NCBI GenBank assembly: GCA_964187785.1
Contig: OZ076409.1
Location: forward strand, 40,178,001-40,242,000
Length of the DNA stretch: 64,000 bases
DNA from: Amphiscolops sp. MND2022
Lineage: Eukaryota
Reading direction: 5' to 3'
Shown: positions 1 to 64,000 of the stretch, one piece after another
Layout of the letters: each line of letters starts with the position of its first letter
How positions within the stretch are numbered: the first letter of the stretch is position 1
Notes under the pieces: model-generated
Told to the model about the DNA's origin: nothing
The model's database searches: none
What the model saw: the letters and a program-made list of their open reading frames with translations, nothing else
Position numbers and translations under genes: made by a program

Positions 1-367
1 TTGCCTCAATTCTAATGCGCAATTCAATAATCCGAGCTATTAAAATTGTCCTCATGGACCACTACTTTCCAATTAACCATCCACGTGTCCTGTCATGTAA
101 TTATAGATTCTTCACATTATGTGTAATTATCAATGCCTCCATTCTACTGTAAAATTCACAACCAAGCCATAAAATTAAAAATTGATATTTAGGGAGTTAA
201 TTGAAAAACGATAGGTGTCATTGAATTGAGTTTGTCACTTTCCAATTCATTCAACATAAAATTCTAAGGAGATCCATTCCAAAGGACAACCATTCAACTA
301 TCATTCACCCACATCGACCAGCTGCTTATTTGCTAAACTCAAAAACAATCTCAAACTAGATCTCAGA

Positions 368-2741
368 ATGTCTGATTCTTTGGGAAGTCTCTCAATTAAC
401 AACAGTGATTTGACCCAATATTCACAAAGCAGCCCCTTTCTAACTCCTATGCAGCCTCCACAACCACTTAACCATGATGCTAATCATCATTTTCATAGCA
501 CCCCTGCACCGCTTCAACATAGTAACTTCTCCTTCCACGAGTCGTACGAGGCCATCCAATCCCGTGCCCGCCTAACTTCTCTCAAATTCTCGACCCAAAA
601 ACACCCCAATGCCACAACGGTTATACTCAAAGCAGGACATCATCCAAGAACTCCAGTGATCAAGCGTGGCTAGAACATTATGAGGCAACTGCGCTTGCTA
701 CTAGCACCGGCACTTTGAAGCGCAGTCTCAATTTCACTGCCAAGACTTTAATTGAACCAGGAACAAAATTGCCCCGACAGGAGTGGTCGGAGAAAGTAGG
801 CCCCCAAATTCAGAAGACAGTTCGGGAAATTGCAGAAGCGTACGACACTTGTGGAGCGCTGACGTTCCAACAACAGTTGACACTCTTCCACGGCATTGTC
901 ACATATCTTTACATGTATGTTGACCCGTCACTGTGATGGCGAAGAGCATTTTAGCTATGACAGTACATGCCGTCGCCCAAGTTGTGTCACAGCTTGACGA
1001 GCTAAGCCAGGACACCATGTACGAACTGAGCCTTGAACCATCTTTGGGTAATTGTTGCATTTTTTGGCAAACATGAAGCAGAACATTGAATGGAAAAAAC
1101 CTTCTTATAATTAGGAAGGGTAATAATGAAGACACACTTCATAAAAAGGATCTGTCATGTTACACTTTTCTAGAATTTTAATCCTTTTGTTTTAGGAAAC
1201 ACTATTCGATCGCAGCATAAAATAATTAAGAGAAGTAATAATGAAGAAACACTTTATGAAAAGTATCTGTCATGTTACACTTTTCTAGAATTTTAAACCT
1301 TTTGTTTTAGGAAACACTATTCGATCGCAGCATAAAATATGCTCTTGGGTGGTGAATGCGATGCGGGTTTATCACCTTGGCGTGAGACCCAATTTCCAAA
1401 GACAATCCCCACAAGTGGTCAAGAGGGCGTTCCCACTGGACGATGGCACCTAAGAGGTACAGACCGAACTTTTCTTCGTCACATCCAAAGGAAACACGAA
1501 TTTTAACCCCAGAAAAATTGCAGAAGAGTTTATGGACAAGGTACAAGAAGTTCAAAAATAGAAATTGAACGGTCACTATGTGCAATAGTTATAAACTTTC
1601 AAAATTGTCTTTTAGTATAGTCGTTTCATAGTTGACTTCTACAATGTTAATTGATTCTTGTGAAAGATTTCGTTGCTCGTTAATGATTGTATTTTGTTGT
1701 AGATGCAAAAGAATTCACGGGAGACAGTGGAAGATGTGCTGCAGGGTTATGCCAACCAAGCACTTGCCCTGCCAACATCCTGCGACGCCGTCTTCAAAAA
1801 GAAGTCACAGGCCACAACGGAGATCTGGAAAAATGTCGACATGATCTGGGCTGCCGCCAACGAGGTCACTGAACGACAACTGAGCGCATGTGTGACAAAA
1901 CGCCTCAATGCGCAGCGTAATGCCCGACAAGTGTTGCGAGCAAAAGATTTCATCACATTTTGCAGCAACAAACGAAACCAGGTCAACCCCACCAGACAGA
2001 GGCTCATTGAGTTCTACAACAAGAACTCCTGGAACACAGAAGAAGATCTCAAAAAAGTTTGTAATTCACGAACCTTAGAAATTAAACAGTTGTTACACTG
2101 CTTTAAAAGACTGCTTGAATAACTATAGGATGAAAAACATAGGTATATCATGTTATTTTTATCCCTTGTTTCAAAAGACATTCAAGATTGTCACTGATCG
2201 CCTGAATCCGGAGGCACTGCAGACTCCATCAGTTGCCCCCCGTCACGATGTCTTGTTCCTGCCAGCCCAGCACGAACAATCGGAGTGCTTCAAGAAGACA
2301 CTTTCCAAACGGTGCAAGTCGCAGCATTGGCCAGCAATCTGCGACGTGCAAGTGAAAGGTCTTGGTCGTGGGGTTATCACGACAGCGAAGATCGACAAAG
2401 GAGAGATTCTGGCTGATTACCATGGGGAAGAAATAAAAGGTATGAAGCTGAACGAGTTCCTTGAAATACCAAGCAACCAAACCGAGTATCTCTTCCAACT
2501 AGGCCAGAAACATCTCATCGACGCTTCCAGTGGAATCTGCAAGGAGCATCCGAACAACAGGTGCCTTGCCAGGTTATTCAACCACAAATCGGCCAAAAAA
2601 GCAAACGTGAAGCCAGTGCTGATAAATATAAGGCCCAACAAAGACGTCCTGGTGTTTGTGGCGAAAACTGAAATCCCTCCCTTCGAAGAGCTTCGATTCG
2701 ATTATGGCGATGAAGAAACGAGGCGACTGTTCGACGAATAA
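368..2741 (+). CDS. SET-domain lysine methyltransferase (SETD8/PR-Set7-like C-terminus); multi-exon, with frameshifts in the 5' half
   Basis: ORF 2115-2741 has GRGV..YHGE..YLF..IDAS..RLFNH..NV..ELRFDYG. Probable exons about 368-1047, 1311-1540, 1703-2057 and 2178-2741 at GT-AG sites. The upstream part aligns with the SET gene at 30.4-32.8 kb (AMTVHAVAQVVSQL vs SITTHAVLQTVPQI; LFFVTSKG vs PFFVNSWG). Confidence 0.8.
1121..1338. repeat. Tandem duplication (about 115 bp) of an intron 3' end and the start of the next exon
   Basis: TAATAATGAAG...TTTTGTTTTAGGAAACACTATTCGATCGCAGCATAAAATA occurs at about 1121-1224 and 1236-1338. Confidence 0.85.
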
Positions 2742-2929
2742 TTTTTTGTCTTGTGATTAGTTCAGATAACAAACAAACTGAATTTTAGTTTTCACGTTTT
2801 TGAATTAAATTCATTTTCAAATTAGATATGTTTCTGGAATTGTTACGTTGCTGGAATAAAAAATTTTCGAGGACTGAATGTGCTCGCGGAGTCGTTACGT
2901 TGTTTGTAAAGGAGTTGTTGGCTTAAAAA

Positions 2930-3450
2930 ACAAGTGTACTACTACCTTCGAATAACAACTAGCAATGGTGTAAAATTGATCTCTAGATTCTTCAAACAAT
3001 GCTTTAAAATTACGTTCTCAATTCTAGAGCGCTTTCTAAGCGCAAGTTGAGCTAATGGTTTTTGAAGAATCCACTAAAAAAGCTGAAACAACTGCTCAAA
3101 ACTAGTGTACTTCTACCTTTGAATAACAACTAGCAATGGTTTAAAATTTATCTCTAGATTCTTCGAACAAGGCTTTAAAATTACGTTCTCAATTCTAGAG
3201 CGCTTTCTAAACGCAAGTTGAGCTAATGGTATTTGAAAAATCCACAAAAAGAGCTTAAACAACTGCTCAAAACTAGTGTACTACTACCTTTGAATAACAA
3301 CTAGCAATGGTTTTAAATTGATCTCTAGATTCTTCAAGCAGTGCTTTAAAGTCACTTTCTCAATTCTTAGCGCTCATTTTAAACGCGAGCTGAACTAATG
3401 GTAATTGAAGAATCCACAAAATTCACTGAACTACTTGCTCAATTTTTGTG
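2930..3450. repeat. 171-bp tandem repeat, about 3 copies
   Basis: Anchor GTGTACT(A/T)CTACCTT at 2934, 3105 and 3276. Confidence 0.9.
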
Positions 3451-5569
3451 TAGTGGAGAATTGGAAAGCTGTCGATAGAGGAAAATTTTTTTGATCGAAG
3501 ATGTCAAATGTCAGTTGATTTGATTACTGGTATGATCAGATAGAATTCACTCAATTTGATGAACATGGCAACGTTTTTTTACATGTATTAATACGCGTAC
3601 AAAACTTTATATATGTGTCCAATGCAACGGCATAATGGGGATGGTGGCGCAGTTGATAAATCACGTGGGTATGTAATGAAGCTTGATGCGTTGTCAATCA
3701 AGGGTTCGATCCCCGCCAATAAACTTCCAGTTGATTCGATGCAGACTACTCTGCATTCCCTCCTCCACTGTATTGAATCAGCAAAAGACATTGTGTTCCT
3801 CTTCACAGTGATAGCCCACATGTAAGGATCACTGCGCCGCTGCATCCCTTTTTGGATCATCCAGATGAACTGAAATTAATAATTTAGATGAAATGAATCA
3901 ATCGGGTTAAAGGTCGATTCTCACATATGAACTTCTAGGCGACTCGATACAGACAACATTGTCGGTATAATTCGGCTTCACAAACAATCGGAATGCCCAA
4001 TTGACGGTTCAATCCGCTTTTGCATGCATCCTTTTTTGATGAGTCGCACAACGAAACTGCATCTTTTTTTAATGCGAATACGAGCAAGAATTTTGAATTT
4101 CGAGAAACTCAAACTCGAACTCATTTTTTGACGCATAATAAACTGCTGCATAATAAGACGCTGCATTTAACTAAATTAACTAATTTTTAATACTCGTTTT
4201 ACAATGAAAATTTCCCAAAATGTTTGAAATGCAATCCTTGATGGTAAGAAGCTGATTGTTTTCAAACAAGCTTTGACGCCCCTTGATTGTATTAGTTGAG
4301 TAAAATTGGTTGATTTCAAACTACACGGTGAATTACGCAGTAGAATTGAGGGACTAATTACTATATACGGTGTGAAGAATCTATAATTGAATGATTAAAC
4401 ATGCGGTAGTGCAAATTGAAGGTAGTGGTACACGAATTTAAACTGAACTTGTTCGTTAATTTTTGTGGATTCTTCATAACATTATGACTGCTATGAACCT
4501 ACGTTTGTAAACTCCGTACAAAAACGGTTTGAATTATTGTGTATTTGAATTATCGAATACAAAATTGATGGTAACCTATGATGGCATCAATCTTCAACTG
4601 AAAAAAAAGAATATGGTCGCTAAACAATTGCTCCCGGAGTCGTTACAAAATATTGGGAAGGATCATTTTTGTATCGAAAAAAAATGAACTAATCGAACTC
4701 CACTAAAACGTACGAAAAAGCCACAAAATTACCTGACATCACGTATTCGGAAGGATCCAAAACACAGCCTTTCTTCTCAACTTCTTCAATGTATGTCGCC
4801 CTATGGTTTTGAAAAGCTATCAATCAAAAACATTATTCTTTGATAAAAGAGGTTGTCATCAATCAATCATTACTTAGACCAAAACAGAAATAGTATACAA
4901 TTGAACAATCAAATTCGTGTTAGTATTTATTTGTGTGCAATACAACGGCATATAGGGGATGGTAGCGCAGTTGATATTTCACATGGGTATGCAGTGAAGC
5001 TAGACGCGTTGTCTACCACCGGATCGATTCTCCCATAGACACTGTTTGGTGACTCGATGCAGACCATCGTTTCACTTCACAGCGATTGGAAGGCATAATT
5101 GAAGATCCAATCAACTCAACTGCGCAACTGCATCCCTTTTTGATGTGAAAAGGATGAATAAGTTGTTGATCGTTATTTTCCTTTACAGCGATAGGAAGGC
5201 ACAATTGAAGATCCACTGCATCCAGGGGTGTTCAATAAACAATTATACCTAAGATAAAATTGAAATGATAAAAATAAAAAAAATACTTCTACACTTAAAT
5301 GAACAAACACAATTATTTTTGAACCTGTTAAAAGAAAAACTATTATTCTTGAGGTAACTAAAACTAACTAAGAACGTTCAATTCAACATATCGTCAGCCA
5401 ATTAAATTCGAACATACAGAAACAGCTTTTGTTGATATCCGTTTTTCGCTGAGAATAAAAATTTTTCTTTTAACAAAAAAATGATGAAATTGTTTATTTT
5501 TCACTATGAAATTAAAATAATTTATTTTTAGGCAACGATAATTATCGAATAAAACATTGAACACCCCTG

Positions 5570-6170
5570 ACTGCATCCCTTTTTGATGTACAAAAAGATC
5601 AGTTGTATATTTCCTTCACAGCGATAGGAAGGCACTTTTGAAGATCCACCGCATCTTTTGATGTAGAGAAAGATCAGTTGATCCTTGTTAATTTCTCTCA
5701 CAGCGATAGGAAGGCACTTTTGAAGATCCACTGCATCACTTTCTGATCTGCAAAAAGGTCAGTTCATTGTTGGTGCTTTTCACAGCGATAGGAAGGCATT
5801 TTTGAAGATCAACCGCATCTTTTGATGTGGAGAAAGATCAGTTGATCCTTGTTAATTTCTCTCACAGCGATAGGAAGGCACTTTTGATGATCCACTGCAT
5901 CTCTTTCTGATCTGCAAAAAGATCAGTTCATTGTTGGTGCTTTTCACAGCGATAGGAAGGCATTTTTGAAGATCCACCGCATCTTTTGATGTGGAGAAAG
6001 ATCAGTCGATCCTTGTTAATTTCTCTCACAGCGATAGGAAGGCACTTTCGAAGATCCACTGCATCCTTTTTTGATCTGAAAAAAGATCAGTTGATTGTTG
6101 GTACTTCTCAATAAGATGGGAAGGCACAATTGAAGGTTCAATCCGCCACAGCATCCATTTTTGATGAAAA
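5570..6170. repeat. 82-bp tandem repeat with alternating A/B units (164-bp higher-order unit)
   Basis: CAGCGATAGGAAGGCA at 5619, 5701, 5783, 5865, 5947 and 6029; degenerate copies near 3806, 5079 and 5186. Confidence 0.9.
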
Positions 6171-8379
6171 CAGTGATGTCCATTTTCAGTCAAAATTAAA
6201 AAATATAAACTATCAATTCAATATGAATTAGCCGAATAATCTGTTTTCGGCACTGATGCATTAATGTACGAAACTCTAAGTTATAAAACATCATTTATTT
6301 GAAACAAATAGCAACTCTCCCTCTCCCACACAAACTTTTTAAAGAATAGGGAAAATAGTATGAACCAAATTTGTATTCCAATTATAAACTGTATCTCTAG
6401 AAATACCTTTAAAATTGAAGGAATCTGGTCTGTAATCAAGTTTTTCTGTTATTACAAGTAGTTGCAAAAACATCATCTTGAAAAGTGTGTGTGTGGGGGG
6501 ATAGTTCCTGAATGGACATCACTGGATGAGAAGAAAGAGAATAAAGATAAACCTGTATAATTGGTATACTGAATTGATTTCAAATTTTACGTCGAATTGC
6601 GCAGTAGAATCGAGGGACAAATTACTTTACATGGTGTGAAGAATCTATAATTGGATAATAAAACATGCGAGAGTGTAAATCGAAAGTATTGGTCCACGAA
6701 TTCAAAATAAATTTGTTCGTTCCATTTTGTGGATTCTTCGCAAAAATAGGACTGCTATGAAAATACTTTTTAAAACATCATGCAAAACTGGTTTGCAATT
6801 TTGATTCAATTGGAAAAAAAAACAAATAAAAAATTACTTTGCCATTTTGTAACTAATGAAATCATACAATTATCTTTGTAATCGCGTTGTCTAAGCGCGT
6901 TAAAAAGAATTTTCAAGTGGTAACTGTATCTTGAATTATCTCGGACCATATGGTACTATTCGATCTCTTAGTTGAACAATTTGTTCAACTAGGCAGGTCT
7001 TTTGTCAACACTATTGTTGATCATTTTTCTTTTAACCGCTACCACATTCCCCCGCCGGCAATTGACGGTTGGGAATTTCTATTAATAGGCTATTTCTAAT
7101 AATTAACATGGGAAATGTTATTTGACACTAATTTTGTTTTTATGTTATTTGCACTTATGGTATTTGGTACGTAATCATCCGTTCCGTTGCCCTTTTGGAG
7201 TCGTTACCTTAAACTAAACATTTATATTTAGTCCTGTTATTATCATGCTCATGGAGTCGTTACGGGGAAGTCCCAAATAACATAAGAGCAAATAGCATAA
7301 AATTAGTTCAAATAACATAAAACTGAAATGGGTTTCACTAAACACGGAATTTGAAACTAATTTCATTTTCGTGTTCTTCGACACCAATTTTGCCTCTGCT
7401 ATTTGCACTTGTTATTCGGTACGTATTTGTCGTTAAATGTTTCTAAACATTTGTGCTATATCCTTTTTTCATCGCGCTCATGGAGTCGTTACATCTGACT
7501 AAACGTTTTTTTTCTATGTCATATATTCATTGCGAACAAATTGTACCAAAAATAAAACACTTGACTTAACTTACTCGAAGATTGAGTTTGTTTGATTGCT
7601 CAAATTGAAGGTTTGCAGTTATCTTGTTGTCTTCAGGAAATTCTTGAAGTCTTCAGGAGATTCAGAAAACGACTGATTGTCAGCAGCAATGGTTGTTAAT
7701 TAACGTTACTAGATAAAGCGAGGGATTTTGAAGTTTGTTTACATGACGCACAAATTTCTGCGCGTCATGGTCACGTGACAAAAAGTTCATCTAATTCCAA
7801 GTACATGTAACGTTTTTGGATCAAGCTAGATATTTTGTTTACATAAGGCACTAAATTATGCGAGTCATGGTCACGTGACAAAAAGTTCCTTAAAGATTTG
7901 TAGAGATTTTAGAGATTTGTAAAGAACGAGGGAAAAAAGAGTGAAGAAACGAGTGAAATCAAGAAGAACGTCCAATTTCATAAATCCTTTTTGAACCATG
8001 CCAAGACTGAACGAAATTTTCACCGAACGGAACCAAAAGTATCAGAGATGATGTGACGTCATAAAGAACTATATTGAATTTATTGTATAACGAATGACAT
8101 CCATACAATCTATTTGAACGCTCCTGGAGTCGTTACAACAATAACTGTTTCATTAAATTGATATAAAGTTTTTCGAGTTTAACAATTGGAGGGAGGACGG
8201 TATTTGATACATTTTCTTTGCTCTTGGAGTCGTTACAAATTTATCAATACAAACACAGGTTTTTTGATTATTTGAATTATCAATACAAAAAACGTTAGGA
8301 AACGAAGTTTGTTCATTAGTAGTCTGCGCAGTTGAAGTCTTAAGTTGAACAAATTTGGGCGAGGGATGTTGGTATAGAA

Positions 8380-8870
8380 AAAAAGTGTACTACTACCTTT
8401 TGAATGCTTTAAAGTTACGTGTTCAATTCGAGAGCGCTTTCTAAACGCAAGCTGAGCTAAGGGTATTTGAAGAATCCACAAAAAGAGCTTAAGCAACTGC
8501 TCAAAACTAGTGTACTACTACCTTTGAATAACAACTAGCAATGGTTTAAAATTGATTTCTAGATTCTTCAAACATTGCTTTAAAGTTATGTTCTCAGTTC
8601 TAGAGCGCTTTCTAAACGCAAGCTGAGCTAAGGGTATTTGAAGAATCCACAAAAAGAGCTTAAGCAGCTGCTCAAAACTAGTGTACTACTACCTTTGAAT
8701 AACAACTAGCAATGGTTTAAAATTGATTTCTAGATTCTTCAAACAATGCTTTAAAGTTACGTTCTCAATTCTAGAGCGCTTTCTGAACGCGAGCTGAGCT
8801 CATGCTATTCGAATAATCCACAAATTTCACTCAACTAACTACTTGCTCAATTTTTGTGTGCTGGAGTTTT
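8380..8870. repeat. Second array of the 171-bp repeat (first unit internally shortened)
   Basis: Anchor GTGTACTACTACCTTT at 8385, 8510 and 8681; same sequence and orientation as 2930-3450. Confidence 0.9.
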
Positions 8871-8995
8871 GGAACTGGTGAAACTGAATAGTTATTTGAA
8901 AACTTTTCAAATTTGAACATTTTAAATTATTACAGACGGACGTTACATGCCTCATACGGAGAAAAATGTTAAAAACTGGTCCTTTTCTTCTTCTT

Positions 8996-11900
8996 TTACT
9001 TGAAAGGAGTCACATATGAGCCGTCTGGTTGCTCTTCTGCTCTTGCTCTTTTGCGCGAAAGCTTCAAGGAAGTAATCAAAGATCTGTAATCACCGTCTAA
9101 TGCTCCGGCGTTTCTTTGTCTCTCAAATAATGGGCGTTGATCGTTGACACAAGCCCGCTTGATTGTATCATTACATGACATCACGTATTCGGAAGGATCC
9201 AAAACACAGCCTTTTTTTCAACATCTTCAATGTATGTCACCTTTATAAATTTGAAATCAGTGGCGGCAAATTCCCTGCATATTCTGGCTGTTCCTTGAGC
9301 TGCTGCTTTTTTCATTGTTTTCGATGCAGCCGGTTTTCGTTGAGTTGTCGACGTACATGTGTCGCTGTCCGATTCAGAAGCTGCGCATTGCTCACTCCGC
9401 GATGCTCTGAGTAATTCAGTGTCGTTTTTTAACACAACAAAACAATTTGGGGTTGAAGAATGACGCTTAGATAGACCAAGAGCTTTGTCCTTACTCAACA
9501 CCTCCCCCCCAAACGGGTAATTGTATCCTCTAGTGCTTTTGCAGTAGTTCCAGAGAAGTGTCCAACCACGTGAAACCGAAGTCCACTCAACAACCTGCAT
9601 GAATCACGAGTGGCACCTATTTCTACAATGACAGGCTTGACAACATTTTTGCAGATTTCAAAATAAGTTGTAGTTGGCTCGTATTGTTTTTGAAGTTGGG
9701 TAAACAAATCGCTCACTGCTATTTTTTTGTGTTTCGAAACTATGTCGAGATAATGGCAGTAAGAAAAAAAACCTTCATAGAATAAAGGATCAGGGTTATA
9801 CAGTTTCCCTCCGCCTCGCATCGTTTTTGTTTGAAAATCCTTGTGTGCGTGATGGTTTGATTTTTCCATTGCCTCACACATGTGGTGCCAGGGACTACGA
9901 ACAAATCCTGCCTGCATTATTTCAGGTACTAGCATCATTTTCAATTTATAGGGTGTCAGACCTTCTTTTCCGGAAAAAAGAAGCAGCGATGACTGGTAGT
10001 AGGTCTCTGACCAGAACTTGAATTGCTCCATGTCTAGTCCGTGTTTGGAGGACCGCAAAATGATGGCACATTTGTTTAGACTTCCTTGTAAAAGATTTGC
10101 GCAATCGTTTGTTGTGAACTGGTCAAATTTCTCTAGATAAGGGTGCATTTTTCTGAGAACTGCAAAAGCGTTGGTGACAGCACGTGTAATTTCTTTGTCT
10201 GTGTCGTTGTTTATGTTCTCAAAAAGGATTTCTTTTCCCCATACGTTTTCAAAATGGTTGGGAATATCTTGCCCAAGTTCATCTTTGTCAGCGATAGCAA
10301 CTAGCGCTGAAGTTCCTGACAGCGACACAGGTCCAACAACCCCTTTTTTCAAATCAGATCCTTTCACTTGCAGGTCAAACTGGAATCTGGGTTTTTTCAT
10401 CGCCCTTCGAGTGCAGTTATCTTCCAACTTTTGTAAGGCCACTTTGTATAGCGGTTTCTCGTTTACGATTTTTTGTGTTGCTTTGCGAAGGTCACTCTCT
10501 ACACACCTTGTGATCATATGCGTAACGTCTGGCATGACACATCTTATATCCTTAAGGTACACTAGTGAATTTTGTGGAACTTCTTTTCTGAAAGGCGCTT
10601 CTAGATCGTGGCGCAATCCAGTATTTTTATCCACATCTGTAGGCAAAAATTTTTCAGATCCCACATATAAAGCCAAATCAGACGGGTACAGGTTCGATGC
10701 ATCGCTGTCTATAGCCAGTATGAGACGATACAGAAAAGGGTTGTCGCCGGAACATGTAACCACTGCCCCTTGTGTGCTTAACTCTTTTGTTTGCATGTAC
10801 AGCCACCCCGTCTCCTGTTTTCCAGCTATATCTGGCCCCAAATTTTGCTCCAGTACGAATCTGCTATCTTTTCCTCGGAACGCTAAACAAAACGACTTTA
10901 TAAAATACTTATTAGAAGAATTCGGTTGCGAATATCTTACAAAATTGTTTAGATTGTGTACATTGAATGGATTTCAATTCATACGATGAATTGGGTAGTA
11001 GAATTGAGGAACTAATAAGAACACATGATGTGAAAAATCTATGATTGGATGAGAAAACATGTGAAAATATAATTTGAAGGTAGTGGTCATGAATGTATAC
11101 TAATGTCCTTATTTAATGGAATCTTCAAAACAGAAAACTACTAGGGTAATTGATAATAAAAAGCAAACTGCTAACTTACCACTGAAGCAAAACGTTATGC
11201 TTGATGACTGTGCTGTGATTTTCTCCGAGAAGTCCTGTAAAATTCGGAAACACATCCTTGTGTGATCATTACCACCAATTTCACAGCCGTCACCCCACAA
11301 ATCAATGTTCAGCCCCAATATCGTTTCTCTTCCGTAAAGAATCCAGGCTGCAAAGTTGACACATGATACCAAATCACAACGGAATCCTGAGAATGTGGCT
11401 TCAGGCTTACATACGGAAATGAAGTTTTCCATGATACGACTCTGGTATCTCTGGACTGCACGGTAGGATGGTACGATGTTTTGGAGTTTTCCTGTTTCAT
11501 TTATTTTCAAATTCGAAGAGATAGTGAACAGCAAGTCTTCTGCTTTGCCTGGTTTGAGGGAAATAGCAATACTGGAAGTTATTGCTTCTCGCGATTGCAA
11601 GTTTGGGAAAAGTTTTTTAATAACAGACTTCAGATACTCTGGTTGTTTGCTTTTGGAATACTGAAGGATGACGTCTATGAGAGAGTCGAAACTGACTTTG
11701 TTTCTTCTTGCGTGTAGCAGAACATACTTCCAATAAATAATTGGCCTTCTTTGAAGTCCAACTGCTCCTTTCCTTCGCGGAACTATGCTAGTAGTAGCAA
11801 GTTTGTTTCCTGGCTCAATTGACTCATCTGTTTCAGTTTGTGTGCCAGTTGTTCTGTGTGCAACTTGTTTTAGTAGAGCTGATTTTACCTCTTGGTTACA

Positions 11901-12224
11901 TGTCGGAAACAAATCTACGCCCATCAGTTCAATGATGAGTTCCCTTCGAGCATTTGTCCCTGGGAGATTTTTCCCACCACTCAGAACGATCAGTTTCATC
12001 GTATGTGCCTCAATGAAAACCGAGTGTTTCTTCTGAGTGTCTTTTTTCCATTTAATGATGAGATCTTCGGATTTTAACGAGGTTCCACAAATGACATGAT
12101 TTGTCAATTTTGAAGCTCCTTGATATTTGTTAGTCTCATTAACTAGGGAAATTTTTTCTATCAGGTTATAATCAATATATTGAATAATGTTTATTACTAA
12201 TGAATTCTCGTTCCAAAGCTCCAT
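8996..12224 (-). CDS. RAG1/Transib-like DDE transposase with C-terminal BRCT-like domain (copy A)
   Basis: Exon 12224-11180, intron 11179-10883 (G|GTAAGT...TTTAG|CG), exon 10882-8996 with two -1 slips in homopolymers (about 9505 and 9215). Motifs in RAG1 order: PSYRAV, IDLWGDG (first D), QSSSITFCFSAFRGKD, SGDNPFL (second D), MPDVTH, SLSGTSA, LTPYKLK..VPEI, CEAMEKSN (E). Then LLSGLRFHVVGHF..TITRLGGEV..FIKVTYIEDVEKKGCVLDPSEY (BRCT-like). Confidence 0.75.
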
Positions 12225-12693
12225 TCTGTTCGATTTTCAAAGTTGCTCAGATTCAATTCAATATGATGAGTGGATCAGTTGTTGTTGATTGATGTGTTGC
12301 TTTTTATGGCATTCTGTGATTACACATTATGTTGAAGGAGATTATAAGAATGTTGAATTTGAAGGAGAAAAAGAGTTCGACAGCTTGTCCTAATCCTAAA
12401 AGTGGGGACGAACGTTCAGCTTATCAGACAGACTCAGTTATTAACTAGATTTCATTTTGATTGAATATTGATATTGATGCGTGTAAAATTTGAGTCCCAC
12501 GCCTTCATTCTAAGTTTGAGCTTACCGTCGAGTATACTTCGAGTGAGACTCAATTTTACTCTCAGTGTAAGACTCAAATTTTACACGCAGTTTTTAAAAC
12601 TTCTCAAGGCGTATCATTTGACTTTGAATTTCGCTAGTTTGCACTATCAACAATTCAGCTTCCCACATTGCAATTCAGTGTTCAATTTTCACA
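12225..12693. promoter_or_regulatory. Probable bidirectional promoter between transposase A and partner A
   Basis: Head-to-head ATGs at 12224 (-) and 12694 (+). The same arrangement recurs at 41238-41719. Inferred from position only. Confidence 0.45.
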
Positions 12694-14211
12694 ATGCTGT
12701 CGAAACAGTTCGAAATAAATGAAATTGTCGATGCTATCGACGAATGTTTTATATGGTGGCTAGCAGAGATTATCAAATTTGATGGGGAATGGGAAGTAGT
12801 TGTTCGCTGGATAGAATTTGGAAATAGAAAATCGACAATAACCATCCCCAGCACTATCAGAAAAACATCAGAGAAATGGAGTATCCGGAAAACAAAAGTC
12901 ACCCCTCAATCATTGCCCTGTAAAAGAAGCCGCGATAACAAAATTCAGCTGGATTATAGAGCCAAATTTCAACCCCGTGGTGACACAATAAGGTTTCGCC
13001 AAGGAGATACTGTGCAAAAAGGCTTCGTCTTCATCAATGACACTGTACTCCAAGAAATGGAGATACTTGAGGAAGACGAATTCAAAAAATGGGAAAAATC
13101 TACCGATGAGTACGATAAACTGACGACTGCTTTCAGAATACTGCGAATAAGATACAACGACCTGCGGAGATTGGCAGCGCCAGTGAACACTCCCAGTGGC
13201 ATGGAGGAGAAGGACGATTGCTCAGATGAAAGTGACGACGAAAGTATTCAGATGAGTCAGCCAAAAAAGCAGACAAAGGTCGCGGGGCACAACTTGAAGA
13301 AGAAAACACCGGTCAATATGATCTGCATGATACCTGTAAGTCTAACGTATTGAAACTAAATTTCTATGATCGTCGTTTGAAACAGATTATATTACACGCT
13401 CATGGAGTCGTTACATTTTTACAATAGAACTGATGTTTATTTAGAACTATACATTCCTGGGGTCACTACAATGTTAACTTGGAAATTTTAGGTTCGTTTG
13501 TTTTTTTGAAGAAAGTAATTATTGGGTTTTGTTTCAGAAATCTACCGACGAGGGTAAGCTCATCTTGTTTCCATGTGTGAATGGAATATTGCATGAAGGT
13601 GGCAGAGTCCTGGACCACTGTGGCCAACCAGCTATAATTCGCAGCCTCAAGCTGATATGGAGGAAAGAATAACCCCTTGTTCTCGTTACAATGGCTTCGG
13701 AGCAATGCGAGGACGTTTTAATCACAATGCCCTCGACGAACGTTGTGTTCCAGGAGGAGAATTTCATGAGCAACATAACTCATGAAAGTTTGATTGGAAG
13801 CGTCGAACACCCTATTAGTAGGGTGTGCTCGCTGTTTGCAGCCGTGAAAAACGCCGTTGGAATCGCCTTGTTGTCGCGGACTGGGTATGCAGGGATCTTA
13901 TGTGTTGCGAATGATCTTTCCACAACAGCCCTTGAAATAGAAAAGCCCTTGAAATATCAATTCCCGCAGACAAAAAAGGATGCCATGAGTCATTGGACAC
14001 TGTGTTAGGCAAACTGTGGGACAGGAAGGCTGGCGGTTATAGCCAGACCGACAAGTTCATCAAGTCGATGAGATTCATGATAAAAAAATCGTTTGCTGTA
14101 TCGTTGATAAAATGCAGCGTCGTAGTAATCGGCGGAGTTTACCCAGTCACGAAGTACAGGGAGATCATTCGACAAAATATGGCTGCAGATATGGAAGAAA
14201 ACCTCCTGTAG
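12694..14211 (+). CDS. Transposase-partner protein A, N-terminal Tudor/Agenet-like domain, rest unknown
   Basis: FEINEIVDAIDECFIWWLAEIIKFDGEWEVVVRW fits a Tudor/Agenet barrel pattern. Exon 12694-13335, intron to 13537, exon 13538-14211 with frameshifts. Aligns with 41720-43295 (FPCVNGI/VPCENGI; WDTVLGKLWD/WDSTLGRQWD; FIKSMRF/IIKSLKF). Confidence 0.7.
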
Positions 14212-16015
14212 ATCACGATGTATTGCAGTCAATTCTTTTTAAAACTTTTTAGTTTTCAAAACTTTTAAAGGTTGTTTTTTAATTGGATTCAAATCCTTTT
14301 GTGATGCATGGAATCTTTATGAAGTAAATTATTCTTATCGTTTGAAAGTTGAATAAACTATCCTTGAAATAAAATATTCTCCTCGTTTGAAAGTTAAATG
14401 TTTGAAAAAGTTATTAAAAGCGATATACGCTCCGGGAGTCGTTACATTGTTAGTTTTGAAATGTTGTTTAAAGTATAAATGTTTCAACTACAAACACTGA
14501 AAATGACTTTTCAATTTGAACCTACGTCTCATTCTAACGAAATCTTTTTCTTTTCAACTCTTGCGTTCTTCAACTCTTGAAAAAAATCAACCGGGTTGAA
14601 ACTGAACTACAATGAGTCACAATATACAAAATTTAACAAAAGAATCAAGTAGCAAAAATCAGGCACAATGAGAAAATAAAAGATCTCCGAAGGTCAACGG
14701 TTTCATCAAAATGGCATTGGCTGTGGCTGTCATTTCGGGTGATTCACCTAACATGCCATAACAAATCAGCCATCCCAAAAGTTATCAAGTTGACAGGGTC
14801 TGAAACAAAAATTATACAAATCAAAAATCTCTATTTTCCAGATCAAAACGTATCTTATCGAACAAAAATTAATTCTCGAACTTAGAAAGGTCCTGAATGG
14901 AATTCTTATGCTTTCATTCAAGTAGTTTGGTCATAAATAAAAACAGCCAAAAGGAAGTTTCGAAAAGAAACATTACTAATGAACGTAACTCTACATTGAC
15001 AGTGAAATTGTAATTTGAACGTTGAAAGATGATTAACAGCTGCGAGGTCATACCTATTTGCTTTTGAAGAATCCAAGAAGAATTTTGAAGAATCCAGATA
15101 ATTTTGAAGAATATACGAAGTTACAAAGAATCGCCACAGCAGTTCTTAGGCGTGCTACCATATCTTATAATGAATGTGAAGATTCCACAAAATTAATTGC
15201 CTTGTGAAGAGTTCAAGAAAATTTGTGAAGAATCCAGGAAAGCTTGTGAAGAATCCAGAAAACTTTGAAGAATTGACGAAAATCGAAGAATCTTCACATC
15301 TATTGTTAAACATGTGAATCATATATTGTTATTAATGTGAAGAATCCACAAAACGTTTTCCTCATTTCTTGAAAATTTCATTTTTGCACTACTAATATTA
15401 TTGTCTGAATTCTTCCGTCCAACTGGCGGCACTTTGAAGTTCACTTTTTCCTCATTTCTAGAAAACACATTTTGGTAGTCGCAAAAGCCAATTTTCCTGA
15501 ATTCTTGAAAAACACAAAGTTCCCTGTTTGGCGTCGTAATGTTACTTTACCATGCTGTCAGCAGGTGCCTATAGAAGTTTGCATATCTCGAGTGGTGCAA
15601 AAACGTACCACAATGCTATTCCGGGTTAAATATCCCGGAAAGCGATCATGTCTACTTGCCTTACCTTAAACAATGCTCTAAAAACCATTGCATCAAACTA
15701 CTTATATGCAGTACACTTGTCATTCTACCACCGCCAGTTTTGTTGGACGTAGAACAGGAACATCAAAACGAAATCTCTTGACAATACTCAAGGCAGGAAA
15801 AAGCCGAGGCGAAACTTTTTATCTAGCCTTCGAAGCCTTTCGGAAAACACCACACAAGATTTAGATATTCGGCTGCAATATAATATTTCAATCGACCGCT
15901 GAACGCGATAATATCGAACTCACTGAACTCTTGGTGCTTGAATGATTGTCCCTAAGGCTTAGGGTACAGAACGTACCTTTACCACATATTGGGGTCGGTA
16001 TGCAGAATCATCGTA

Positions 16016-16487
16016 CTACCAATTAGATAATGAAACTATGCTTGCTATGTGAACCACGAAAACGGAACCCAGAAGTTTCACTCATCGGAATTGTAATACT
16101 TCTGAACAAGGCGCTGAAAAGATTCCTGTCAGCTTTTCTGTCAATTGTTCGGAAAAAAGCTTTCGTTGTGTAATCAAATCTAAACTATGGATGCTGCAAA
16201 TCTTCAGCAAAAATTTGTGCGTTTATTAGTCAAGTACGGCCAGAATCTGCCAATCAAATCCAGCTGACTCGAATTAGACAAATTTTAGTTGTTAATAGGT
16301 TAATTAATAGCATCCATAGTTTAGAAGATTTGATTACGCTACGCTCTTTTTCGAACAATTGACAGAAAAGCTGACAGGAATTGTTTCAGCACCTTGTTCA
16401 GAAGTATTACAATTCCGATGAGTGAAACTTCTGGGTTCCGTTTTCGTGGTTCACATAGCAAGCATAGTTTCATTATCTAATTGGTAG
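16016..16487. mobile_element. Foldback MITE with long (about 180 bp) terminal inverted repeats, flanked by TA
   Basis: TA|CTACCAATTAGATAATGAAACTATGCTTGCTATGTGAACC... and its reverse complement ...GGTTCACATAGCAAGCATAGTTTCATTATCTAATTGGTAG|TA. Confidence 0.85.
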
Positions 16488-17939
16488 TAAGATTCAAGAC
16501 GCTTTTCTATTAGCGCTAAGATTGAAATTGAGTGGCATTAGTCATTAATCTGAGACGAATTTGATAATATAAATGTGGAATGAAATGAACCTCGGGTGAA
16601 ATGAATTTGGGGTGAAATGAATGTGGATTGAATTGATTGAAATGTTTTCCGCCTAGTATTTCAGACCAGCTTGTTTCGGAGAGTTGTTTTCGACAAGTTT
16701 TACTATATTCATTGGGAGTATTAAACCTTTTAGGACAAGATAATAGGAAACCCAGTGAAAATTTCAAACGAAAATGTTCGAGCAGAAGAGCTTGCTCCTG
16801 AGATGACAATGGTGGTATCTAATGGTGGTATGACAATGGAAGACGAGTAAAGTAACTGTCATTAGGGTCGGAGAGCTAATAATTCAGACTGCCATCCATA
16901 TATCCAACGCCGACTTCAACTTCTTCACATCAAAAGTGAGAACGAAATGACTGGTAAAGACGTTCAAATCATCCTTAGTTGAAATTGTGATTACGTAAAA
17001 AGGCTTTATACTGAATGATTGACAGACAATTTGAAATTTTTCTGTACCTTTATTTCGAATATTGCGGCTTCGAAGCATAATTTTTCACTTGGTGAACCGA
17101 AAAAACAGAACTCACTAAAATTTGCGTCTTCAAAATCGTTTTATATGTACACAAGTGTAGAAACCACCAAAAATCTTTCAATTTGTTTTGTTGCTCTTGT
17201 TAAGTAATCACCACATTTTCAAGAAAAAATCGTTCGAACCTTTAGAAATTGTCCAAGCAGTCTTCACCAGTCTTGATCAGTCTTGCTTCCAAGAAGAGAC
17301 GCTGAATCGAATGATTGACAGCAGTGTTCAAGGTTGTTTTGAAACGTTTTTTTGAGACAATGTACAATTTCGAGAGCTCAGAAGTTTTCATACGTTCCGT
17401 TTTTTAACCCGTTCACCTATTAACTCTATATCAGTGCTGGAACTGTCCGATGAAAATTGGCGATTGAATCACTCGAGATTGGCTTTGCTGAACAGTGGCA
17501 TCGCTGGCCACCCTTTTTTGAAGCCACTCTTGTCGCAGGCTGCCGCCTGTGAGGGAAATTGGTACACAATATTATAGAACTACCACAGGGCCTTCCCACG
17601 AACCATCCCCCATGACTAAATGGCCAGAAGACAAATGTTGGACACAAAACACTCAATAATTGAAACTATGAATGTATGAGTATTTATGTTTTGTACAAGT
17701 AAACACTTGACGTTACTGACAGTCAGGTAAGAAACGAGTACAACTGGCTGCGTGTCCAATTTACTGGATGCAGGCCTTGCAGCCAATCACAAGACGCGCT
17801 ACATATTTGCAATACTCTACTTATTTCCTACGCAATTTTAGTACGATGCAGTAAATAGGCCGCTTCCGACGTTCTGCTGATTAAAAGACAGCAAAGAAAA
17901 ACAAAGAGCCCAAGTGAGCTTTAGTGTTGAAATGGAGAT

Positions 17940-18140
17940 GGATCTTTTCTGTTAATTCCCCCCCACCAATTTAATTCCCCCCCAGTTAAGCGGTCAAGTG
18001 AAATTATCACTGAATAATTAGTAACAACCAATCAATTTGCAGTATTTTATAACTCTAACTGCAACTGAAACACATCGCTGATAGTGGTGGGGAATTAAAA
18101 TTTATGCGCTTACTGTGGGGGGAATTAACAGAAAAGATCC
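17940..18140. mobile_element. 201-bp MITE with 8-bp target-site duplication (Merlin- or hAT-type)
   Basis: TIR GGATCTTTTCTGTTAATTCCCCCC / GGGGGGAATTAACAGAAAAGATCC; ATGGAGAT on both sides (17932-17939 and 18141-18148). Confidence 0.9.
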
Positions 18141-18649
18141 ATGGAGATTTTGTTCAAGTAATACTGAATAATATTGCTGTGTTTCTATTTAATTATATTC
18201 TAGACCAATTTTGACAATTAGTCGACATGTATCCTCCCCCAATATATATTTTTTTACCACAAGTTATGTTTAACGTTCGGAATATAGAGTCCATCGTGTA
18301 AAATCAGTTCTTGTACTTGTATTTCTGCTATTTTGACATAAAGTAGCCTTATGAGATCACATGTTGCTTTGTTGCATATTCCGTCTTTATCTGCGGTAGC
18401 GGCGGGGCCTTTTGAAGTTTATATATAGAACGTGGTTGTCATCATGTTGCTATTTTCAGAATACCCTGATCTATTATTTGTTCATGATCATCCAAATTAG
18501 GAGTGTCACTCCACCAAGAGTGAGAGTATATACCAAGATTGTGAAGGCCTCAGGACACAATTAGATAGTACTGGTTTTGTGAAACTACTGTTGAAACCGT
18601 TAGTTCAAATATCAGAAACAGGAATTATGAACTTTTCTTCCTTTATATT

Positions 18650-19070
18650 TTATATGCCTTCCACTAGAAGACAGAAAGCTAAAGCGAGGAGATCAAGAGG
18701 AACGGACGAGCTGTCCGACCAAGACAACATGGACGTTATGCTAGGAGCTGAGATTTCTAGCTCAATTAAGAGAGAATTAGCAGACATTATTAATGGCTCA
18801 GCTAGTCACAATGACACTGAGGCTTTTTCTCACCCTACAGGAAATTCGTCTCACGAGAATGAAATTAGGGACACAAATAATGAAAATAACGTCACTAGAC
18901 ACAATAGATTGTTGGCTTCTATGGAAATCTTCTCAACAGAGATGAATGTGAGACGTTCCCAGGAAACGGAGTCTTTGATGAGTATATTGCATTGCCATAG
19001 CTCTGAAGTTTTAAGCTCTGCAAGTCGTGACAGAGTTATCCTTGAGATACAAAGGACAACGGGACGCTGA
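18650..19070 (+). pseudogene. Decayed LTR-retrotransposon gag 5' fragment or solo-LTR relic
   Basis: MPSTRRQKAKARRSR...DNMDVMLG opens like the LTR-encoded MSTTRSQKRR ORF at 51870; no pol follows. Confidence 0.5.
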
Positions 19071-22000
19071 GTCTGGTATATCCAATAATAATCAAGATCA
19101 AGTCTGCTTTCGACATTGAGGACTCTATGAACCTAAGTCCTTGCAACGCTGATGAGCAGTCACATAAAAATGAATCAAACAGACAATGAAAAGGTTGGAC
19201 CAGATTTCAACTCTTTATCAACGCAATAGCATGAGTAGAACAACAAGACAGAAACGTCTAAAGTGAGCGCTACATCTGAGGCTCAAACAATTGGTAAAAT
19301 TAGACAATGTTGTGAAAAGCTCAGAAAACAATTTCGATACACCCAAAGGGTGCTTTTCATAGTCGATAAGACTCGGAAACCACATCTGAAAACCACTTTT
19401 TTCCCAACCCGAAACAAAACTTTGGGATTTGTTTTAGAAAATGTCGCATAGTGCCGAAAACATTCTGGGTTTCGTTATAATTCTAGTAAAAGGCGAGGGG
19501 TTTCGTTGACAATCAAAATATTGAAATTTGGCTTTTGGTTTGTTGCAAATAATAAAAATATGAAAAGAGACCGTTTGGAGACATATGAAAATTTAAAAAA
19601 AAAACATGAGAATTTTGAACAGTGTAATTGCCCCGAAAATTGTTACAGAGGGGACCCTTCGGTGTTTTTTCATTATTTTACCATCTATTCAGTTGCAAAA
19701 TTGAAGGCGGACAATTCGGTGCAATAAAATTGAACGATGTCCGGACGTATCCAGTACGTCTCGGATATGCTCAGTTCAGACTGGACAAACGAACAGAAAA
19801 ATGGACCATATGCGTATAAAAAACTACCACTGTAATTTTCGGCACTTTTCCACAAAAGCTTCGACTAAAAACTAATAGTGCTAAGATGTTATGTAAGAAA
19901 CGAAATTAAAAGGTGTCAGATAAACTCAGGTTGCTATCGACTAGCCATTTAACGCCAACGTTATTTCCTCAAACTGAAGCTATTTATGTTGAAAAACTTC
20001 TTCATAGTTATTATTTTCCGCCCATATTTTATATGGGAAGGGAATATACCTAAATCAGTTGCGTTTTTGTCCAAATTTTGCATGTTCCCTCTTTATATTC
20101 AAACTGAAGGGTGTCACCCATAGGCTTGAACAAAGATAAATTGGTTTCATGCGTTCACGGATTTTCAACCGTTTCAACCGTTTCAACCGTTTCAACGGTT
20201 TTCAGTATGACCATAATGACTAAATTTTGATAAGCTTCATGGCTTAAAATGTTGAAAAGATTCAACAAAGTAAACATTGATTAACCAGGAGGCTTTTCAG
20301 GAGATTTGAATGCAGTTGTTAGATAGAAAAATGCCTCAAAATGGCCCCGACCAAAACTTTCCAAATCGTGACGTTTTAGTTGTGCTAATTTGATAAACTT
20401 CTCGAAAGGTTTCTTCTGATAGAATTTTAAAAACATGTAAAGTCGAAGAAAGCGTTATGAAGTTGGTTTTTTTCCGGTGAAAATTGGGAGTTTTTTTGTA
20501 AAGAAAAGCTCTAAATTGATCTCGAATCAGTCGAATCAAACAATTGTTCCACAAAAAAAGTTTTTGACATTTCAAATGTGTTTTCTTTAAAATAAGAAAC
20601 CCTGGATGGGTTGATTATACCCAGTAACGTAGTAGCTTTTAAAAAATAAATTTTAGTTTGTATATACAAAACGCCCCATAGTGACCCAAACTGTTCAAAA
20701 CATTCGAAGAATTGAATTTATGATGTTTTTTTGCAGATTTTTCGAAAATTTCGGGCAATTTTTGTGGCATTCCTAGTTTCAAGAACTCAACAACAATTAA
20801 ACTTGGTTTCGAGTAGGTGTTTCTTCAGGTTTAACCACAATTCTTTGTTGGAACCGGTCTCACAACCAACCCGAAAACCAAAAAACTACGAAATGTTCGT
20901 TTTTGACGAAATTATGGCAACTTTTGTTCAATTGAAGGTTTTGTTAGAATCAGAATTTCCATTGACCCGAAGTTTAAAACAGTAGGATTTTCAAAACACT
21001 ATTTAGGAAAGAAAGTTGGATAAAGTTTGTTTTGGCATTTTTTTTTGCATTTATCAACCACACATCCCAAAGCTGCACAATTTCCGAAAGTTTTCCAAAA
21101 TCAGAAATTCTTTGCCTCAGGATCAAAACATGTAGCCTTCATATGTAGTATGATTCCAAAAAATGCACTTTTGCATGGAAGAAATTGAAAAGTGTGATTA
21201 AAACTTCCTCGGAAACGTCAATTTCGACTATTTTTTGAATGTTCATTATTCATTAGCCCTAAAATGAGAAATACGAAATACTTAAAAATGCAGTACTTCT
21301 TACAAAGGAAAAGTCGGCAGTTTTGTGTAGAAACAACCTTGAACTACCCCCAAAAAATTTGACGTTCCAATGCACTTTTATATACTTCTGGGCTATTTCG
21401 GGTCTTCAAATGGTGTAATCATTCAACATCGAATAAATCCGGCATCCAATAGGCTTTTTTAAAGAGTTTTGCAGTAACTTGCTTGAAAAGCGCATCAAAA
21501 TTACCCTGAAGTGTAGAAAATATCAAAAATTTCCAGTTTTCAAAATTTTTAGTGACTTTTAGGCAAATATAAAGCTTTGTTAGGTTGTGTAGTGGTGTCC
21601 ATTTAGTTCAACAACAAAACTTATTGTACTTTGGGTATTCTAAAGTCGAGTGTTTCCTTTAACAAGTCGGGAACAACCCAAGGAATTTTTGGCAACAAAG
21701 CCTTTGACGACAAACTTTGCTACACTGAAAACCTCTCAGAAAACGAAAAATTTTGCGAAACAGTTTTTGATGAAGGTCTGTAAGGATCCTAAGGGATCCT
21801 CTATGCTCTTAAAACGTATATTTTCTACTAAAAATTGAGGGACGGATTTGATAAAAACGAATTAGAAAAAAGTCGCATAGAAAAAACGCCGGTCTTCAAA
21901 AAACAAAATTCGGATATAGCGTGCTGGGTCGCCTAATTTTCGGAAAAAAAAATATATTTTTTTGAAAAATTCACAATGCCGAATTTTGCAAAAGGCGACC

Positions 22001-23082
22001 GAAAAATGAACGGGGCTCTTTCGGAGACAAAATACTTTAGAAAAAAAGTTTCACAAAGCCGAAATAACAATCGTAAAAGTGTTTTGGTCAAGTGCGAGAC
22101 GCGATCCACGTCCCTCTGCTTCTCAGACATTAAAAATCTGGATTAACCTATGTGCCAAGTGGCAGTAGAAGTTGTAAGTTACTAAGCAACAGCCTAAAAA
22201 ATCTGTTAGTTCGCTGTTCTTCCATCCTTCAAACTTCTATGCATGTTCATAGGGCATTGTGTACTCTTAAGCCTCGTAGTACAACAGTTTGGGGCGGAAT
22301 TTGTCCTGCTGGTCAGCAGGCGTCTTGTAATTAATTTAGTCACAGAAAATATTGCGATTCAACTTTTCCCCAGGCACAATTTTTGCGTCTTTAAGTCCGT
22401 TTTCGGAAAAGGAGGATATTGTAAGTGTGCTGATGGGATTCAGTTATCATCCGCATCAGAGTGGGTAGTTTAACTACTTCAGAGTAGACGTGCTTGGAAG
22501 GTTGAGGAGTTGAAGTAATTTTTATAAAAAAAGCAAAATTGATATAAACTGATCACTTTGTTGTTTTATTTTCATAAACAACCGATTACGTTTTGGTTAC
22601 AACCGATACGTGGTCTCACTTCTATTCTTTTACGGAGCTCGCATGGGATCTTACTCTCTGAGAGGTAAACCGTTGTCATTGACGAGGTTCTATGTTCTCT
22701 TACAGCTGTTTCGGCAAATTTTCGTTTCGTTATGCTGAAAAAGGAATGATTTTCAAGGTTTTTGACCAAAAACTTAAGCAGCTGTTAATTTCGCTTAAAC
22801 ATTTTTCTCGTTTTTCTTTCTAAAAATTGATATCGGTTACTATGATACAAAATTGAGAGATAACACTTTCATACTTGCTTAAATGACATGGCTGAGTGAT
22901 TTGTGAAAACTTAAGGGATCGCTAGAGGGCTAGAGTTCAATAGTGAGACGACGTACGAGTTTAAGGAAGTTGGAAAATGCAAGCAAGATGCGGAATAAGA
23001 TGCTAGTCTCGTATACAAGTGCCCTCGGCGCGAGCTCTTGCTACCTCGTGCATTCCTAATCATGTCATAAAGGCGAAATTGT

Positions 23083-25994
23083 TCAAGATTGAAAGTCTTT
23101 CAACAAGCTTCTTTTTTCTTCGAGTTCGAGTGAACTCGGGCTTAGCAATTGAAGTTTGGCTAACGGGTAAAAATACATATGCCAGGATACCAATATTAAC
23201 ACAGCTACTGCTAGCATGCCCGCATGGAAGCCAATGTAGCCTGAAAGAATTCCACCGAATACATAGGCTCCAATAACGCGCCCAAAGTTGTAAGTAAACA
23301 TCAACAAGTTAGTCGTTGTCAATCGAACATTGTCTAGCTCTCTGAAACCCTCCAGTAGAGCAATTTTTTCGATAATCCTGAACGCTGGAACGAATGCAGC
23401 TGCGACGTGACAAAAGCCCTCATAACCCAGGAGTAACAAAATAGTATAAGGGGATTGTAGCATTGGCATCAAACTCACACATGATAAAGCAACGTATCCC
23501 GCAGAAGCGAGCGGTGTAAAAATGAGAGAAGAGTGGGGTGAGTAGCCTTTGTCGCCCAGAAATCCAACCAGGAAAGCACCCAGTGTGTAAGTAGAACCAA
23601 AACAGAGGAAGTAGTAACCACTGAGCTCGCTGCCAATTCCCAATTTTTCCTGCAGGAAAGAAGCTAAGGTGACGCTGATGCACCCAGAAGCAGCCGCCAT
23701 TGTCAGGGTGGGAATACAGGCACAAACTATAGTGGGAGTGCGACAAAATGACGTCAGCGAGCAATTTGTCGAGTCTGAGTCATTTGCAGGGTTGAACAAA
23801 TTGTGTTTTTTAAAACTCGAACTTTTTTATTTTTTGATTTTGAAACTACGTTAGTCTTGAACGTTTATTCGCAACCGTCTTTTGCAATCATTCACAATTA
23901 TTCACTGTTCATTCGCAAGTCAACAAACAAGGCAAAACGAATTACAGTGCCTCACGAAAGTGTAACAATAGATAGGCATATTTCTAATAAAGGGTATTTT
24001 AGTTCATAGACAAATGTTATGTTAGAAACAACCATATAATAAAACAACCATACTCTTCTCATGTTGTTTTCAATCACCGGAAGTTGTTTTTCTTCACGCT
24101 TTTTTCTGGTTGCACGTTGAATCATAAAACATTTATTGTTACAATTTCGTGTGCGCCATTACAAAAAGCAAAAACCACTTCCTACATTATTTCAACTGTT
24201 AAATTTCCGTTTACAATTTTCATTCTTTGTCACTCACAGTCTCTAATTACTTGTTTCTGTTATGAAAGTTATACCCATCTCAACCAAAACGCAGATTTTC
24301 GAGTATGTAGCGGAGGGTTTATCTACAAGGCAAATTGCCAAGAAGGTGCCATCTGTTAGTCATATGACGGTGACCCGATTGAGGAGCGAGCATTTCAATG
24401 GCCTTGCAAAACCAAAAGCAGGTCGTCCATCAAAATTAACTCCATATGACAAAAGAAAACTCGTCCGAGACATGTCGTCAGGAAGGATACAAACAGCTGT
24501 TGATGCGGCTAAAGAGCTCTCAAATACAATGGAAACACAATTGCACCCTGAAGCTATCCGGCGAGTATTGAGGAAAAGTGGTTTGAAAGCAATCAAGAAA
24601 AAGAAGAAACCTTTCTTGAGTAGAAAACACAGACAACAAAGATTGGAATTCGCACGGAAGTATTCCAACTGGACACCAGAAGATTTCAAGCGTGTCATAT
24701 GGTCTGATGAAACCAAAATAAACAGATTTGGTTCCGATGGGCTCCAGTGGGTGTGGAAAAAGCCTAAAGCACCATTATTGGACTGCCACGTGCAGGGTAC
24801 GTTTAAACACGGAGGTGGAAGCCTGATGCTATGGGGATGTATGACTTCTTTGGGAATTGGTCAGGCGTGAGCTGTGGGAACGGGTGCAAGACGAGTGGAA
24901 CAAAATACCAGTTGAGACAGTTCAAAACCTTATCGATAGTATGCCCAAGCGCATAAACGCTGTTTTGAAGGCTCGGGGTGGTTATACTAAATACTGAAAC
25001 ACTGTTCCTGTTCTTATATTCTGTTTTTTTAAGTGTATAAAAACGTTTATTCAAATTCATTTTCTAAAACATAACCACACACGAAATTGTAACAATACAA
25101 TTTTTCAGTAGAGTGCTTGTGAATACATGTAAAAAACTCGAAAATATAAACCAAAACAATATACATTAATGCAACGTGTTTAACAAACATATTGAAAGCT
25201 TACTTAGTTTAAATGCTGTACCCTTCTGAGAGAAAAAGAAGATCTCACTTTTTTAAAAGTCTATTGTTACAATTTCGTTAGGCACTGTACATAGCGCTTC
25301 AAAAGCTAAATTATGAAATTTTATTTGGCCTAACGCCAACAGTTAAACACAAAAACTCTCGAGTCTTTTCTTGCTAACCCTGTCCTCTTTCTTTTGGAGT
25401 ATCTTGCCTATTGTTCCTAGCTGCGCTTACCAGAGGCGCAGCGGACACTACAGTAATTATGAATTCTACGGATCCCACTAGCGTGAAAGGAAGTAAGAAT
25501 CCTCCTATAGAATACAGCATACTTCCGACAGCAGGTCCAATCAACAAACCTGCTCCCATAGAGGCTTCTAACAAACTGGTGACTTTGGCTTCTCTGCCGG
25601 GGAAGAAGTTAACAAAAATAGGGTTGCCTGTGGTGAAAAGCATCGAAGCTCCGCACCCATTAATAACTTGTACGATGAGAAGTGCGGCTATGAGACAATG
25701 GCCCTCAAAAAGTAAAGGAACGTAGCCCAATAGAACACAAAAAGAAGCAGAAACTGACGCACCGATTAGGAAGATGTAAACTTGGTTGGAGGGAGTGAGG
25801 ATGAACGAAAGTGCGATGATTGCAACGAGCTTGGCCAGGTCGAAGGCTACCATTATGATTGAGACCAATTGAAGGCTCAAACCATTCGCCATGGCCTCGT
25901 TTGGGAAAAATGGGGCCAGCAACGAGGAGTTCATGCCTTTTCCAAAGAAAAGACCAGCTGCCATGAATAATAGCCAGTAATTAGTTCCCTCCAT
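23083..25994 (-). CDS. MFS transporter, SLC18B1-like (probable host gene)
   Basis: Two hydrophobic multi-TM halves (ORFs 25374-25994 and 23083-23799). Motifs SLLAPFFPNEA and GAGLLIGPAVGSMLYSIGGFLLPF match the SLC18B1 subfamily. Probable donor G|GTTAG near 25379; acceptor not pinned down. Confidence 0.8.
23945..25287 (+). mobile_element. Tc1-family transposon, internally deleted, IR/DR-type ends
   Basis: TA|CAGTGCCTCACGAAAGTGTAACAATAGA ... TCTATTGTTACAATTTCGTTAGGCACTG|TA. Inner copies of the same motif lie near 24133 and 25078. Confidence 0.95.
24262..24990 (+). pseudogene. Tc1 transposase, truncated
   Basis: HTH, GRPSKL, KKPFLS, WSDETK and KHGGGSLMLWGCM are present. The sequence then jumps out of frame to the C-terminal ELWERVQDEW..SMPKRINAVLKARGGYTKY, so the second D and the E are deleted. 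Confidence 0.92.
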
Positions 25995-28724
25995 GAGGCT
26001 GTTATCAATTTGTCAAATTACTTAAGCAGATGCTTAACACACAAAGGTGTAAACTTTGTTATTGAAGAGAAAAAGTCCAAAGAAAAACCATCCGAAGCCA
26101 ATTGGAAGAAAACTCGTTTACACTTGGCGTCCTTTCAGGTTGGTCTTCATCATTACCAATCGCTAGACCAGTAGCAGAAAGCAGAAAGCTTCGCTTCTCA
26201 CGTGCATTCATGATATTCTGGACGTTATCGGCAGTCTTATGTTTTGAACGTCATTTCCTTGGACTTTTTTTACTCTTACTTATTCTCATAGAGTGAAGGT
26301 TGATACTGAAAGAGTGTGAAAAAGGTTGAACATTTTGGACGTAAATAACTAATGTGTACTTTGAATATAATGGCAATAATAGAAACTGATGTCATCACAG
26401 TACATTTCAACTTGTTTAGCTGAAGAATGTCATGAGGAAGATTAATTTGTAATGTCAGGAAGTGAGACTTATGAGCTTCACAAACAGAACCTCAAAATCT
26501 TAGTCAAGAAAACAGTGCGTACGATAATGCACTTTGAGGACTAATAAGACTAGCAAAAGTCCATGGTACCTGCTACCAAGAAAAAATTAGTCATCCAAAA
26601 GCTGTAATCAAGACAGTTAATCAATCAGATCCAATTATACGCATGATAAATTCCCTATATGTACTCTTTTTGTAACGACCGGCTAGCGACGAATGAGGCT
26701 ACAAAACCCTTTAAAACCAGTTGCGGATAGGCCGGATTGACTTTTTCAATAGGTATAATCAAAATACAAGGTGTACACTGTTTGAAACCGTCTATTTCTG
26801 GGTCTAGACCCCGGAAGCATGCAGAAAACGCTGTAAAAACGCTAATACAAAGACCAAAGGGCTAGAAAAAGATAATAAAAATAATCTAGGACCCTCTGAA
26901 AAACTTCTCCTAGATCCAGACCTAACATGGCCGGAAAGCAGGAGTTGCTCCTAGTTAGACGTAAAAATAAAAAATATCACTCTGTGGTCGCCATAAAAAC
27001 TATTCCAGATGTAACGACCGGCTAGCGACGCACATCTACGAAGAGGGACAACATTACAGTGGGGTAACCGGCAACGAAAATGCAGATTTTACTCGTTGTG
27101 CGGCTCGGAAAGCAATGGACATGCATGAATGTATGGGCCAAAAATGCCTATTCGTTTCGCAGCCAAAACTGCTGCCTATTGATTTCCGAGGCAGCACAAG
27201 CTACGTATTGAGTTTCTTTGCAGGAGCGATGGCTTTAATTGCCCATGCATACTCGTTGATGAGTGTAAATCGGGCAAGTAATTCCATCGCTTTCGCAAAG
27301 AAACTCAATATTTAGATAGATCTGCCACTCGCTTCGGCCAATTCAATACATTGCTTTGACATGGAAGTGTCTCAATATTTATATACACATGCAGATTTTC
27401 AGTGTTCAGTTTTTGTTTTATCAAATTAATTCAGGAATATTTTTTGACTAAGAAATATCAGCTCAACTACTATTTTCCCAGTAATTTAGGCGGGACAATT
27501 GAAATTGGCAATGACGAAAATCTTCGTTCCGAAGCCGATATCTGCAGGAATATAACCTTAATAATATTTTCGCTTCGGCCAATCACTGCAAGATTATTAT
27601 CGTGATAAATTTTAGTTTACTCTATTTTAATACTGTTTAATACTTAACTATTCTTTTTTTGTATATAATGGTAATTATGATCGGGCAATTATGATAATTA
27701 CAAATATTTTGATGTATTTTGATGTGTAGGTATATTATGATGTGTTAGTATGTAATTTTGATGTTTGTTATTTTTTTGGAATTTATTAAATCAGTATTCG
27801 GTGAATCGTTTTTGTTTTAAGGCAAAAGAACAGTATATTTGATATATAATACGAGTTTAAGTTTTTTCAATCATAACGAAAAAATTGTTTGATAGTTGTA
27901 CACTTACTACAGAAACAACTTTATTCAACTATTCACCTTGATTGATATATATGTTTTTTTGATGTTTTTTGATGTTTATTAATTTAATTGGTATCCTGTG
28001 AATCGTCATTGATTTATTTATTGACAATTAATCTAATTATCAAAAATCAGGATTCTTTGTTTTGGGGCAAAAGAACAGTATAGTTGATAAATAATATGAA
28101 TTTGAGTTTTTCCAATCATAACAAAACAATTGATTTTTTGATATTTATTAATTGAGTTGGTATCCTGTGAATCGTCATTGATTTATTTATTGACAATTAA
28201 TCTAATGATTTTTCTGATATTCACCATTTTGTCAAAGTGTGAACGTTCTTATCAGTTGTTAAAGTCAACGCTCAAAGAAGTGGAATGTTACTAAAAGTTC
28301 AAAGTACTTTCACCTCCATTTCAGTGATTTAAGTGCACAAGTGAATCAGTAAGATTGTTGTAATACGGGAGCAAAAGTTTATTTGTTTTTCTGTTGATGA
28401 AACTACATGTAATCTTGATGTACGAAACCGAATACTCGCATTTGATTGGACAAAATTCTTTCGTCGCATATTCCGACGAGGTCATTTTGATACTGTGCGT
28501 GTAAAAGTTAGTCATTCGTTTTCATTTTTCTGCCATGTTAAAAACATTACTTTTTCGGATCCGTAAGCTGGACATTGAACTAGACGACTTACTGGACCAT
28601 TTGAAACAGGTTAGAGTTAATCAGTTGATTTATTAACTTTCAGGGTTGGCTTTTTAATACTTTGGTTTTAATAATTGTTTTCAATAATTTTCTTGATAAA
28701 CGTTCAACGTTTATTTCAACGTTC

Positions 28725-28873
28725 AACTCATTTCAATTTTGTGTTTTGAAACTAAGTTTTTTGTTGTTTGTTCCTTATGTTATTTAGGAAATCACCAAGT
28801 TGGTGATTTCCTAAATAACATAAGGAACAAACAACAAAAAACTTAGTTTCAAAACACAAACTTGAAATGAGTT
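28725..28873. repeat. Near-perfect palindrome, 74-bp arms, 1-nt loop
   Basis: Centre ATCACCAA-G-TTGGTGAT at 28799; one mismatch (28737/28861). Confidence 0.95.
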
Positions 28874-29035
28874 TCACTAAACATACAAATGAAATTGCTT
28901 ACGAAAGTTTTAGTGGTCAAAAGCATTCACAATTGATTCAATCTTATTTGAAACTAATTTCATTTTTGTGTTATTTCAGACAATTTTTCAACAAACTATG
29001 AGAATATCCGAATAATGCTTATATAGATGGTAGTA

Positions 29036-29465
29036 GGCGGATTCCCAAAGCGTCGAATATTCAAAGCGTCGAAATTAAACAAAAGTATTCATCGCATCGA
29101 AAAATAATTATTGAACGCTTCTGATTGGTTGAAAATTGAAATAGGAAAGAATTAATATTGTTGAATTTGTGTGCTACACAGCATCGAACTAATTACGATA
29201 ACGTAGTCAGCTATGTCCACATACTCCTAGTTCCCTAAATGCAGGAGCGAAGCGAAGCGGAGCGACGTGCCATGTGGTCATGCCTCAATGTTGCTACTTG
29301 GCGAAGGGAGCGAAGCGACCGAGCCATACAACAAATATGCTAACCTCTTCAAATAATAATCTGAAAAAAATCGCTGATATGGAATATTTCGACGCGATCA
29401 ATAACTAACTTTAATTTCGACGCTCTGAATACTTTTGTTTAATTTCGACTCAATGAATAGCCTCC
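29036..29465. mobile_element. MITE with imperfect TIRs and a 9-bp TSD-like flank
   Basis: GCGTCGAAATTAAACAAAAGTATTCA near the left end is inverted near the right end. Flanks are ATGGTAGTA and ATGGTGGTA. Confidence 0.65.
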
Positions 29466-30100
29466 ATGGTGGTACACTGTTATTCTAATCTCAGAAGTTT
29501 TGCACATTTGGTTGCAGAAATTCGGTTACGGATATCAAAACGTGCCCATGGATTCCCGAGTTTTGTAAGGCCTTGTCGGTTACCCCACTTTGATGCAATT
29601 TTGTTGTTCTTTTCAGCCCAAATTTAGGCCAAGCCTTCATAGAGAAGCCAGTTATACAAGTGCCAGTAACGAAGCAGTTCTCCAAGAACACTGCGGCTTT
29701 TCGACTGATAGAGATGAGCCAACCGTCTGTCAGAGTTAGTTTATTTTACCATGAACTTTTTGAAATCTTACATGTGTCTGTGTTTTGACTAATGCCCGCA
29801 GTTCATCAACCACTATTTGAATACATGAATAATAGAAAAACTAAATCCGAATGTTTCACATTTGACTACGTTGCTGCAGGAGACGAGGAAGTTGAGACCG
29901 ATGATGAACAAAGCACTATCCAGGAACACATTTTGACTAATAGGGATCAAATCAGCCTCCTCAACGATCCGACCGTCTGCCCCAGTTAGTTCTTTTATAT
30001 GATTACTTGAGAGTGTTAATCGATATCCGCTTTTTGGAATATCAATTGGCATTTTTTGAATTGAAAATTGACAAAGAAAACAAAACCCGAAGATAATATA

Positions 30101-30319
30101 CAGTAGTGATATTATTAAAAGCATCAAAAGGCAAATCTCCAAACGAATATCTCTAAAACGGCAGCGGTTTATAGAAACTGATAAAAACGAACGTTTCCTA
30201 GATTTTTCTCTAGTTTACAAATATGTTTGTTTGAAGATTTTTTCGAGAATACATGTTTCAGGATGACTTTGAAGTTTTTCTTTCCACCTGCTTTGTTGCT
30301 TTTAAAAATATCACCACTG
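30101..30319. mobile_element. Tc1/mariner-type MITE (TA TSD)
   Basis: TA|CAGTAGTGATATTATTAAAAGCA ... TGCTTTTAAAAATATCACCACTG|TA; same TIR as 37844-38158. Confidence 0.85.
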
Positions 30320-30394
30320 TATTTGACTAGATGACAATAACTAATATTCCAACCAGAAATTATTTAAAAACAAAGTTCGAGTTCATCAATGGTT

Positions 30395-32760
30395 TTACTC
30401 GGCATTACCGCCGAAAATTCTATTGGCTTCGGGATCCATGTATTCAAACATCAGCTGCTCTAGGGGTTCAATTTTCCGCTTTGCAATAAGTAGCACGTAA
30501 CGCGGATTATTTTTCAAGTATATACATTTCAATTCGACCAGTTTCATGTTGCAAGCTGGGTTGGTCTTTCCACCATCAAAGGTACTTGAGTAATTGCACA
30601 ATCGAGCAAGGCACCTTCTGCCATCGTTGTGGATGGGGCATATTTCTGAGGTTGCATCAATAATTCTTCCCGGCCTTGTTTTAACCTCGATGCAGTATTA
30701 TGGCTTGCGGTTCTCTGGGTCCAGACTGCAGTAGTAGTCGACATTGTTCGTGTTTCCTTCTACATGTCCGTGGTAGTCAAATATAACGTCATCCTTGTTA
30801 AATGGTTTGCTTGCGATTATTCCTCGACCCATTGTAGGATAGACAACATCGCAGACGCCTGGCCAGAATTGGTTTTCGCATCTATCTTTCAAGTCATCTT
30901 GGAAGTAAGGGGTATTGCAAAGTCTCCATTCTAGATTTGGATTGAATGCTTTCTTGCGCGAACTTTGTCGAGATCTTGATACCCCAGACATTCTAGAAGA
31001 AGCATCCACGACTCTCTTTACATCTGTGAAGTGGGGACAGTTGACCAAGTTTGCAAAATTGAATTTTCGCTCTCTTTCTTTCGCAGCGTCAGCTAGTGAT
31101 GTAGGGTAGTGGCTCTTGTATTCGGCCGCCCTAATATCAGCTCTTTGATGCCTAAGTGCTTGAATTCTTTTTTCGACTACTTTCATGACCGTTCTTTCAT
31201 CGTAATGTCCGCTGGGCCTCAAATGTTTTTTGACTTCCATCATCAGGTTCAGACCAAGATTCAGACCAAAATTCTTCTTCTGCTGAACATTTTGAAAGTG
31301 TCATCAGTTTGACAGTTCTTTCCAATCTGTCCATTTCACGTTCGGCTGGGTTTTTTGTCAAGTCGGAAAACTAGAACACGCAGATACTTAATGAAATAAG
31401 AGAAAACTGCAAAAGGAAGATGTTTCTAGTATTTCAACTTGTGATTATGGCTTATGATTACTATCGAATAATACAAATCAAACTGAATCAAGTAATTCTT
31501 ATCAAACAGTATTTGATTAGTTTCCTGTTCAATCCGATTTCTTACGTTCCGCACTTTGAATTGTGTTTTTCCCCAACTGTTGACGAAGAATGGCTCCGTC
31601 AAGACGTAATATGGTGGTATCCCTTGACTGGGTGACTGCATGAACCTTTTTTTCTGGTCGATGCCTTCAGGTTTTTATAAAGTACGGTCGTACAGCTTCA
31701 AAATATATTAACATTGCTTCTCCAACAATGTGAGGAATTCTGAAGCTGTCCAAGTACCCAGCTTCATCTTCAATTTGCAAGACTAACAAGTCACTTGAGT
31801 TAGAACTTCTATTGTTCTGAATTTGAGGGACCGTTTGCAAAACGGCATGAGTTGTGATGCTCAAAATGTTGCGATCTCTACACTTTGGAATAGAAAATTC
31901 CAGCGAATAAGCAATGAGGTCCCCAAACAAATTTTGTTTTGCCAATGCTGGTTAGAGATTTTGCGAATTTGAATTGCTTCATTATGTCATAAAGGTCTGA
32001 CAAGAGTCGCGCTTCAACTGTTGTGCATAATGTTAGGTGCACTGGGGTAATTTCTCGCAAATTTTTCTCATTATTTTTGGGAACACATCGTTTACTTTTT
32101 GGGCCATGGTTTTCCTCACCATAATGATTAAGTTTCCGCTTGTTCGCTATCTCCTGTTGGCATCTTTCCATCGTTGCCAAGGTGTCGCTGCAAGAACGGC
32201 TTAGCTGACTTGCCATGATGTCACTCGGAGTTTGGCTCAGTTGATTCGTCGTACTGTCACTCGGAGTGTGGCTCAGTTGATTCGTCGTACTGTCACTCGG
32301 AGTGTGGCTCAGTTGATTCATCGTACTGTCACTCGGAGTGTGGCTCAGTTGATTCGTCGTACTGTCACTCGGAGTGTGGCTCAGTTGATTCGTCGTACTG
32401 TCACTCGGAGTGTGGCTCAGTTGATTCGTCGTACTGTCACTCGGAGTGTGGCTCCGTTGATTCGTCGTACTGTCACTCGGTGTGTGGCTCAGTTGATTTG
32501 TCGTACTGTCATTACGGAGTGTGGCTCAGTTGATTTGCAGTGTTGATTAACAGAGGAGTCATTTGATTTGCAGCAAGTTGAGCTTGTACCATTATCGAGA
32601 CGTCTGAAGGGCTATCTTCATAATTCACATCCTCTATATTAGATATTTGTGAAAATATCCTTTGTTCAACTTGGGTGAAACTTGGCCAGCTTATAGACGA
32701 CACACTGGGTGATCCATACAACTGTTGTGTCGAACTAGATTGATTCAAGGGAGTACTCAT
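30395..32760 (-). CDS. SET-domain protein B (homolog of 368-2741), frameshifted, with one probable intron at about 31.37-31.55 kb
   Basis: RCENQFWPGVCDVVYPTMGRGIIASKPFNKDDVIFDYHG..RCLARLCNYS..CNMKLV..LIAKRKIEPLEQLMFEY assembled from ORFs 30698-31243 and 30395-30601. Ser/Gln-rich N-terminus. The canonical NH is NY here. Confidence 0.75.
32220..32535. repeat. 36-bp coding tandem repeat (NQLSHTPSDSTT, about 8.5 copies)
   Basis: Unit GTCACTCGGAGTGTGGCTCAGTTGATTCGTCGTACT repeated head to tail with no spacers. Confidence 0.95.
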
Positions 32761-33456
32761 GTACTATGCAATGATGCTTTCATTCGGTTTAAATGGAGTC
32801 GAAAAACTTTCAAACGTTTCGTTTGGAGCAACATAATTTGTCACAGCCGGGCTAGTCCCCAAGACAGTGTAAGAGAGGGCTTTCTCGTGTTGAGGAGGGT
32901 TCATCGTTATGTAATGAGATTGTTTTCTAGCTACTGTTTGGATTGAATGTGAGTGCTCAATCCTTTCCTTGATCGGTCAAAATTCGAACTAATTCAAATA
33001 CGCTTCGTCAATCAACTGTGGTATTTTATAATTAAAGAAAAATGGTGATCTTCGAATTAAATAGTACATATATGATAATTATTCATTTCTGATAATGAAA
33101 TATTTAATTATTGAAAGAAGGAGTACATACCGTTGGTAATAGTTTTGCGGATGTGCTATTTAGATTTGGATTAAGATGAGCTCATTTAAGGAGGCTTTTC
33201 GAATCAACTGTGGTGATAATTACTTGATGAAGTGCGAACCTTCAATTATCGTTTCAAAATAGGGGATAAAAACCGAAGTATGAAATAACTTAAGCTAATT
33301 GGCATAAAATGAATTCAACTTTCGCCCATCCGTTTCCGAGTTTGAATACAAGAAAAAGCCATGTATTTCTGAGTTTCAAATTGCCCATGCGTTTCCGAGT
33401 CTTAAATGGCGTTATCATCTTGATGATCTGTTGGGATATCTGAAAGAGAATTTAAA

Positions 33457-36400
33457 ATGTCGAAATTATTTCAAACATGTTTATCACCAATACTAAACGA
33501 AATATGTGTTTCAGAATGCCGGAGAAAATTCAGCGAAAAAGTTGCGTGCCAGAGGCACATGTACAAAGACTGGGCACCAAGGAAAAGACCTGTTGAAGAA
33601 CACCAGCTGGAGTTCACCTGTATTGCACAAAAAATTTACAGCCGGGCAAATTTTATTTGTCGTTTTTGTGAATGTGGCGAGAAAGACAGAGGACCGTTCT
33701 TTAGCTATCATAGAACCGCTCAACACTCCCTCGGAAGAACTTGCACCCTGAAAGTGTTTGAGTTACAAAGGGAGGAATGGTATCCAGGAAATTTGTTGGA
33801 ACCAATACCAGAAAACATTGAGGAATTGTGCAAGGAAAGTTCTGCTTACGATGGCCTGAAGCAAAAATACAAATCGTTTTATCTTAAAGGAGAATCCGCT
33901 GTTCTTCAAATAAAGCCCAAAGGCAACGAACCAGGAGAGTACAGCTGGTCGGAAAAAAGACGACTGGAAGGGAAAGGCTATTCCCATTGCATCAAAGACC
34001 TGATGAAGATCAAAGGGTCGCCAAAGAAGAAGATCGAACATCCACGATGGCAAGCGAGGATAGCTTCGAAAAGAAGAAGACAACAGAGAAGGATGTCATG
34101 TCGGTACCGGCGAGTTCACATCGAACCAGATTCTGACAGCAATGAAGAAGCCTTCCAGGAAGAGAACCGTGAAGAAGACGAAAGTGAAGAAGAAGTAGAC
34201 AGGCACGTTCCCCAAGGTACAATAAAACCCTATTGTTTTACCTATATCAATATTTCTACATACCAATTTGACTACTTGCCAAACGATTCCACTGATACTT
34301 ATCGAAAATATTCGGAAAACATCCACCAATCATTGCAATATTTTTATCATGATATTGACAATTTTTGTTTCAGATTCCGACAGCAATCAAGAAGCCTTCC
34401 AGGAAGAGAACCGTGAAGAAGACGAAAGTGAAGAAGAAGAAGTAGACAGGCACGTTCCCCAAGGTACAATAAAATCCTATTGTTTTATTTATATCAATTT
34501 TTCGACATACCAGTTTGACTACTTGCCAAACGATTCCACTGATACTTTTCGAAAATACTCGGAAAACATCAACCAATCATTGTAATATTTTTATCATGAT
34601 ATTGACAATTTTTGTTTCAGATTCCGACAGCAATCAAGAAGCCTTCCAGGAAGAGAACCGTGAAGAAGACGAAAGTGAAGAAGAAGTAGACAGGCACGTT
34701 CCCCAAGGTACAATAAAATCCTATTGTTTTACCTATATCAATATTTCTACATACCAATTTGACTACTTGCCAAACGATTCCACTGATACTTATCGAAAAT
34801 ATTCGGAAAACATCCACCAATCATTGCAATATTTTTATCATGATATTGACAATTTTTGTTTCAGATTCCGACAGCAATCAAGAAGCCTTCCAGGAAGAGA
34901 ACCGTGAAGAAGACGAAAGTGAAGAAGAAGTAGACAGGCACGTTCCCCAAGGTACAATAAAATCCTATTGTTTTACTTATATCAATTTTTCGACATACCA
35001 GTTTGACTACTTGCCAAACGATTCGACTGATACTTATCAAAAATATTCGAAAAGCATCCACCAAACTTCTCAAAAACTTTATAATGATTTTGACGATTTT
35101 TGTTTCAGATTCCAACAGCTACGAACAGGTTCAAGCAGAAGATGAAGAAGTTTCTCTGGTTGCATTTGAGGATGAAGCAGAGCATCATGAGCTGCTGGAT
35201 GTAATCAGAGAATCTTCCGCTTCTGAGATGCGAGTTTGCTGCACCAATGTTACCAGCAGCGAAATAGAGGAGGAGCTGCAGCAGAAAAGAGCCTGTCTAG
35301 TTCGAGGACATATGGATGGCATAAAATTGCCCAACATTGACTTTGGAGCTCGGTGAAACATCTTCGAAGACTGCCTATACGGAGAAGATATACAATTCTC
35401 TGTCCGAATGTACAAACCTGTAAGTGTACGTTTTTGGCTTCGTCTTTTTAACTTCACCAATGAACCCCGAATAATAAAAAAATATTAGGGTTTTTGTATT
35501 TTAAAACCAAAATATTAGGTCTTCGAAGTGTATTCTTCTCTCATAAACAACACATGTCTATTTCAGCTGCAAAAACTCCTGTGTTTAACACTCTCTGGAA
35601 TAGATTTTGTAAATGCCATTGGGTTTGGAGCTATGAGCGGCCCAATGAATGTCCTCGATCTTTGCTCTAGTCTCACGAAGAACTTGCATTTCGATGTACC
35701 AAAGGCAGTTAAAGATCTTTCAGTGACTCATTTATTCAATTTTGAGCTGGAGCAAAATTGCTATATTCTTCTCAGTCAAAAAGGTTCCATTACACCTTGG
35801 CATGTTGACTACACGAATACCAGCGTCTTTTACCATCTTCTTTACGGTAGAAAAGAGTTTTTCATGATTCCTGGAACAGTTCGAAACCAAGAAATTCTGG
35901 AGAATTGGTGCATTGAGGCAACAAAACAAAATGTTTTCCTACCAAGTGACACCCACCTCCAAAGTCAAGTGTTTAAAATGACGATAACAGGCGGCAAGTC
36001 ATTAATCATGCCAGCAGGCATGATACATATGGTCAGAACCTGTGCGGACAGCGTGGCCGTGGAATTCAATTTTATCACCATATGTGAACTAGGTAATTAT
36101 GAAATTCAGTTTTCATATAATATTGTTTCTCAGTTGTTTGTTAGAAGAGATAAAAGGTAAAAAGCAAAAAAAAATCAAAAAAATCTTTATTTTTAAAATT
36201 AAAATAGGATTGAGTTAATTTTTCAAAAAAATCGGATTTTAATCATGTGTTCAAGGCAGTTTTACTATTGCTTGTGCATATATGTTTTTCGACACGACTT
36301 TGACTGTTTACCAGAGGGAACGGGACAATGATGAACCTCTTGGTAAAATGTTTCCCACATTTCTTATCGTTAATGACGAAAGTGTTACTAGAGAGTACCA

Positions 36401-36564
36401 TTGGGACCTGCAGGCTACTCAAATGGGAGTTTCTGGCCAAGGCACTAGATGTCCTCAGCTTCCATTCCAAAAATGACAGCCGATCCAAGAGCAATCGACG
36501 AAAGTTTGTGCAAACTATCAACCGGTACATGTTGTCAATTTCCCAAACAGGAACATATCATTAA
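33457..36564 (+). CDS. JmjC-domain histone demethylase-like protein (KDM2/KDM7-PHF8 type), multi-exon
   Basis: YILLSQKGSITPWHVDYTNTSVFYHLLYGRKEFFMIP..MPAGMIHMVRT..NF retains the HxD...H iron ligands and the T/K 2-oxoglutarate residues. Exons about 33457-34216, 34374-34463, 34621-34707, 34865-34951, 35109-35419, 35567-36092 and 36260-36564, with some frameshifts. Cys/His-rich N-terminus. Confidence 0.85.
34129..35110 (+). repeat. About 245-bp exon-plus-intron tandem repeat, 4 copies
   Basis: Repeated TTTCAG|ATTCCGACAGC...CCCCAAG|GTACAA; exons of 87-90 nt encode DSDSNQEAFQEENREEDESEEEVDRHVPQ. Confidence 0.92.
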
Positions 36565-37065
36565 GTCACTTATTTCAAATTGTTGACAAAAAACTCGGTC
36601 GAAACACTTTTTGGTCTCTTGGTTGATTAGTTCGTTGAAAACCATTTTCGAGATGAATTTTTTGTTGTACGTATTCTTAACCTTTATTATATTATTTTAT
36701 TTCATTGTATTAATATATATATCATTATTAAATCTGGAAACTTGTTTTCAGCGAAGTATTTCAGCACTTGATGTAATTCCACATTTTTCTGCAGTCCCCA
36801 AGGAGTGAAATCAAGCGAAGTTTACTGTAATACTTTACAATTATGAATTCCAATTCTTGGTCTTCGAAAGATTTGGTTTTATTCTGCCTTTTCTGTTTTT
36901 ATTTAGTATTTGGCGCTGCTACTTTTTGCTACGTCTTTATTTTGAATTTCTTAAGAACAATTCGAATGATTCAATTAAATTTTGACCATAAAACAGGTAA
37001 AAATAATTTATTATTGTTTAAATCAAAGTTTTCATGATTTATAAATTATGATTATCAAATGATTC

Positions 37066-40000
37066 TCAGTCTGAGGGGTCTGAGGATGATTCATCGTGTT
37101 CTTTCTGAGCGTCATTCATATTTTCTTGTTCACGCTTCTTCAGCATTTCTCGTCGTTTACGAAGTACCGATGTTATAGCTGAAAATGTGTTTTGTAGTTC
37201 GGGATTCCTCTGAAGAAGGAAAATTTTGCGATGATCACGAACAGAAGTTGATGGAATGTCTGGCCCTGGTTTGAACGCAAAAGACTCCACATCCAAAATT
37301 GTTGAAGTTTCGATACTTTTCAAAATACAGTCAACGGATAGAAACGTAAGTCCACGACTGGCCAAGTGTCGTAAAACGTAACTGGTTCGACTTGGTTCAT
37401 TTAGTTTTCTTTTTTTTGCATTTTCCTGTGGCCATAACTTTTGTCACTTGTGGCAAAGTTTCACACGACGTTGTTGCACTAATGAGATCTGTGTCATTTT
37501 GGAGAACCACGTAAATGTGTGGCAACTTGGAGTGTCTGGAGAGGAGAGTATTCTTTGCTGCTCGTTCTAGAACTTTCCCTCCCGCTTTTTTGATAACTTT
37601 TTTGAGGCACTCAGCGGGTCCAAGAGTTTTTCCATCTTGGTTTTCATGTTGAATTCGTTGCTCTTATTGAATTTCCCGTGCAGAAAGAATCTCGATCCTG
37701 GAGCAAACGGAATATTGTTTAGTTCTGTGGAAACAATTGGTTATATACCGAACTTCGAATATGTAACAACAGGTTTCTAAGGTGGTCCTTCCATTTGCCG
37801 AACGTGCATATTGCCGTATAATTCTAAGACGGCTTTGCATGTACAGTAGTGATATTATTAAAAACTTAGTATTATCGGAAAAGCCTAATTTTACAGCGTG
37901 TTTTCATTGAGACTTTCAAGTAATTTCTCAATCAAAACATATCAAGTGCTTCAGTTAAATCAGGGAGGTCAATTGAACATAAAATGTTTCAAAAATTTTG
38001 ATCAAAACTAAATCAAAAGTCAGAAAAACCTAAATATTTAAACTAGATAAAAATCCTAGAAATTTGTTCACGTTCATAATTTTTCAAAAATCACTGCTTT
38101 TTGATAGATATTCGATTTTAGAATTTGATTTTTGTTGTTTTTAATATTATCACTACTGTATTCAATTTTATTTGCTACGATCGTTCTGAACAGGTATGTA
38201 ATTGCATCATTCAAAACTCACTGTTGAGCGAAAAACTAATTGCAAATAATAAGTTGAAAACATAAAAATAAGTAGATTGAGATTGGATTTCTCTCTCCGC
38301 CAGAGAGAATTCGAATCTCAATCTACTCACTAATTGCCACAGTTGTTGAATGCGCGGTCGTCACCGGCAATCGACATCTATGGCAAGTAATATCCGCCAA
38401 TGGCTACCACACACAATACCAGACACAATACCAGCCACTGGCTACCGAAGGCTGCACCAACAGCTACGCAGAGAAGCGAACCTGTATACCAAGAGCGAAC
38501 GAGCGGCGGAACGACGGAGCGACACACGAAGTAACCACTACGCCAGTGGTACTTGAAATCTGTTGATGTTTTGAGGAAGTATTTCATCCGAGCAACTTAA
38601 GACTAATATTTGTCAACATGAACATTCAGCAAAACTCAAGTCAAACATTTATTCAACGATCCACTACATTTACTTCGGAGTCGCAAGAAAAGCAAAATTC
38701 ACACTATATTGTTGGTTTATCCAACTAAAATTCGCTAAATATATACCACTTAGGTTTCATAACCAAAAAAGCTGGACGTGGGCTTATAGGTACAAAAAAA
38801 TCCTTACCCAAGAAAAGGCGGGACTTCTCTCGAACTCTTCCAACGGGAATGATGGCTTTCTCAATTGGTCCCAGGGAGTCCAAAAAAGATAGGTTCACCT
38901 CTATGGGTTCATTAAAAAGCCCTTGATGGCAAAGTGAAAGCTGTTCGTCGATGGTGCCTTCCAAAGTCGAAAACCGGAGACCAGAACAGAAAGTGAAAAA
39001 CATTTCGAGAAACAACGGGTCGGCGTGTCGAACTGTCCCTCCCCCTCGCATGGTCTTTTGCTGAAAGTCTCTATGGACATGATGGTTTGATTTTTCGGGG
39101 CCTTCGCACAGGTGGTTAAAGGGTGATTCAATGTAGCCTCCTTCTAACAGCTGGGGAATCAGGCACAGTTTCAGTCTGTACGGTGTCAAACCTAGTTTCA
39201 CATCGAACAGTACAATCGAAATGTGATAGTGGATTTCTGACCAGTATTTATAGTCGGAAAAGTTCTGTTCTTCGAATTTCTTCTTCGTACTCATCAGCAC
39301 GGTAAGCTGATTTAGTGACTTTCTCCAGAGTTCAGCTGCAACCAAAAGTTTCATTTGACATGGGCTTTCGATATTTGTAAATGAATTGGGATGAAGATTT
39401 TTCAACACATTCATGCTTGCACTTTTTGTACCCGACAAGGCTCCAACAGTCTTGTTCTCGGAAAAAACTCCTTCGAACAGTTCATGCTGAACACCAGCCT
39501 CAGCAAACTCGTACATATCAGCAATGCCAGTGATAGCTTCTCTGCCACTAAGGGAAATGGGAGCACATTTTTTGTTGCGTTTGTCAATGTCAATTTCGAA
39601 GCCAGGCTCTTTCCAACCTCTCTCGGTCAAATTGCGCTGAAAATTTTCCCTAATATAATTAACTGTAGCTGAGTCATCTTCAGATTGGAGAATTTTCAAC
39701 TCCATGAACTTTCTAATGTCTCCCTCGACACACCTTGTTATCGCATGAGTGCCGTCGGGACAAACGCATCTGATGTCTGGCAAAAACGTCAAACTTTCAG
39801 GAGGAATGGTGGTTCGAAATGGTAGGGAACATCACCTCGATGTCCATTTTTTTCGTGCACGGTTTCTGGTTTAACTGAATTGTCATTCCCAAGATACATC
39901 TGCAATTTTGATGGATTTTCTTCACTCTCCATGTGATCAACAGAGGTTCCGATGAGAAGGCGATTTAGGAATGGTTGATCGCCACTGTATGTTAAAAGGA

Positions 40001-41237
40001 CTCCGGCGTCATGGAGTTGTTTCGTCTGCTGGTAAAGCCAAGAGGAATCTTGCTCACCTAGTTCTAGGTACCCGACATTTTGCTCTAGCAACCAACGACC
40101 GTCGTGACCTGTAAACACGTATTGTAAAATGTGCGAAGCTAACCTAGAGCTAAATTAAATTTTGGGATTCAGCAGGACAAAATAGCAGAACATACCTTGG
40201 AAAACAGCAAAAGAGAAGAGTGCATCTGATGACTGATTGCTGATAGATGTTCCTTCGAGAAAACGGAAGGCCATTCGAGTTTGATCCTTTTTTCCTATTT
40301 GAACACCATCTCCCCAAATATCAACTTTCAGACCTCGCAAATCAGTTCTTCCTTTGAACAGAATGAATGTCATGACTTTGATAGCACGTACAAGATCAAT
40401 TCTGAATCCCAAGAAAGTGTTTTTTGGTTTGAATAGGGATATAAACTTTGAAATTATCGGTTTCGACATCTCTTTGATCGCTGTATAACCAGGAATTAGT
40501 TGTTTTTGACCCAGTTCATCGACATGGAAAGTTTTTTTCAGCGTGTTGATCATATTTATCCAACTACCAGTTTTAGTACAGATAAATATTTCTGACTTCA
40601 GCTTTTCGTACAATAAATAGTTTGAAAAAACACCCTTAACCAGAGCCTTGGCTTCAAATTGATGCAGAGAGTTCTTCTGCGCTTTAGCATGAATCCGCTT
40701 TTGTTCTGTAGCTGCTAATGTTGCGAGAATTGTATGCATCTTCTGACTGAAACCTGATTCAGGTTGAGAAAACTGCTCCACTGGGATTGTTGGCATTGAA
40801 AGTGGATTGACAAAAGTTTGTGAGTCGGGAATTAGCTGCGGCGTATTTGGGAAAAAGTAGGACACGTATCTTCTTCGTAATTGTGTCCATGGAAACCCAC
40901 TTTGTAAACCACGAATAATTATTATTTGCAATATTCCAATGGCAACAAAGCAAGTTTTTCGTTTGTTTATTACACAATCTTCGAGTTTTAATTCAGTTCC
41001 TTCAATTACTATTTCGATCGCGCTTTTCAGTTTTCGCGATTTTTCTCTTAGAATATGCCCAGCAAAAACATCCAAAATTTTAGCATCCACAAAACATTTT
41101 CCATCAATTGTTTCAGTGTAATCGTACAGAAGCTTCTCGGGGTGTATTGTCATCCTGATTGTCGTACGTCGAACGTTTTTGGAAGTTAATCTAGTAGTTG
41201 TCTTTTCAAAAGCGTATTGACACTTTAACGTTTCCAC
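37066..41237 (-). CDS. RAG1/Transib-like DDE transposase with C-terminal BRCT-like domain (copy B)
   Basis: Exons about 41237-40196, 40108-38808 and 37697-37066 (introns G|GTATGT..ACAG and G|GTAAGG..CCAG). Motifs IPGYTAI, VDIWGDG, SGDQPFL, CPDGTH, SLSGREA, LTPYRLK..IPQL, CEGPEKSN. C-terminal RLFLGSRFFLHGKF..VIKKAGGKV..FLSVDCI aligns with copy A. Frameshifts near 39820, 37615 and 37410. Confidence 0.75.
37844..38158. mobile_element. Tc1/mariner-type MITE inside transposase B intron 2
   Basis: TA|CAGTAGTGATATTATTAAAAAC ... GTTTTTAATATTATCACTACTG|TA. Confidence 0.88.
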
Positions 41238-41719
41238 ACTATCGTTTCCATTCTTGAAATGCGTCCGCTGGTTGGCAAAGCGTTTGACAAAAAATTATAA
41301 AATGATCGTGTTACGTTTTTGATGTTCCGTGCTGAAATTATATCGGAAATAAATCGAGTAAATTAGCGTTTTCACACTCACGTGGATTTTGAAATGCGTC
41401 TGCTCGATCGATCGAAAAACGTTTGACAAAAAATTATAAAATTATCGTGCTACGTTTTTGATGTTCAGTGCAAAAGTGTCTGGAGGTTTATTGTCATTTA
41501 AAATGCGTCTGACAATTAATTATTATGCGTCTGACAATTAAAACTCATCTGTATGTAACGACTTGGGTCGATCAAACTCACTTGATAATCATTTGTCCCG
41601 ATAACGATTTTATTTGCTCAAACCTGCTTGATAAACATTAGTGGCAAATGCAATACTGAAAATACTCGTTTGAGAAAATAAACTTCTTGAAAAATAAAGC
41701 ACTAGTTTCATTAATTGAA

Positions 41720-43295
41720 ATGGATTTCATCAGTGTTTTTGATATGGAAGAGCAAGTTCAAGTTTTGGATCCTGCAACAAAAATTTGGGAAGATGCTTGC
41801 ATCATTGGGGTTGGGTTGGAAGGATCATTTGGAATCCGAGTTAAGTACCTCAATTGGCAAGATAAACTTGTGAAGCGATTCGGATCAGACAGAATTTAAG
41901 ATGTCCCCCAACACACCTCAAAATTGCTGGCCAGTTATAAAATGTATAGTACTACAAGATGTCCGCGGTCGCCGGAAATCCAAGAAGCCAGCAGAAACCG
42001 TTTTTGACATCCCCGACCCAAGAAAGCGCCAACTAGGGGACAAAATCTTTTTCACTGGGACATCCCGGAAATCACCAGCGGACATTCCTAGTTTAGAAGA
42101 AGTTAGAAAGGATGCCGAGGAGTCGAAGCTGCTGAACTCGGGTTATGTTGTCATGAATGACCCATTCCAGCAAAATATGGCTGTTTCCTTCGACGGGCGC
42201 ACAAAGGACATCCAGTTCATCGACTACGAACTAATTCGTCCGAAGAACTGGACTCATCCTGACACGAGGCAGCCTCCCGAGTTTGATTCGGAGCCCGAAG
42301 ATGACCTACCATCGCGGCAAAAAAAGAGAGTAGTAGAAACAGATGCAGAACCAGAACCCACTATAACTTCTCCTAGACAGAAAATTGATATTGCCGCATA
42401 TATTGCGAGTCTTGCCGAGAAAGACGAACTTCTGGACATTGTACCCTGCGAAAATGGTATTGCATCAGCAGGTATATGATCAATTTGATTAATACTAGTC
42501 TAACCTCTACTGTACTAAAAATAATCAAACTAAAAAACTGAAAGCAAGCTTTTTGCCACGAGCGTCCGCTCGAAAAATTTACATGCTTTTAGAAACTTTG
42601 TCGCATAAATCTTTCTCAAGTGGTTAATAAATTATTATTACTAAATGAAATTAAATATTCGCATTCTGTTATTAGGTGACCACGTTACGATAAACATTAG
42701 GAGAACGGTCTTCACGATGAAATTGGAGAAGATATGGTTCGACGTGGAGATGAAGAAGGCCATGGCGAAACTGGTCGAAGAAGAAGACAGATGCTATTCC
42801 ATCACTTACCCAGCTGTAAAGCTAGTGTTGACAGAAGCAAACTACATGAAGCAGAAAGCTCTGGACTTGTCCGCAGCTTGTTCACCTGTGAATAGAGCTT
42901 TTCATTACGTGTCAGCGCTGAAACGTTTGGTCGGGATATCCCAGTCGAAACGCACAATGATCAATCAAGACATTTGCTTGGTTGACGAAAATTCCAAGAA
43001 TATCTTTTTGATGGGTTCTGGACACCAAGTCAAATTTCATATAAATCCTGACTCAGAAAAGTTTCACAAAAATGCAGAATGGGACAGTACCCTAGGCCGA
43101 CAATGGGATATGCTCCCACCAATCTTCCCTAAAATTTTCTGCCACATTATCAAAAGCCTAAAATTTTCAATTAACAACGATTTTCTGCTAAAAACTGTGC
43201 GAGTATCTATCGATTGTTTCCAGGACAATTTAAATGGCGATGACGAAAATCGTCGTTCCGCAGCCAATAATTGCAGAAGTCAGTTTAGTTTTTAA
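41720..43295 (+). CDS. Transposase-partner protein B, N-terminal Tudor/Agenet-like domain
   Basis: FDMEEQVQVLDPATKIWEDACIIGV..IRVKYLNW; one slip near 41897; intron about 42472-42675 (G|GTATAT..TTAG|GT); collinear similarity to 12694-14211. Confidence 0.7.
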
Positions 43296-45166
43296 TTTAT
43301 TCATTTTTTGTATCCATTGCTATAACAATTGTGATATCTTTTCCATTATTTGTTTCCACTAATTGTTTCTTAATTGAATCAGTCTCCTGTGAATCTTTTT
43401 GTTTTCGATTTGGGGCAAAAGAACAGTAGTGGAGCGACATAGTAATAATTGACAAAATAATGCCATTAACCAATTGAGTCAAACAAAATGTAATGAGAAT
43501 TAAATTGTTCAAAAAGACAAGCCCCCAAAAAGATCTTATCATGCCATTCTAATCTTCTTGTAATCTCCTAATCTTCTTATGGTTGATATATAATATTAAT
43601 TTAGGATTGTTCAATTATAACAAAAGAGTTGTTCGATATTTGTAAAATTACTACAAAAACAACTTTATTCAAATATTCACTTTGATTGATATAAGATATG
43701 TTTAAGTTGATTCAACCAAAAACAAAAAAAAATTGTTTGATAGTTGTACATTTACTACAAAAACAACTTTTTTCAACTATTCACCCTATCAGTCGTTAAA
43801 TCAAACAGTTTTATCAGACAGATTGTTGCTGGATATAAGGTAGATTGATGAAAAATATGGAAGCTTGATAATCATTATTCAAATTTATTTCGAAAACAAA
43901 GTACCTGGGAATGGTTTTATTAAACTTCTGATAATCGGCAAATTCCTATTTTCAGTTGATTAGGTATATCTCGGACATTTTTTGATATGTATTAAAAGTT
44001 TCTATCAAATTAAAAGAACAAGAGACCGTTGTCCTACTACATCCCTAGACACTAGTTTTTGTTACCAGAATGGTCTCCTAGGAAGACTTTTCTTTCGTCA
44101 CAGGAGGCTCCTCTAGTTAGAGCTCCGAGGCGACGTGCCGCCACTCTCAAAGTCCGGACACGTCCCACAAGCCTGTAAAAACGAATCCTAAGGTTTCTAG
44201 CGTGTTCCCGTGCCTCCTACATACTTCCGAGGTCCAAAATGATATTTAGCTGGAATACATTAAATTTCGGAAGCAAGAATTAAAATGAAGACCTAGTTGG
44301 TCAAACATTATCTAAACTATCAGCAATTAGTGATAAAGCACGGGGATAAGCCCCAACAACATTACATTTTAGGGTGATGGTCAGTTTGGCTTCTGGCATG
44401 TTTCATCTTTGGGCATTCTCCCAGAGAGATGGCACATTCCGTCGGTTTTGGGTCTTTTGACATCACTTCATTTTTCTTTGCGTTTGTCTTCATCTTCTCT
44501 GACCTTCTTTTTCTTCTGTCGTTCTTTTTTACTCTGTCTCCGCATGGCTTCTTTTTTTGTTCGTTTTCCCGCACCTGCTAGGTCGGTCATCTTCTTCGTA
44601 CAATTTTGATAACGCACACTTCGAATTTTTCATCGAAATCTCGTCATGCCAGGCTGACGTTACATCCTCCCCGGGCCGTAGTTTGTCGTCCTCGGCAAAC
44701 GAGGGGATGCTTGTACCCAGAGGGTATCGGCGACCTTGAAGTCCACTTTAGCTTCAGGGCTGGGTTTCATCAGTATAGTATATTTATTTTTAGCATCTTT
44801 CTTTTTTGTATCAAGGCTAATTAATTCAAAAGGCACTTGATAAAATTGGACACATGGCAATCAGTTTAAGAAGTATTCTACAGTTTTCTCAGTCTAAGTT
44901 AAAATCTCTTTTCTAAAATGGGCCCCAGCGCGGCCAAAGTAAAACAACGGTTTGGTATTAGTAACAGCTATGAATTGTTAAATTTCAAACTTAAGCGGAA
45001 GAGCACCGACCTGGGACCCGCCCACTGGGCCAGAACAAACTAACTATTGCATGGATCATTTTAAAGAATAACACGAAACATGATGTATAGCACTGAATAA
45101 AGCAACACAAAGAGTTTTAATCGTAGAACGAACTTTCATCAGCACCTTTTGGTCAACCGAAGTTGG

Positions 45167-48004
45167 TTACAGTATCTTTGTAAGTAGTTTCAGGGGGCTT
45201 TTGTTTGCCTTCATTCTTCTGGTTGGTAAGTGGGCAAATCTTGCATTGAAGTAGTAGATGCTGGCTCTAAATTCGCAACAGGGTCCGCTACCATCGATCG
45301 TTAGGAGGTTGTTAAGTTCTGACTCGACGTCAGCAGCCTCCATCTGGGACATGCCCGTGTCGGGTTCATCTTGGGCAGTCGTGGCGGCACTGGACAGGGT
45401 AAAATTATCGTCAGTCATAGGCTCATCAGGCGGCATGTCGGTGGATAAATTTTCCTGATCACCTTCCGTTTGGGTCTCAGCTTCATCGGGCAATTTCTTT
45501 TCTGGGGGTAGTGAGTGAGAACTGCCAGAGGCAGTTGCATTTATTTCGCCAGTTGCCTTACTCACACTTCCCTCGGGGAGTTCAGGTAGGTCGTCGGACA
45601 GTTCTTGATGCCCATATTGTGCGAATAGGCTTTTGAAGGTTTGGATTCCTCGGACATAGTCTTCGCTCGCCAATTGTCCTCGCTCTTTTTGCCTGCTGTG
45701 CAGTTCGAGGAATATTTCCATCGCGACTCGCGGGTTGCTAGAGACGTTTGCGCTGATTGGCAGCGTCTTTCTGGCTAGTTCCCGCGCCACGGAGTACACA
45801 GTGGTTTTCAAACGTTGAAATACTTGTTGAACTGCTAAATCTACTAGTTCTGGACGTGATTGCAGTATGCGAGCAGTATGGACACGGGGCTCTGCTCGAT
45901 TGCAGTACTTTCGTGAAGTGTCGCATACATACAGGTAGTGCAGCCCGCTGGGCGCTTGACCCTGTTTTCTGCCACCCAATCTTTGCACGATTGTGGATAA
46001 GATTTGCAGGACTACTGGCACATCCCATTCTGCAAAGGAATCTACCGCACCCGTGTGCGGATCTATGGGAATATGCAACAATGCAACCGGATGGAATTCC
46101 ATGGGCATGGGTAGGGCGCACCGCGCACGTGCCCGGATTATTGCCGCGAAATTGTGTTCCACCTGTTTTCGGTCCTTAACCCATGGGGGGTCTCTGATAA
46201 GAAAAATTTCCCACCGCAGTTTGGTAAGTAGGACCCCGCTGGGATCCATTAGTGTTTACAAAGTGCGAGATGGACAAAGTCGGGGCATGCGCAGCAACCC
46301 TTAAGGTTTGTGTGGGGTACCTTAGAGCCATCACTGCGCCGAAGATTGGCCAAATTATGGGGGCGATTAGGGGGATAAGGTCCTCTGTCTCTACTGGCAA
46401 AAGAGTAGCCACTTGGGAGGGGAATAGAAAACCAGGGAGCTGCGTGGGTTCCCAGTTGACTGCAGGGTTTTCATCCAGGGGATGCATGATTCCAGCAGTG
46501 TTAACCCACGTGGAATAGATCCACACAGATTAAGAGGACTTTAATGTTGAGTTCTAGCTGCGCTCTCAATTGCAGAGGACCCAGAGGGTCCAAGGCATTT
46601 AAGATCGCGTACAGCCAGTTTTTATGATTTCGTGCGAACACTAGAACGCTAAAGAGGCACACACTTCCTTTGTGGAACACTAATTTTTGTAGGAGCCCGG
46701 TGGGCTCTCGGTATACTGCCTGTAGGCCAACGGCCATTAGGTACGCCAGAATCTCACTCATTGTGGCATTCTTGATGGCCTCGACGTACAAGCGTAGTCG
46801 CTGTTTGTCCAAATTATATTCCGCCTGCACAAAATCGGGAAGCCAAAATGGAAAGATATCATACAGAAGCACTGGGAAAGATATACCTAGTCGCTCTGCG
46901 ATTGTTTTCGATTCTTGGTGACAGCTGAATCTGGGGCGGTTTCAGCACTAGCTTTAGAGCTTGGTGTGTAGGTTAATTGCTCTGCATTGCTAGGATTGGA
47001 ACTGGGGCCCGTAGTTGGCGGAGTCCCGATAGTATACCGCTACGGGTTTTCTTCCACCGGCGTTGATGGGTTCTCGACCGGTTTGCTCAACGCTTTGGTC
47101 GGCGCTCCTGGTTGCACATATCCACTCAAAAAGGGATTTCGGTCTTCGCTACTGGTCAGTACATGGGAACCCAGAGGGTCTCCGCAGATCTCTGGTTTTC
47201 GGGGGGTCGCTATTGGAGTTGCGATGTTGCAGTCTTGAGTGAGGGCTTCTCTGCTGGTGCTTGGTTCGCATATGGGCCTATTATTGGAGTTTGGCCAGTC
47301 ATCCGAACTGTAGTCAGTGACTTCCAGGGGAGGCCATGCATAACTTTGCATTGTATTTTCAGCACCATCCGCTGGATTGGTACTATCTGGTGAAGCTCGC
47401 GACGAATTAGGCTGGCTTCCTGCAGCTACTATCTCCATGTTTTGTTCTGAATTGGGAATATAGTCAGACATGAATTCTGAAAATTTGTTCATGGTCGGGT
47501 GCTCATTGCATCTCCAGGTCGTGCATTCACTTCGCCCGATGTTTCGATCTCGCTAGCGAATGGATTGGTGTTGTGGGACCCGTTTGATTCCCAGGACGCT
47601 TCGCTTGAGGGATTTATGGATTCCCTTTCCGTCCAGTTCATTTTGGTTACGAGTTTGTCGCGAGCAATTTCTCTGGTTGATAATGACTCGCCCACTCCCT
47701 TCCCCTTGCGAAATGGGAAGTTGGAATGGAAGGTGGAGTGGATTGGATCTGGGATGAAGGCTGCTTGAGGAAGTTTTATTCTCTGAGAGTATGGCGGAGT
47801 AATAGGGTTATAAGTTTCCGATGGTGTCTTCCTTGTGGATGGGATCGAGCTAGATGAGGGTTTTGTTAGTGCTGGAATGGATACTACGTGCCTATTCACT
47901 AACAGAAAATGCGGTTCGCCCTTGGGGGTAGGCGGACTACAAAACGGACGAGACAAAAAAAGTTTTTTTTTTGTGTGTGTGAGTATTTTTGAAGATAAGA
48001 ACAC
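45167..48004 (-). CDS. Chain of ORFs of unknown function inside the non-autonomous LTR element (possibly one broken gene)
   Basis: Overlapping or adjacent minus-strand ORFs 47489-48004, 47040-47492, 46501-46872, 46176-46526 and 45167-46249. No RT, integrase or protease motif recognised. Confidence 0.45.
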
Positions 48005-50715
48005 TAAACTACGAACTAGTTGTAAAACTACGTTTCTACCCAGCCGTTGGCTGTGCCACGGGTTTTAACAAAAAGTTTTAATACTTCCTACGGACTTGCT
48101 GTATTATTTAGGTAACGAGAGTTTGGCGAGGTGGGGTTTGATCCTCTTTTCTCATTGTTTACTTTCAAACGGGGCAGCTCGAATTGGGGAAGTGGAAAAG
48201 GAGTTTGGCGTGGACCTTAGGGTAAGTATGGACAAAAGCACTGAGTTTTAAACCGATTCCTGACTGCAAGCTACAAAGCAGTCGGGTCAAGGGTGTTCTA
48301 ACACTATGGACGTTACTGGTCTGCTATGTTGTTTTTTTATCTAGACGCTCTGCGTCTGAAGTCTATACCTCGAATGTGTCAATAGAAGCACTGCAATACC
48401 CTTTGGGTACTCAGGGTTCTAAACCACTACCCTCACAACAAACAATTTACACTTGGATGACTTTGGGAGTGGTTTGAAGGCAAATCTTGATTTTCGGTTT
48501 TTCGATTCTATGTCTCGTAGACCGTTTTCTCTGAGACGCGAGATCTTAGGGTCTGTTTAGCACTAAATAAAACAATTCCGCAGGACGTGCGGAGCATGCC
48601 TGGTATGCTGGGAGGTCGTCTGGGGCCTCACTGGCACGTATACGGACAAAAAGTGCGCAAAATCACCAATTTTTTTGTCAATAGACAACTCCGGGGAAGA
48701 TGAAATTCAGTTCTAGGGCTGCTAGCGACCTGAAACTTTTACACCGTTTAGTATACGAGCTAAATCGTGGGGAATTACCCTCCGATTGTGCCAAAATTGA
48801 CTCTGTGGATGTTGCGGTCAAATAACAATGTTCACTGAAAAATTGACTGTGTCGTGAAATTCACAAAAGTTAGTCAAACTCGCCTTCTAGGCGTCTTAGC
48901 TCCCTGAAATTTTGTATGCGAGCGTAAGTTATGCTCACGTAACAGGAATTCATAGTTGCGAGGTACCTGGGTTAATACCTGGCGATCCGATGTGACAAAA
49001 CTATGATGTACCCGAAGTACCACTTTTTCGGGTTAAATTTCACAAAATGTCAATTTCTCAGCGTTGGCCAGCCACTGGCTGCTCAAATTGCACAAATCGT
49101 CGGATTATACTGCCGTACGTACTAAAACGAAAGAACTTTAGTGCTGGGATACCTGCAAGGTATTGCACTATGCTCAACTAAAATTCGCTTTTTTTTGGCA
49201 ATTTGTGCGTTTTTTGAGCAAAAGTGTGGCTAAGATTTTTTCACGGGTAATGACAGTAACACCACCAAAATCACGCTACTAGCGTAACTTTTTGCGCTCT
49301 ACACGATGGTGCAATCTGTTTTTGGTTTTTCTTGATAGGAGAGATTTCGACTTGTTGAAAAAATGTGATTGCCGAATTCCCAAAATGTCGCAAAAAGCAC
49401 GTTTTCGACTATTTCTCAGCAACCACTGCTCGGAATCACTCGTGGTTTTCTGCGTTAGCAACGCTACACTCTATATTACCAGAAAATAGGCGAGTGAAAC
49501 TTAGTAGGTTTCAAAATAGGTTTCTCATTTTTTTTTCAAATTGCGATTTTTACACTATCGGAACGGTGCTGAAAATACGTATTTTCGTTAAGAACTTGCT
49601 GTTTCTAGGACGTCCGAATGGTTTTATCAGTAGTGTAAGAACGTGTAATAACTTTACTCAGGGGACTGGGGTCTTTTCAATAATTAGTTTAGTTTCAATA
49701 ACACTCAGGCCTATGGGGGTCCTCTACTCAGGTCTATTTGTACCAAAAGAAAAGGACCGATAAAGTTTCAGTAAATATGGGGTTTGCTAAAAACCAGCTT
49801 GGTAGTAGTGTTCCGTACTATCAAACTCGACAACAATTTTTTTGGGCTGCTCAAAGGCTTGGGGAGTGATGTTCAAGGCTTCGCCCTTGCCAAATTTGGT
49901 CAAAATGGCCAAATTCGACGATTTTTCAACAAAATTTGTTAAATTTTTCGTGTTTTTTCTGAATTTAGCCCAACAAAAGGTTTTGTTTCTAATCTAGTAG
50001 GTCTGTTGGAACGTGTTTTTAGTATTCCCACTGGCCGTATTCAGTTCTATAAAGTTTTGACTGTCAAAAGAGCAAAAGTTGAGATTTCAGTTATTTAGGG
50101 TGTTATTTTTGAGGTTTTTGCACTAAACATTTGTAACAACTGGTCTGAGCACCCACTGGGTGTTTTTTAAAGTTATTTTACGTAGGAATAGGCCTGGGAA
50201 TATACTTTTTGGGCTGAAAAAAGAGAAAAATGGAAATGTAACCCGATTGATGTGGGTTATTGATGTGGGATTGATGTGGGTACTGCAATCACAGGGGTGT
50301 TGGAGGTGTAGTCGCGTAGGACGTCACGTCTTCGTGTCAGCTAGCGTGAACTTTCACTACACGTCCTCTCCGTCCCCATACATGGCAAATTTGCTGAAAT
50401 GAGGCTACAAAACCCTTTAAAACCAGTTGCGGATAGGCTGGATTGACTTTTTCAATAGGTATAATCAAAATACAAGGTGTACACTGTTTGAAACCGTCTA
50501 TTTCTGGGTCTAGACCCCGGAAGCATGCAGAAAACGCTGTAAAAACGCTAGTACAAAGACCAAAGGGCTAGAAAAAGATAATAAAAATAATCTAGGACCC
50601 TCTGAAAAACTTCTCCTAGATCCAGACCTAACATGGCCGGAAAGCAGGAGTTGCTCCTAGTTAGACGTAAAAATGAAAAATATCCCTCTGTGGTCGCCAT
50701 AAAAACTATTCCAGA

Positions 50716-51422
50716 TGTAACGACCGGCTAGCGACGCACATCTACGAAGACGGACAATGCCCAGCGTGCTTGAACAGGAGACCGTTGTCCTACTACATCC
50801 ATAGACACTAGTTTTTGTTCCCAGAATGGTCTCCTAGGAGGACTTTTCTTTCGTCACAGGAGGCTCCTCTAGTTAGAGCTCCAAGGCGACGTGCCGCCAC
50901 TCTCAAAGTCCGGACACGTCCCACAAGCCTGTAAAAACGAATCCTAAGGTTTCTAGCGTGTTCCCGTGCCTCCTACTTACTTCCGAGGTCCAAAAACTAT
51001 ATTTAGCTGAAATACATTATATTTCGGGAACAAGAATTAAAATGAAGACCTACTAGGTCAAACATTATTCAAACTCTCAGCAAATAGTAATAAAGCACAG
51101 GGATAAGCCCCAACAACATTGCACTTTAGGGTGATGGTCAGTTTGGCTTCTGGCATGTTTCATCTTTGGGCATTCTCCCAGAGAGATGGTACATTCCGTC
51201 GGTTTTGGGTCTTTTGACATCACTTCATTCTTTCTTGCGTTTGTCTTCATCTTCTCTGACCTTCTTTTTCTTCTTTCGTTCTTTTTTACTCTGTCTCCAC
51301 ATGGCTTCTTTTTTTGTTCATTTTCCCGCACCTGTTAGGTCGGCCATTTTTTTGTACAATTATGATATCGCACACTTCGAATTTTTCATTGAAATCTCGT
51401 CATGCCAGAGACTGACGTTACA
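50716..51422 (-). repeat. Intact (5') LTR of the non-autonomous element
   Basis: TGTAAC...GTTACA termini; matches 27010-27051 plus 44016-44664 with scattered substitutions. Confidence 0.9.
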
Positions 51423-51476
51423 TTTGACCTTCCAAAACAACTTTTAAAAGTTGTACATGTTAGTTATACATGTTAG

Positions 51477-52948
51477 TGTTACGACATGCTATCGAGTCGT
51501 TTTGAGTTGAACTTATCCTCACTGACTTTGTAGGGGTATAAAAGTTTCTAGTCTCCTCTTCTACTTCTTCCTCAGTATTTTCCCTGATACTTCCCCTTGT
51601 TTCAGGTTTTAGTAGTTTCAACATCTCTCTCTGGGATTCGGCAAGAAGAGTCTTAATTTCCGATGTTATCTCATCTTTCAAGGATGCCCTTAAACTCTCC
51701 AAGAAACTATTTTCAATTCGAGGAGATTTTGGTTTGGAAGGACCCGACACGTCTACGTCCTGGTTTGAAGAACACGGATTTTCTACCACTATCGGTGAAA
51801 TAAAACCTTCACTTACGTCCTTGTCGCCTTGTTGCTCATTCCTTCTTTTCTGGCTTCTAGTTGTAGACATTTTGAAGAAAAGCTTTATCTTGAAGAATTG
51901 ATTTTTCCAAAGCTAATTTTCAACAAAGTTAGCTGAGATTAGAGTTTAGCGAAATTGAGAATTCAACTGAATTAAACAATTGCAAAAGACTGAGTCCCTG
52001 AGTCAATGAAAATCATCCTATATATACCCTCCTAGCATCATTTGATCACGATTAAAATCCTAATTTTCCTCGAACAATTAGTCATTTCCTGTATTTTCGA
52101 TGAAAAAATCATTTTGTTCCCAATTTTACGTCGATAACTCGTCAATTTTTGAGACACGACAATTTCAATCTAGCATTAGTCATCAACCACGATCATATCA
52201 TTTCAGCTCGGCGTCCTTTGCTTTCCTCCCAAGCAGGAAGTAGATATTACTTCAGTCTGTCAAACCGGAAATGATTCCCTGTTTTACTGCTTTGGTTCGT
52301 AGGAAAATGACGCGGAGGTGACGCTGACGTGAACAACTAATACCTGATTTTGAATTTTTACTTGAAGGAAATGCTATGACTAATGTTTTCAGCTTTGGAA
52401 TTTCCAATGATGCTAGGAAAAGTAAAGACAAAGCTATGGAATTAGCTTCAATTTTTGAGTTGAATTCCCAATTCAGATAAATAGTAATTAAACCAAATTA
52501 ACGTAACACCAACGTTTACATTAGAAAACTAGAATGATTTGGCAACAGCTCTTGGCTACTACAAAATTGGCTGAAAAGGTGGACGGAGCTATGACGTATT
52601 AAAATCAAAGGTATTAACGAGTATGAATTTCATAATTGAATTCATTCGTACTCGAGTTTAAACTTTGACGTCTTAACGTCGTTGGACCGAACTAATAAAA
52701 GTGAAACAGTCAGTTGCCAAAAGTGGTATGAAAATGATCACAATGAGATGTATAAAAACAACAACAAGCACAATTATATTGGGGGAGAAATACGAACATG
52801 AATATTACAAAAATATGACCTCATTATTAAAATATAATCTTTGCTGGTTCATAGCCCATAACTTTTCAGATACGTCAGGTTGACGTCAGGTTACACACAA
52901 TCATATTTATGGTCTGCTTCAAACAGCATAAAATGTACATTAATAGCA
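51477..52948 (-). repeat. Probable 3' LTR of the Gypsy element, containing a gag-like ORF start (51870-51477)
   Basis: Minus strand reads PPT AAAGGGGGAA (52958-52949), then TGCTATT...CGTAACA. ORF MSTTRSQKRR..ACRN runs to the CA end. The second LTR is outside the window, so the ends are unconfirmed. Confidence 0.6.
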
Positions 52949-53861
52949 TTCCCCCTTTGGAATAAACTGTGACTTTAATTATGAAGAACATGGAAATCCT
53001 AATCGGGTCATTTTACAATGTGATTCCAAAAGATTAGTATTTTTATTGACGGGAACAGGACGTAAATTATCAAGTTTTATCCTTAACCTCGTAGAGTTCT
53101 AAAACATCTTTAAACGTTTCTTTTCCGTCAAATCCGACATATTAATATTCATTCTACTGAATTGGATGGATTAAACCGACTATTTTGATGGATTTCGGAC
53201 GTAACGTGGACGTACGTATTAAGATTGGCTATAGACCGCCGGCATTGGACGTAACGCGGACGTAAATTTGAAGTAAGAATTAGTCCGCGCCGAGAAGGCA
53301 ATACCGTGACGTCACTATGGCGGAAAATTGGAATGATTTTAAGTAGTGTCACTAATATAGGCGGTAAATTGGAATGGTTGTCTAGTGAGCGCGGACGGAA
53401 CGGTGACGTCACATTATATACTTTCAAGTCTGCTTCTTACCGACGCCTAATATACATGTATCCTTTATTTTGTTTACGTAGCGCAGTGCCGACGTCCTAA
53501 TCCGCACTAATTGCTGTTCAAAGTGCAATTAAGCCGCCTTTCTTAGAAAAGGATTATATATTTCAGTGTGTCATCTCAATGTACTTTCTATTTTAGATCC
53601 AGATAATGTCCTTTTTCCAGTGGTGATTTTGGGTATGTTTTCGTTTAGATCGGTCTATGGTCTTTATTTCAAGACGTATACTTAATTAAGTTTTCAGGTG
53701 GCGAAATGTTTCTATTTTGACGAGATGAAAACGTCCTGCCGGAAGTGTGTGAAATCATTTTAGCTCATTTTAGTTTCTGTTCTCATTTTCATTTAAACTT
53801 TTGCGCAAGCTAGACGTACTTTTAGTCACAGTTTATTCTAACATTAGTATGAAAGTTCAAG

Positions 53862-54686
53862 TCAGTAGCCAAAATACCTTTTCGAAAGTTTCGCTGTACA
53901 GCCGTGTCCTCGTCCGAACCCAATCCGTCTACATCCACAATCCAGTCCGGGAGCGGACTGTGACAGGGCCACTGTCATGGGTCGTATAACTCTCCCGGGT
54001 TGACAAAACTGGAACGGCTGATATTGATTGTTTTCTTTGTCGTCTCCTGGATTACGTTTCGTTGTCGCTGACCGTATTGGTGCTTGCTTTTCCAAGTCAT
54101 TTAGTGGGCTAATCGGACGTGGAATTACTCTCTTCAGTGGGCCTGGGGGTGTCTCGAAAAGAGAAATATTGTCTTCTTCCCTGTGGATTTCCTCCAAATA
54201 TTCGTTGATAATGCAGCTCGTGATCGATTGTGGGCTTGGTGCACGATGTCCTTCCACCACGAACACATCAGGGTTCGATTTATTGTCGTCCTCTTCCTGT
54301 TCATCCGGACTGTCTGGACTCTCCTTCATTGAGCTGTATTCGGACTTCGGCGAAGCGTTGTTAAGTTCTCCTGATTCTAGGGATTCGAAAGACAAACTCA
54401 GCCGCATCCTCTTGCAGTCCGCTTCTAACGAATCCGCCGAGATGTCGAAATACTCTTCTTCGTCAGCTACTGCTCTGGCGGATGAATTTGAAACATTTAG
54501 GATGACTCTAATATTGGGTAGTGACCCACTGGGAAGGGGAGTTGATGATCTCTCCGACGCCTCTGTTCCGTCTTCACTATCTGACGAGATGTCTATTAGC
54601 TCGTATATTTCCAGTAGATGGGTCATTTTCTTCAAGAAATTCTTCCTTTCTTTGCAGCTGACTTTTATCTTTTGATTATTCCTCAA
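53862..54686 (-). CDS. Acidic Ser/Pro-rich ORF of unknown function in the Gypsy 3' region
   Basis: 274-codon ORF (first ATG: MTHLLEIYE); low complexity; no domain recognised. Confidence 0.45.
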   Translation of the reverse strand: MRNNQKIKVSCKERKNFLKKMTHLLEIYELIDISSDSEDGTEASERSSTPLPSGSLPNIRVILNVSNSSARAVADEEEYFDISADSLEADCKRMRLSLSFESLESGELNNASPKSEYSSMKESPDSPDEQEEDDNKSNPDVFVVEGHRAPSPQSITSCIINEYLEEIHREEDNISLFETPPGPLKRVIPRPISPLNDLEKQAPIRSATTKRNPGDDKENNQYQPFQFCQPGRVIRPMTVALSQSAPGLDCGCRRIGFGRGHGCTAKLSKRYFGY

Positions 54687-54739
54687 TGAATTCAGGATTA
54701 ATTAGGATTAAGGAGAATATTGGGATAAATCCCTCTATT

Positions 54740-55080
54740 CTGATTGGCTATTCAATCATTTTAATCCTTTTCAATCCCCAGGTGTTGACGTTATTCCGGC
54801 GCCGCTTTTTATTGGCTGCAAATTAAATTAATCCGCTTAGCCAAGATTGTCAACGTTATGCTGACGTCATTTTCGTTAGCTTAACTAACTTTTAATTTGT
54901 CACCGTTATGATGACGTCATTATAGGTTATAGGATTAATAACCCAATAACCTTTTTGTCGACGTTATGCCGACGTCAATTTCGCTGATTTTTAATCAACT
55001 TTTTGGTACTGGCGTTATGCCAGCGTCAATTTCATTGGTGGCTTGCCAACTTTAAGTTTTGTCACTGTTATAATGACATC
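54740..55080. promoter_or_regulatory. Probable divergent promoter with repeated CRE-like (TGACGTCA) and CCAAT motifs
   Basis: TGACGTCA near 54864 and 54913, several GTTATG..ACGTCA variants, ATTGG near 54744 and 54811; lies between head-to-head ORFs. Confidence 0.45.
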
Positions 55081-55137
55081 AATTTTGGTTGTTGTCTTCA
55101 TCTTCAGGTTTGTTTTCAGATTCTGAGCTATTTGACG

Positions 55138-58100
55138 ATGGATTCGCGTCCCACTGTCTCTTCAGTTGATCCCGGGGCCCAGAATGGTCACGAGACTCAA
55201 TACATGTTCTCGGAGGGAGACATGCGTCAGAGTGACGCGGATGACATTCGACCTCGGGCTGTTGGTGAGTACTTCATTCCCTGATCCATTAAGCTTTTGT
55301 GAATAATACTACTACCAGATAGGCCTTTTCTGATTCATATTTTCACAGCTTAGGTTTTCTTGACGCGTCGATGCTGGGAATGTACCTTTTCTTTTCTAGA
55401 GCCCAAGGTGATGACTACTCCTCTTGCTGGTGCTGAAGTGGGCGTTCCTCCTGCGACCATTTCTCCTGTGACGCCTTCTGCTGAGCTCGAGAGTGTTCCT
55501 TGTGGGTCGTCTGCTGCTGTCCCTGCTGGTGGAGAAACCCCTGTCGCGTCAGGTTCGAGGCCTGACGTCAATCTTACGGGCTTGCTCTCTGGTTCTCCTT
55601 GCGGAGGCGAGGTAGTATCCCCCACCGGAGAGAAAGATGACGTCTTCGGGGCGGAATCTTCAGGAGCTGGGATCCTTGGGCAGACCTCCAGCTCACCTCA
55701 ATTGACTCCTTTCCTGACTGGGTTCGGGCAAACGTTCGGAGGACTGACGCCTTCCGAATCCAGGAAAAGAGGTAAGGTTGACGTATTTTGTTTGGTCTTG
55801 AAGTATTTCCCTGTTTGATTGTTTGGTGATACATGTTGACGTTATAGTTGCGTCCACTGCTGCAGAAAGGGCTGGGACAGGCTCATCTGGAAAAAGGAAG
55901 CGTCAGGTGCGCGTGCAGACGGCGAATCTGCAACTCGCGCAGCTTACTGTGAGCGGTAATAAAATTTTTCATTCTTGGGTGTTGGGTAGGCTATTAGATA
56001 GGCTATTCGAATGTGACTTTGGTTTGTATCGTAGAATCTGGAGATTGTGCCGCTCAAGGGATTTTTGGTGCTAGTGACTTGGACGTGGCCCGGGCGGAGC
56101 CTTCTGGAGTTGGTCCCGTACTAGCAAGTGAGTTTACCTTGTCATGACTGTAGTCGTTATCTGCATCACATTGAAGTGGGTTCTGTAGTGTACATCTAGG
56201 CATTTGTTGGTTGTGCTAGTTCTGTAGGTATAGTCTGGTTAGTGCTAATCCGTCGTTATGTCGTTTTGTAGGAATGCAAGATCTGGTGTCTCGGATGGAG
56301 AGCAGTTTGGATGCGGTTGCTTTGCGTGAGACCCCCGTCAAGAAGTACAGCAGCCGTCATCATCTGCGAAAAGATATGGTGGGGGACCATCCCATCTTCA
56401 GTCTGTTTGTCAGTGGAGCCGGCAACGGGTCGGCCACTCACTTCCACTGCATGATTTGCAAGCGGGATGTCTCCATGCAGTCACGCGGGTCAAGGGAGTT
56501 CGTCCGCCACTACTCCGGCGATCGCCACTGGACTCGAGATGTGGCCTACCGGGTTCAGCAAGGTCTGCCAGTGTTCGATCAGCTGATGAATCCTCTCGAG
56601 CTGACGTCAGACCAGCGGGCCGAGTACCTGGGTCAAGATGCAGTGGAGAAAGATGAGGGGTTCAGTTTCCCTGAGGACTTGCTGCCGTCTTGTACTCGGG
56701 TGGACTCGACGATTTCTCTGCTGACAATGGTGAACTGTGTGGCAGAGCTATGCAGGTGGGGTGGTAGCTACGTTTTGCTCCGCAAGCTGTGGGGCAATTT
56801 CCGTGCCACTCTGGGGCCTGACAATCCCCTATACAATCTTCACTGGAATCGTCCTGAGACACTGGTTAGTAATCCTCATAGAGATGAGTTGTGTTGTTTT
56901 TCCTCATCATGTGCCTGTTTCTTTTGTATGTGGACGTCTTGTGGTCGGCGTAGGTGGGTTTGTGCATCTATTGAGTGAGTTGGTGCGTTTGTGTTTTAGT
57001 CGTTGATTTGTCGTGCTCTCTTTCCTCGTGTCCTGCGCTCCATCATCTCTCGCGTGACGACCTTCAACTGCTACAGTGTGCGGTTTGAGGAGCATGCCGA
57101 TGGCCAGTACTGCTTCGTTTCAACTTGGGAGGGCAATACTTTGCTGGGCGTCTGCATCAATGTCGAGCCCTTGGGTCAGCGAGTGCCCCAGTCTGAACTG
57201 TCGTCACTGTCGCGCATCGTCACCAGTCTGTCCTCAGCTTCTCTCCCTATCAGCATTCGTGGTGCCAGTCCATCCTTCCTGCGGGTAGTCAACGACGAAC
57301 GCAGTGACGGGCATCGTTTGGTGTATGCTCGGGAATTCTCCTCTGATGTGTTCCTCCACTGCTATCGAGTTGCCCATCAAGAGATCTTCGGGATGTTAGA
57401 AGTCACCACCATGGTCGACTTCTTGATGGTGCGTCTTCGTGGGGCTTTGCAGGAGCCCTGGATGGAGGACCTTCCCGAACTTCGCCGTTGTGTGGTCGCT
57501 GGAAAGGTGACGTTCGCCGAACTGCGTGGTGTCGTGGCTGAGCTGGTCTCCATTTGGGATACCGTCCGGGAGTACGTTCGGTGCGCTGGTCCCCGACACA
57601 TCAAGAGCGAGGCTGACAAGGTGGGTATAGTTTTGTTTCAGGGTGCTGTTTTGTATTCTTGCGGTGGGGTGTCGTCTCTCTGTGGGTTTGGCGAAATAGT
57701 CATCTTGTTGTTGTTATTTAGACGCGAGGCACAGACACGCTCGTCTACTCCGAGACGACAAACAAACTGCGACTGGGAATGCTGCTGCACGTTCTGGATC
57801 TTTGTAAGTTGTACTTTCCTGTGACTTTCTTTCGCTATTCTTGGTTTTTGGTTGTTTTTTTTTTGTTGGCATCGTAGCTCGTTTGGTATGCTATGTGGCT
57901 GATCGTCGTCGTCATCGGGTTGTCGTTTAGGTATCATAGTCTTGGTAATATGTGTACAGCCGTCTGTTGTGTTTAGATCATTGCACTTTCGTCAAACAGA
58001 AGGCCGGACGTAGTGACTACGCCTTTCATGCCTACAGTGAAGTGTGTCAGTTCGTGTACTGCTTGCTCATCCGCAGTCGCAAGGTGTCCAGTCTGCCTGC

Positions 58101-59295
58101 TCTCAATGATTGGGAGTCATATATGGAGCCCAGCAAATTGCAAGCGTTTGAAAAAGTCAGCACTGACAATTTCTTACAGAATTACGAGTTTGGGGCTGAA
58201 CTACATCGTTCAAACACTGGTGAGGCGCGTGAGTTCCGCAATCGTTGTCGGGAATTTGTGGACCGGCTGGTGGACGTCATCTTGGATCAGCAGGTTGTGT
58301 CCTCGGATTTCTTCCAGGGGTTGTATTGCTTTTGCCCTGAGCTGCTCCTTGAGGGCGACGACCAGCATGTCTTTCAGCTGTTCTCTCGTCTGGTTCGCGT
58401 TCTTGAGCGATGTGGCTGTCTCTCCAGCAGTGATGCACAGTCGAGTCGTGAGGAGTTTGCCACATTCGTCGTCGATGCTAGGACGCGGCATCAGGAGTCA
58501 GAGCGAAGTGCGGAGCAGATCGAAGATGTTACTGAGTATCTGCTTTCGGATTACAGTTTCATGTCACGGAGAAGCCTCGTCCGGGTACTGAAAGTGTGCT
58601 GCTTGGTAGTGGACCGCCCTCGCAGAAAGATGCCTGACATTGAAATTGATCTGAAAGACTGTGCCGTTCCTGTTTCCGTCGTGACGTCGTCTCTGAGGGG
58701 CGTCCAAAGTCTTGTGTCTTCTCCCGGATACAAGCAGGGCGCTTTCTTCACTCAGGGAACTATGGAAAGTGTTCGCGATGCCATAGCCAGCAGTCGGAGT
58801 TTCATGTCTTGTGCCAGTTTTGACCCTTGGGAGAGTGTGTCATGTGGCGATCGTTCGGCCTTTGTGCGTCAATACTCTTCAGCCTTTGATGCTTATCTGA
58901 GCCGCAAGAAAAGTGAGGCCACGAAGCAGCTTCATAGTGCCAACCGTCAGCCGCGCCAAGTTCGTTTTTCGGAGTCTGGTGGTTCAGGCGGGTCAAGTGT
59001 CTGCAGTTCTCCTCGTGGTGGTGTGTTGCCTGCTACCTCATTTGCTATTTCTTCTCCTTTGTCTGGTTCCGATGCTGGGACGTCAAGGCAACGTACTTAT
59101 ACTGCGGAGTCTTCCTTGGCTGCTATTCTTGGGCAGAAAAAAGAGCTGAGGCCCGTCAAGAAGGCGTGTGTTGGCAAGAAAGAAGCGGGAAGTAAAAGCA
59201 CAGAGAAAGAGTCCCCTAAAGATCAGTCACACGAGGGGCCAAAAAGTGCGAAGTCGATTGGAAGACGATTGAGTCCCAAGTCCAAGAGTCACTAA
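55138..59295 (+). CDS. Spliced antisense gene within the Gypsy element; BED-like Zn finger, possibly derived from a hAT transposase
   Basis: About 8 GT-AG exons (about 55138-55264, 55400-55771, 55848-55948, 56035-56127, 56272-56864, 57000-57620, 57722-57802, 57977-59295). Contains FHCMICKRDVSMQSRGSREFVRHYSGDRH. Confidence 0.7.
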
Positions 59296-59577
59296 GATGT
59301 GTAGTCGAGACTTGATACAACTGTTGTTGTTAAACTTTAGTAGTAGTCTTTTGTGCTTCTTTTATTGCAGCCTTTGTTTATTTGATTGTAGTCGTTGCCT
59401 TTTGGCTATTTTTATTTTGCTGGATTTTAAAATTAACTGATAGTGATTGACTCCCCAGCAAAATAGTAGAAAAGAAATTGGAGTCAAAAAAATCAAGAAA
59501 AAGAGGCCGTAGTATGCCAGTAATTAATGTCGTCAGGTCGGTTTGATCTGGACACTTGATAGTGCTCTTTTCCCTTT

Positions 59578-62500
59578 CTAGTGAGTCGTAGTGATAGCGT
59601 CAAGTCTTCTAAAGTCAGGATTAGTATTGGGTTTAGGATTAGGTCGTAGATTGTATTTCGCTATTTTCCTTGGATTATATCCAACTATTGTAGGCGGCGA
59701 TTTTGGGGGAATAGGTGGGTCTTCAATGGGTGGGGGGCGTCGTATATATGGATTATCCCCCACGTCTGTAGTAAGATTTGAAAAGTCCGGAGATGGCGGC
59801 GCTTTGTCGTCCGTAGTTTCAGGTTCCTTGTCCAGTATTTGTTGCGTCGCCGGTTCGTCCTGCGTGTTCGCTACCTCTTGTGTGACTGGTTGTTGATGGT
59901 TGTTTTCGTTTTCTCGCGACTCGGACTCGTCGATCTGTTTCCCGAAATCCATTTCCCATGAGACTGCGTACCACTCATTGTGTGAAATTTTGACATCTGG
60001 ATCGGGAAGGTAATTGTCGGCTCGTACTGTGACGTCAGGCAAGCGTTGTTCTGGCACGTAAGGTCGTATGCGAATTCTGTGTAGTGTTTGTGTATATCTT
60101 GTGCCAAGTTTGCGTATTGTGTAGTTATTATTGGAAAGCACTTTGATCACTATGTACGGGCCAGTCCATATGCAGTCTTGGAACGCAAACTTCGTCGACT
60201 GGTTGTCGGCTTTCGGATTGAGTATATAACAATAATCGTTGATCTTCAGTGGAGCTGCAGATGCTTTGCGGTCGTAATATTTTTTATATTTGAGGTAGGA
60301 TAGCATTATATTGTCCTTCGCTGTCGCTCGTACCTCGTCTATTTGTTTTTGTAATTGCTCTGCTATGTCCGAGTTGGGCGTTGTTTTCCACTTTGGCTTG
60401 ATCCCCAATTTTAGGTCGAGGACATTGTAGGGTATTCGTCCGTGGAATACTGTAGATGGTTCACAGCCTAGAGTCTCGTGGTATGTTGTATTGTAGTTCA
60501 TTACAGCTATTTGGACATACTTGTGCCACATTGAACGTCGTTCACCCGTCGAAATTTTTAGTGCGGTTTTGATTGACGCGTGTGTTCTTTCTAAAATTGC
60601 CGAAAAAATGCCATACAAAAAATGCCGATCGTCTCTGCATGTTTTGTAGACGCATGGGTGATTTGAATCTCGAGTATTTGGGCTATTTCTGTGACGACTT
60701 CTGATCGAAATTGTGAGCCCTTGTCTGATAGGATTAGTGTTGGCAAGTATGCATGTCTTGTCATAACGTCGACAATGCATCGTCCGATTGTTTTCGCTGT
60801 GGCGTTCTGTGTTGGATATGCGAATAGGTAACGTGAAAATACGTCGATCATCGTAACGATGTTCTGGTATCCTGCAGAGCTTGGCAAATTTGGTAGTATG
60901 TCAATTTCAGGAATGTCCTCCGGACCAAGGACGTGTTCCGTATTGTTGATCATTTTCGGTCTGATTTGGCTGTTGTTGATTCGTTTGTATTTGATGCAGT
61001 CTTCGCATTGCATTACCCACTGTCTGATTCTTTTTGCTAGGCCGGGGTAATAGTACTTTGATCGGCATTCTTGAATCATTTTTGTAATCCCCGGGTGTTT
61101 TCCCATTTGTCCATGTATTGCCTTCAAGAGTTCTGTAACCAAGTGTTCGGGAATTAATATTTGGTGGTGGGTAACTTGTCCACATTCACCGTAGTACTTT
61201 CGCATTAATACTCCATCTTTGACAATTAGTCTGTTTTCGTGGACTAGAAGGCGTTTGGCTGTCGGATCAGTTTGTAATAGGTGTTTGTCATAATCTTCAG
61301 AAATCAGTTTCTTTTTGATTGCTTTGAAAACTAGGTTTGAATCTTGTTCGACTCTGATGCGAGCATCCTCTTTTATTGCTCCAAAGGTATAAGATGCTTT
61401 ATTTATTGGAATTGGGGTGGTTTCTTTGATGGCTAGTTTAATTTTGGACGTCTCCTCGTCGCGCGCATTTTGTCTAGCTTGTTCCTTCTGCAATAGGATT
61501 TCTTCTTCTGTGTCAATTGTTTCATCCGGAAGGAAGAAAAGCTGTTCCTCATCCGCGACGTCCGTAGATTGGAGATTCACTTGGATGGGCCTGATTGTAA
61601 TGTCCTCTCTTATTTTCAATTCAACTCGTTCTTTGGGGGTAAGTTCAATGCGTGATAAGAAATCAGCTGCAGTGTTTTGCGTACCAGCGACGTGCATTAT
61701 GTGGAAGTTGAATTGTAGCACATAGTCACACGCGTTCCACAGCGTAGGCGGTATGGCTTTTGTTTGAAAGAAGCGCGTGACTGACCTGTTATCGGTCATT
61801 ACGAGTGTTGGTAGCGTCGCTTCCCACAATATATGGCTGTATTCTAGAAATGCATGGTAAATTGCTAGGAATTCTTTGCAGTAAATAGACATTTTTAGTT
61901 GAGCTGGGGAAAATACTTTCGATCCGAATGCGACCGGCGCAACTGTCTTCTTTTATGAATTGAGTTTTTTGTCGTTGTTTTCCTCAATCATTAGTGCGTA
62001 GCCGGAGGCTCGGAAACTGGCGTCCGTCATCAGGACGTACTGTCGTCCTGTGATTGGTTGTTTGAGTTCCAAACCGCAAGCTTGCGCCAGTGCTGCGTTG
62101 ATAGCTTTGTAATGGTCAAGTAATTCTTCTGTGATTTTGATTTGTTTATCTGCTTTCAACAATTCATAGAATCCGAGTAATTTTTCTGATAATCGCGGGA
62201 TGTAATTGCGATAATAATTGACAAAACCAATGTATCTTTGTACCTGCTTTTTTGACTTTGGAAATCGTGCATTTGCCCGAAATTTTTGTATTTTATGATC
62301 TTGGGGGGCAATTCCTTGTGGAGTGATTGTTCTTCCGAGAAATTCAACCTCAGTCACCCCGAAATGGCATTTTTCTATGGTTAGTATAAGCCCCGCTTGT
62401 CTGATGCATTCGAAAACGGCTTTGATGTTACGTATCAGTTGCGTCACTGAATTGGCTGCGATCCCGATATCATCCACATATTGTGCGCACTGGTCGGCTT

Positions 62501-64000
62501 TGATCACTTTGTCTAAGTATTCTCTCATGAAACTTGAAAATGCCGACAGAGCCCTGCTCAGTCCTTGTGCTAAGCGTCTGTAGGCAAACGTCCTGCTTGC
62601 GAAGTTAAACGCCAGCATTTCAATGGATCTTTGATCTGCCATTTGTAAGCAGTGGTATGCTTGAGAGCAGTCTAATTTGCAAAATAGCTTTTTACCAGCT
62701 AGGTGTTGAGCCGCATCTGACAAGGTGCTAACTGGATGGTTATTGTTGATGTAGTCATCTGAGATTAGTGCGTTTATTTTTCGCAGGTCGACAAGTAGAC
62801 GCAATTTGCCATTTGGTTTCCTCTGTGCGAAAATTGGCTTGAATACTTTGAAAATGGTAGGGTCGTTATTATGCCGTACCTGTGCATTAGCGCCAATTCG
62901 ACTGTTAGGTCTTCTTTCAAAATGATTGGTACCGGCAAACTTTGCGTGTAAATCGGACGCTCGTCTTTCGGAGTTAATTTGACTTTGAAGCTATTGTTGA
63001 TTCCAATGTCAAGGCGATGACGCGCAAAAATGTCGTTGTATTCGATTATTGTTTGTTCAAGTTGCTTCCTGTCATTGCCTTCGATTTGGGAGCCTTCCCA
63101 CTGGAACATGTCAAGGAATTTTTGTCTTGATTCTGGGTCTTTGGTTGGATCTAAGTTTTCCTTTTGGATGAGTTCACGGATTTCCTTCAAGATCCGACGT
63201 TGGATTGGCGTATGTTCTTCTTCGTTTCCTGGATTCTCGGGTGTGGGGAACCAGAAATTTTCATCACCTTGTTCAGTTTCGTTGGCTTTCATAAGCTCGT
63301 TGATGTACATGTGTGTGTCATCAGGATCTTCTAACAATTTGAGTGCGGCGGCGTCAACTGGTCGTATTTGTTTCGTGTCCTCAGGTTTGAGGATTTGTAG
63401 TTCTGCCAGCTTTGTATGATTCTTTATTGTATGTGGGAAATCCGTTAGGTTGGCGATTCTGATGTTGAGCCTTTTGTTATGGGCTGTCGCCAGAGCTGGT
63501 GCAACAATGATTGTTGCTGTTTCATCAAATTGTGGTAGTGGTTGTACCGCACCAGTGACGTCATGCATGTTTGTGGTTATGACTATTGCGTTTACTGTTG
63601 TTGTCTGTTGAGGCGGCAGTGTCTGATGTCCTTCTGCCATTATTTGAAGCGGTTTTGGGTTGCATTTTTTCATTTCGTCTGTCATGGCTAACGTCATTTC
63701 GACGTGCGGGAAATTGATGGTTCCGTTGGCAGTGTCAATTACTGCTTGGTGATTTCTCATGAAGTTCAATCCTATGATAGGGAATGACGTTTTCGATAGG
63801 ATGACGAAGGTATTCGTGAAGGTATATGTTCCAATATTGAACTGGATGTCCGCTGTGGCTATTGGTTGTTCTAGTTGTGCGTTTGCGCATTCGATCTTGA
63901 AGGGGGGTTGAGGGTATTCTTTTATGACACAACTATCACTGTTCATTTTGATTGCGTTGTAATCTGACCAGGACATGGCATTGATGAACGCGCCTGAGTC
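59578..64000 (-). pseudogene. pol: Gypsy pol (protease, RT, RNase H, integrase), disrupted
   Basis: DSGA protease motif at the window edge; LDCSQAYH, YVDD, TDAS, H..HPG..C..C, IDVFSR and SDKGSQF. Frameshift near 62835, stop at 61953, small duplication/insertion near 60600-60625. Confidence 0.95.

Follow-up and report, generated by a model that had tools for sequence, protein, structure and literature searches.

Transib, a single-gene transposon, and RAG1/RAGL (ProtoRAG) are the described systems closest to the transposons analysed here. Transib is described with 5-bp target duplications, CAC ends and zinc ligands (PMC7204232), and it is grouped with EnSpm/CACTA, Mirage, Chapaev, Plavaka, ESTA and Lanisha in the CMCT clade, whose members have 5'-CA..TG-3' ends, duplications of 2-5 bp, and C(2)C and H(3-4)H in all (Kojima 2025, PMC12730594). 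The latter source also places SET in HarbingerS and oomycete MuDR transposons and reads transposon-borne modifiers as anti-silencing (PMC12730594); VANC targets are reported to lie in tandem repeats (PMC5735166).

The window, by which we mean the whole analysed stretch of 64,000 nucleotides from Amphiscolops sp. MND2022, contains part of one transposon, element A, and a second, element B, that serves for comparison. Their family resembles the CMCT clade, as defined in that published description, in its 5'-CA..TG-3' ends, a duplication within the 2-5 bp range, a predicted RAG1-related core, subterminal repeats and MITE-like derivatives, but it has neither C(2)C nor H(3-4)H and no Pfam transposase match; ESTA duplicates TA, whereas the dinucleotide is variable here. 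RAG1/RAGL provides the best predicted fold match, with D, D, H and E motifs in the same order, and, like this family, has TIRs and a second gene whose product may be a histone reader. The family differs from it in lacking the ZnC2/ZnH2 ligands, in a 2-bp instead of a 5-bp duplication, in ends that read CAT instead of CAC, in a BRCT-like tail, and in its extra SET and JmjC genes. RAG2L is a convergent kelch/PHD gene, whereas the partner here is predicted to be Tudor-like and lies head-to-head with the transposase or elsewhere, in no fixed orientation. Transib is similar in its Glu motif and in the fold match of HzTransib. Membership in Transib or RAGL was rejected because none of 18 end pairs has a 5-bp duplication, the ends are CAT and the zinc ligands are absent, all of which differ from the published description of Transib. 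HarbingerS and oomycete MuDR with SET, TET-bearing fungal transposons and VANDAL/VANC also encode chromatin modifiers, and the targets of VANC are likewise element-specific tandem repeats; in the parts of the sources used, each has one modifier, whereas a putative writer, a putative eraser and a candidate reader occur together here on a predicted RAG1-fold transposon. A literature search, with Repbase Reports and subscription journals outside its scope, found nothing on this gene combination.

Element ends, copies and gene layouts

There is very little doubt that element A is a real DNA transposon. The host genome (1.07 Gb) contains at least seven deeply diverged groups of this type, with at least 98 listed transposase matches (about a hundred), and the copies are scattered over 13 large contigs and have sharp ends in common. 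Terminal inverted repeats of 22-26 bp were found at both ends in groups A1, A2, A3, B, C, E and G, and were looked for but not found in groups D and F. The ends have the form CATTAC...GTAATG, all of those found begin with CAT, and a 15-mer from the repeat has 278 genome matches (1 for the control). All 18 sampled end pairs are flanked by a 2-bp target duplication (1.29 expected) and none by one of 3, 4 or 5 bp, and the duplicated dinucleotide varies between insertions. Among full-length copies, 10 of 14 have the 2-bp duplication and the other four have non-matching flanks. MITE-like derivatives and subterminal repeats are present in the family. Several of the copies are young, nearly identical to one another and have long open frames.

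The sequence-only reading had placed element A at 368..15615. The element is real, but its right end is at 15541, because three other copies cease matching there, and position 368 is the likely start codon of the SET gene and not the left end. The right terminal inverted repeat (15516..15541, minus strand) reads CATTACGACGCCAAA... from the end and is followed directly by a likely target duplication, TT, at 15542-15543; the adjoining subterminal region (15062..15515) contains repeated GAAGAATCCA motifs. Extension upstream, suggested for finding the left end and more cargo, showed that the element runs on for at least 14 kb before the first position of the window, with a JmjC gene at a distance of 12 kb. 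The window copy has frameshifts and a local tandem duplication with units of ~9.7 kb (self-blastn of window plus upstream, 94-99% identity). The second unit begins upstream, some 1.76 kb before the window, and its remainder covers 1..7858; a second SET gene copy is at G000:C1:40170459. Being frameshifted, this copy would need functions supplied by intact ones. A non-coding spacer (2927..8874) holds 171-bp and 82/164-bp tandem arrays with dispersed GAATCCAC and GGAGTCGTT motifs, and is far shorter in groups A2 and A3. Element B occupies 27052..43637, with its left TIR at 27052 (CATTACAGTGGGG...); its final ~170 bp could not be located within the window.

A four-gene core of transposase, partner, SET and JmjC is very probable. 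All four genes occur in every group sampled (A, B, C, D, E, F/G), and across seven groups the gene content is constant while the order varies, giving five different layouts. The 44 A-clade transposases examined have the partner as a neighbour in every case, a convergent SET gene in 40 and a JmjC gene in 39. The idea of variable cargo around a three-gene core, with JmjC as an optional part, is thus rejected, since element A has JmjC upstream, 39 of the 44 A-clade transposases have it as a neighbour, and no sampled group lacks it. The head-to-head transposase/partner pair, described earlier as conserved, is found in A and B but in only three of seven groups overall (A, B, F/G); in C, D and E it is SET that stands head-to-head with the partner. 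Other details of the first description are borne out: SET (plus strand) faces the transposase (minus strand) in element A, with no JmjC match between them by tblastn, while the two share a strand in element B, which is ordered SET(-), JmjC(+), transposase(-), partner(+). The protein motifs quoted are also present, SGDNPFL and EKSNHHAHKDFQTKTMRGGG in the element A ORF 9498-10973(-), SGDQPFL in 39792-40154(-) and EKSNHHVHRDFQQKTMRGGG in 38728-39831(-) of element B.

The A and B transposases match by tblastx with E 4e-74 (39% identity over 609 codons), and the two partners are homologous. The proposed A-vs-B dN/dS could not be computed because synonymous sites are saturated (pS 0.83-0.89). Between A1 and A2, purifying selection is seen on all four genes, with dN/dS of 0.12 for the transposase, 0.13 for SET, 0.09 for JmjC and 0.25 for the partner (bootstrap intervals all <0.35). 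The SET and transposase trees place B and D differently (support 56-78). An old, diversified family, as first proposed, is supported by the many dispersed copies, the TIRs and duplications, the saturation and the purifying selection, and a recent A/B duplication is rejected.

The predicted transposase and its partner

The transposase gene (9110..12224, minus strand; putative splice sites, placed by sequence and by homologues) has the first Asp in exon 1 (~12224-11180, DLWGDG), an intron at ~11179-10883, and the second Asp (SGD), DVTH and the Glu (in EAMEKSNH) in exon 2. Its BRCT-like C-terminus has a frame break near 9510 that is common to two other copies; BRCT is below the Pfam cut-off, with matches in 8 of 24 family members. 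Group D has a transposase core without introns (G000:C13:32944446-32947970). The protein is quite probably a RAG1-fold DDE enzyme, as predicted from a largely helical model without the first-Asp exon. Out of 48,161 structures, BbRAG1L ranks first (Z 11.0, rmsd 3.8, 217 aligned), four chains of RAG1 follow at Z 10.0-10.2, and HzTransib is sixth (Z 8.4, rmsd 4.1, 176 aligned), with the next at 7.4, although Z values of 8-11 lie below the structural tool's caution level of ~13 for helical proteins. The top nine Foldseek rows are RAG1 as well, at a non-significant best E of 0.23. Asp46 falls near RAG1 708 and Glu339 near 962, these being ends of aligned ranges and not residue-level matches.

At the level of sequence, Pfam and PDB gave no match to RAG1 or to any family of transposases: none of 24 family members matched a Pfam transposase family, and a PDB profile search returned BRCT-containing chains only. 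The RAG1 Pfam model had no match in the genome, but neither did its control. All four zinc ligands of RAGL, RAG1 and Transib are absent. After the second Asp, CxxC occurs in 2 of 54 homologues, at differing positions, and in none of the alignments; before the Glu, H(3-4)H occurs in 0 of 100 homologues, and the stretch reads TPYKLKL, which would correspond to the RAG1 ZnH2 site by its position and by the RAG1 motif. Outside the genome, viral contigs gave a single weak 70-residue match, taken as chance, and five metagenome contigs (2-6 kb) carry relatives (40-59% to query P0040) with no cargo seen.

The partner gene (12694..14211, plus strand; inferred exons 12694-13335 and 13538-14211) lies head-to-head with the transposase, and the window copy has a 13-bp deletion near 13945. 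The partner is modelled as two Tudor-like barrels, a third barrel and a further C-terminal domain. The barrels match many Tudor rows (best Foldseek E 3e-4; highest Z 7.6, all below 8), with the 53BP1 tandem Tudor among the top Foldseek rows (E 8e-4), and no kelch or PHD Pfam match was found. An Atlas lead for the partner is weak (0.85), and another, which links its C-terminal half to nematode FTH/FBA clusters, was discarded because its score of 0.87 does not reach the threshold of the tool.

SET, JmjC and the possible roles of the cargo

The multi-exon SET gene (368..2741, plus strand; exons inferred) has its SET domain in the last exon (~2190-2738), and 2079-2738 (+) matches Pfam SET with E 1.8e-12; compared with other copies, the one in the window lacks 1 bp near 549 and another near 924. 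SETD8 is the best match among solved structures (E 6.5e-9) and fills the top 14 PDB rows. RxxNH and FDY are retained, and the switch position is Phe in five of six groups. The predicted domain is SETD8/PR-Set7-like, and by that likeness a candidate H4K20 writer. The JmjC protein, predicted to be PHF8/KDM2-like, has near-tied best matches in PHF8, KDM7 and KDM2A and retains HxD (WHIDF/WHVD(F/Y)) and the later His. It also has zinc fingers and ELM2, which in group C scores 23.2 bits against a cut-off of 21.7.

Motifs repeated in the non-coding DNA of the elements are group-specific. GGAGTCGTT has 13 copies in A1 and 11 in A2, with none in six other groups or in 119 kb of background. The repeated motifs could be transposase-binding sites, and GAATCCAC does occur in inverted orientation near both element ends.

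As a whole, we lean towards a RAG-like transposon with chromatin-editing cargo. Such an element would move by cut-and-paste with a 2-bp staggered cut. Its zinc-finger/JmjC/ELM2 protein would recognise the motifs particular to its group in the non-coding part of the element and strip repressive histone methylation, the SETD8-like enzyme would add a methyl mark (H4K20 by likeness), and the partner would read methyl-lysine. That the cargo acts against silencing, in a sequence-specific way, is our preferred reading, at slightly less than even chances. H4K20 methylation is often repressive, so a SETD8-like writer and a PHF8-like eraser could be opposed, which fits a simple anti-silencing role poorly.

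The cargo might instead serve DNA repair or target choice, which we consider unlikely. H4K20me2 is linked to 53BP1, and SETD8-like methylation, a tandem-Tudor reader and the BRCT-like domain of the transposase would together imitate break repair through H4K20me and 53BP1 and steer donor-site repair or insertion-site choice. The closeness of SET to SETD8 and of JmjC to PHF8 agrees with this, as do the 53BP1 row and the BRCT matches, but the barrels of the partner are no closer to 53BP1 than to many other readers (Z 6-7.6), and the zinc fingers, ELM2 and internal dispersed motifs suit transcriptional control. ELM2 proteins recruit HDACs, and with SET adding a repressive mark the cargo could be a self-limiting or host-manipulating regulator that dampens the element or tunes it to the germ line. 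The ELM2 of group C and the modest group copy numbers (tens each) would suit this rather improbable role, but a conserved, active-looking PHF8/KDM2-type demethylase suits de-repression better, and the anti-silencing reading of known transposon-borne modifiers (PMC12730594) also speaks against it. SETD8 has non-histone substrates, and a marginally less probable possibility is that the targets of SET and JmjC are not histones but proteins that the element itself encodes, with methylation of the transposase as a switch and the Tudor-like partner as its reader; the four genes were kept together through five rearrangements, but zinc fingers and DNA motifs would rather fit a chromatin target. That the genes belong to the host and were spread by segmental duplication, or are functionless passengers, is very improbable: the local tandem duplication and the dN/dS of 0.3-0.85 among near-identical A1 copies (intervals wide) point that way, but shared sharp ends, TIRs, target duplications, dispersal over 13 contigs and strong between-group purifying selection contradict both.

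We tentatively suggest that the RAG-like transposon with chromatin-editing cargo may represent an undescribed, superfamily-level RAG1-fold lineage, with a lost zinc site, a 2-bp stagger, and its own complete histone writer-eraser-reader set targeted to its DNA by zinc fingers and co-evolving motifs. If this is true, the family would be an animal-type counterpart of VANC with histones as its substrate, and it would parallel, independently, the pairing of RAG1 with a histone-reading partner. It would widen the RAG1/Transib family by a branch with a different cut geometry and without a zinc site thought to be structurally needed. With four genes kept despite deep divergence, and candidate DNA target motifs that differ by group, it would offer a tractable case of a transposon countering histone-based silencing.

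Element A and its neighbours in the window

Element A extends beyond the window (G000:C1:40178001-40242000, from a eukaryote assembly of 1.07 Gb). The sequence-only reading was correct in the protein motifs that it quoted, in the gene orientations and in the absence of a JmjC gene between SET and transposase, but its boundaries (368..15615) were wrong. The right end is at 15541, where three other copies lose the match and each has a different flank, and upstream the element continues for at least 14 kb, up to a run of N. Extension in this direction, which had been proposed, revealed further cargo, all on the SET strand: C2H2 zinc fingers, an ELM2-like motif and a JmjC domain in two exons (G000:C1:40165961-40166576), with exon 2 above the Pfam cut-off. 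A second SET gene derives from a 9.7-kb tandem duplication with units that are 94-99% identical, and given this identity the units could alternatively be two haplotypes assembled in tandem. The left end of A is probably at C1:40115956, because the flank there ends in TT, matching the TT that begins the right flank, and because the 2-kb left arm, which runs into a gap, matches the left arm of other copies at 97% identity. Between this gap and the next are ~46 kb, of which the 16 kb examined are unrelated to A; a further JmjC gene, belonging to another group of the family, also lies between the gaps, ~27-28 kb upstream of the window (L031). A gap-free A1 copy is present at C4:59907226-59937001.

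Relative to other copies, the window copy has 1-bp deletions near 549 and 924 in the SET gene, a 13-bp deletion near 13945 in the partner gene and a frame break near 9510 in the transposase, the last of which two C4 copies share with it. Judging from its sequence, this copy is likely non-autonomous.

A MITE-like 484-bp inverted repeat (16010-16493) lies directly right of A, and a Tc1/mariner element (23943-25289; 30-bp inverted ends, HTH_Tnp_Tc3_2) splits a minus-strand MFS transporter gene (23086-26012). Element B includes a 149-bp near-perfect palindrome (28725-28873), with related sequence in A (7271-7391), and is interrupted near its right end by LTR-like 650-bp direct repeats (44016-44665 and 50772-51423; 94%); no match to its final ~170 bp turned up within the window. 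One unit of a 360-bp direct repeat (98.6%) adjoins the left TIR of B (26692-27051), and the other is just before the second LTR-like repeat (50398-50757). Minus-strand ORFs in several frames at 59581-64000 resemble the pol gene of an LTR retrotransposon (protease, RT, RNase H).

A transposon family with a four-gene core

That these elements are transposons with a core of four genes (transposase, SET, JmjC and partner) is well shown. The transposase search returned at least 98 matches, whose identities cluster near 97, 84, 65, 48 and 43%, and the B transposase alone has more than 30 near-full matches at 93-97% identity, which is a lower bound. Layouts were mapped from one to three copies per group, with the transposase (Tp) drawn rightwards (+). 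The order is partner(-), Tp(+), SET(-), JmjC(-) in A1-A3; partner(-), Tp(+), JmjC(-), SET(+) in B and F/G; Tp(+), JmjC(+), partner(-), SET(+) in C; JmjC(+), partner(-), SET(+), Tp(+) in D; and SET(-), partner(+), Tp(+), JmjC(-) in E. One of three F/G copies has only partner and transposase within the stretch fetched. Thus, gene content is constant in the family and gene order is shuffled. Within its clade the A layout is stable, since among the A-clade matches of ~300 residues or more (44 of the 98) the partner is divergent in 44/44 and SET convergent in 40/44, with JmjC present in 39/44 and no case of another orientation. The view of JmjC as variable cargo is therefore not borne out: it flanks these 39 transposases and is found in A upstream of the window. 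True optional cargo is possibly represented by a small RING-like ORF after the group D transposase (L090:5284-5574), identical in two copies, and by the 33427-34413 ORF of B. The family genes appear to have spliceosomal-type introns.

The suggested dN/dS comparison of A with B was saturated, as were deeper pairs. For A1 versus A2 (dS 0.9-1.7 over the four genes), dN/dS spans 0.09-0.25: JmjC region 0.09 (267 codons), transposase 0.12 (921 codons), SET 0.13 (182 codons) and partner 0.25 (319 codons). Among near-identical copies the ratio ranges from 0.3 to 1.1, and the intervals are wide. In seven-group trees of all four genes A1-A3 stay together; B and D are placed differently in the SET and transposase trees, with weak support. 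Because the trees are unrooted and anchored on A, our claim of co-descent covers the A clade only. An A1 element and a group C transposase lie no more than ~1.5 kb apart (L066-L070; G000:C4:59907226-59953000), and A and B are neighbours in the window; family members may cluster in the genome.

Ends, target duplications and non-coding motifs

Genome-wide, the terminal 15-mer has 278 occurrences, versus one for its reversed control. Eighteen facing end pairs, drawn from the first 100 places listed, are mostly derivatives of 0.4-9 kb; two have common flanks, leaving 17 independent. All 18 show a 2-bp duplication of variable sequence (1.29 expected from mismatched pairing), and none of the 18 has a duplication of 3, 4 or 5 bp. 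In full-length copies with both ends (n = 14), flanks match in 10 and mismatch in four. One of the four spans a gap, and two are identical A2 copies (L071-L076; G000:C12:44297028 and C13:2002485). The left flank of one of these two agrees with the right flank of its twin, which points to an assembly misjoin or recombination between copies. The ends of B, C and E read CATTACAGTG, which contains ACAGTG of the RAG signal heptamer; this is possibly chance, since the A and G ends do not read so.

Group-specific 9-mers, chosen after the fact, are scattered over many 700-bp bins, with an own set per group. GGAGTCGTT has been kept in A1 (13 occurrences) and A2 (11 occurrences) although dS between the two is close to 1, and has no occurrence in six other groups or in 119 kb of background. 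In A1, A2, C and G, GAATCCAC lies near both ends in opposite orientation, a placement as expected for candidate transposase sites; internal arrays contain it too. VANC targets are element-specific tandem repeats (PMC5735166).

The transposase and its cargo

The transposase has no sequence match in Pfam or PDB except a sub-threshold BRCT. For an AlphaFold model of its exon 2 (378 residues, pTM 0.76), the best structural match is BbRAG1L (Z 11.0), followed by four RAG1 chains (Z 10.0-10.2) and then HzTransib (Z 8.4), with every later structure at Z 7.4 or less; the top nine Foldseek matches are RAG1, below significance. Judged by the ends of the aligned range, SGD falls close to RAG1 residue 708 and the Glu of EAMEKSNH close to 962, in the RAG1 numbering D600, D708 and E962. 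A RAG1-type fold is thus predicted with fair support. Relatives down to 22% identity keep WGD, SGD, DxxH and ExxExxNH, whereas in proteins parsed by motif search the zinc ligand motif CxxC was found in 2/54 homologues and H(3-4)H in 0/100. Relatives elsewhere form 429 clusters (E up to 0.001), and five metagenome contigs hold relatives, some with an intron at the same place. Seven distant relatives (P0063, P0067, P0069, P0078, P0080, P0084 and P0086) have a basic helical C-terminal tail, presumably HMG-box-like as judged by eye, which has no Pfam match.

According to Kojima 2025 (PMC12730594), all lineages of the CMCT clade have both C(2)C and H(3-4)H, CA..TG ends and 2-5 bp duplications; the 2-bp duplication here falls within that range, but the two zinc motifs are missing. 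RAGL transposons, as described by Martin et al. 2020 (PMC7204232), differ in having four zinc ligands and 5-bp duplications. The family works like a CMCT/RAG1 transposon yet lacks the motifs that define CMCT, and so is filed under no named member. In the literature searched the combination is undescribed; an earlier description is possible in Repbase Reports, outside that search.

SET most resembles SETD8, and JmjC most resembles PHF8, KDM7 and KDM2A, almost tied. In group C the partner intervenes between a 680-codon SET frame and JmjC, which makes these separate genes. In the model of the group C partner (pTM 0.51), two barrels are Tudor-like and a third is BAH-like, with every match at Z < 8; no domain is assigned to its last 150 residues. 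What the cargo would do is inferred. CpG observed/expected is ~0.9 in elements and background alike, so that CpG methylation is probably sparse and silencing would be histone-based.

Follow-up and report, generated by a model that had tools for sequence, protein, structure and literature searches.

The gene at positions 12694 to 14211 of the window (the whole stretch of 64,000 nucleotides of Amphiscolops sp. MND2022 DNA that was analysed), here called the partner gene, belongs to the conserved core of a family of giant cut-and-paste DNA transposons that is young and abundant in this genome. It is cargo of the same element as the transposase and not one half of a fixed head-to-head pair, and the original prediction, of a co-regulated cofactor possibly analogous to RAG2, missed that the full elements measure 16-23 kb and carry a SET gene and a JmjC gene as well. 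Judged by its substitution pattern, the folded domains of the encoded protein are under purifying selection. The role that we favour, and to which we give about an even chance, is that of a tandem-Tudor reader within an element-borne kit for writing, reading and erasing histone methylation, which would keep the element active.

Two elements of one transposon family

The window holds two elements of this family, and their features are listed below.

Element 1
260-2741, plus strand: SET gene of several exons, with the SET domain at 2079-2741; placed inside the element by copy comparison
9000-12224 (lower coordinate approximate), minus strand: transposase of two exons, with frames 11109-12236 and 9495-10973 and a frameshifted BRCT tail
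12225-12693, no strand: intergenic stretch between the two start codons, delimited by the ATG positions
12694-13335, plus strand: exon 1 of the partner gene, an open frame of 214 aa, comprising predicted barrel 1 (aa 1-67), a basic linker, predicted barrel 2 (aa 86-157, with G[FY]V..ND) and an acidic linker (aa 158-214)
13336-13537, plus strand: putative phase 0 intron of the partner gene, GTAAGT...TTTCAG
13538-14211, plus strand: exon 2 of the partner gene, with the PC.NG segment and a C-terminal domain with [WL]D..LG..WD; stop at 14211
7238-8236, 13389-13414, 14430-14446 and 15062-15357: sites of short repeated motifs
15520-15541, minus strand: right terminal inverted repeat, CATTACGACGCCAAACAGGGAA on the minus strand

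Element 2
27052-27074, plus strand: left terminal inverted repeat, CATTACAGTGGGGTAACCGGCA
30398-32525, minus strand: SET gene, broken
33427-36160, plus strand: zinc-finger/JmjC gene with a 244-bp repeat array; JmjC exon at 35519-36160
37066-41153, minus strand: transposase with BRCT tail
41720-43295, plus strand: partner gene, with exons at about 41720-42471 and 42676-43295

Copies of element 1 on other contigs are 99.8% identical to it over 20 kb, and its homology to six other copies stops sharply at position 15541. The left end of element 1 was not found within 40 kb to the left of the window, nor was the right end of element 2 up to 20 kb beyond it. Among 47 stretches examined for ends, 26 had both and 21 had no end pair. 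All 26 two-ended copies start with CATTAC; the inverted repeats match perfectly over as many as 26 bases, and a 2-bp target duplication flanks 25 of the copies, while duplications of 3 or 5 bp occur in none; the duplicated sites are varied and A/T-rich and follow no obvious rule. A core set of four genes (transposase, partner, SET and JmjC) is present in each of the 11 mapped elements, the JmjC gene being recognized by a local profile in nine of these and by tblastn in the remaining two (N and P), and at least four gene orders occur among them. Candidate matches in the genome number 500-720 per gene, and per search the best 150 of 500-600 candidates were scored. The family also includes two sub-families of non-autonomous elements, 8-9 kb long, which retain both ends and have 2-bp duplications (L183, L184, L186, L188, L189, L190; L199, L200): one has lost the transposase and kept the SET exon and the partner, and the other has kept the front part of the transposase. 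The six transposase-less two-ended derivatives measure 8.6-8.9 kb, and five of them have a broken partner exon 1.

The copy of element 1 in the window contains an internal duplication of about 9.7 kb that includes the SET gene, is flanked by 171-bp repeat arrays and is located in window positions 1-8800 and the 14 kb to the left of the window. Short dispersed motifs, GGAGTCGTTAC and GAAGAATCCA, are repeated throughout element 1, most densely towards its end, and are possible binding sites for an element protein. The partner intron holds a single copy of GGAGTCGTTAC, at 13389-13414.

Four residues of the transposase are invariant (D330, D410, H485 and E708, numbered as in the reference row), with a spacing that we consider to resemble that of Transib/RAG1; the acidic triad together with the D..H, TPY and E..E..N motifs likewise has what we take to be Transib/RAG1-like spacing, from which D410 and E708 are presumed to be catalytic. 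A BRCT domain ends the transposase in every lineage read (window 9000-9600 and 37066-37700, both on the minus strand), with a Pfam BRCT match in 7 of 42 members and a best E value of 7.6e-7 (BRCT_2); such a tail is, to our knowledge, unusual for a cut-and-paste transposase. RAG1/Transib identity was considered but is not supported. Searches returned no RAG1 or Transib match among PDB sequences at E<=10 or in Pfam at E<=1, although the Pfam RAG1 model matched nothing, controls included, and is therefore uninformative, and the 92 overlapping rows of the profile searches (40 + 52) contained no name or RAG1 domain. The zinc-binding motifs are missing from most members, CxxC occurring in 4 and H(3-4)H in 6 of the 33 members with both residues. 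Because the C(2)C and H(3-4)H motifs are missing and no RAG1 or Transib entry was matched, the transposase is not filed as RAG1-like, and by sequence it fits none of the tested superfamilies cleanly. The CMCT clade, as defined in the part of its description available to us by 5'-CA..TG-3' ends, a duplication of 2-5 bp and C(2)C and H(3-4)H motifs (PMC12730594), shares with the present element the CA..TG ends and a 2-bp duplication, whereas the present transposase departs from that clade and from RAG1 in lacking both motifs, in matching no RAG1/Transib profile and in carrying a BRCT C-terminus.

The SET gene of element 1 matches the Pfam SET model at E 1.8e-12, and 14 of its 15 PDB matches are KMT5A/SETD8 (best E 9.1e-9). 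The JmjC exon of element 2 matches Pfam JmjC at E 4.7e-8, with the metal-binding HxD...K...H pattern seen in the alignment, and the JmjC gene of a sister copy matches KDM2A at E 1.7e-18 and PHF8 at 2e-17. By their closest relatives, then, the SET gene appears KMT5A/SETD8-like and the JmjC gene KDM2/PHF8-like. KMT5A writes H4K20me1, and the closest relatives of the JmjC gene erase H4K20me1, H3K9me1/2 or H3K36me2. The SET gene also has a long conserved N-terminal part, with a TELFFVNS.GK..F block, common to all lineages read (L089:3597-5636, minus strand).

The partner gene and its product

The partner gene of element 1 stands head to head with the transposase, whose ATG is at 12224, across a gap of 470 bp, and the stretch 12225-12693 is likely to be a bidirectional promoter of both. 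Its putative splice sites are a GT donor at 13336 and an AG acceptor at 13537, and the intron was placed there because splicing yields 442 aa in six sister copies. The window copy itself is a pseudogene, in which a TAA at 13670-13672 truncates the spliced product to 258 aa, as against 442, and 13 nt are deleted from exon 2 after position 13944. Among the 15 closest copies, the intact 442-aa product is encoded by six (L002-L006 and L008), products of 356-440 aa by four, and five are broken early or unscored. The sequence blocks first read in the gene (G[FY]V..ND, an acidic linker, PC.NG and WD..LG..WD) are present, with the reservation that the first W of the last motif is an L in element 1, and PC.NG and WD..LG..WD are the best-kept columns across 149 outside relatives.

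A two-exon gene had been described some 470-480 bp from the transposase start in both elements, and this stands for element 1 but not for element 2, in which the best in-frame ATG of the transposase (41153) lies 567 bp from the partner, an ATG at 41251 (469 bp) being out of frame. A 1-nt frameshift near 41900 interrupts the partner of element 2, and the partner copies in both window elements are broken. Direct BLASTP between the exon-1 frames of the two gave nothing significant (best E 0.033), yet both match the same intronless copies and have in common the anchors W62, R65, K66, F101 and N115 and the C-terminal columns P, A.K..VG and D..LG..WD; judged from these alignments, the gene at 41720-43295 is homologous to the partner of element 1. 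The position of the intron differs between the two elements. Across the family (L142, L148, L151, L166), the partner has no intron in lineages D and E, one in ABC, F, H and GI, and three in MNP, and the single intron of ABC, F, H and GI sits at three or four different places.

An AlphaFold2 model of partner residues 1-161, built from a 16-row alignment, has a mean pLDDT of 83.6 and two beta-rich domains, and the single Tudor-like N-terminus that had been proposed is accordingly two predicted barrels in the model. The proposal of a Tudor-like fold was borne out for barrel 1, predicted to be a small antiparallel beta barrel (pLDDT 86-93 over aa 1-50; VIA Z 8.0-8.8). When compared by VIA with the Tudors of TDRD3, UHRF1, PHF1, PHF19, PHF20 and SMN, barrel 1 scores Z 7.9-8.8 (for TDRD3, Z 8.8 and rmsd 1.7 over 55 residues; for PHF20 Tudor2, Z 8.0 and rmsd 1.7 over 53), scores that VIA flags as borderline near 8 and that compare with 6-6.8 for KOW, SH3-like and other non-reader barrels. 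The rmsd is mostly below 2.4 over 51-59 residues and falls to 1.1-2.0 over 51-57 with many Tudors. Foldseek ranks tandem Agenet, Tudor and MBT readers first, at E 1.7e-3 and weaker, with none below 0.001, and barrel 2 gives a weaker match, with a VIA Z of 6.0 to the knotted Tudor of Esa1. A profile of the N-terminus found only two matches among PDB sequences, at E 0.09 and 0.6, to chains 2LDM/3P8D, which we take, also from the title in VIA, to be Tudor2 of PHF20, of a family of H4K20me readers; the match was lost with a deeper profile of the whole protein, and Pfam Agenet was reached at E 0.015 at best, in 3 of 16 members. No repeat relation was detectable among the three beta-rich segments of the partner.

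The candidate cage of barrel 1, mapped through the alignment and not from coordinates, consists of D16 in first place, W22 in second and W39 in third, with F42 three residues on. Tudors that read methyl-lysine have a cage of 3-5 aromatics and 1-2 Asp. Of the 20 full rows, 18 have D16 and all have an aromatic residue at 39 and at 42, across sequences only about 25-30% identical. Since position 22, which corresponds to Y29 of PHF20L1 Tudor1, is Glu in 14 of the 20 rows and Trp in four, and the positions of Y24 and Y54 are not aromatic, most lineages would have only two cage aromatics, while the window's lineage has three. Barrel 2 has no cage, and a basic stretch lies between both barrels. As far as the available text of one study goes, Tudor1 of PHF20L1, a binder of mono- and di-methyl-lysine, has an Asp-for-Trp and Trp-for-Asp swap, and the tandem Tudors of the same protein bind nucleosomal DNA without methyl preference, their DNA binding being sub-micromolar (PMC13285377). 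A methyl-lysine pocket kept in barrel 1 is plausible because the Asp/Trp swap is that of PHF20L1 Tudor1, yet the indifference of those tandem Tudors to methylation tempers the comparison.

The C-terminal domain of 228 aa follows an acidic linker of about 55 aa, and its model, of low confidence (pLDDT 60), contains long helices. A search of 1.84 billion representatives returned 169 outside relatives for it at E<=0.001, and the Pfam, PDB-profile and Atlas searches returned no family for it; with the whole partner protein, Atlas gave low leads only (0.75-0.76), to KIF2A-like N-terminal and Tudor_3 clusters. A GNAT reading of the domain is unsupported, with a VIA Z of at most 5.6 on the pLDDT-60 model and hhalign values against 12 host GNATs of 0.07% for the set, 1.2% for GCN5-like and 12.9% at best, over 12 columns. 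Matches of the C-terminal model to the TDP2/EEP fold were also rejected (TM 0.22, rmsd above 11). Viral contigs contained no relatives of the partner, a weak match in a metagenome (42 aa, E 3e-4) was set aside, and ten clusters that were looked up carried no names.

Linkage, common inheritance and selection

Among 40 loci picked by the partner, transposase sequence lies within the 10 kb fetched for 28, and the transposase core is 8-11 kb off for 11 more, so that by eye 39 of the 40 have a transposase within 11 kb, L084 being the remaining one; all 11 loci picked by the transposase contain the partner. In lineages A-C, a transposase core is listed within 15 kb of 58 of the 79 partner matches, and a partner is listed for 64 of the 68 transposase matches. 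Element DNA surrounds all 21 partner matches that lack a listed transposase, and there is no domesticated solo copy among them, with the best 150 of 500-600 candidates scored per search. The partner is tied to the transposase through the element that carries both, but not through the head-to-head arrangement, which occurs in three of six lineages. In ABC, H and MNP the gene opposite the partner is the transposase; in D, EF and GI it is the SET gene. In lineage D, the transposase is convergent with the partner and 8-10 kb away, in EF it follows the partner in tandem, and in D and GI the two are separated by the JmjC or the SET gene.

Trees of the partner, transposase and SET proteins from 16 elements share all strongly supported clades and disagree on where D, H and MNP branch at depth. 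Mantel correlations for the same 16 elements, raised by near-kin pairs, are 0.94 for partner and transposase, 0.94 for partner and SET, and 0.91 for transposase and SET. On this phylogenetic evidence the three genes are inherited together and vertically. The proposal of a dedicated, co-regulated transposase partner in the manner of RAG2 is not supported by these comparisons, the head-to-head order being specific to some lineages (3/6) and the tie to SET equally close (r 0.94).

Values of dN/dS in sufficiently diverged pairs are 0.06-0.19 for barrel 1 (five pairs with dS above 0.2), 0.11-0.20 for barrel 2, 0.11-0.23 for the C-terminal domain and 0.26-0.74 for the linker; in close pairs the constraint is weaker (0.28-0.60).

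Possible roles and comparable systems

In the histone-methylation kit that we favour, the KMT5A-like SET enzyme would add a single methyl group, giving H4K20me1 if it acts as its closest relative does, and the KDM2/PHF8-like JmjC enzyme would erase marks, which by its closest relatives could be H4K20me1, H3K9me1/2 or H3K36me2. The tandem barrels of the partner would bind marked nucleosomes on the element, the C-terminal domain and whatever binds it would thereby be brought there, and the element would be kept transcribed and active against host silencing. The partner is likely to share a two-way promoter with the gene that it faces, be it transposase or SET. The nearest sequence match of the N-terminus, PHF20, belongs to a family of H4K20me readers. 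In active gene bodies, Kmt5a and Kdm7b oppose each other on H4K20me1, according to the portion of that report at hand (PMC5542855). If both enzymes of an element acted on the same mark, they would work against one another, so they may have different marks. A narrower version, which we hold to be doubtful, has the KMT5A-like writer, the PHF8-like eraser and the Tudor reader form a self-contained H4K20-methyl circuit, in which the reader would dock on the BRCT-tailed transposase and the mark would keep the element active and direct cutting or repair; its pairing of Tudor and BRCT recalls 53BP1.

Other roles were weighed against this kit. The partner might, like RAG2, be a subunit of the transposase complex, with its C-terminal domain binding the transposase and its barrels steering excision or insertion to marked chromatin. 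This is compatible with the chromatin kit and is consistent with the presence of the partner together with a transposase in all autonomous lineages examined, with the head-to-head order in ABC, H and MNP, with the congruent trees and with a transposase that is without the zinc-binding motifs seen in its presumed relatives and might need a helper; we nevertheless judge it rather unlikely, given that the partner faces SET in D, EF and GI, lies 8-10 kb from the transposase in D, is equally tied to SET, shows no Kelch or PHD pattern and belongs to an element whose varied, A/T-rich target duplications follow no obvious site rule. A somewhat smaller chance is given to a DNA anchor, in which the barrels and the basic linker would bind DNA or nucleosomes independently of marks and bring the SET and JmjC enzymes to internal repeats in a VANC-like manner. 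The reduced cage of most lineages, the basic stretch between the barrels, a PWWP-ssDNA complex among the top VIA rows (Z 8.2-8.4), the richness of the elements in short repeats and the sub-micromolar DNA binding reported for the PHF20L1 tandem Tudors (PMC13285377, in the part available) all agree with it. Against it stand the retention of D16 and of the aromatics 39 and 42 at about 25-30% identity and the zinc-finger/JmjC gene, which would be the more obvious DNA binder.

The barrels could also act as a decoy in the piRNA pathway, binding methyl-arginine on PIWI or Sm-type proteins and dampening small-RNA silencing, as the Tudors of TDRD3, SMN, TDRD1 and Krimper among the top VIA rows (Z 7.1-8.8) might suggest. 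Those rows tie with methyl-lysine readers, however, and while a methyl-arginine Tudor pocket consists of four aromatics plus Asn, the pocket here is acidic (D16, E22), the model has no SN-like extension and the gene travels with histone enzymes, for which reasons we regard the decoy as improbable. That the gene is a neutral passenger captured from the host is largely refuted and retains only a very slight chance: the transposase-less derivatives carry the partner too, but its first exon is broken in five of those six, and purifying selection, presence in all six lineages and vertical inheritance speak against a passenger.

RAGL transposons, in the accessible text of their description, have a convergent RAG1L-RAG2L pair, a six-blade Kelch plus PHD in RAG2L, CAC ends and 5-bp duplications (PMC7204232). 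RAG2 and RAG2L are, like the partner, second genes accompanying a DDE-type transposase inside inverted repeats, with a product that may read methyl-lysine. The original view that the partner is unrelated to RAG2 was upheld, in that no kinship was detected, two small barrels standing in place of the Kelch and no PHD being present. By positive assignment and by length, the Kelch core is replaced by two barrels (pLDDT 84), an acidic linker and the 228-aa domain, and in contrast to the PHD finger, the kept columns of 149 relatives contain one conserved Cys and no conserved His, with Pfam also returning no PHD. Partner and transposase are never adjacent and convergent as in the RAGL pair (divergent in ABC, H and MNP, tandem in EF, separated in D and GI), the 5-bp duplication and the CAC, RSS-heptamer-like ends of RAGL and Transib contrast with 2 bp (25/26) and CATTAC here, and two further chromatin genes are carried. 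With PHF20 and PHF20L1 the partner has in common two N-terminal tandem barrels, an Asp at the first cage position and an aromatic residue at the W50 position; it differs in that the Y24 and Y54 positions are not aromatic, the Y29 position is mostly Glu, barrel 2 is cage-less, there is no PHD finger and the gene is transposon-encoded.

Among transposons with epigenetic cargo, HarbingerS and oomycete MuDR elements carry SET genes and fungal transposons carry TET/JBP genes, in the part of the source available (PMC12730594). All of these are, like the present family, DNA transposons with an enzyme that acts on epigenetic marks, but as described they carry one modifier each, whereas here writer-, eraser- and reader-like genes occur together and are fixed across lineages with transposases about 40-55% identical. 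VANC of the plant MuDR elements VANDAL is an accessory factor that counters silencing via DNA methylation, in the passages available of two reports (PMC5735166, PMC10398659); large DNA transposons, an anti-silencing accessory gene and internal repeats are features that liken VANDAL to the present elements, by description only. The literature searched contained no transposon with SET, JmjC and Tudor genes, and Repbase Reports, subscription journals and supplements, which lay outside the scope of the search, may record the family. It may be an unclassified lineage, with a variant of transposon-borne epigenetic cargo. Transposons with a single epigenetic enzyme or a single anti-silencing factor are already in print; if the proposed kit is real, a transposon would control its own chromatin through a full set of histone-methyl tools, retained despite deep divergence and changes of gene order, and since intact young copies are abundant, the steps of that kit can be tested.

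Some further features were recorded around these elements. Adjoining one element at another locus is a 589-aa frame with a zinc finger (L099:8109-9875, plus strand), whose R...H..R...H...Y spacing we take to be that of tyrosine recombinases. At window positions 23083-26012, an element with 30-bp inverted repeats at 23943 and 25289, presumably Tc1/mariner-like, splits a minus-strand gene that looks to us like an MFS transporter. Positions 56220-63419 contain Gypsy-type pol frames on the minus strand and long plus-strand frames, the first with a BED-like zinc finger, and small inverted-repeat elements or palindromes lie at 16010-16493, 17938-18142 and 28725-28873, with arms of 151, 26 and 74 nt.

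Follow-up and report, generated by a model that had tools for sequence, protein, structure and literature searches.

According to PMC12730594, the CMCT transposons comprise EnSpm/CACTA, Mirage, Chapaev, Transib, Plavaka, ESTA as well as Lanisha. Their termini are mostly CA..TG and their target duplications 2–5 bp long, and all CMCT lineages share the zinc motifs C(2)C and H(3-4)H with RAG1. The same paper gives the PlavakaB termini as CATCA..TGATG with 2–3-bp duplications, states that Plavaka transposases retain the zinc motifs, and describes ESTA elements with CAC ends and 2-bp duplications. For V(D)J RSSs, Transib and RAGL ends, PMC1131882, PMC7204232 and PMC8289069 report that CAC at positions 1–3 is invariant and is essential for ProtoRAG cleavage, and that these elements make 5-bp duplications. 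Since a preprint (10.64898/2026.08.26.747230) reports that even among Transib elements there are 3-bp duplications and TIR starts that vary, end features cannot classify an element alone.

We analyzed a window of 64,000 nucleotides of the Amphiscolops sp. MND2022 contig OZ076409.1, in which the initial annotation had proposed a 12-RSS-like transposon end of the Transib/ProtoRAG type inside an LTR. Our best reading, which we consider probable, is that element B, a non-autonomous cut-and-paste element of 2.5 kb, has its left end at position 27052 and inserted with a 3-bp CAA duplication, its transposase being most likely supplied by the family of the adjacent large element C. The features around the junctions are as follows.

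26692..27051, minus strand: piece of an LTR retrotransposon cut by B, made up of an LTR end (27010-27051) and then 5′ internal DNA, 98.6% identical to 50398-50757
27049..27051, plus strand: CAA belonging to the LTR, the left-hand copy of what is probably a 3-bp target duplication
27052..29595: element B, non-autonomous TIR element of 2544 bp with termini CAT..ATG
27052..27076, plus strand: left TIR, CATTACAGTGGGGTAACCGGCAACG, whose first base is also the first to differ from the LTR
29571..29595, minus strand: right TIR, CATCAAAGTGGGGTAACCGACAAGG, inverted partner of the left TIR
29596..29599, plus strand: CAA, right copy of the duplication, and T, one further base of the unoccupied LTR site
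29600..44015: element C, a defective large element between B and the remaining LTR, with boundaries placed from the LTR junctions
44016..44664, minus strand: rest of the same LTR, matching 50772-51422, with a purine tract beside it
44016-51422, minus strand: LTR element with an LTR at 50716-51422 (TGTAAC..GTTACA) and a putative primer site about 15 nt behind the LTR

The two LTR halves that meet the insertions, at 27051 and 44016, lie only 14 bp apart in the intact copy, and therefore all 17 kb between them sit inside one LTR; the 14 bp themselves (50758-50771) are accounted for by neither half. As the initial annotation had placed it, the breakpoint lies 3 nt before TACAGTG, with similarity to the intact LTR copy stopping at 27051, which corresponds to 50757. 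Element C begins 1 bp beyond the right CAA flank of B without ends of its own, and our search for a TIR of C found none. The internal ORFs of the LTR element (45167-48064) gave no Pfam match. At 26671-26693 a second 21-bp LTR end is fused directly to 5′ internal DNA, as if a tandem LTR element had lost nearly all of its second unit. To the right of B, on the plus strand of 29600-30000, there is a gene remnant with a pyrimidine tract resembling an intron end and two short exon-like pieces that end alike.

The initial annotation had seen no matching right TIR. One does exist: 27052-27076 has an inverted partner at 29595-29571 with 21 of 25 positions identical. The best pair in 200 shuffled windows reached 18/25, and among random 25-mers of the real, repeat-rich window 20 of 2000 reached at least 21, through true inverted repeats. 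Similarity between the TIRs starts at CAT on both ends, the preceding base differs and the LTR match stops one base earlier; the terminal sequence of B reads CATYAMAGTGGGGTAACCG. Because B contains no ORF of at least 100 aa and is matched by none of 245 proteins (tblastn, E ≤ 0.01), it is non-autonomous. These comparisons of sequence support 27052 as a true transposon end and B as something other than a TA-flanked Tc1 MITE. Everything said about the ends of B comes from one copy, which yields a candidate terminus and duplication length for the family. No further TIR copy was detected in the window with up to 8 mismatches of 25, and TIR pattern scans of genome contigs and viral contigs gave 0 matches. 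The pattern scan of metagenome contigs gave three matches, none extending beyond 19–22 bases and with 47–67% GC, which were taken as chance. An Rfam search of 26500-30200 gave no match. Internal duplications and at least two palindromic stretches were found inside B, and the second and third of the following are probably small elements nested in it.

27190..27326: stretch on B's left subterminal side that forms an imperfect palindrome
28725..28873: near-perfect palindrome belonging to a repeat with a further occurrence at 7264-7391
29058..29459: internal inverted repeat of a probable second small element

To place the ends we checked 12 boundary registers for exact duplications of 2–10 bp. Two of the 12 had one, namely CAT..ATG (CAA) and the register of the inner 7-mers (AT). 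CAT..ATG was the sole register with an exact duplication of at least 3 bp, and it requires no indel. To the right of B the flank reads CAAT, as does the unoccupied LTR site (GGA-CAA-T); from base composition the probability by chance is 1.6% for CAA and 0.5% for CAAT. We infer that CAA is probably a genuine 3-bp duplication, while noting that CAAT is followed by 14.4 kb of C instead of by the LTR, and that the two CAA could thus come from different events. No duplication of 5 bp or 8 bp was present at any of the 12 registers. Of the signs that the initial annotation had suggested looking for, the inverted partner is there and the 5-bp duplication is absent. Candidate Tc1, hAT and P-type registers were rejected on duplication. 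The P element has CAT termini and a 7–8-bp duplication; for a P-type 8-bp duplication at the CAT register, 0 of 8 bases match.

The intervening DNA leads to a composite origin as an alternative, in which B and C moved or were rearranged together, either by pairing of B's left end with a right end of C that has since been lost, or through a deletion next to B that rejoined its right end to C. The CAT terminus would then stand and the two CAA would be unrelated. We regard this as unlikely. It agrees with the 14-bp distance between the LTR halves in the intact copy, with the lack of both ends in C and with the intron-end-like DNA right of B, but the match of CAAT to the target would have to be due to chance or to target preference. 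A second alternative keeps the CAT..ATG ends with a Transib-type 5-bp duplication, CAATG, from which TG was lost on the left and of which the right copy was truncated when C arrived. CAATG is indeed the sequence of the unoccupied site, four of these five bases are still held by the right flank, and cCAWTGc and CARTG are reported as Transib targets in PMC1131882 and 10.64898/2026.08.26.747230, respectively. Yet an extra 2-bp deletion is needed here and none for the 3-bp duplication, which leaves the 5-bp version very unlikely. A TA-flanked Tc1/mariner MITE starting at 27057, which the initial annotation had named as one outcome that would overturn its proposal, has practically no probability in our judgment. 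TA-CAGTG is indeed how the Tc1-like element of the window (23943-25289) starts, but likeness to it stops after seven bases, the right end reads CACTT-TG and not CACTG-TA, which already refutes a MITE for this copy, and CAT/ATG would go unexplained. At register 27057/29590 we found neither the TA duplication nor the CAGTG at both ends that characterize Tc1/mariner elements. The preferred reading remains insertion of B, from CAT to ATG, with a 3-bp duplication.

We then compared the left end with the V(D)J signals it was said to resemble, using the following motifs.

27055..27061, plus strand: heptamer-like TACAGTG at TIR positions 4-10, with the counterpart CAAAGTG at 29592-29586
27074..27082, plus strand: nonamer-like ACGAAAATG, mostly outside the TIR, with no counterpart at the same place of the right end
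29558..29566, minus strand: A-rich box ACAAAACTC, matching the nonamer at 7/9, located 19 nt behind the inner 7-mer and 22 nt behind the terminal seven bases

The letters of the proposal are exact. TACAGTG matches CACAGTG at 6/7 positions, the spacer GGGTAACCGGCA (27062-27073) is exactly 12 nt long, and the nonamer-like box matches at 6/9 with AA at positions 5-6, so the left end has in common with a 12-RSS both boxes, the 12 ± 1 spacing and the AA. The reservations attached to it, that the first C is a T and that CAT precedes the motif, are likewise true of the left end. Such a pattern nevertheless occurs in the window at chance frequency. Heptamers of at least 6/7 with nonamers of at least 6/9 at spacer 12 number two, against 2.9 expected from 30 first-order Markov simulations; with spacers of 12 or 23 on both strands there are six, against 5.4 expected. 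A closer match lies at 52739-52766 (CACAATG with CAC intact, 12 nt, a 7/9 nonamer, three mismatches), where no element end was seen; 70 of 100 shuffles give at least one match as good, so that this site is at chance level.

The positions of the motif also differ from those of an RSS. CAC is absent from heptamer positions 1–3 at both ends (TAC left, CAA right), and the 7-mer is not at the cleavage border, as the LTR junction and the TIR similarity begin 3 nt outside it. No partner with a 23 ± 1 spacer exists, the best box of the right end being 19 nt behind the inner 7-mer. Counted from the actual termini the spacers are 15 (left) and 22 (right) and the terminal 7-mers match CACAGTG at 2/7, and no register gives a 12/23 pair. 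Because the 7-mer occupies TIR positions 4-10, CAC is lacking, the spacers are 12 and 19, and the pattern is at chance level, the readings as an RSS and as a canonical Transib/RAGL end both fail. The motif is an internal part of the TIR; a working V(D)J RSS or a canonical Transib/RAGL end is not supported, and the 12-nt spacing between the 7-mer and the A-rich box is most likely chance.

The presence of a heptamer-like 7-mer inside the TIR at both ends (TACAGTG, CAAAGTG) is not trivially chance. We roughly estimate from base composition that such inner 7-mers near a terminus arise in about 1 in 1000 cases, and since the element is linked to an enzyme of RAG1 fold, their presence is a coincidence that sits uneasily with our best reading and that we count against it. 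If the 7-mers were the true ends, descended from CACAGTG, the element would have an RSS-like Transib/RAG end and a 2-bp AT duplication. AT does flank both sides exactly and the right flank ATGC fits the unoccupied LTR site; the two 7-mers could go back to any of four ancestral sequences, CACAGTG among them, the linked transposase has the RAG1 fold (below), and ESTA elements with CAC ends and 2-bp duplications are described in PMC12730594. This register, however, requires that after insertion the left flank gained 2 bp and each CAC mutated once, yet the flank has diverged just 1.3–2.4% from the intact LTR element. It also meets the invariance of CAC in known RSS, Transib and RAGL ends, spacers of 12/19 instead of 12/23, and a repeated CAA that it leaves unexplained. 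We therefore consider it highly improbable. What stands of the original suggestion is that 27052 is a true transposon end linked to a RAG1/Transib-fold transposase family; the RSS register does not.

The link between B and this family comes from a segment shared with C, whose gene content and that of a second member of the family are given below.

27493..27956, plus strand: segment of B collinear with 43223-43785 of C (3′ end of ORF-B and downstream DNA), with patchy identity of 65–85%
42645..43295, plus strand: ORF-B of C, 216 aa, multi-copy, of no known family, with its last 24 codons opening the stretch in common with B
37066..41294, minus strand: transposase gene of C, in pieces, with intron(s) and one frameshift near 39820; RAG1/Transib-fold DDE core and C-terminal BRCT, with the fold taken from the relative P0046
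30395..31300, minus strand: SET-domain gene in pieces within C (weak Pfam matches, E 0.014 and 0.088; tblastx to 2289-2732), related to the SET gene 2079-2741
35519..36160, plus strand: JmjC-domain ORF within C (Pfam JmjC, E 4.7e-08)
1-15350: second, distant family member, with a transposase at 8999-12236 (minus strand), a SET gene at 1703-2741 and an ORF-B relative at 13673-14210

Collinearity extends across about 460 bp of the shared segment, which begins inside a gene, as internal deletions do. Its blocks have 76–85% identity with E down to 3e-33, and identity is 65% over the first 156 columns. The C-terminus of ORF-B is reached by five of six relatives and kept closely in four of the six, while one diverges and one ends earlier. 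Since relatives keep the C-terminus where the segment begins, the segment is native to the family of C. Both genes are multi-copy, with cluster sizes of 71 members for the transposase and 40 for ORF-B; among the 15 rows listed for each cluster, three values for the length of the longest contig recur in both, which suggests that transposase and ORF-B travel together. ORF-B had no ESM Atlas match. On sequence grounds, B is best read as an internally deleted, diverged non-autonomous relative of the family of C.

The patchy identity means that B could also have captured the segment. B would then belong to another TIR family, P-like or EnSpm-like, and hold merely a captured piece of C's family, which we find distinctly unlikely. 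C has no TIR for comparison, and most of B matches nothing in C: the left 440 bp and the tested parts of the right 1.3 kb gave no match in C or in the second family member of the window. The Drosophila P element, too, has CAT termini. Against this, no register has a duplication of 7–8 bp, the shared segment has the collinearity and the start within a gene described above, and no P or EnSpm transposase occurs among the 40 of 75 long window ORFs that were scanned. Descent of B from the family of C remains our preferred reading.

The second member has the same layout as C. Its SET gene matches Pfam SET with an E of 1.8e-12 at 2079-2738, and its ORF-B relative is 26% identical over 69 aa. Our search for its ends, from window position 1 to about 15 kb, could not locate them. 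A GGAGTCGTTAC motif and several tandem arrays recur through this member (1-15350). In both members an ORF-A (41720-42479 and 12628-13353) lies head to head with the transposase; its N-terminus suggested by eye a chromo-barrel/Tudor domain, an assignment that Pfam, PDB and pairwise tests left without support. A small element with TACAGTAGTGATATT-type ends occurs twice in C (30098-30332 and 37842-38161), one copy lying in the last intron or break of the transposase gene. Tandem arrays are present in C as well, with a 36-bp unit at 32147-32547 and a unit of about 245 bp at 34127-35161, the latter built of exon-intron units. No RAG2/kelch gene was matched among the 40 of 75 scanned long ORFs of the window, in which C is incomplete.

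Relatives of the transposase numbered 38 by word search and 437 representatives by profile (E ≤ 0.001), and scans of viral and prokaryotic contigs with the transposase alignment and for related loci confirmed none. The fold was modelled on the fuller relative P0046 instead of the broken gene of the window, to a piece of which it is 37% identical over 304 aa; the model input consisted of 39 rows chosen for length out of 181 proteins. The model reached a pLDDT of 85.6. Foldseek matched it to RAG1 (E 4e-7), HzTransib (2e-6), the P element (7e-5) and Hermes (2e-4). With VIA-align, RAG1 structures gave Z 17–19, the best being 19.2 (rmsd 3.6, 376 aligned), and the RAG1 superpositions had rmsd 3.6–4.5 over about 380–400 residues; Z was up to 17.6 for HzTransib, 17.0 for BbRAGL, 12.5–12.6 for the P element and 7.8 for Hermes. 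Alignments of the full P0046 model to mouse RAG1 begin at residue 479 or later. Residues 663-791 of P0046 match BRCT domains with Z up to 10.9. An earlier model of P0008 (pLDDT 63.7) found RAG1 at an E of 0.03 only. Independently, the nearest named clusters in the ESM Atlas were RAG1 (0.94; 168 of 256 features, just under the guide of 170).

In the alignment columns the first D is present in 19/19 rows, the second D in 31/32, DxxH in 39/39 and two E in 38/38. The zinc motifs are nearly absent, with CxxC in 1/32 rows and H(3-4)H in 0/38. Pfam recognized BRCT only (BRCT_2 in 16 of the 39 members, E ≤ 1); at this cutoff not one member matched a transposase family of Pfam, although the RAG1 models of the Atlas may postdate this Pfam copy. 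Sequence-profile searches of PDB returned no transposase. The modelled transposase of this family is thus predicted to fold like RAG1/Transib, to end in a BRCT domain and to be without the C(2)C and H(3-4)H zinc motifs.

With the Transib/RAGL/ProtoRAG/RAG1 core (PDB 6pqx, 6b40, 4wwx, 6xny), the family of C shares the fold, the order D, D, DxxH, E and a near-terminal heptamer-like 7-mer. It differs in that B ends in CAT at both ends and not in CAC, carries the 7-mer 3 bp inside and has a probable 3-bp rather than 5-bp duplication; the RAG1-core fold and DDE triad belong to the linked family and not to B itself. The transposase further differs from Transib and RAG1 by its missing zinc motifs and added C-terminal BRCT, by an identity of 10–14% and, among the 40 of 75 long ORFs scanned, by the lack of a visible RAG2-like partner. 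C is also at least 14 kb long, whereas Transib measures 3–4 kb according to PMC1131882. B and C agree with the CMCT description in the CA..TG ends (CAT..ATG), a duplication within 2–5 bp (CAA) and a RAG1-like DDE core, and large multi-gene elements with chromatin-related cargo occur there too (TET/JBP in fungi), as in C. With PlavakaB in particular, a fungal CMCT lineage, B compares as CATTA..TGATG with CAA, exact at the right end and 4/5 at the left end relative to CATCA..TGATG. What differs from PlavakaB is that the zinc motifs kept by Plavaka transposases are missing and that the named relatives of the C family are animal (P0171, from a sea cucumber; one of ten proteins looked up was named, and the Atlas clusters are mostly from Cnidaria). 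The ends of B are thus best read as resembling the CMCT type with PlavakaB-like features. Because the enzyme lacks the zinc motifs although B's ends fit the CMCT description, we do not file it in any named lineage. In the literature outside Repbase Reports and most subscription journals, we found no description of this RAG1-fold/BRCT/SET/JmjC transposon family.

We infer that the family of C moved B. A DDE transposase would act in trans, binding the 25-bp imperfect TIRs, cutting outside the terminal CAT and joining B to the LTR at a stagger of 3 bp (CAA). The trans supplier would be the multi-copy family of the adjacent C, whose enzyme has the RAG1/Transib fold, lacks a C2H2 zinc site and carries BRCT at its C-terminus, and B would have arisen by internal deletion and divergence from that family. 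By analogy with RAG1/Transib, the transposase would first nick the DNA and then leave the flanks as hairpins. Proteins of break repair may be recruited through the BRCT, and silencing of the element may be countered by the SET and JmjC genes. That these two genes are cargo is suggested by their position, as SET lies near the transposase in two of two window members and JmjC in one of two. A bolder version, which we hold to be unlikely, is that large transposons of RAG1 fold form an animal lineage not yet described, in which the zinc site was lost, the BRCT was gained and SET/JmjC chromatin genes are carried. Such a lineage would have kept the RAG-type heptamer (from a CATCACAGTG ancestor) but would cut 3 bp farther out, staggered by 3 bp, and its A-rich boxes would be asymmetric (12 and 19 nt); the cleavage register would thus have shifted naturally against the heptamer.

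For a RAG1-fold transposase without the zinc module, the family of C provides a candidate end sequence and duplication length. As the module is thought common to the RAG1/Transib/CACTA clade, a family that dispenses with it shows what in the RAG1 architecture transposition can do without, and the BRCT fusion suggests a direct coupling of cutting to host break repair. If the inner heptamer were conserved across the family, it would offer a natural test of heptamer recognition versus cut position.

Two other mobile elements were seen in the window. The Tc1-like element at 23943-25289 has a 30-bp TIR starting with TACAGTG and an HTH_Tnp_Tc3_2 domain, and lies between two exons of an MFS transporter. 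A Gypsy-type pol with RT, RNase H and integrase occupies 59578-62990 on the minus strand, beside unnamed long ORFs at 56220-59295 on the plus strand.
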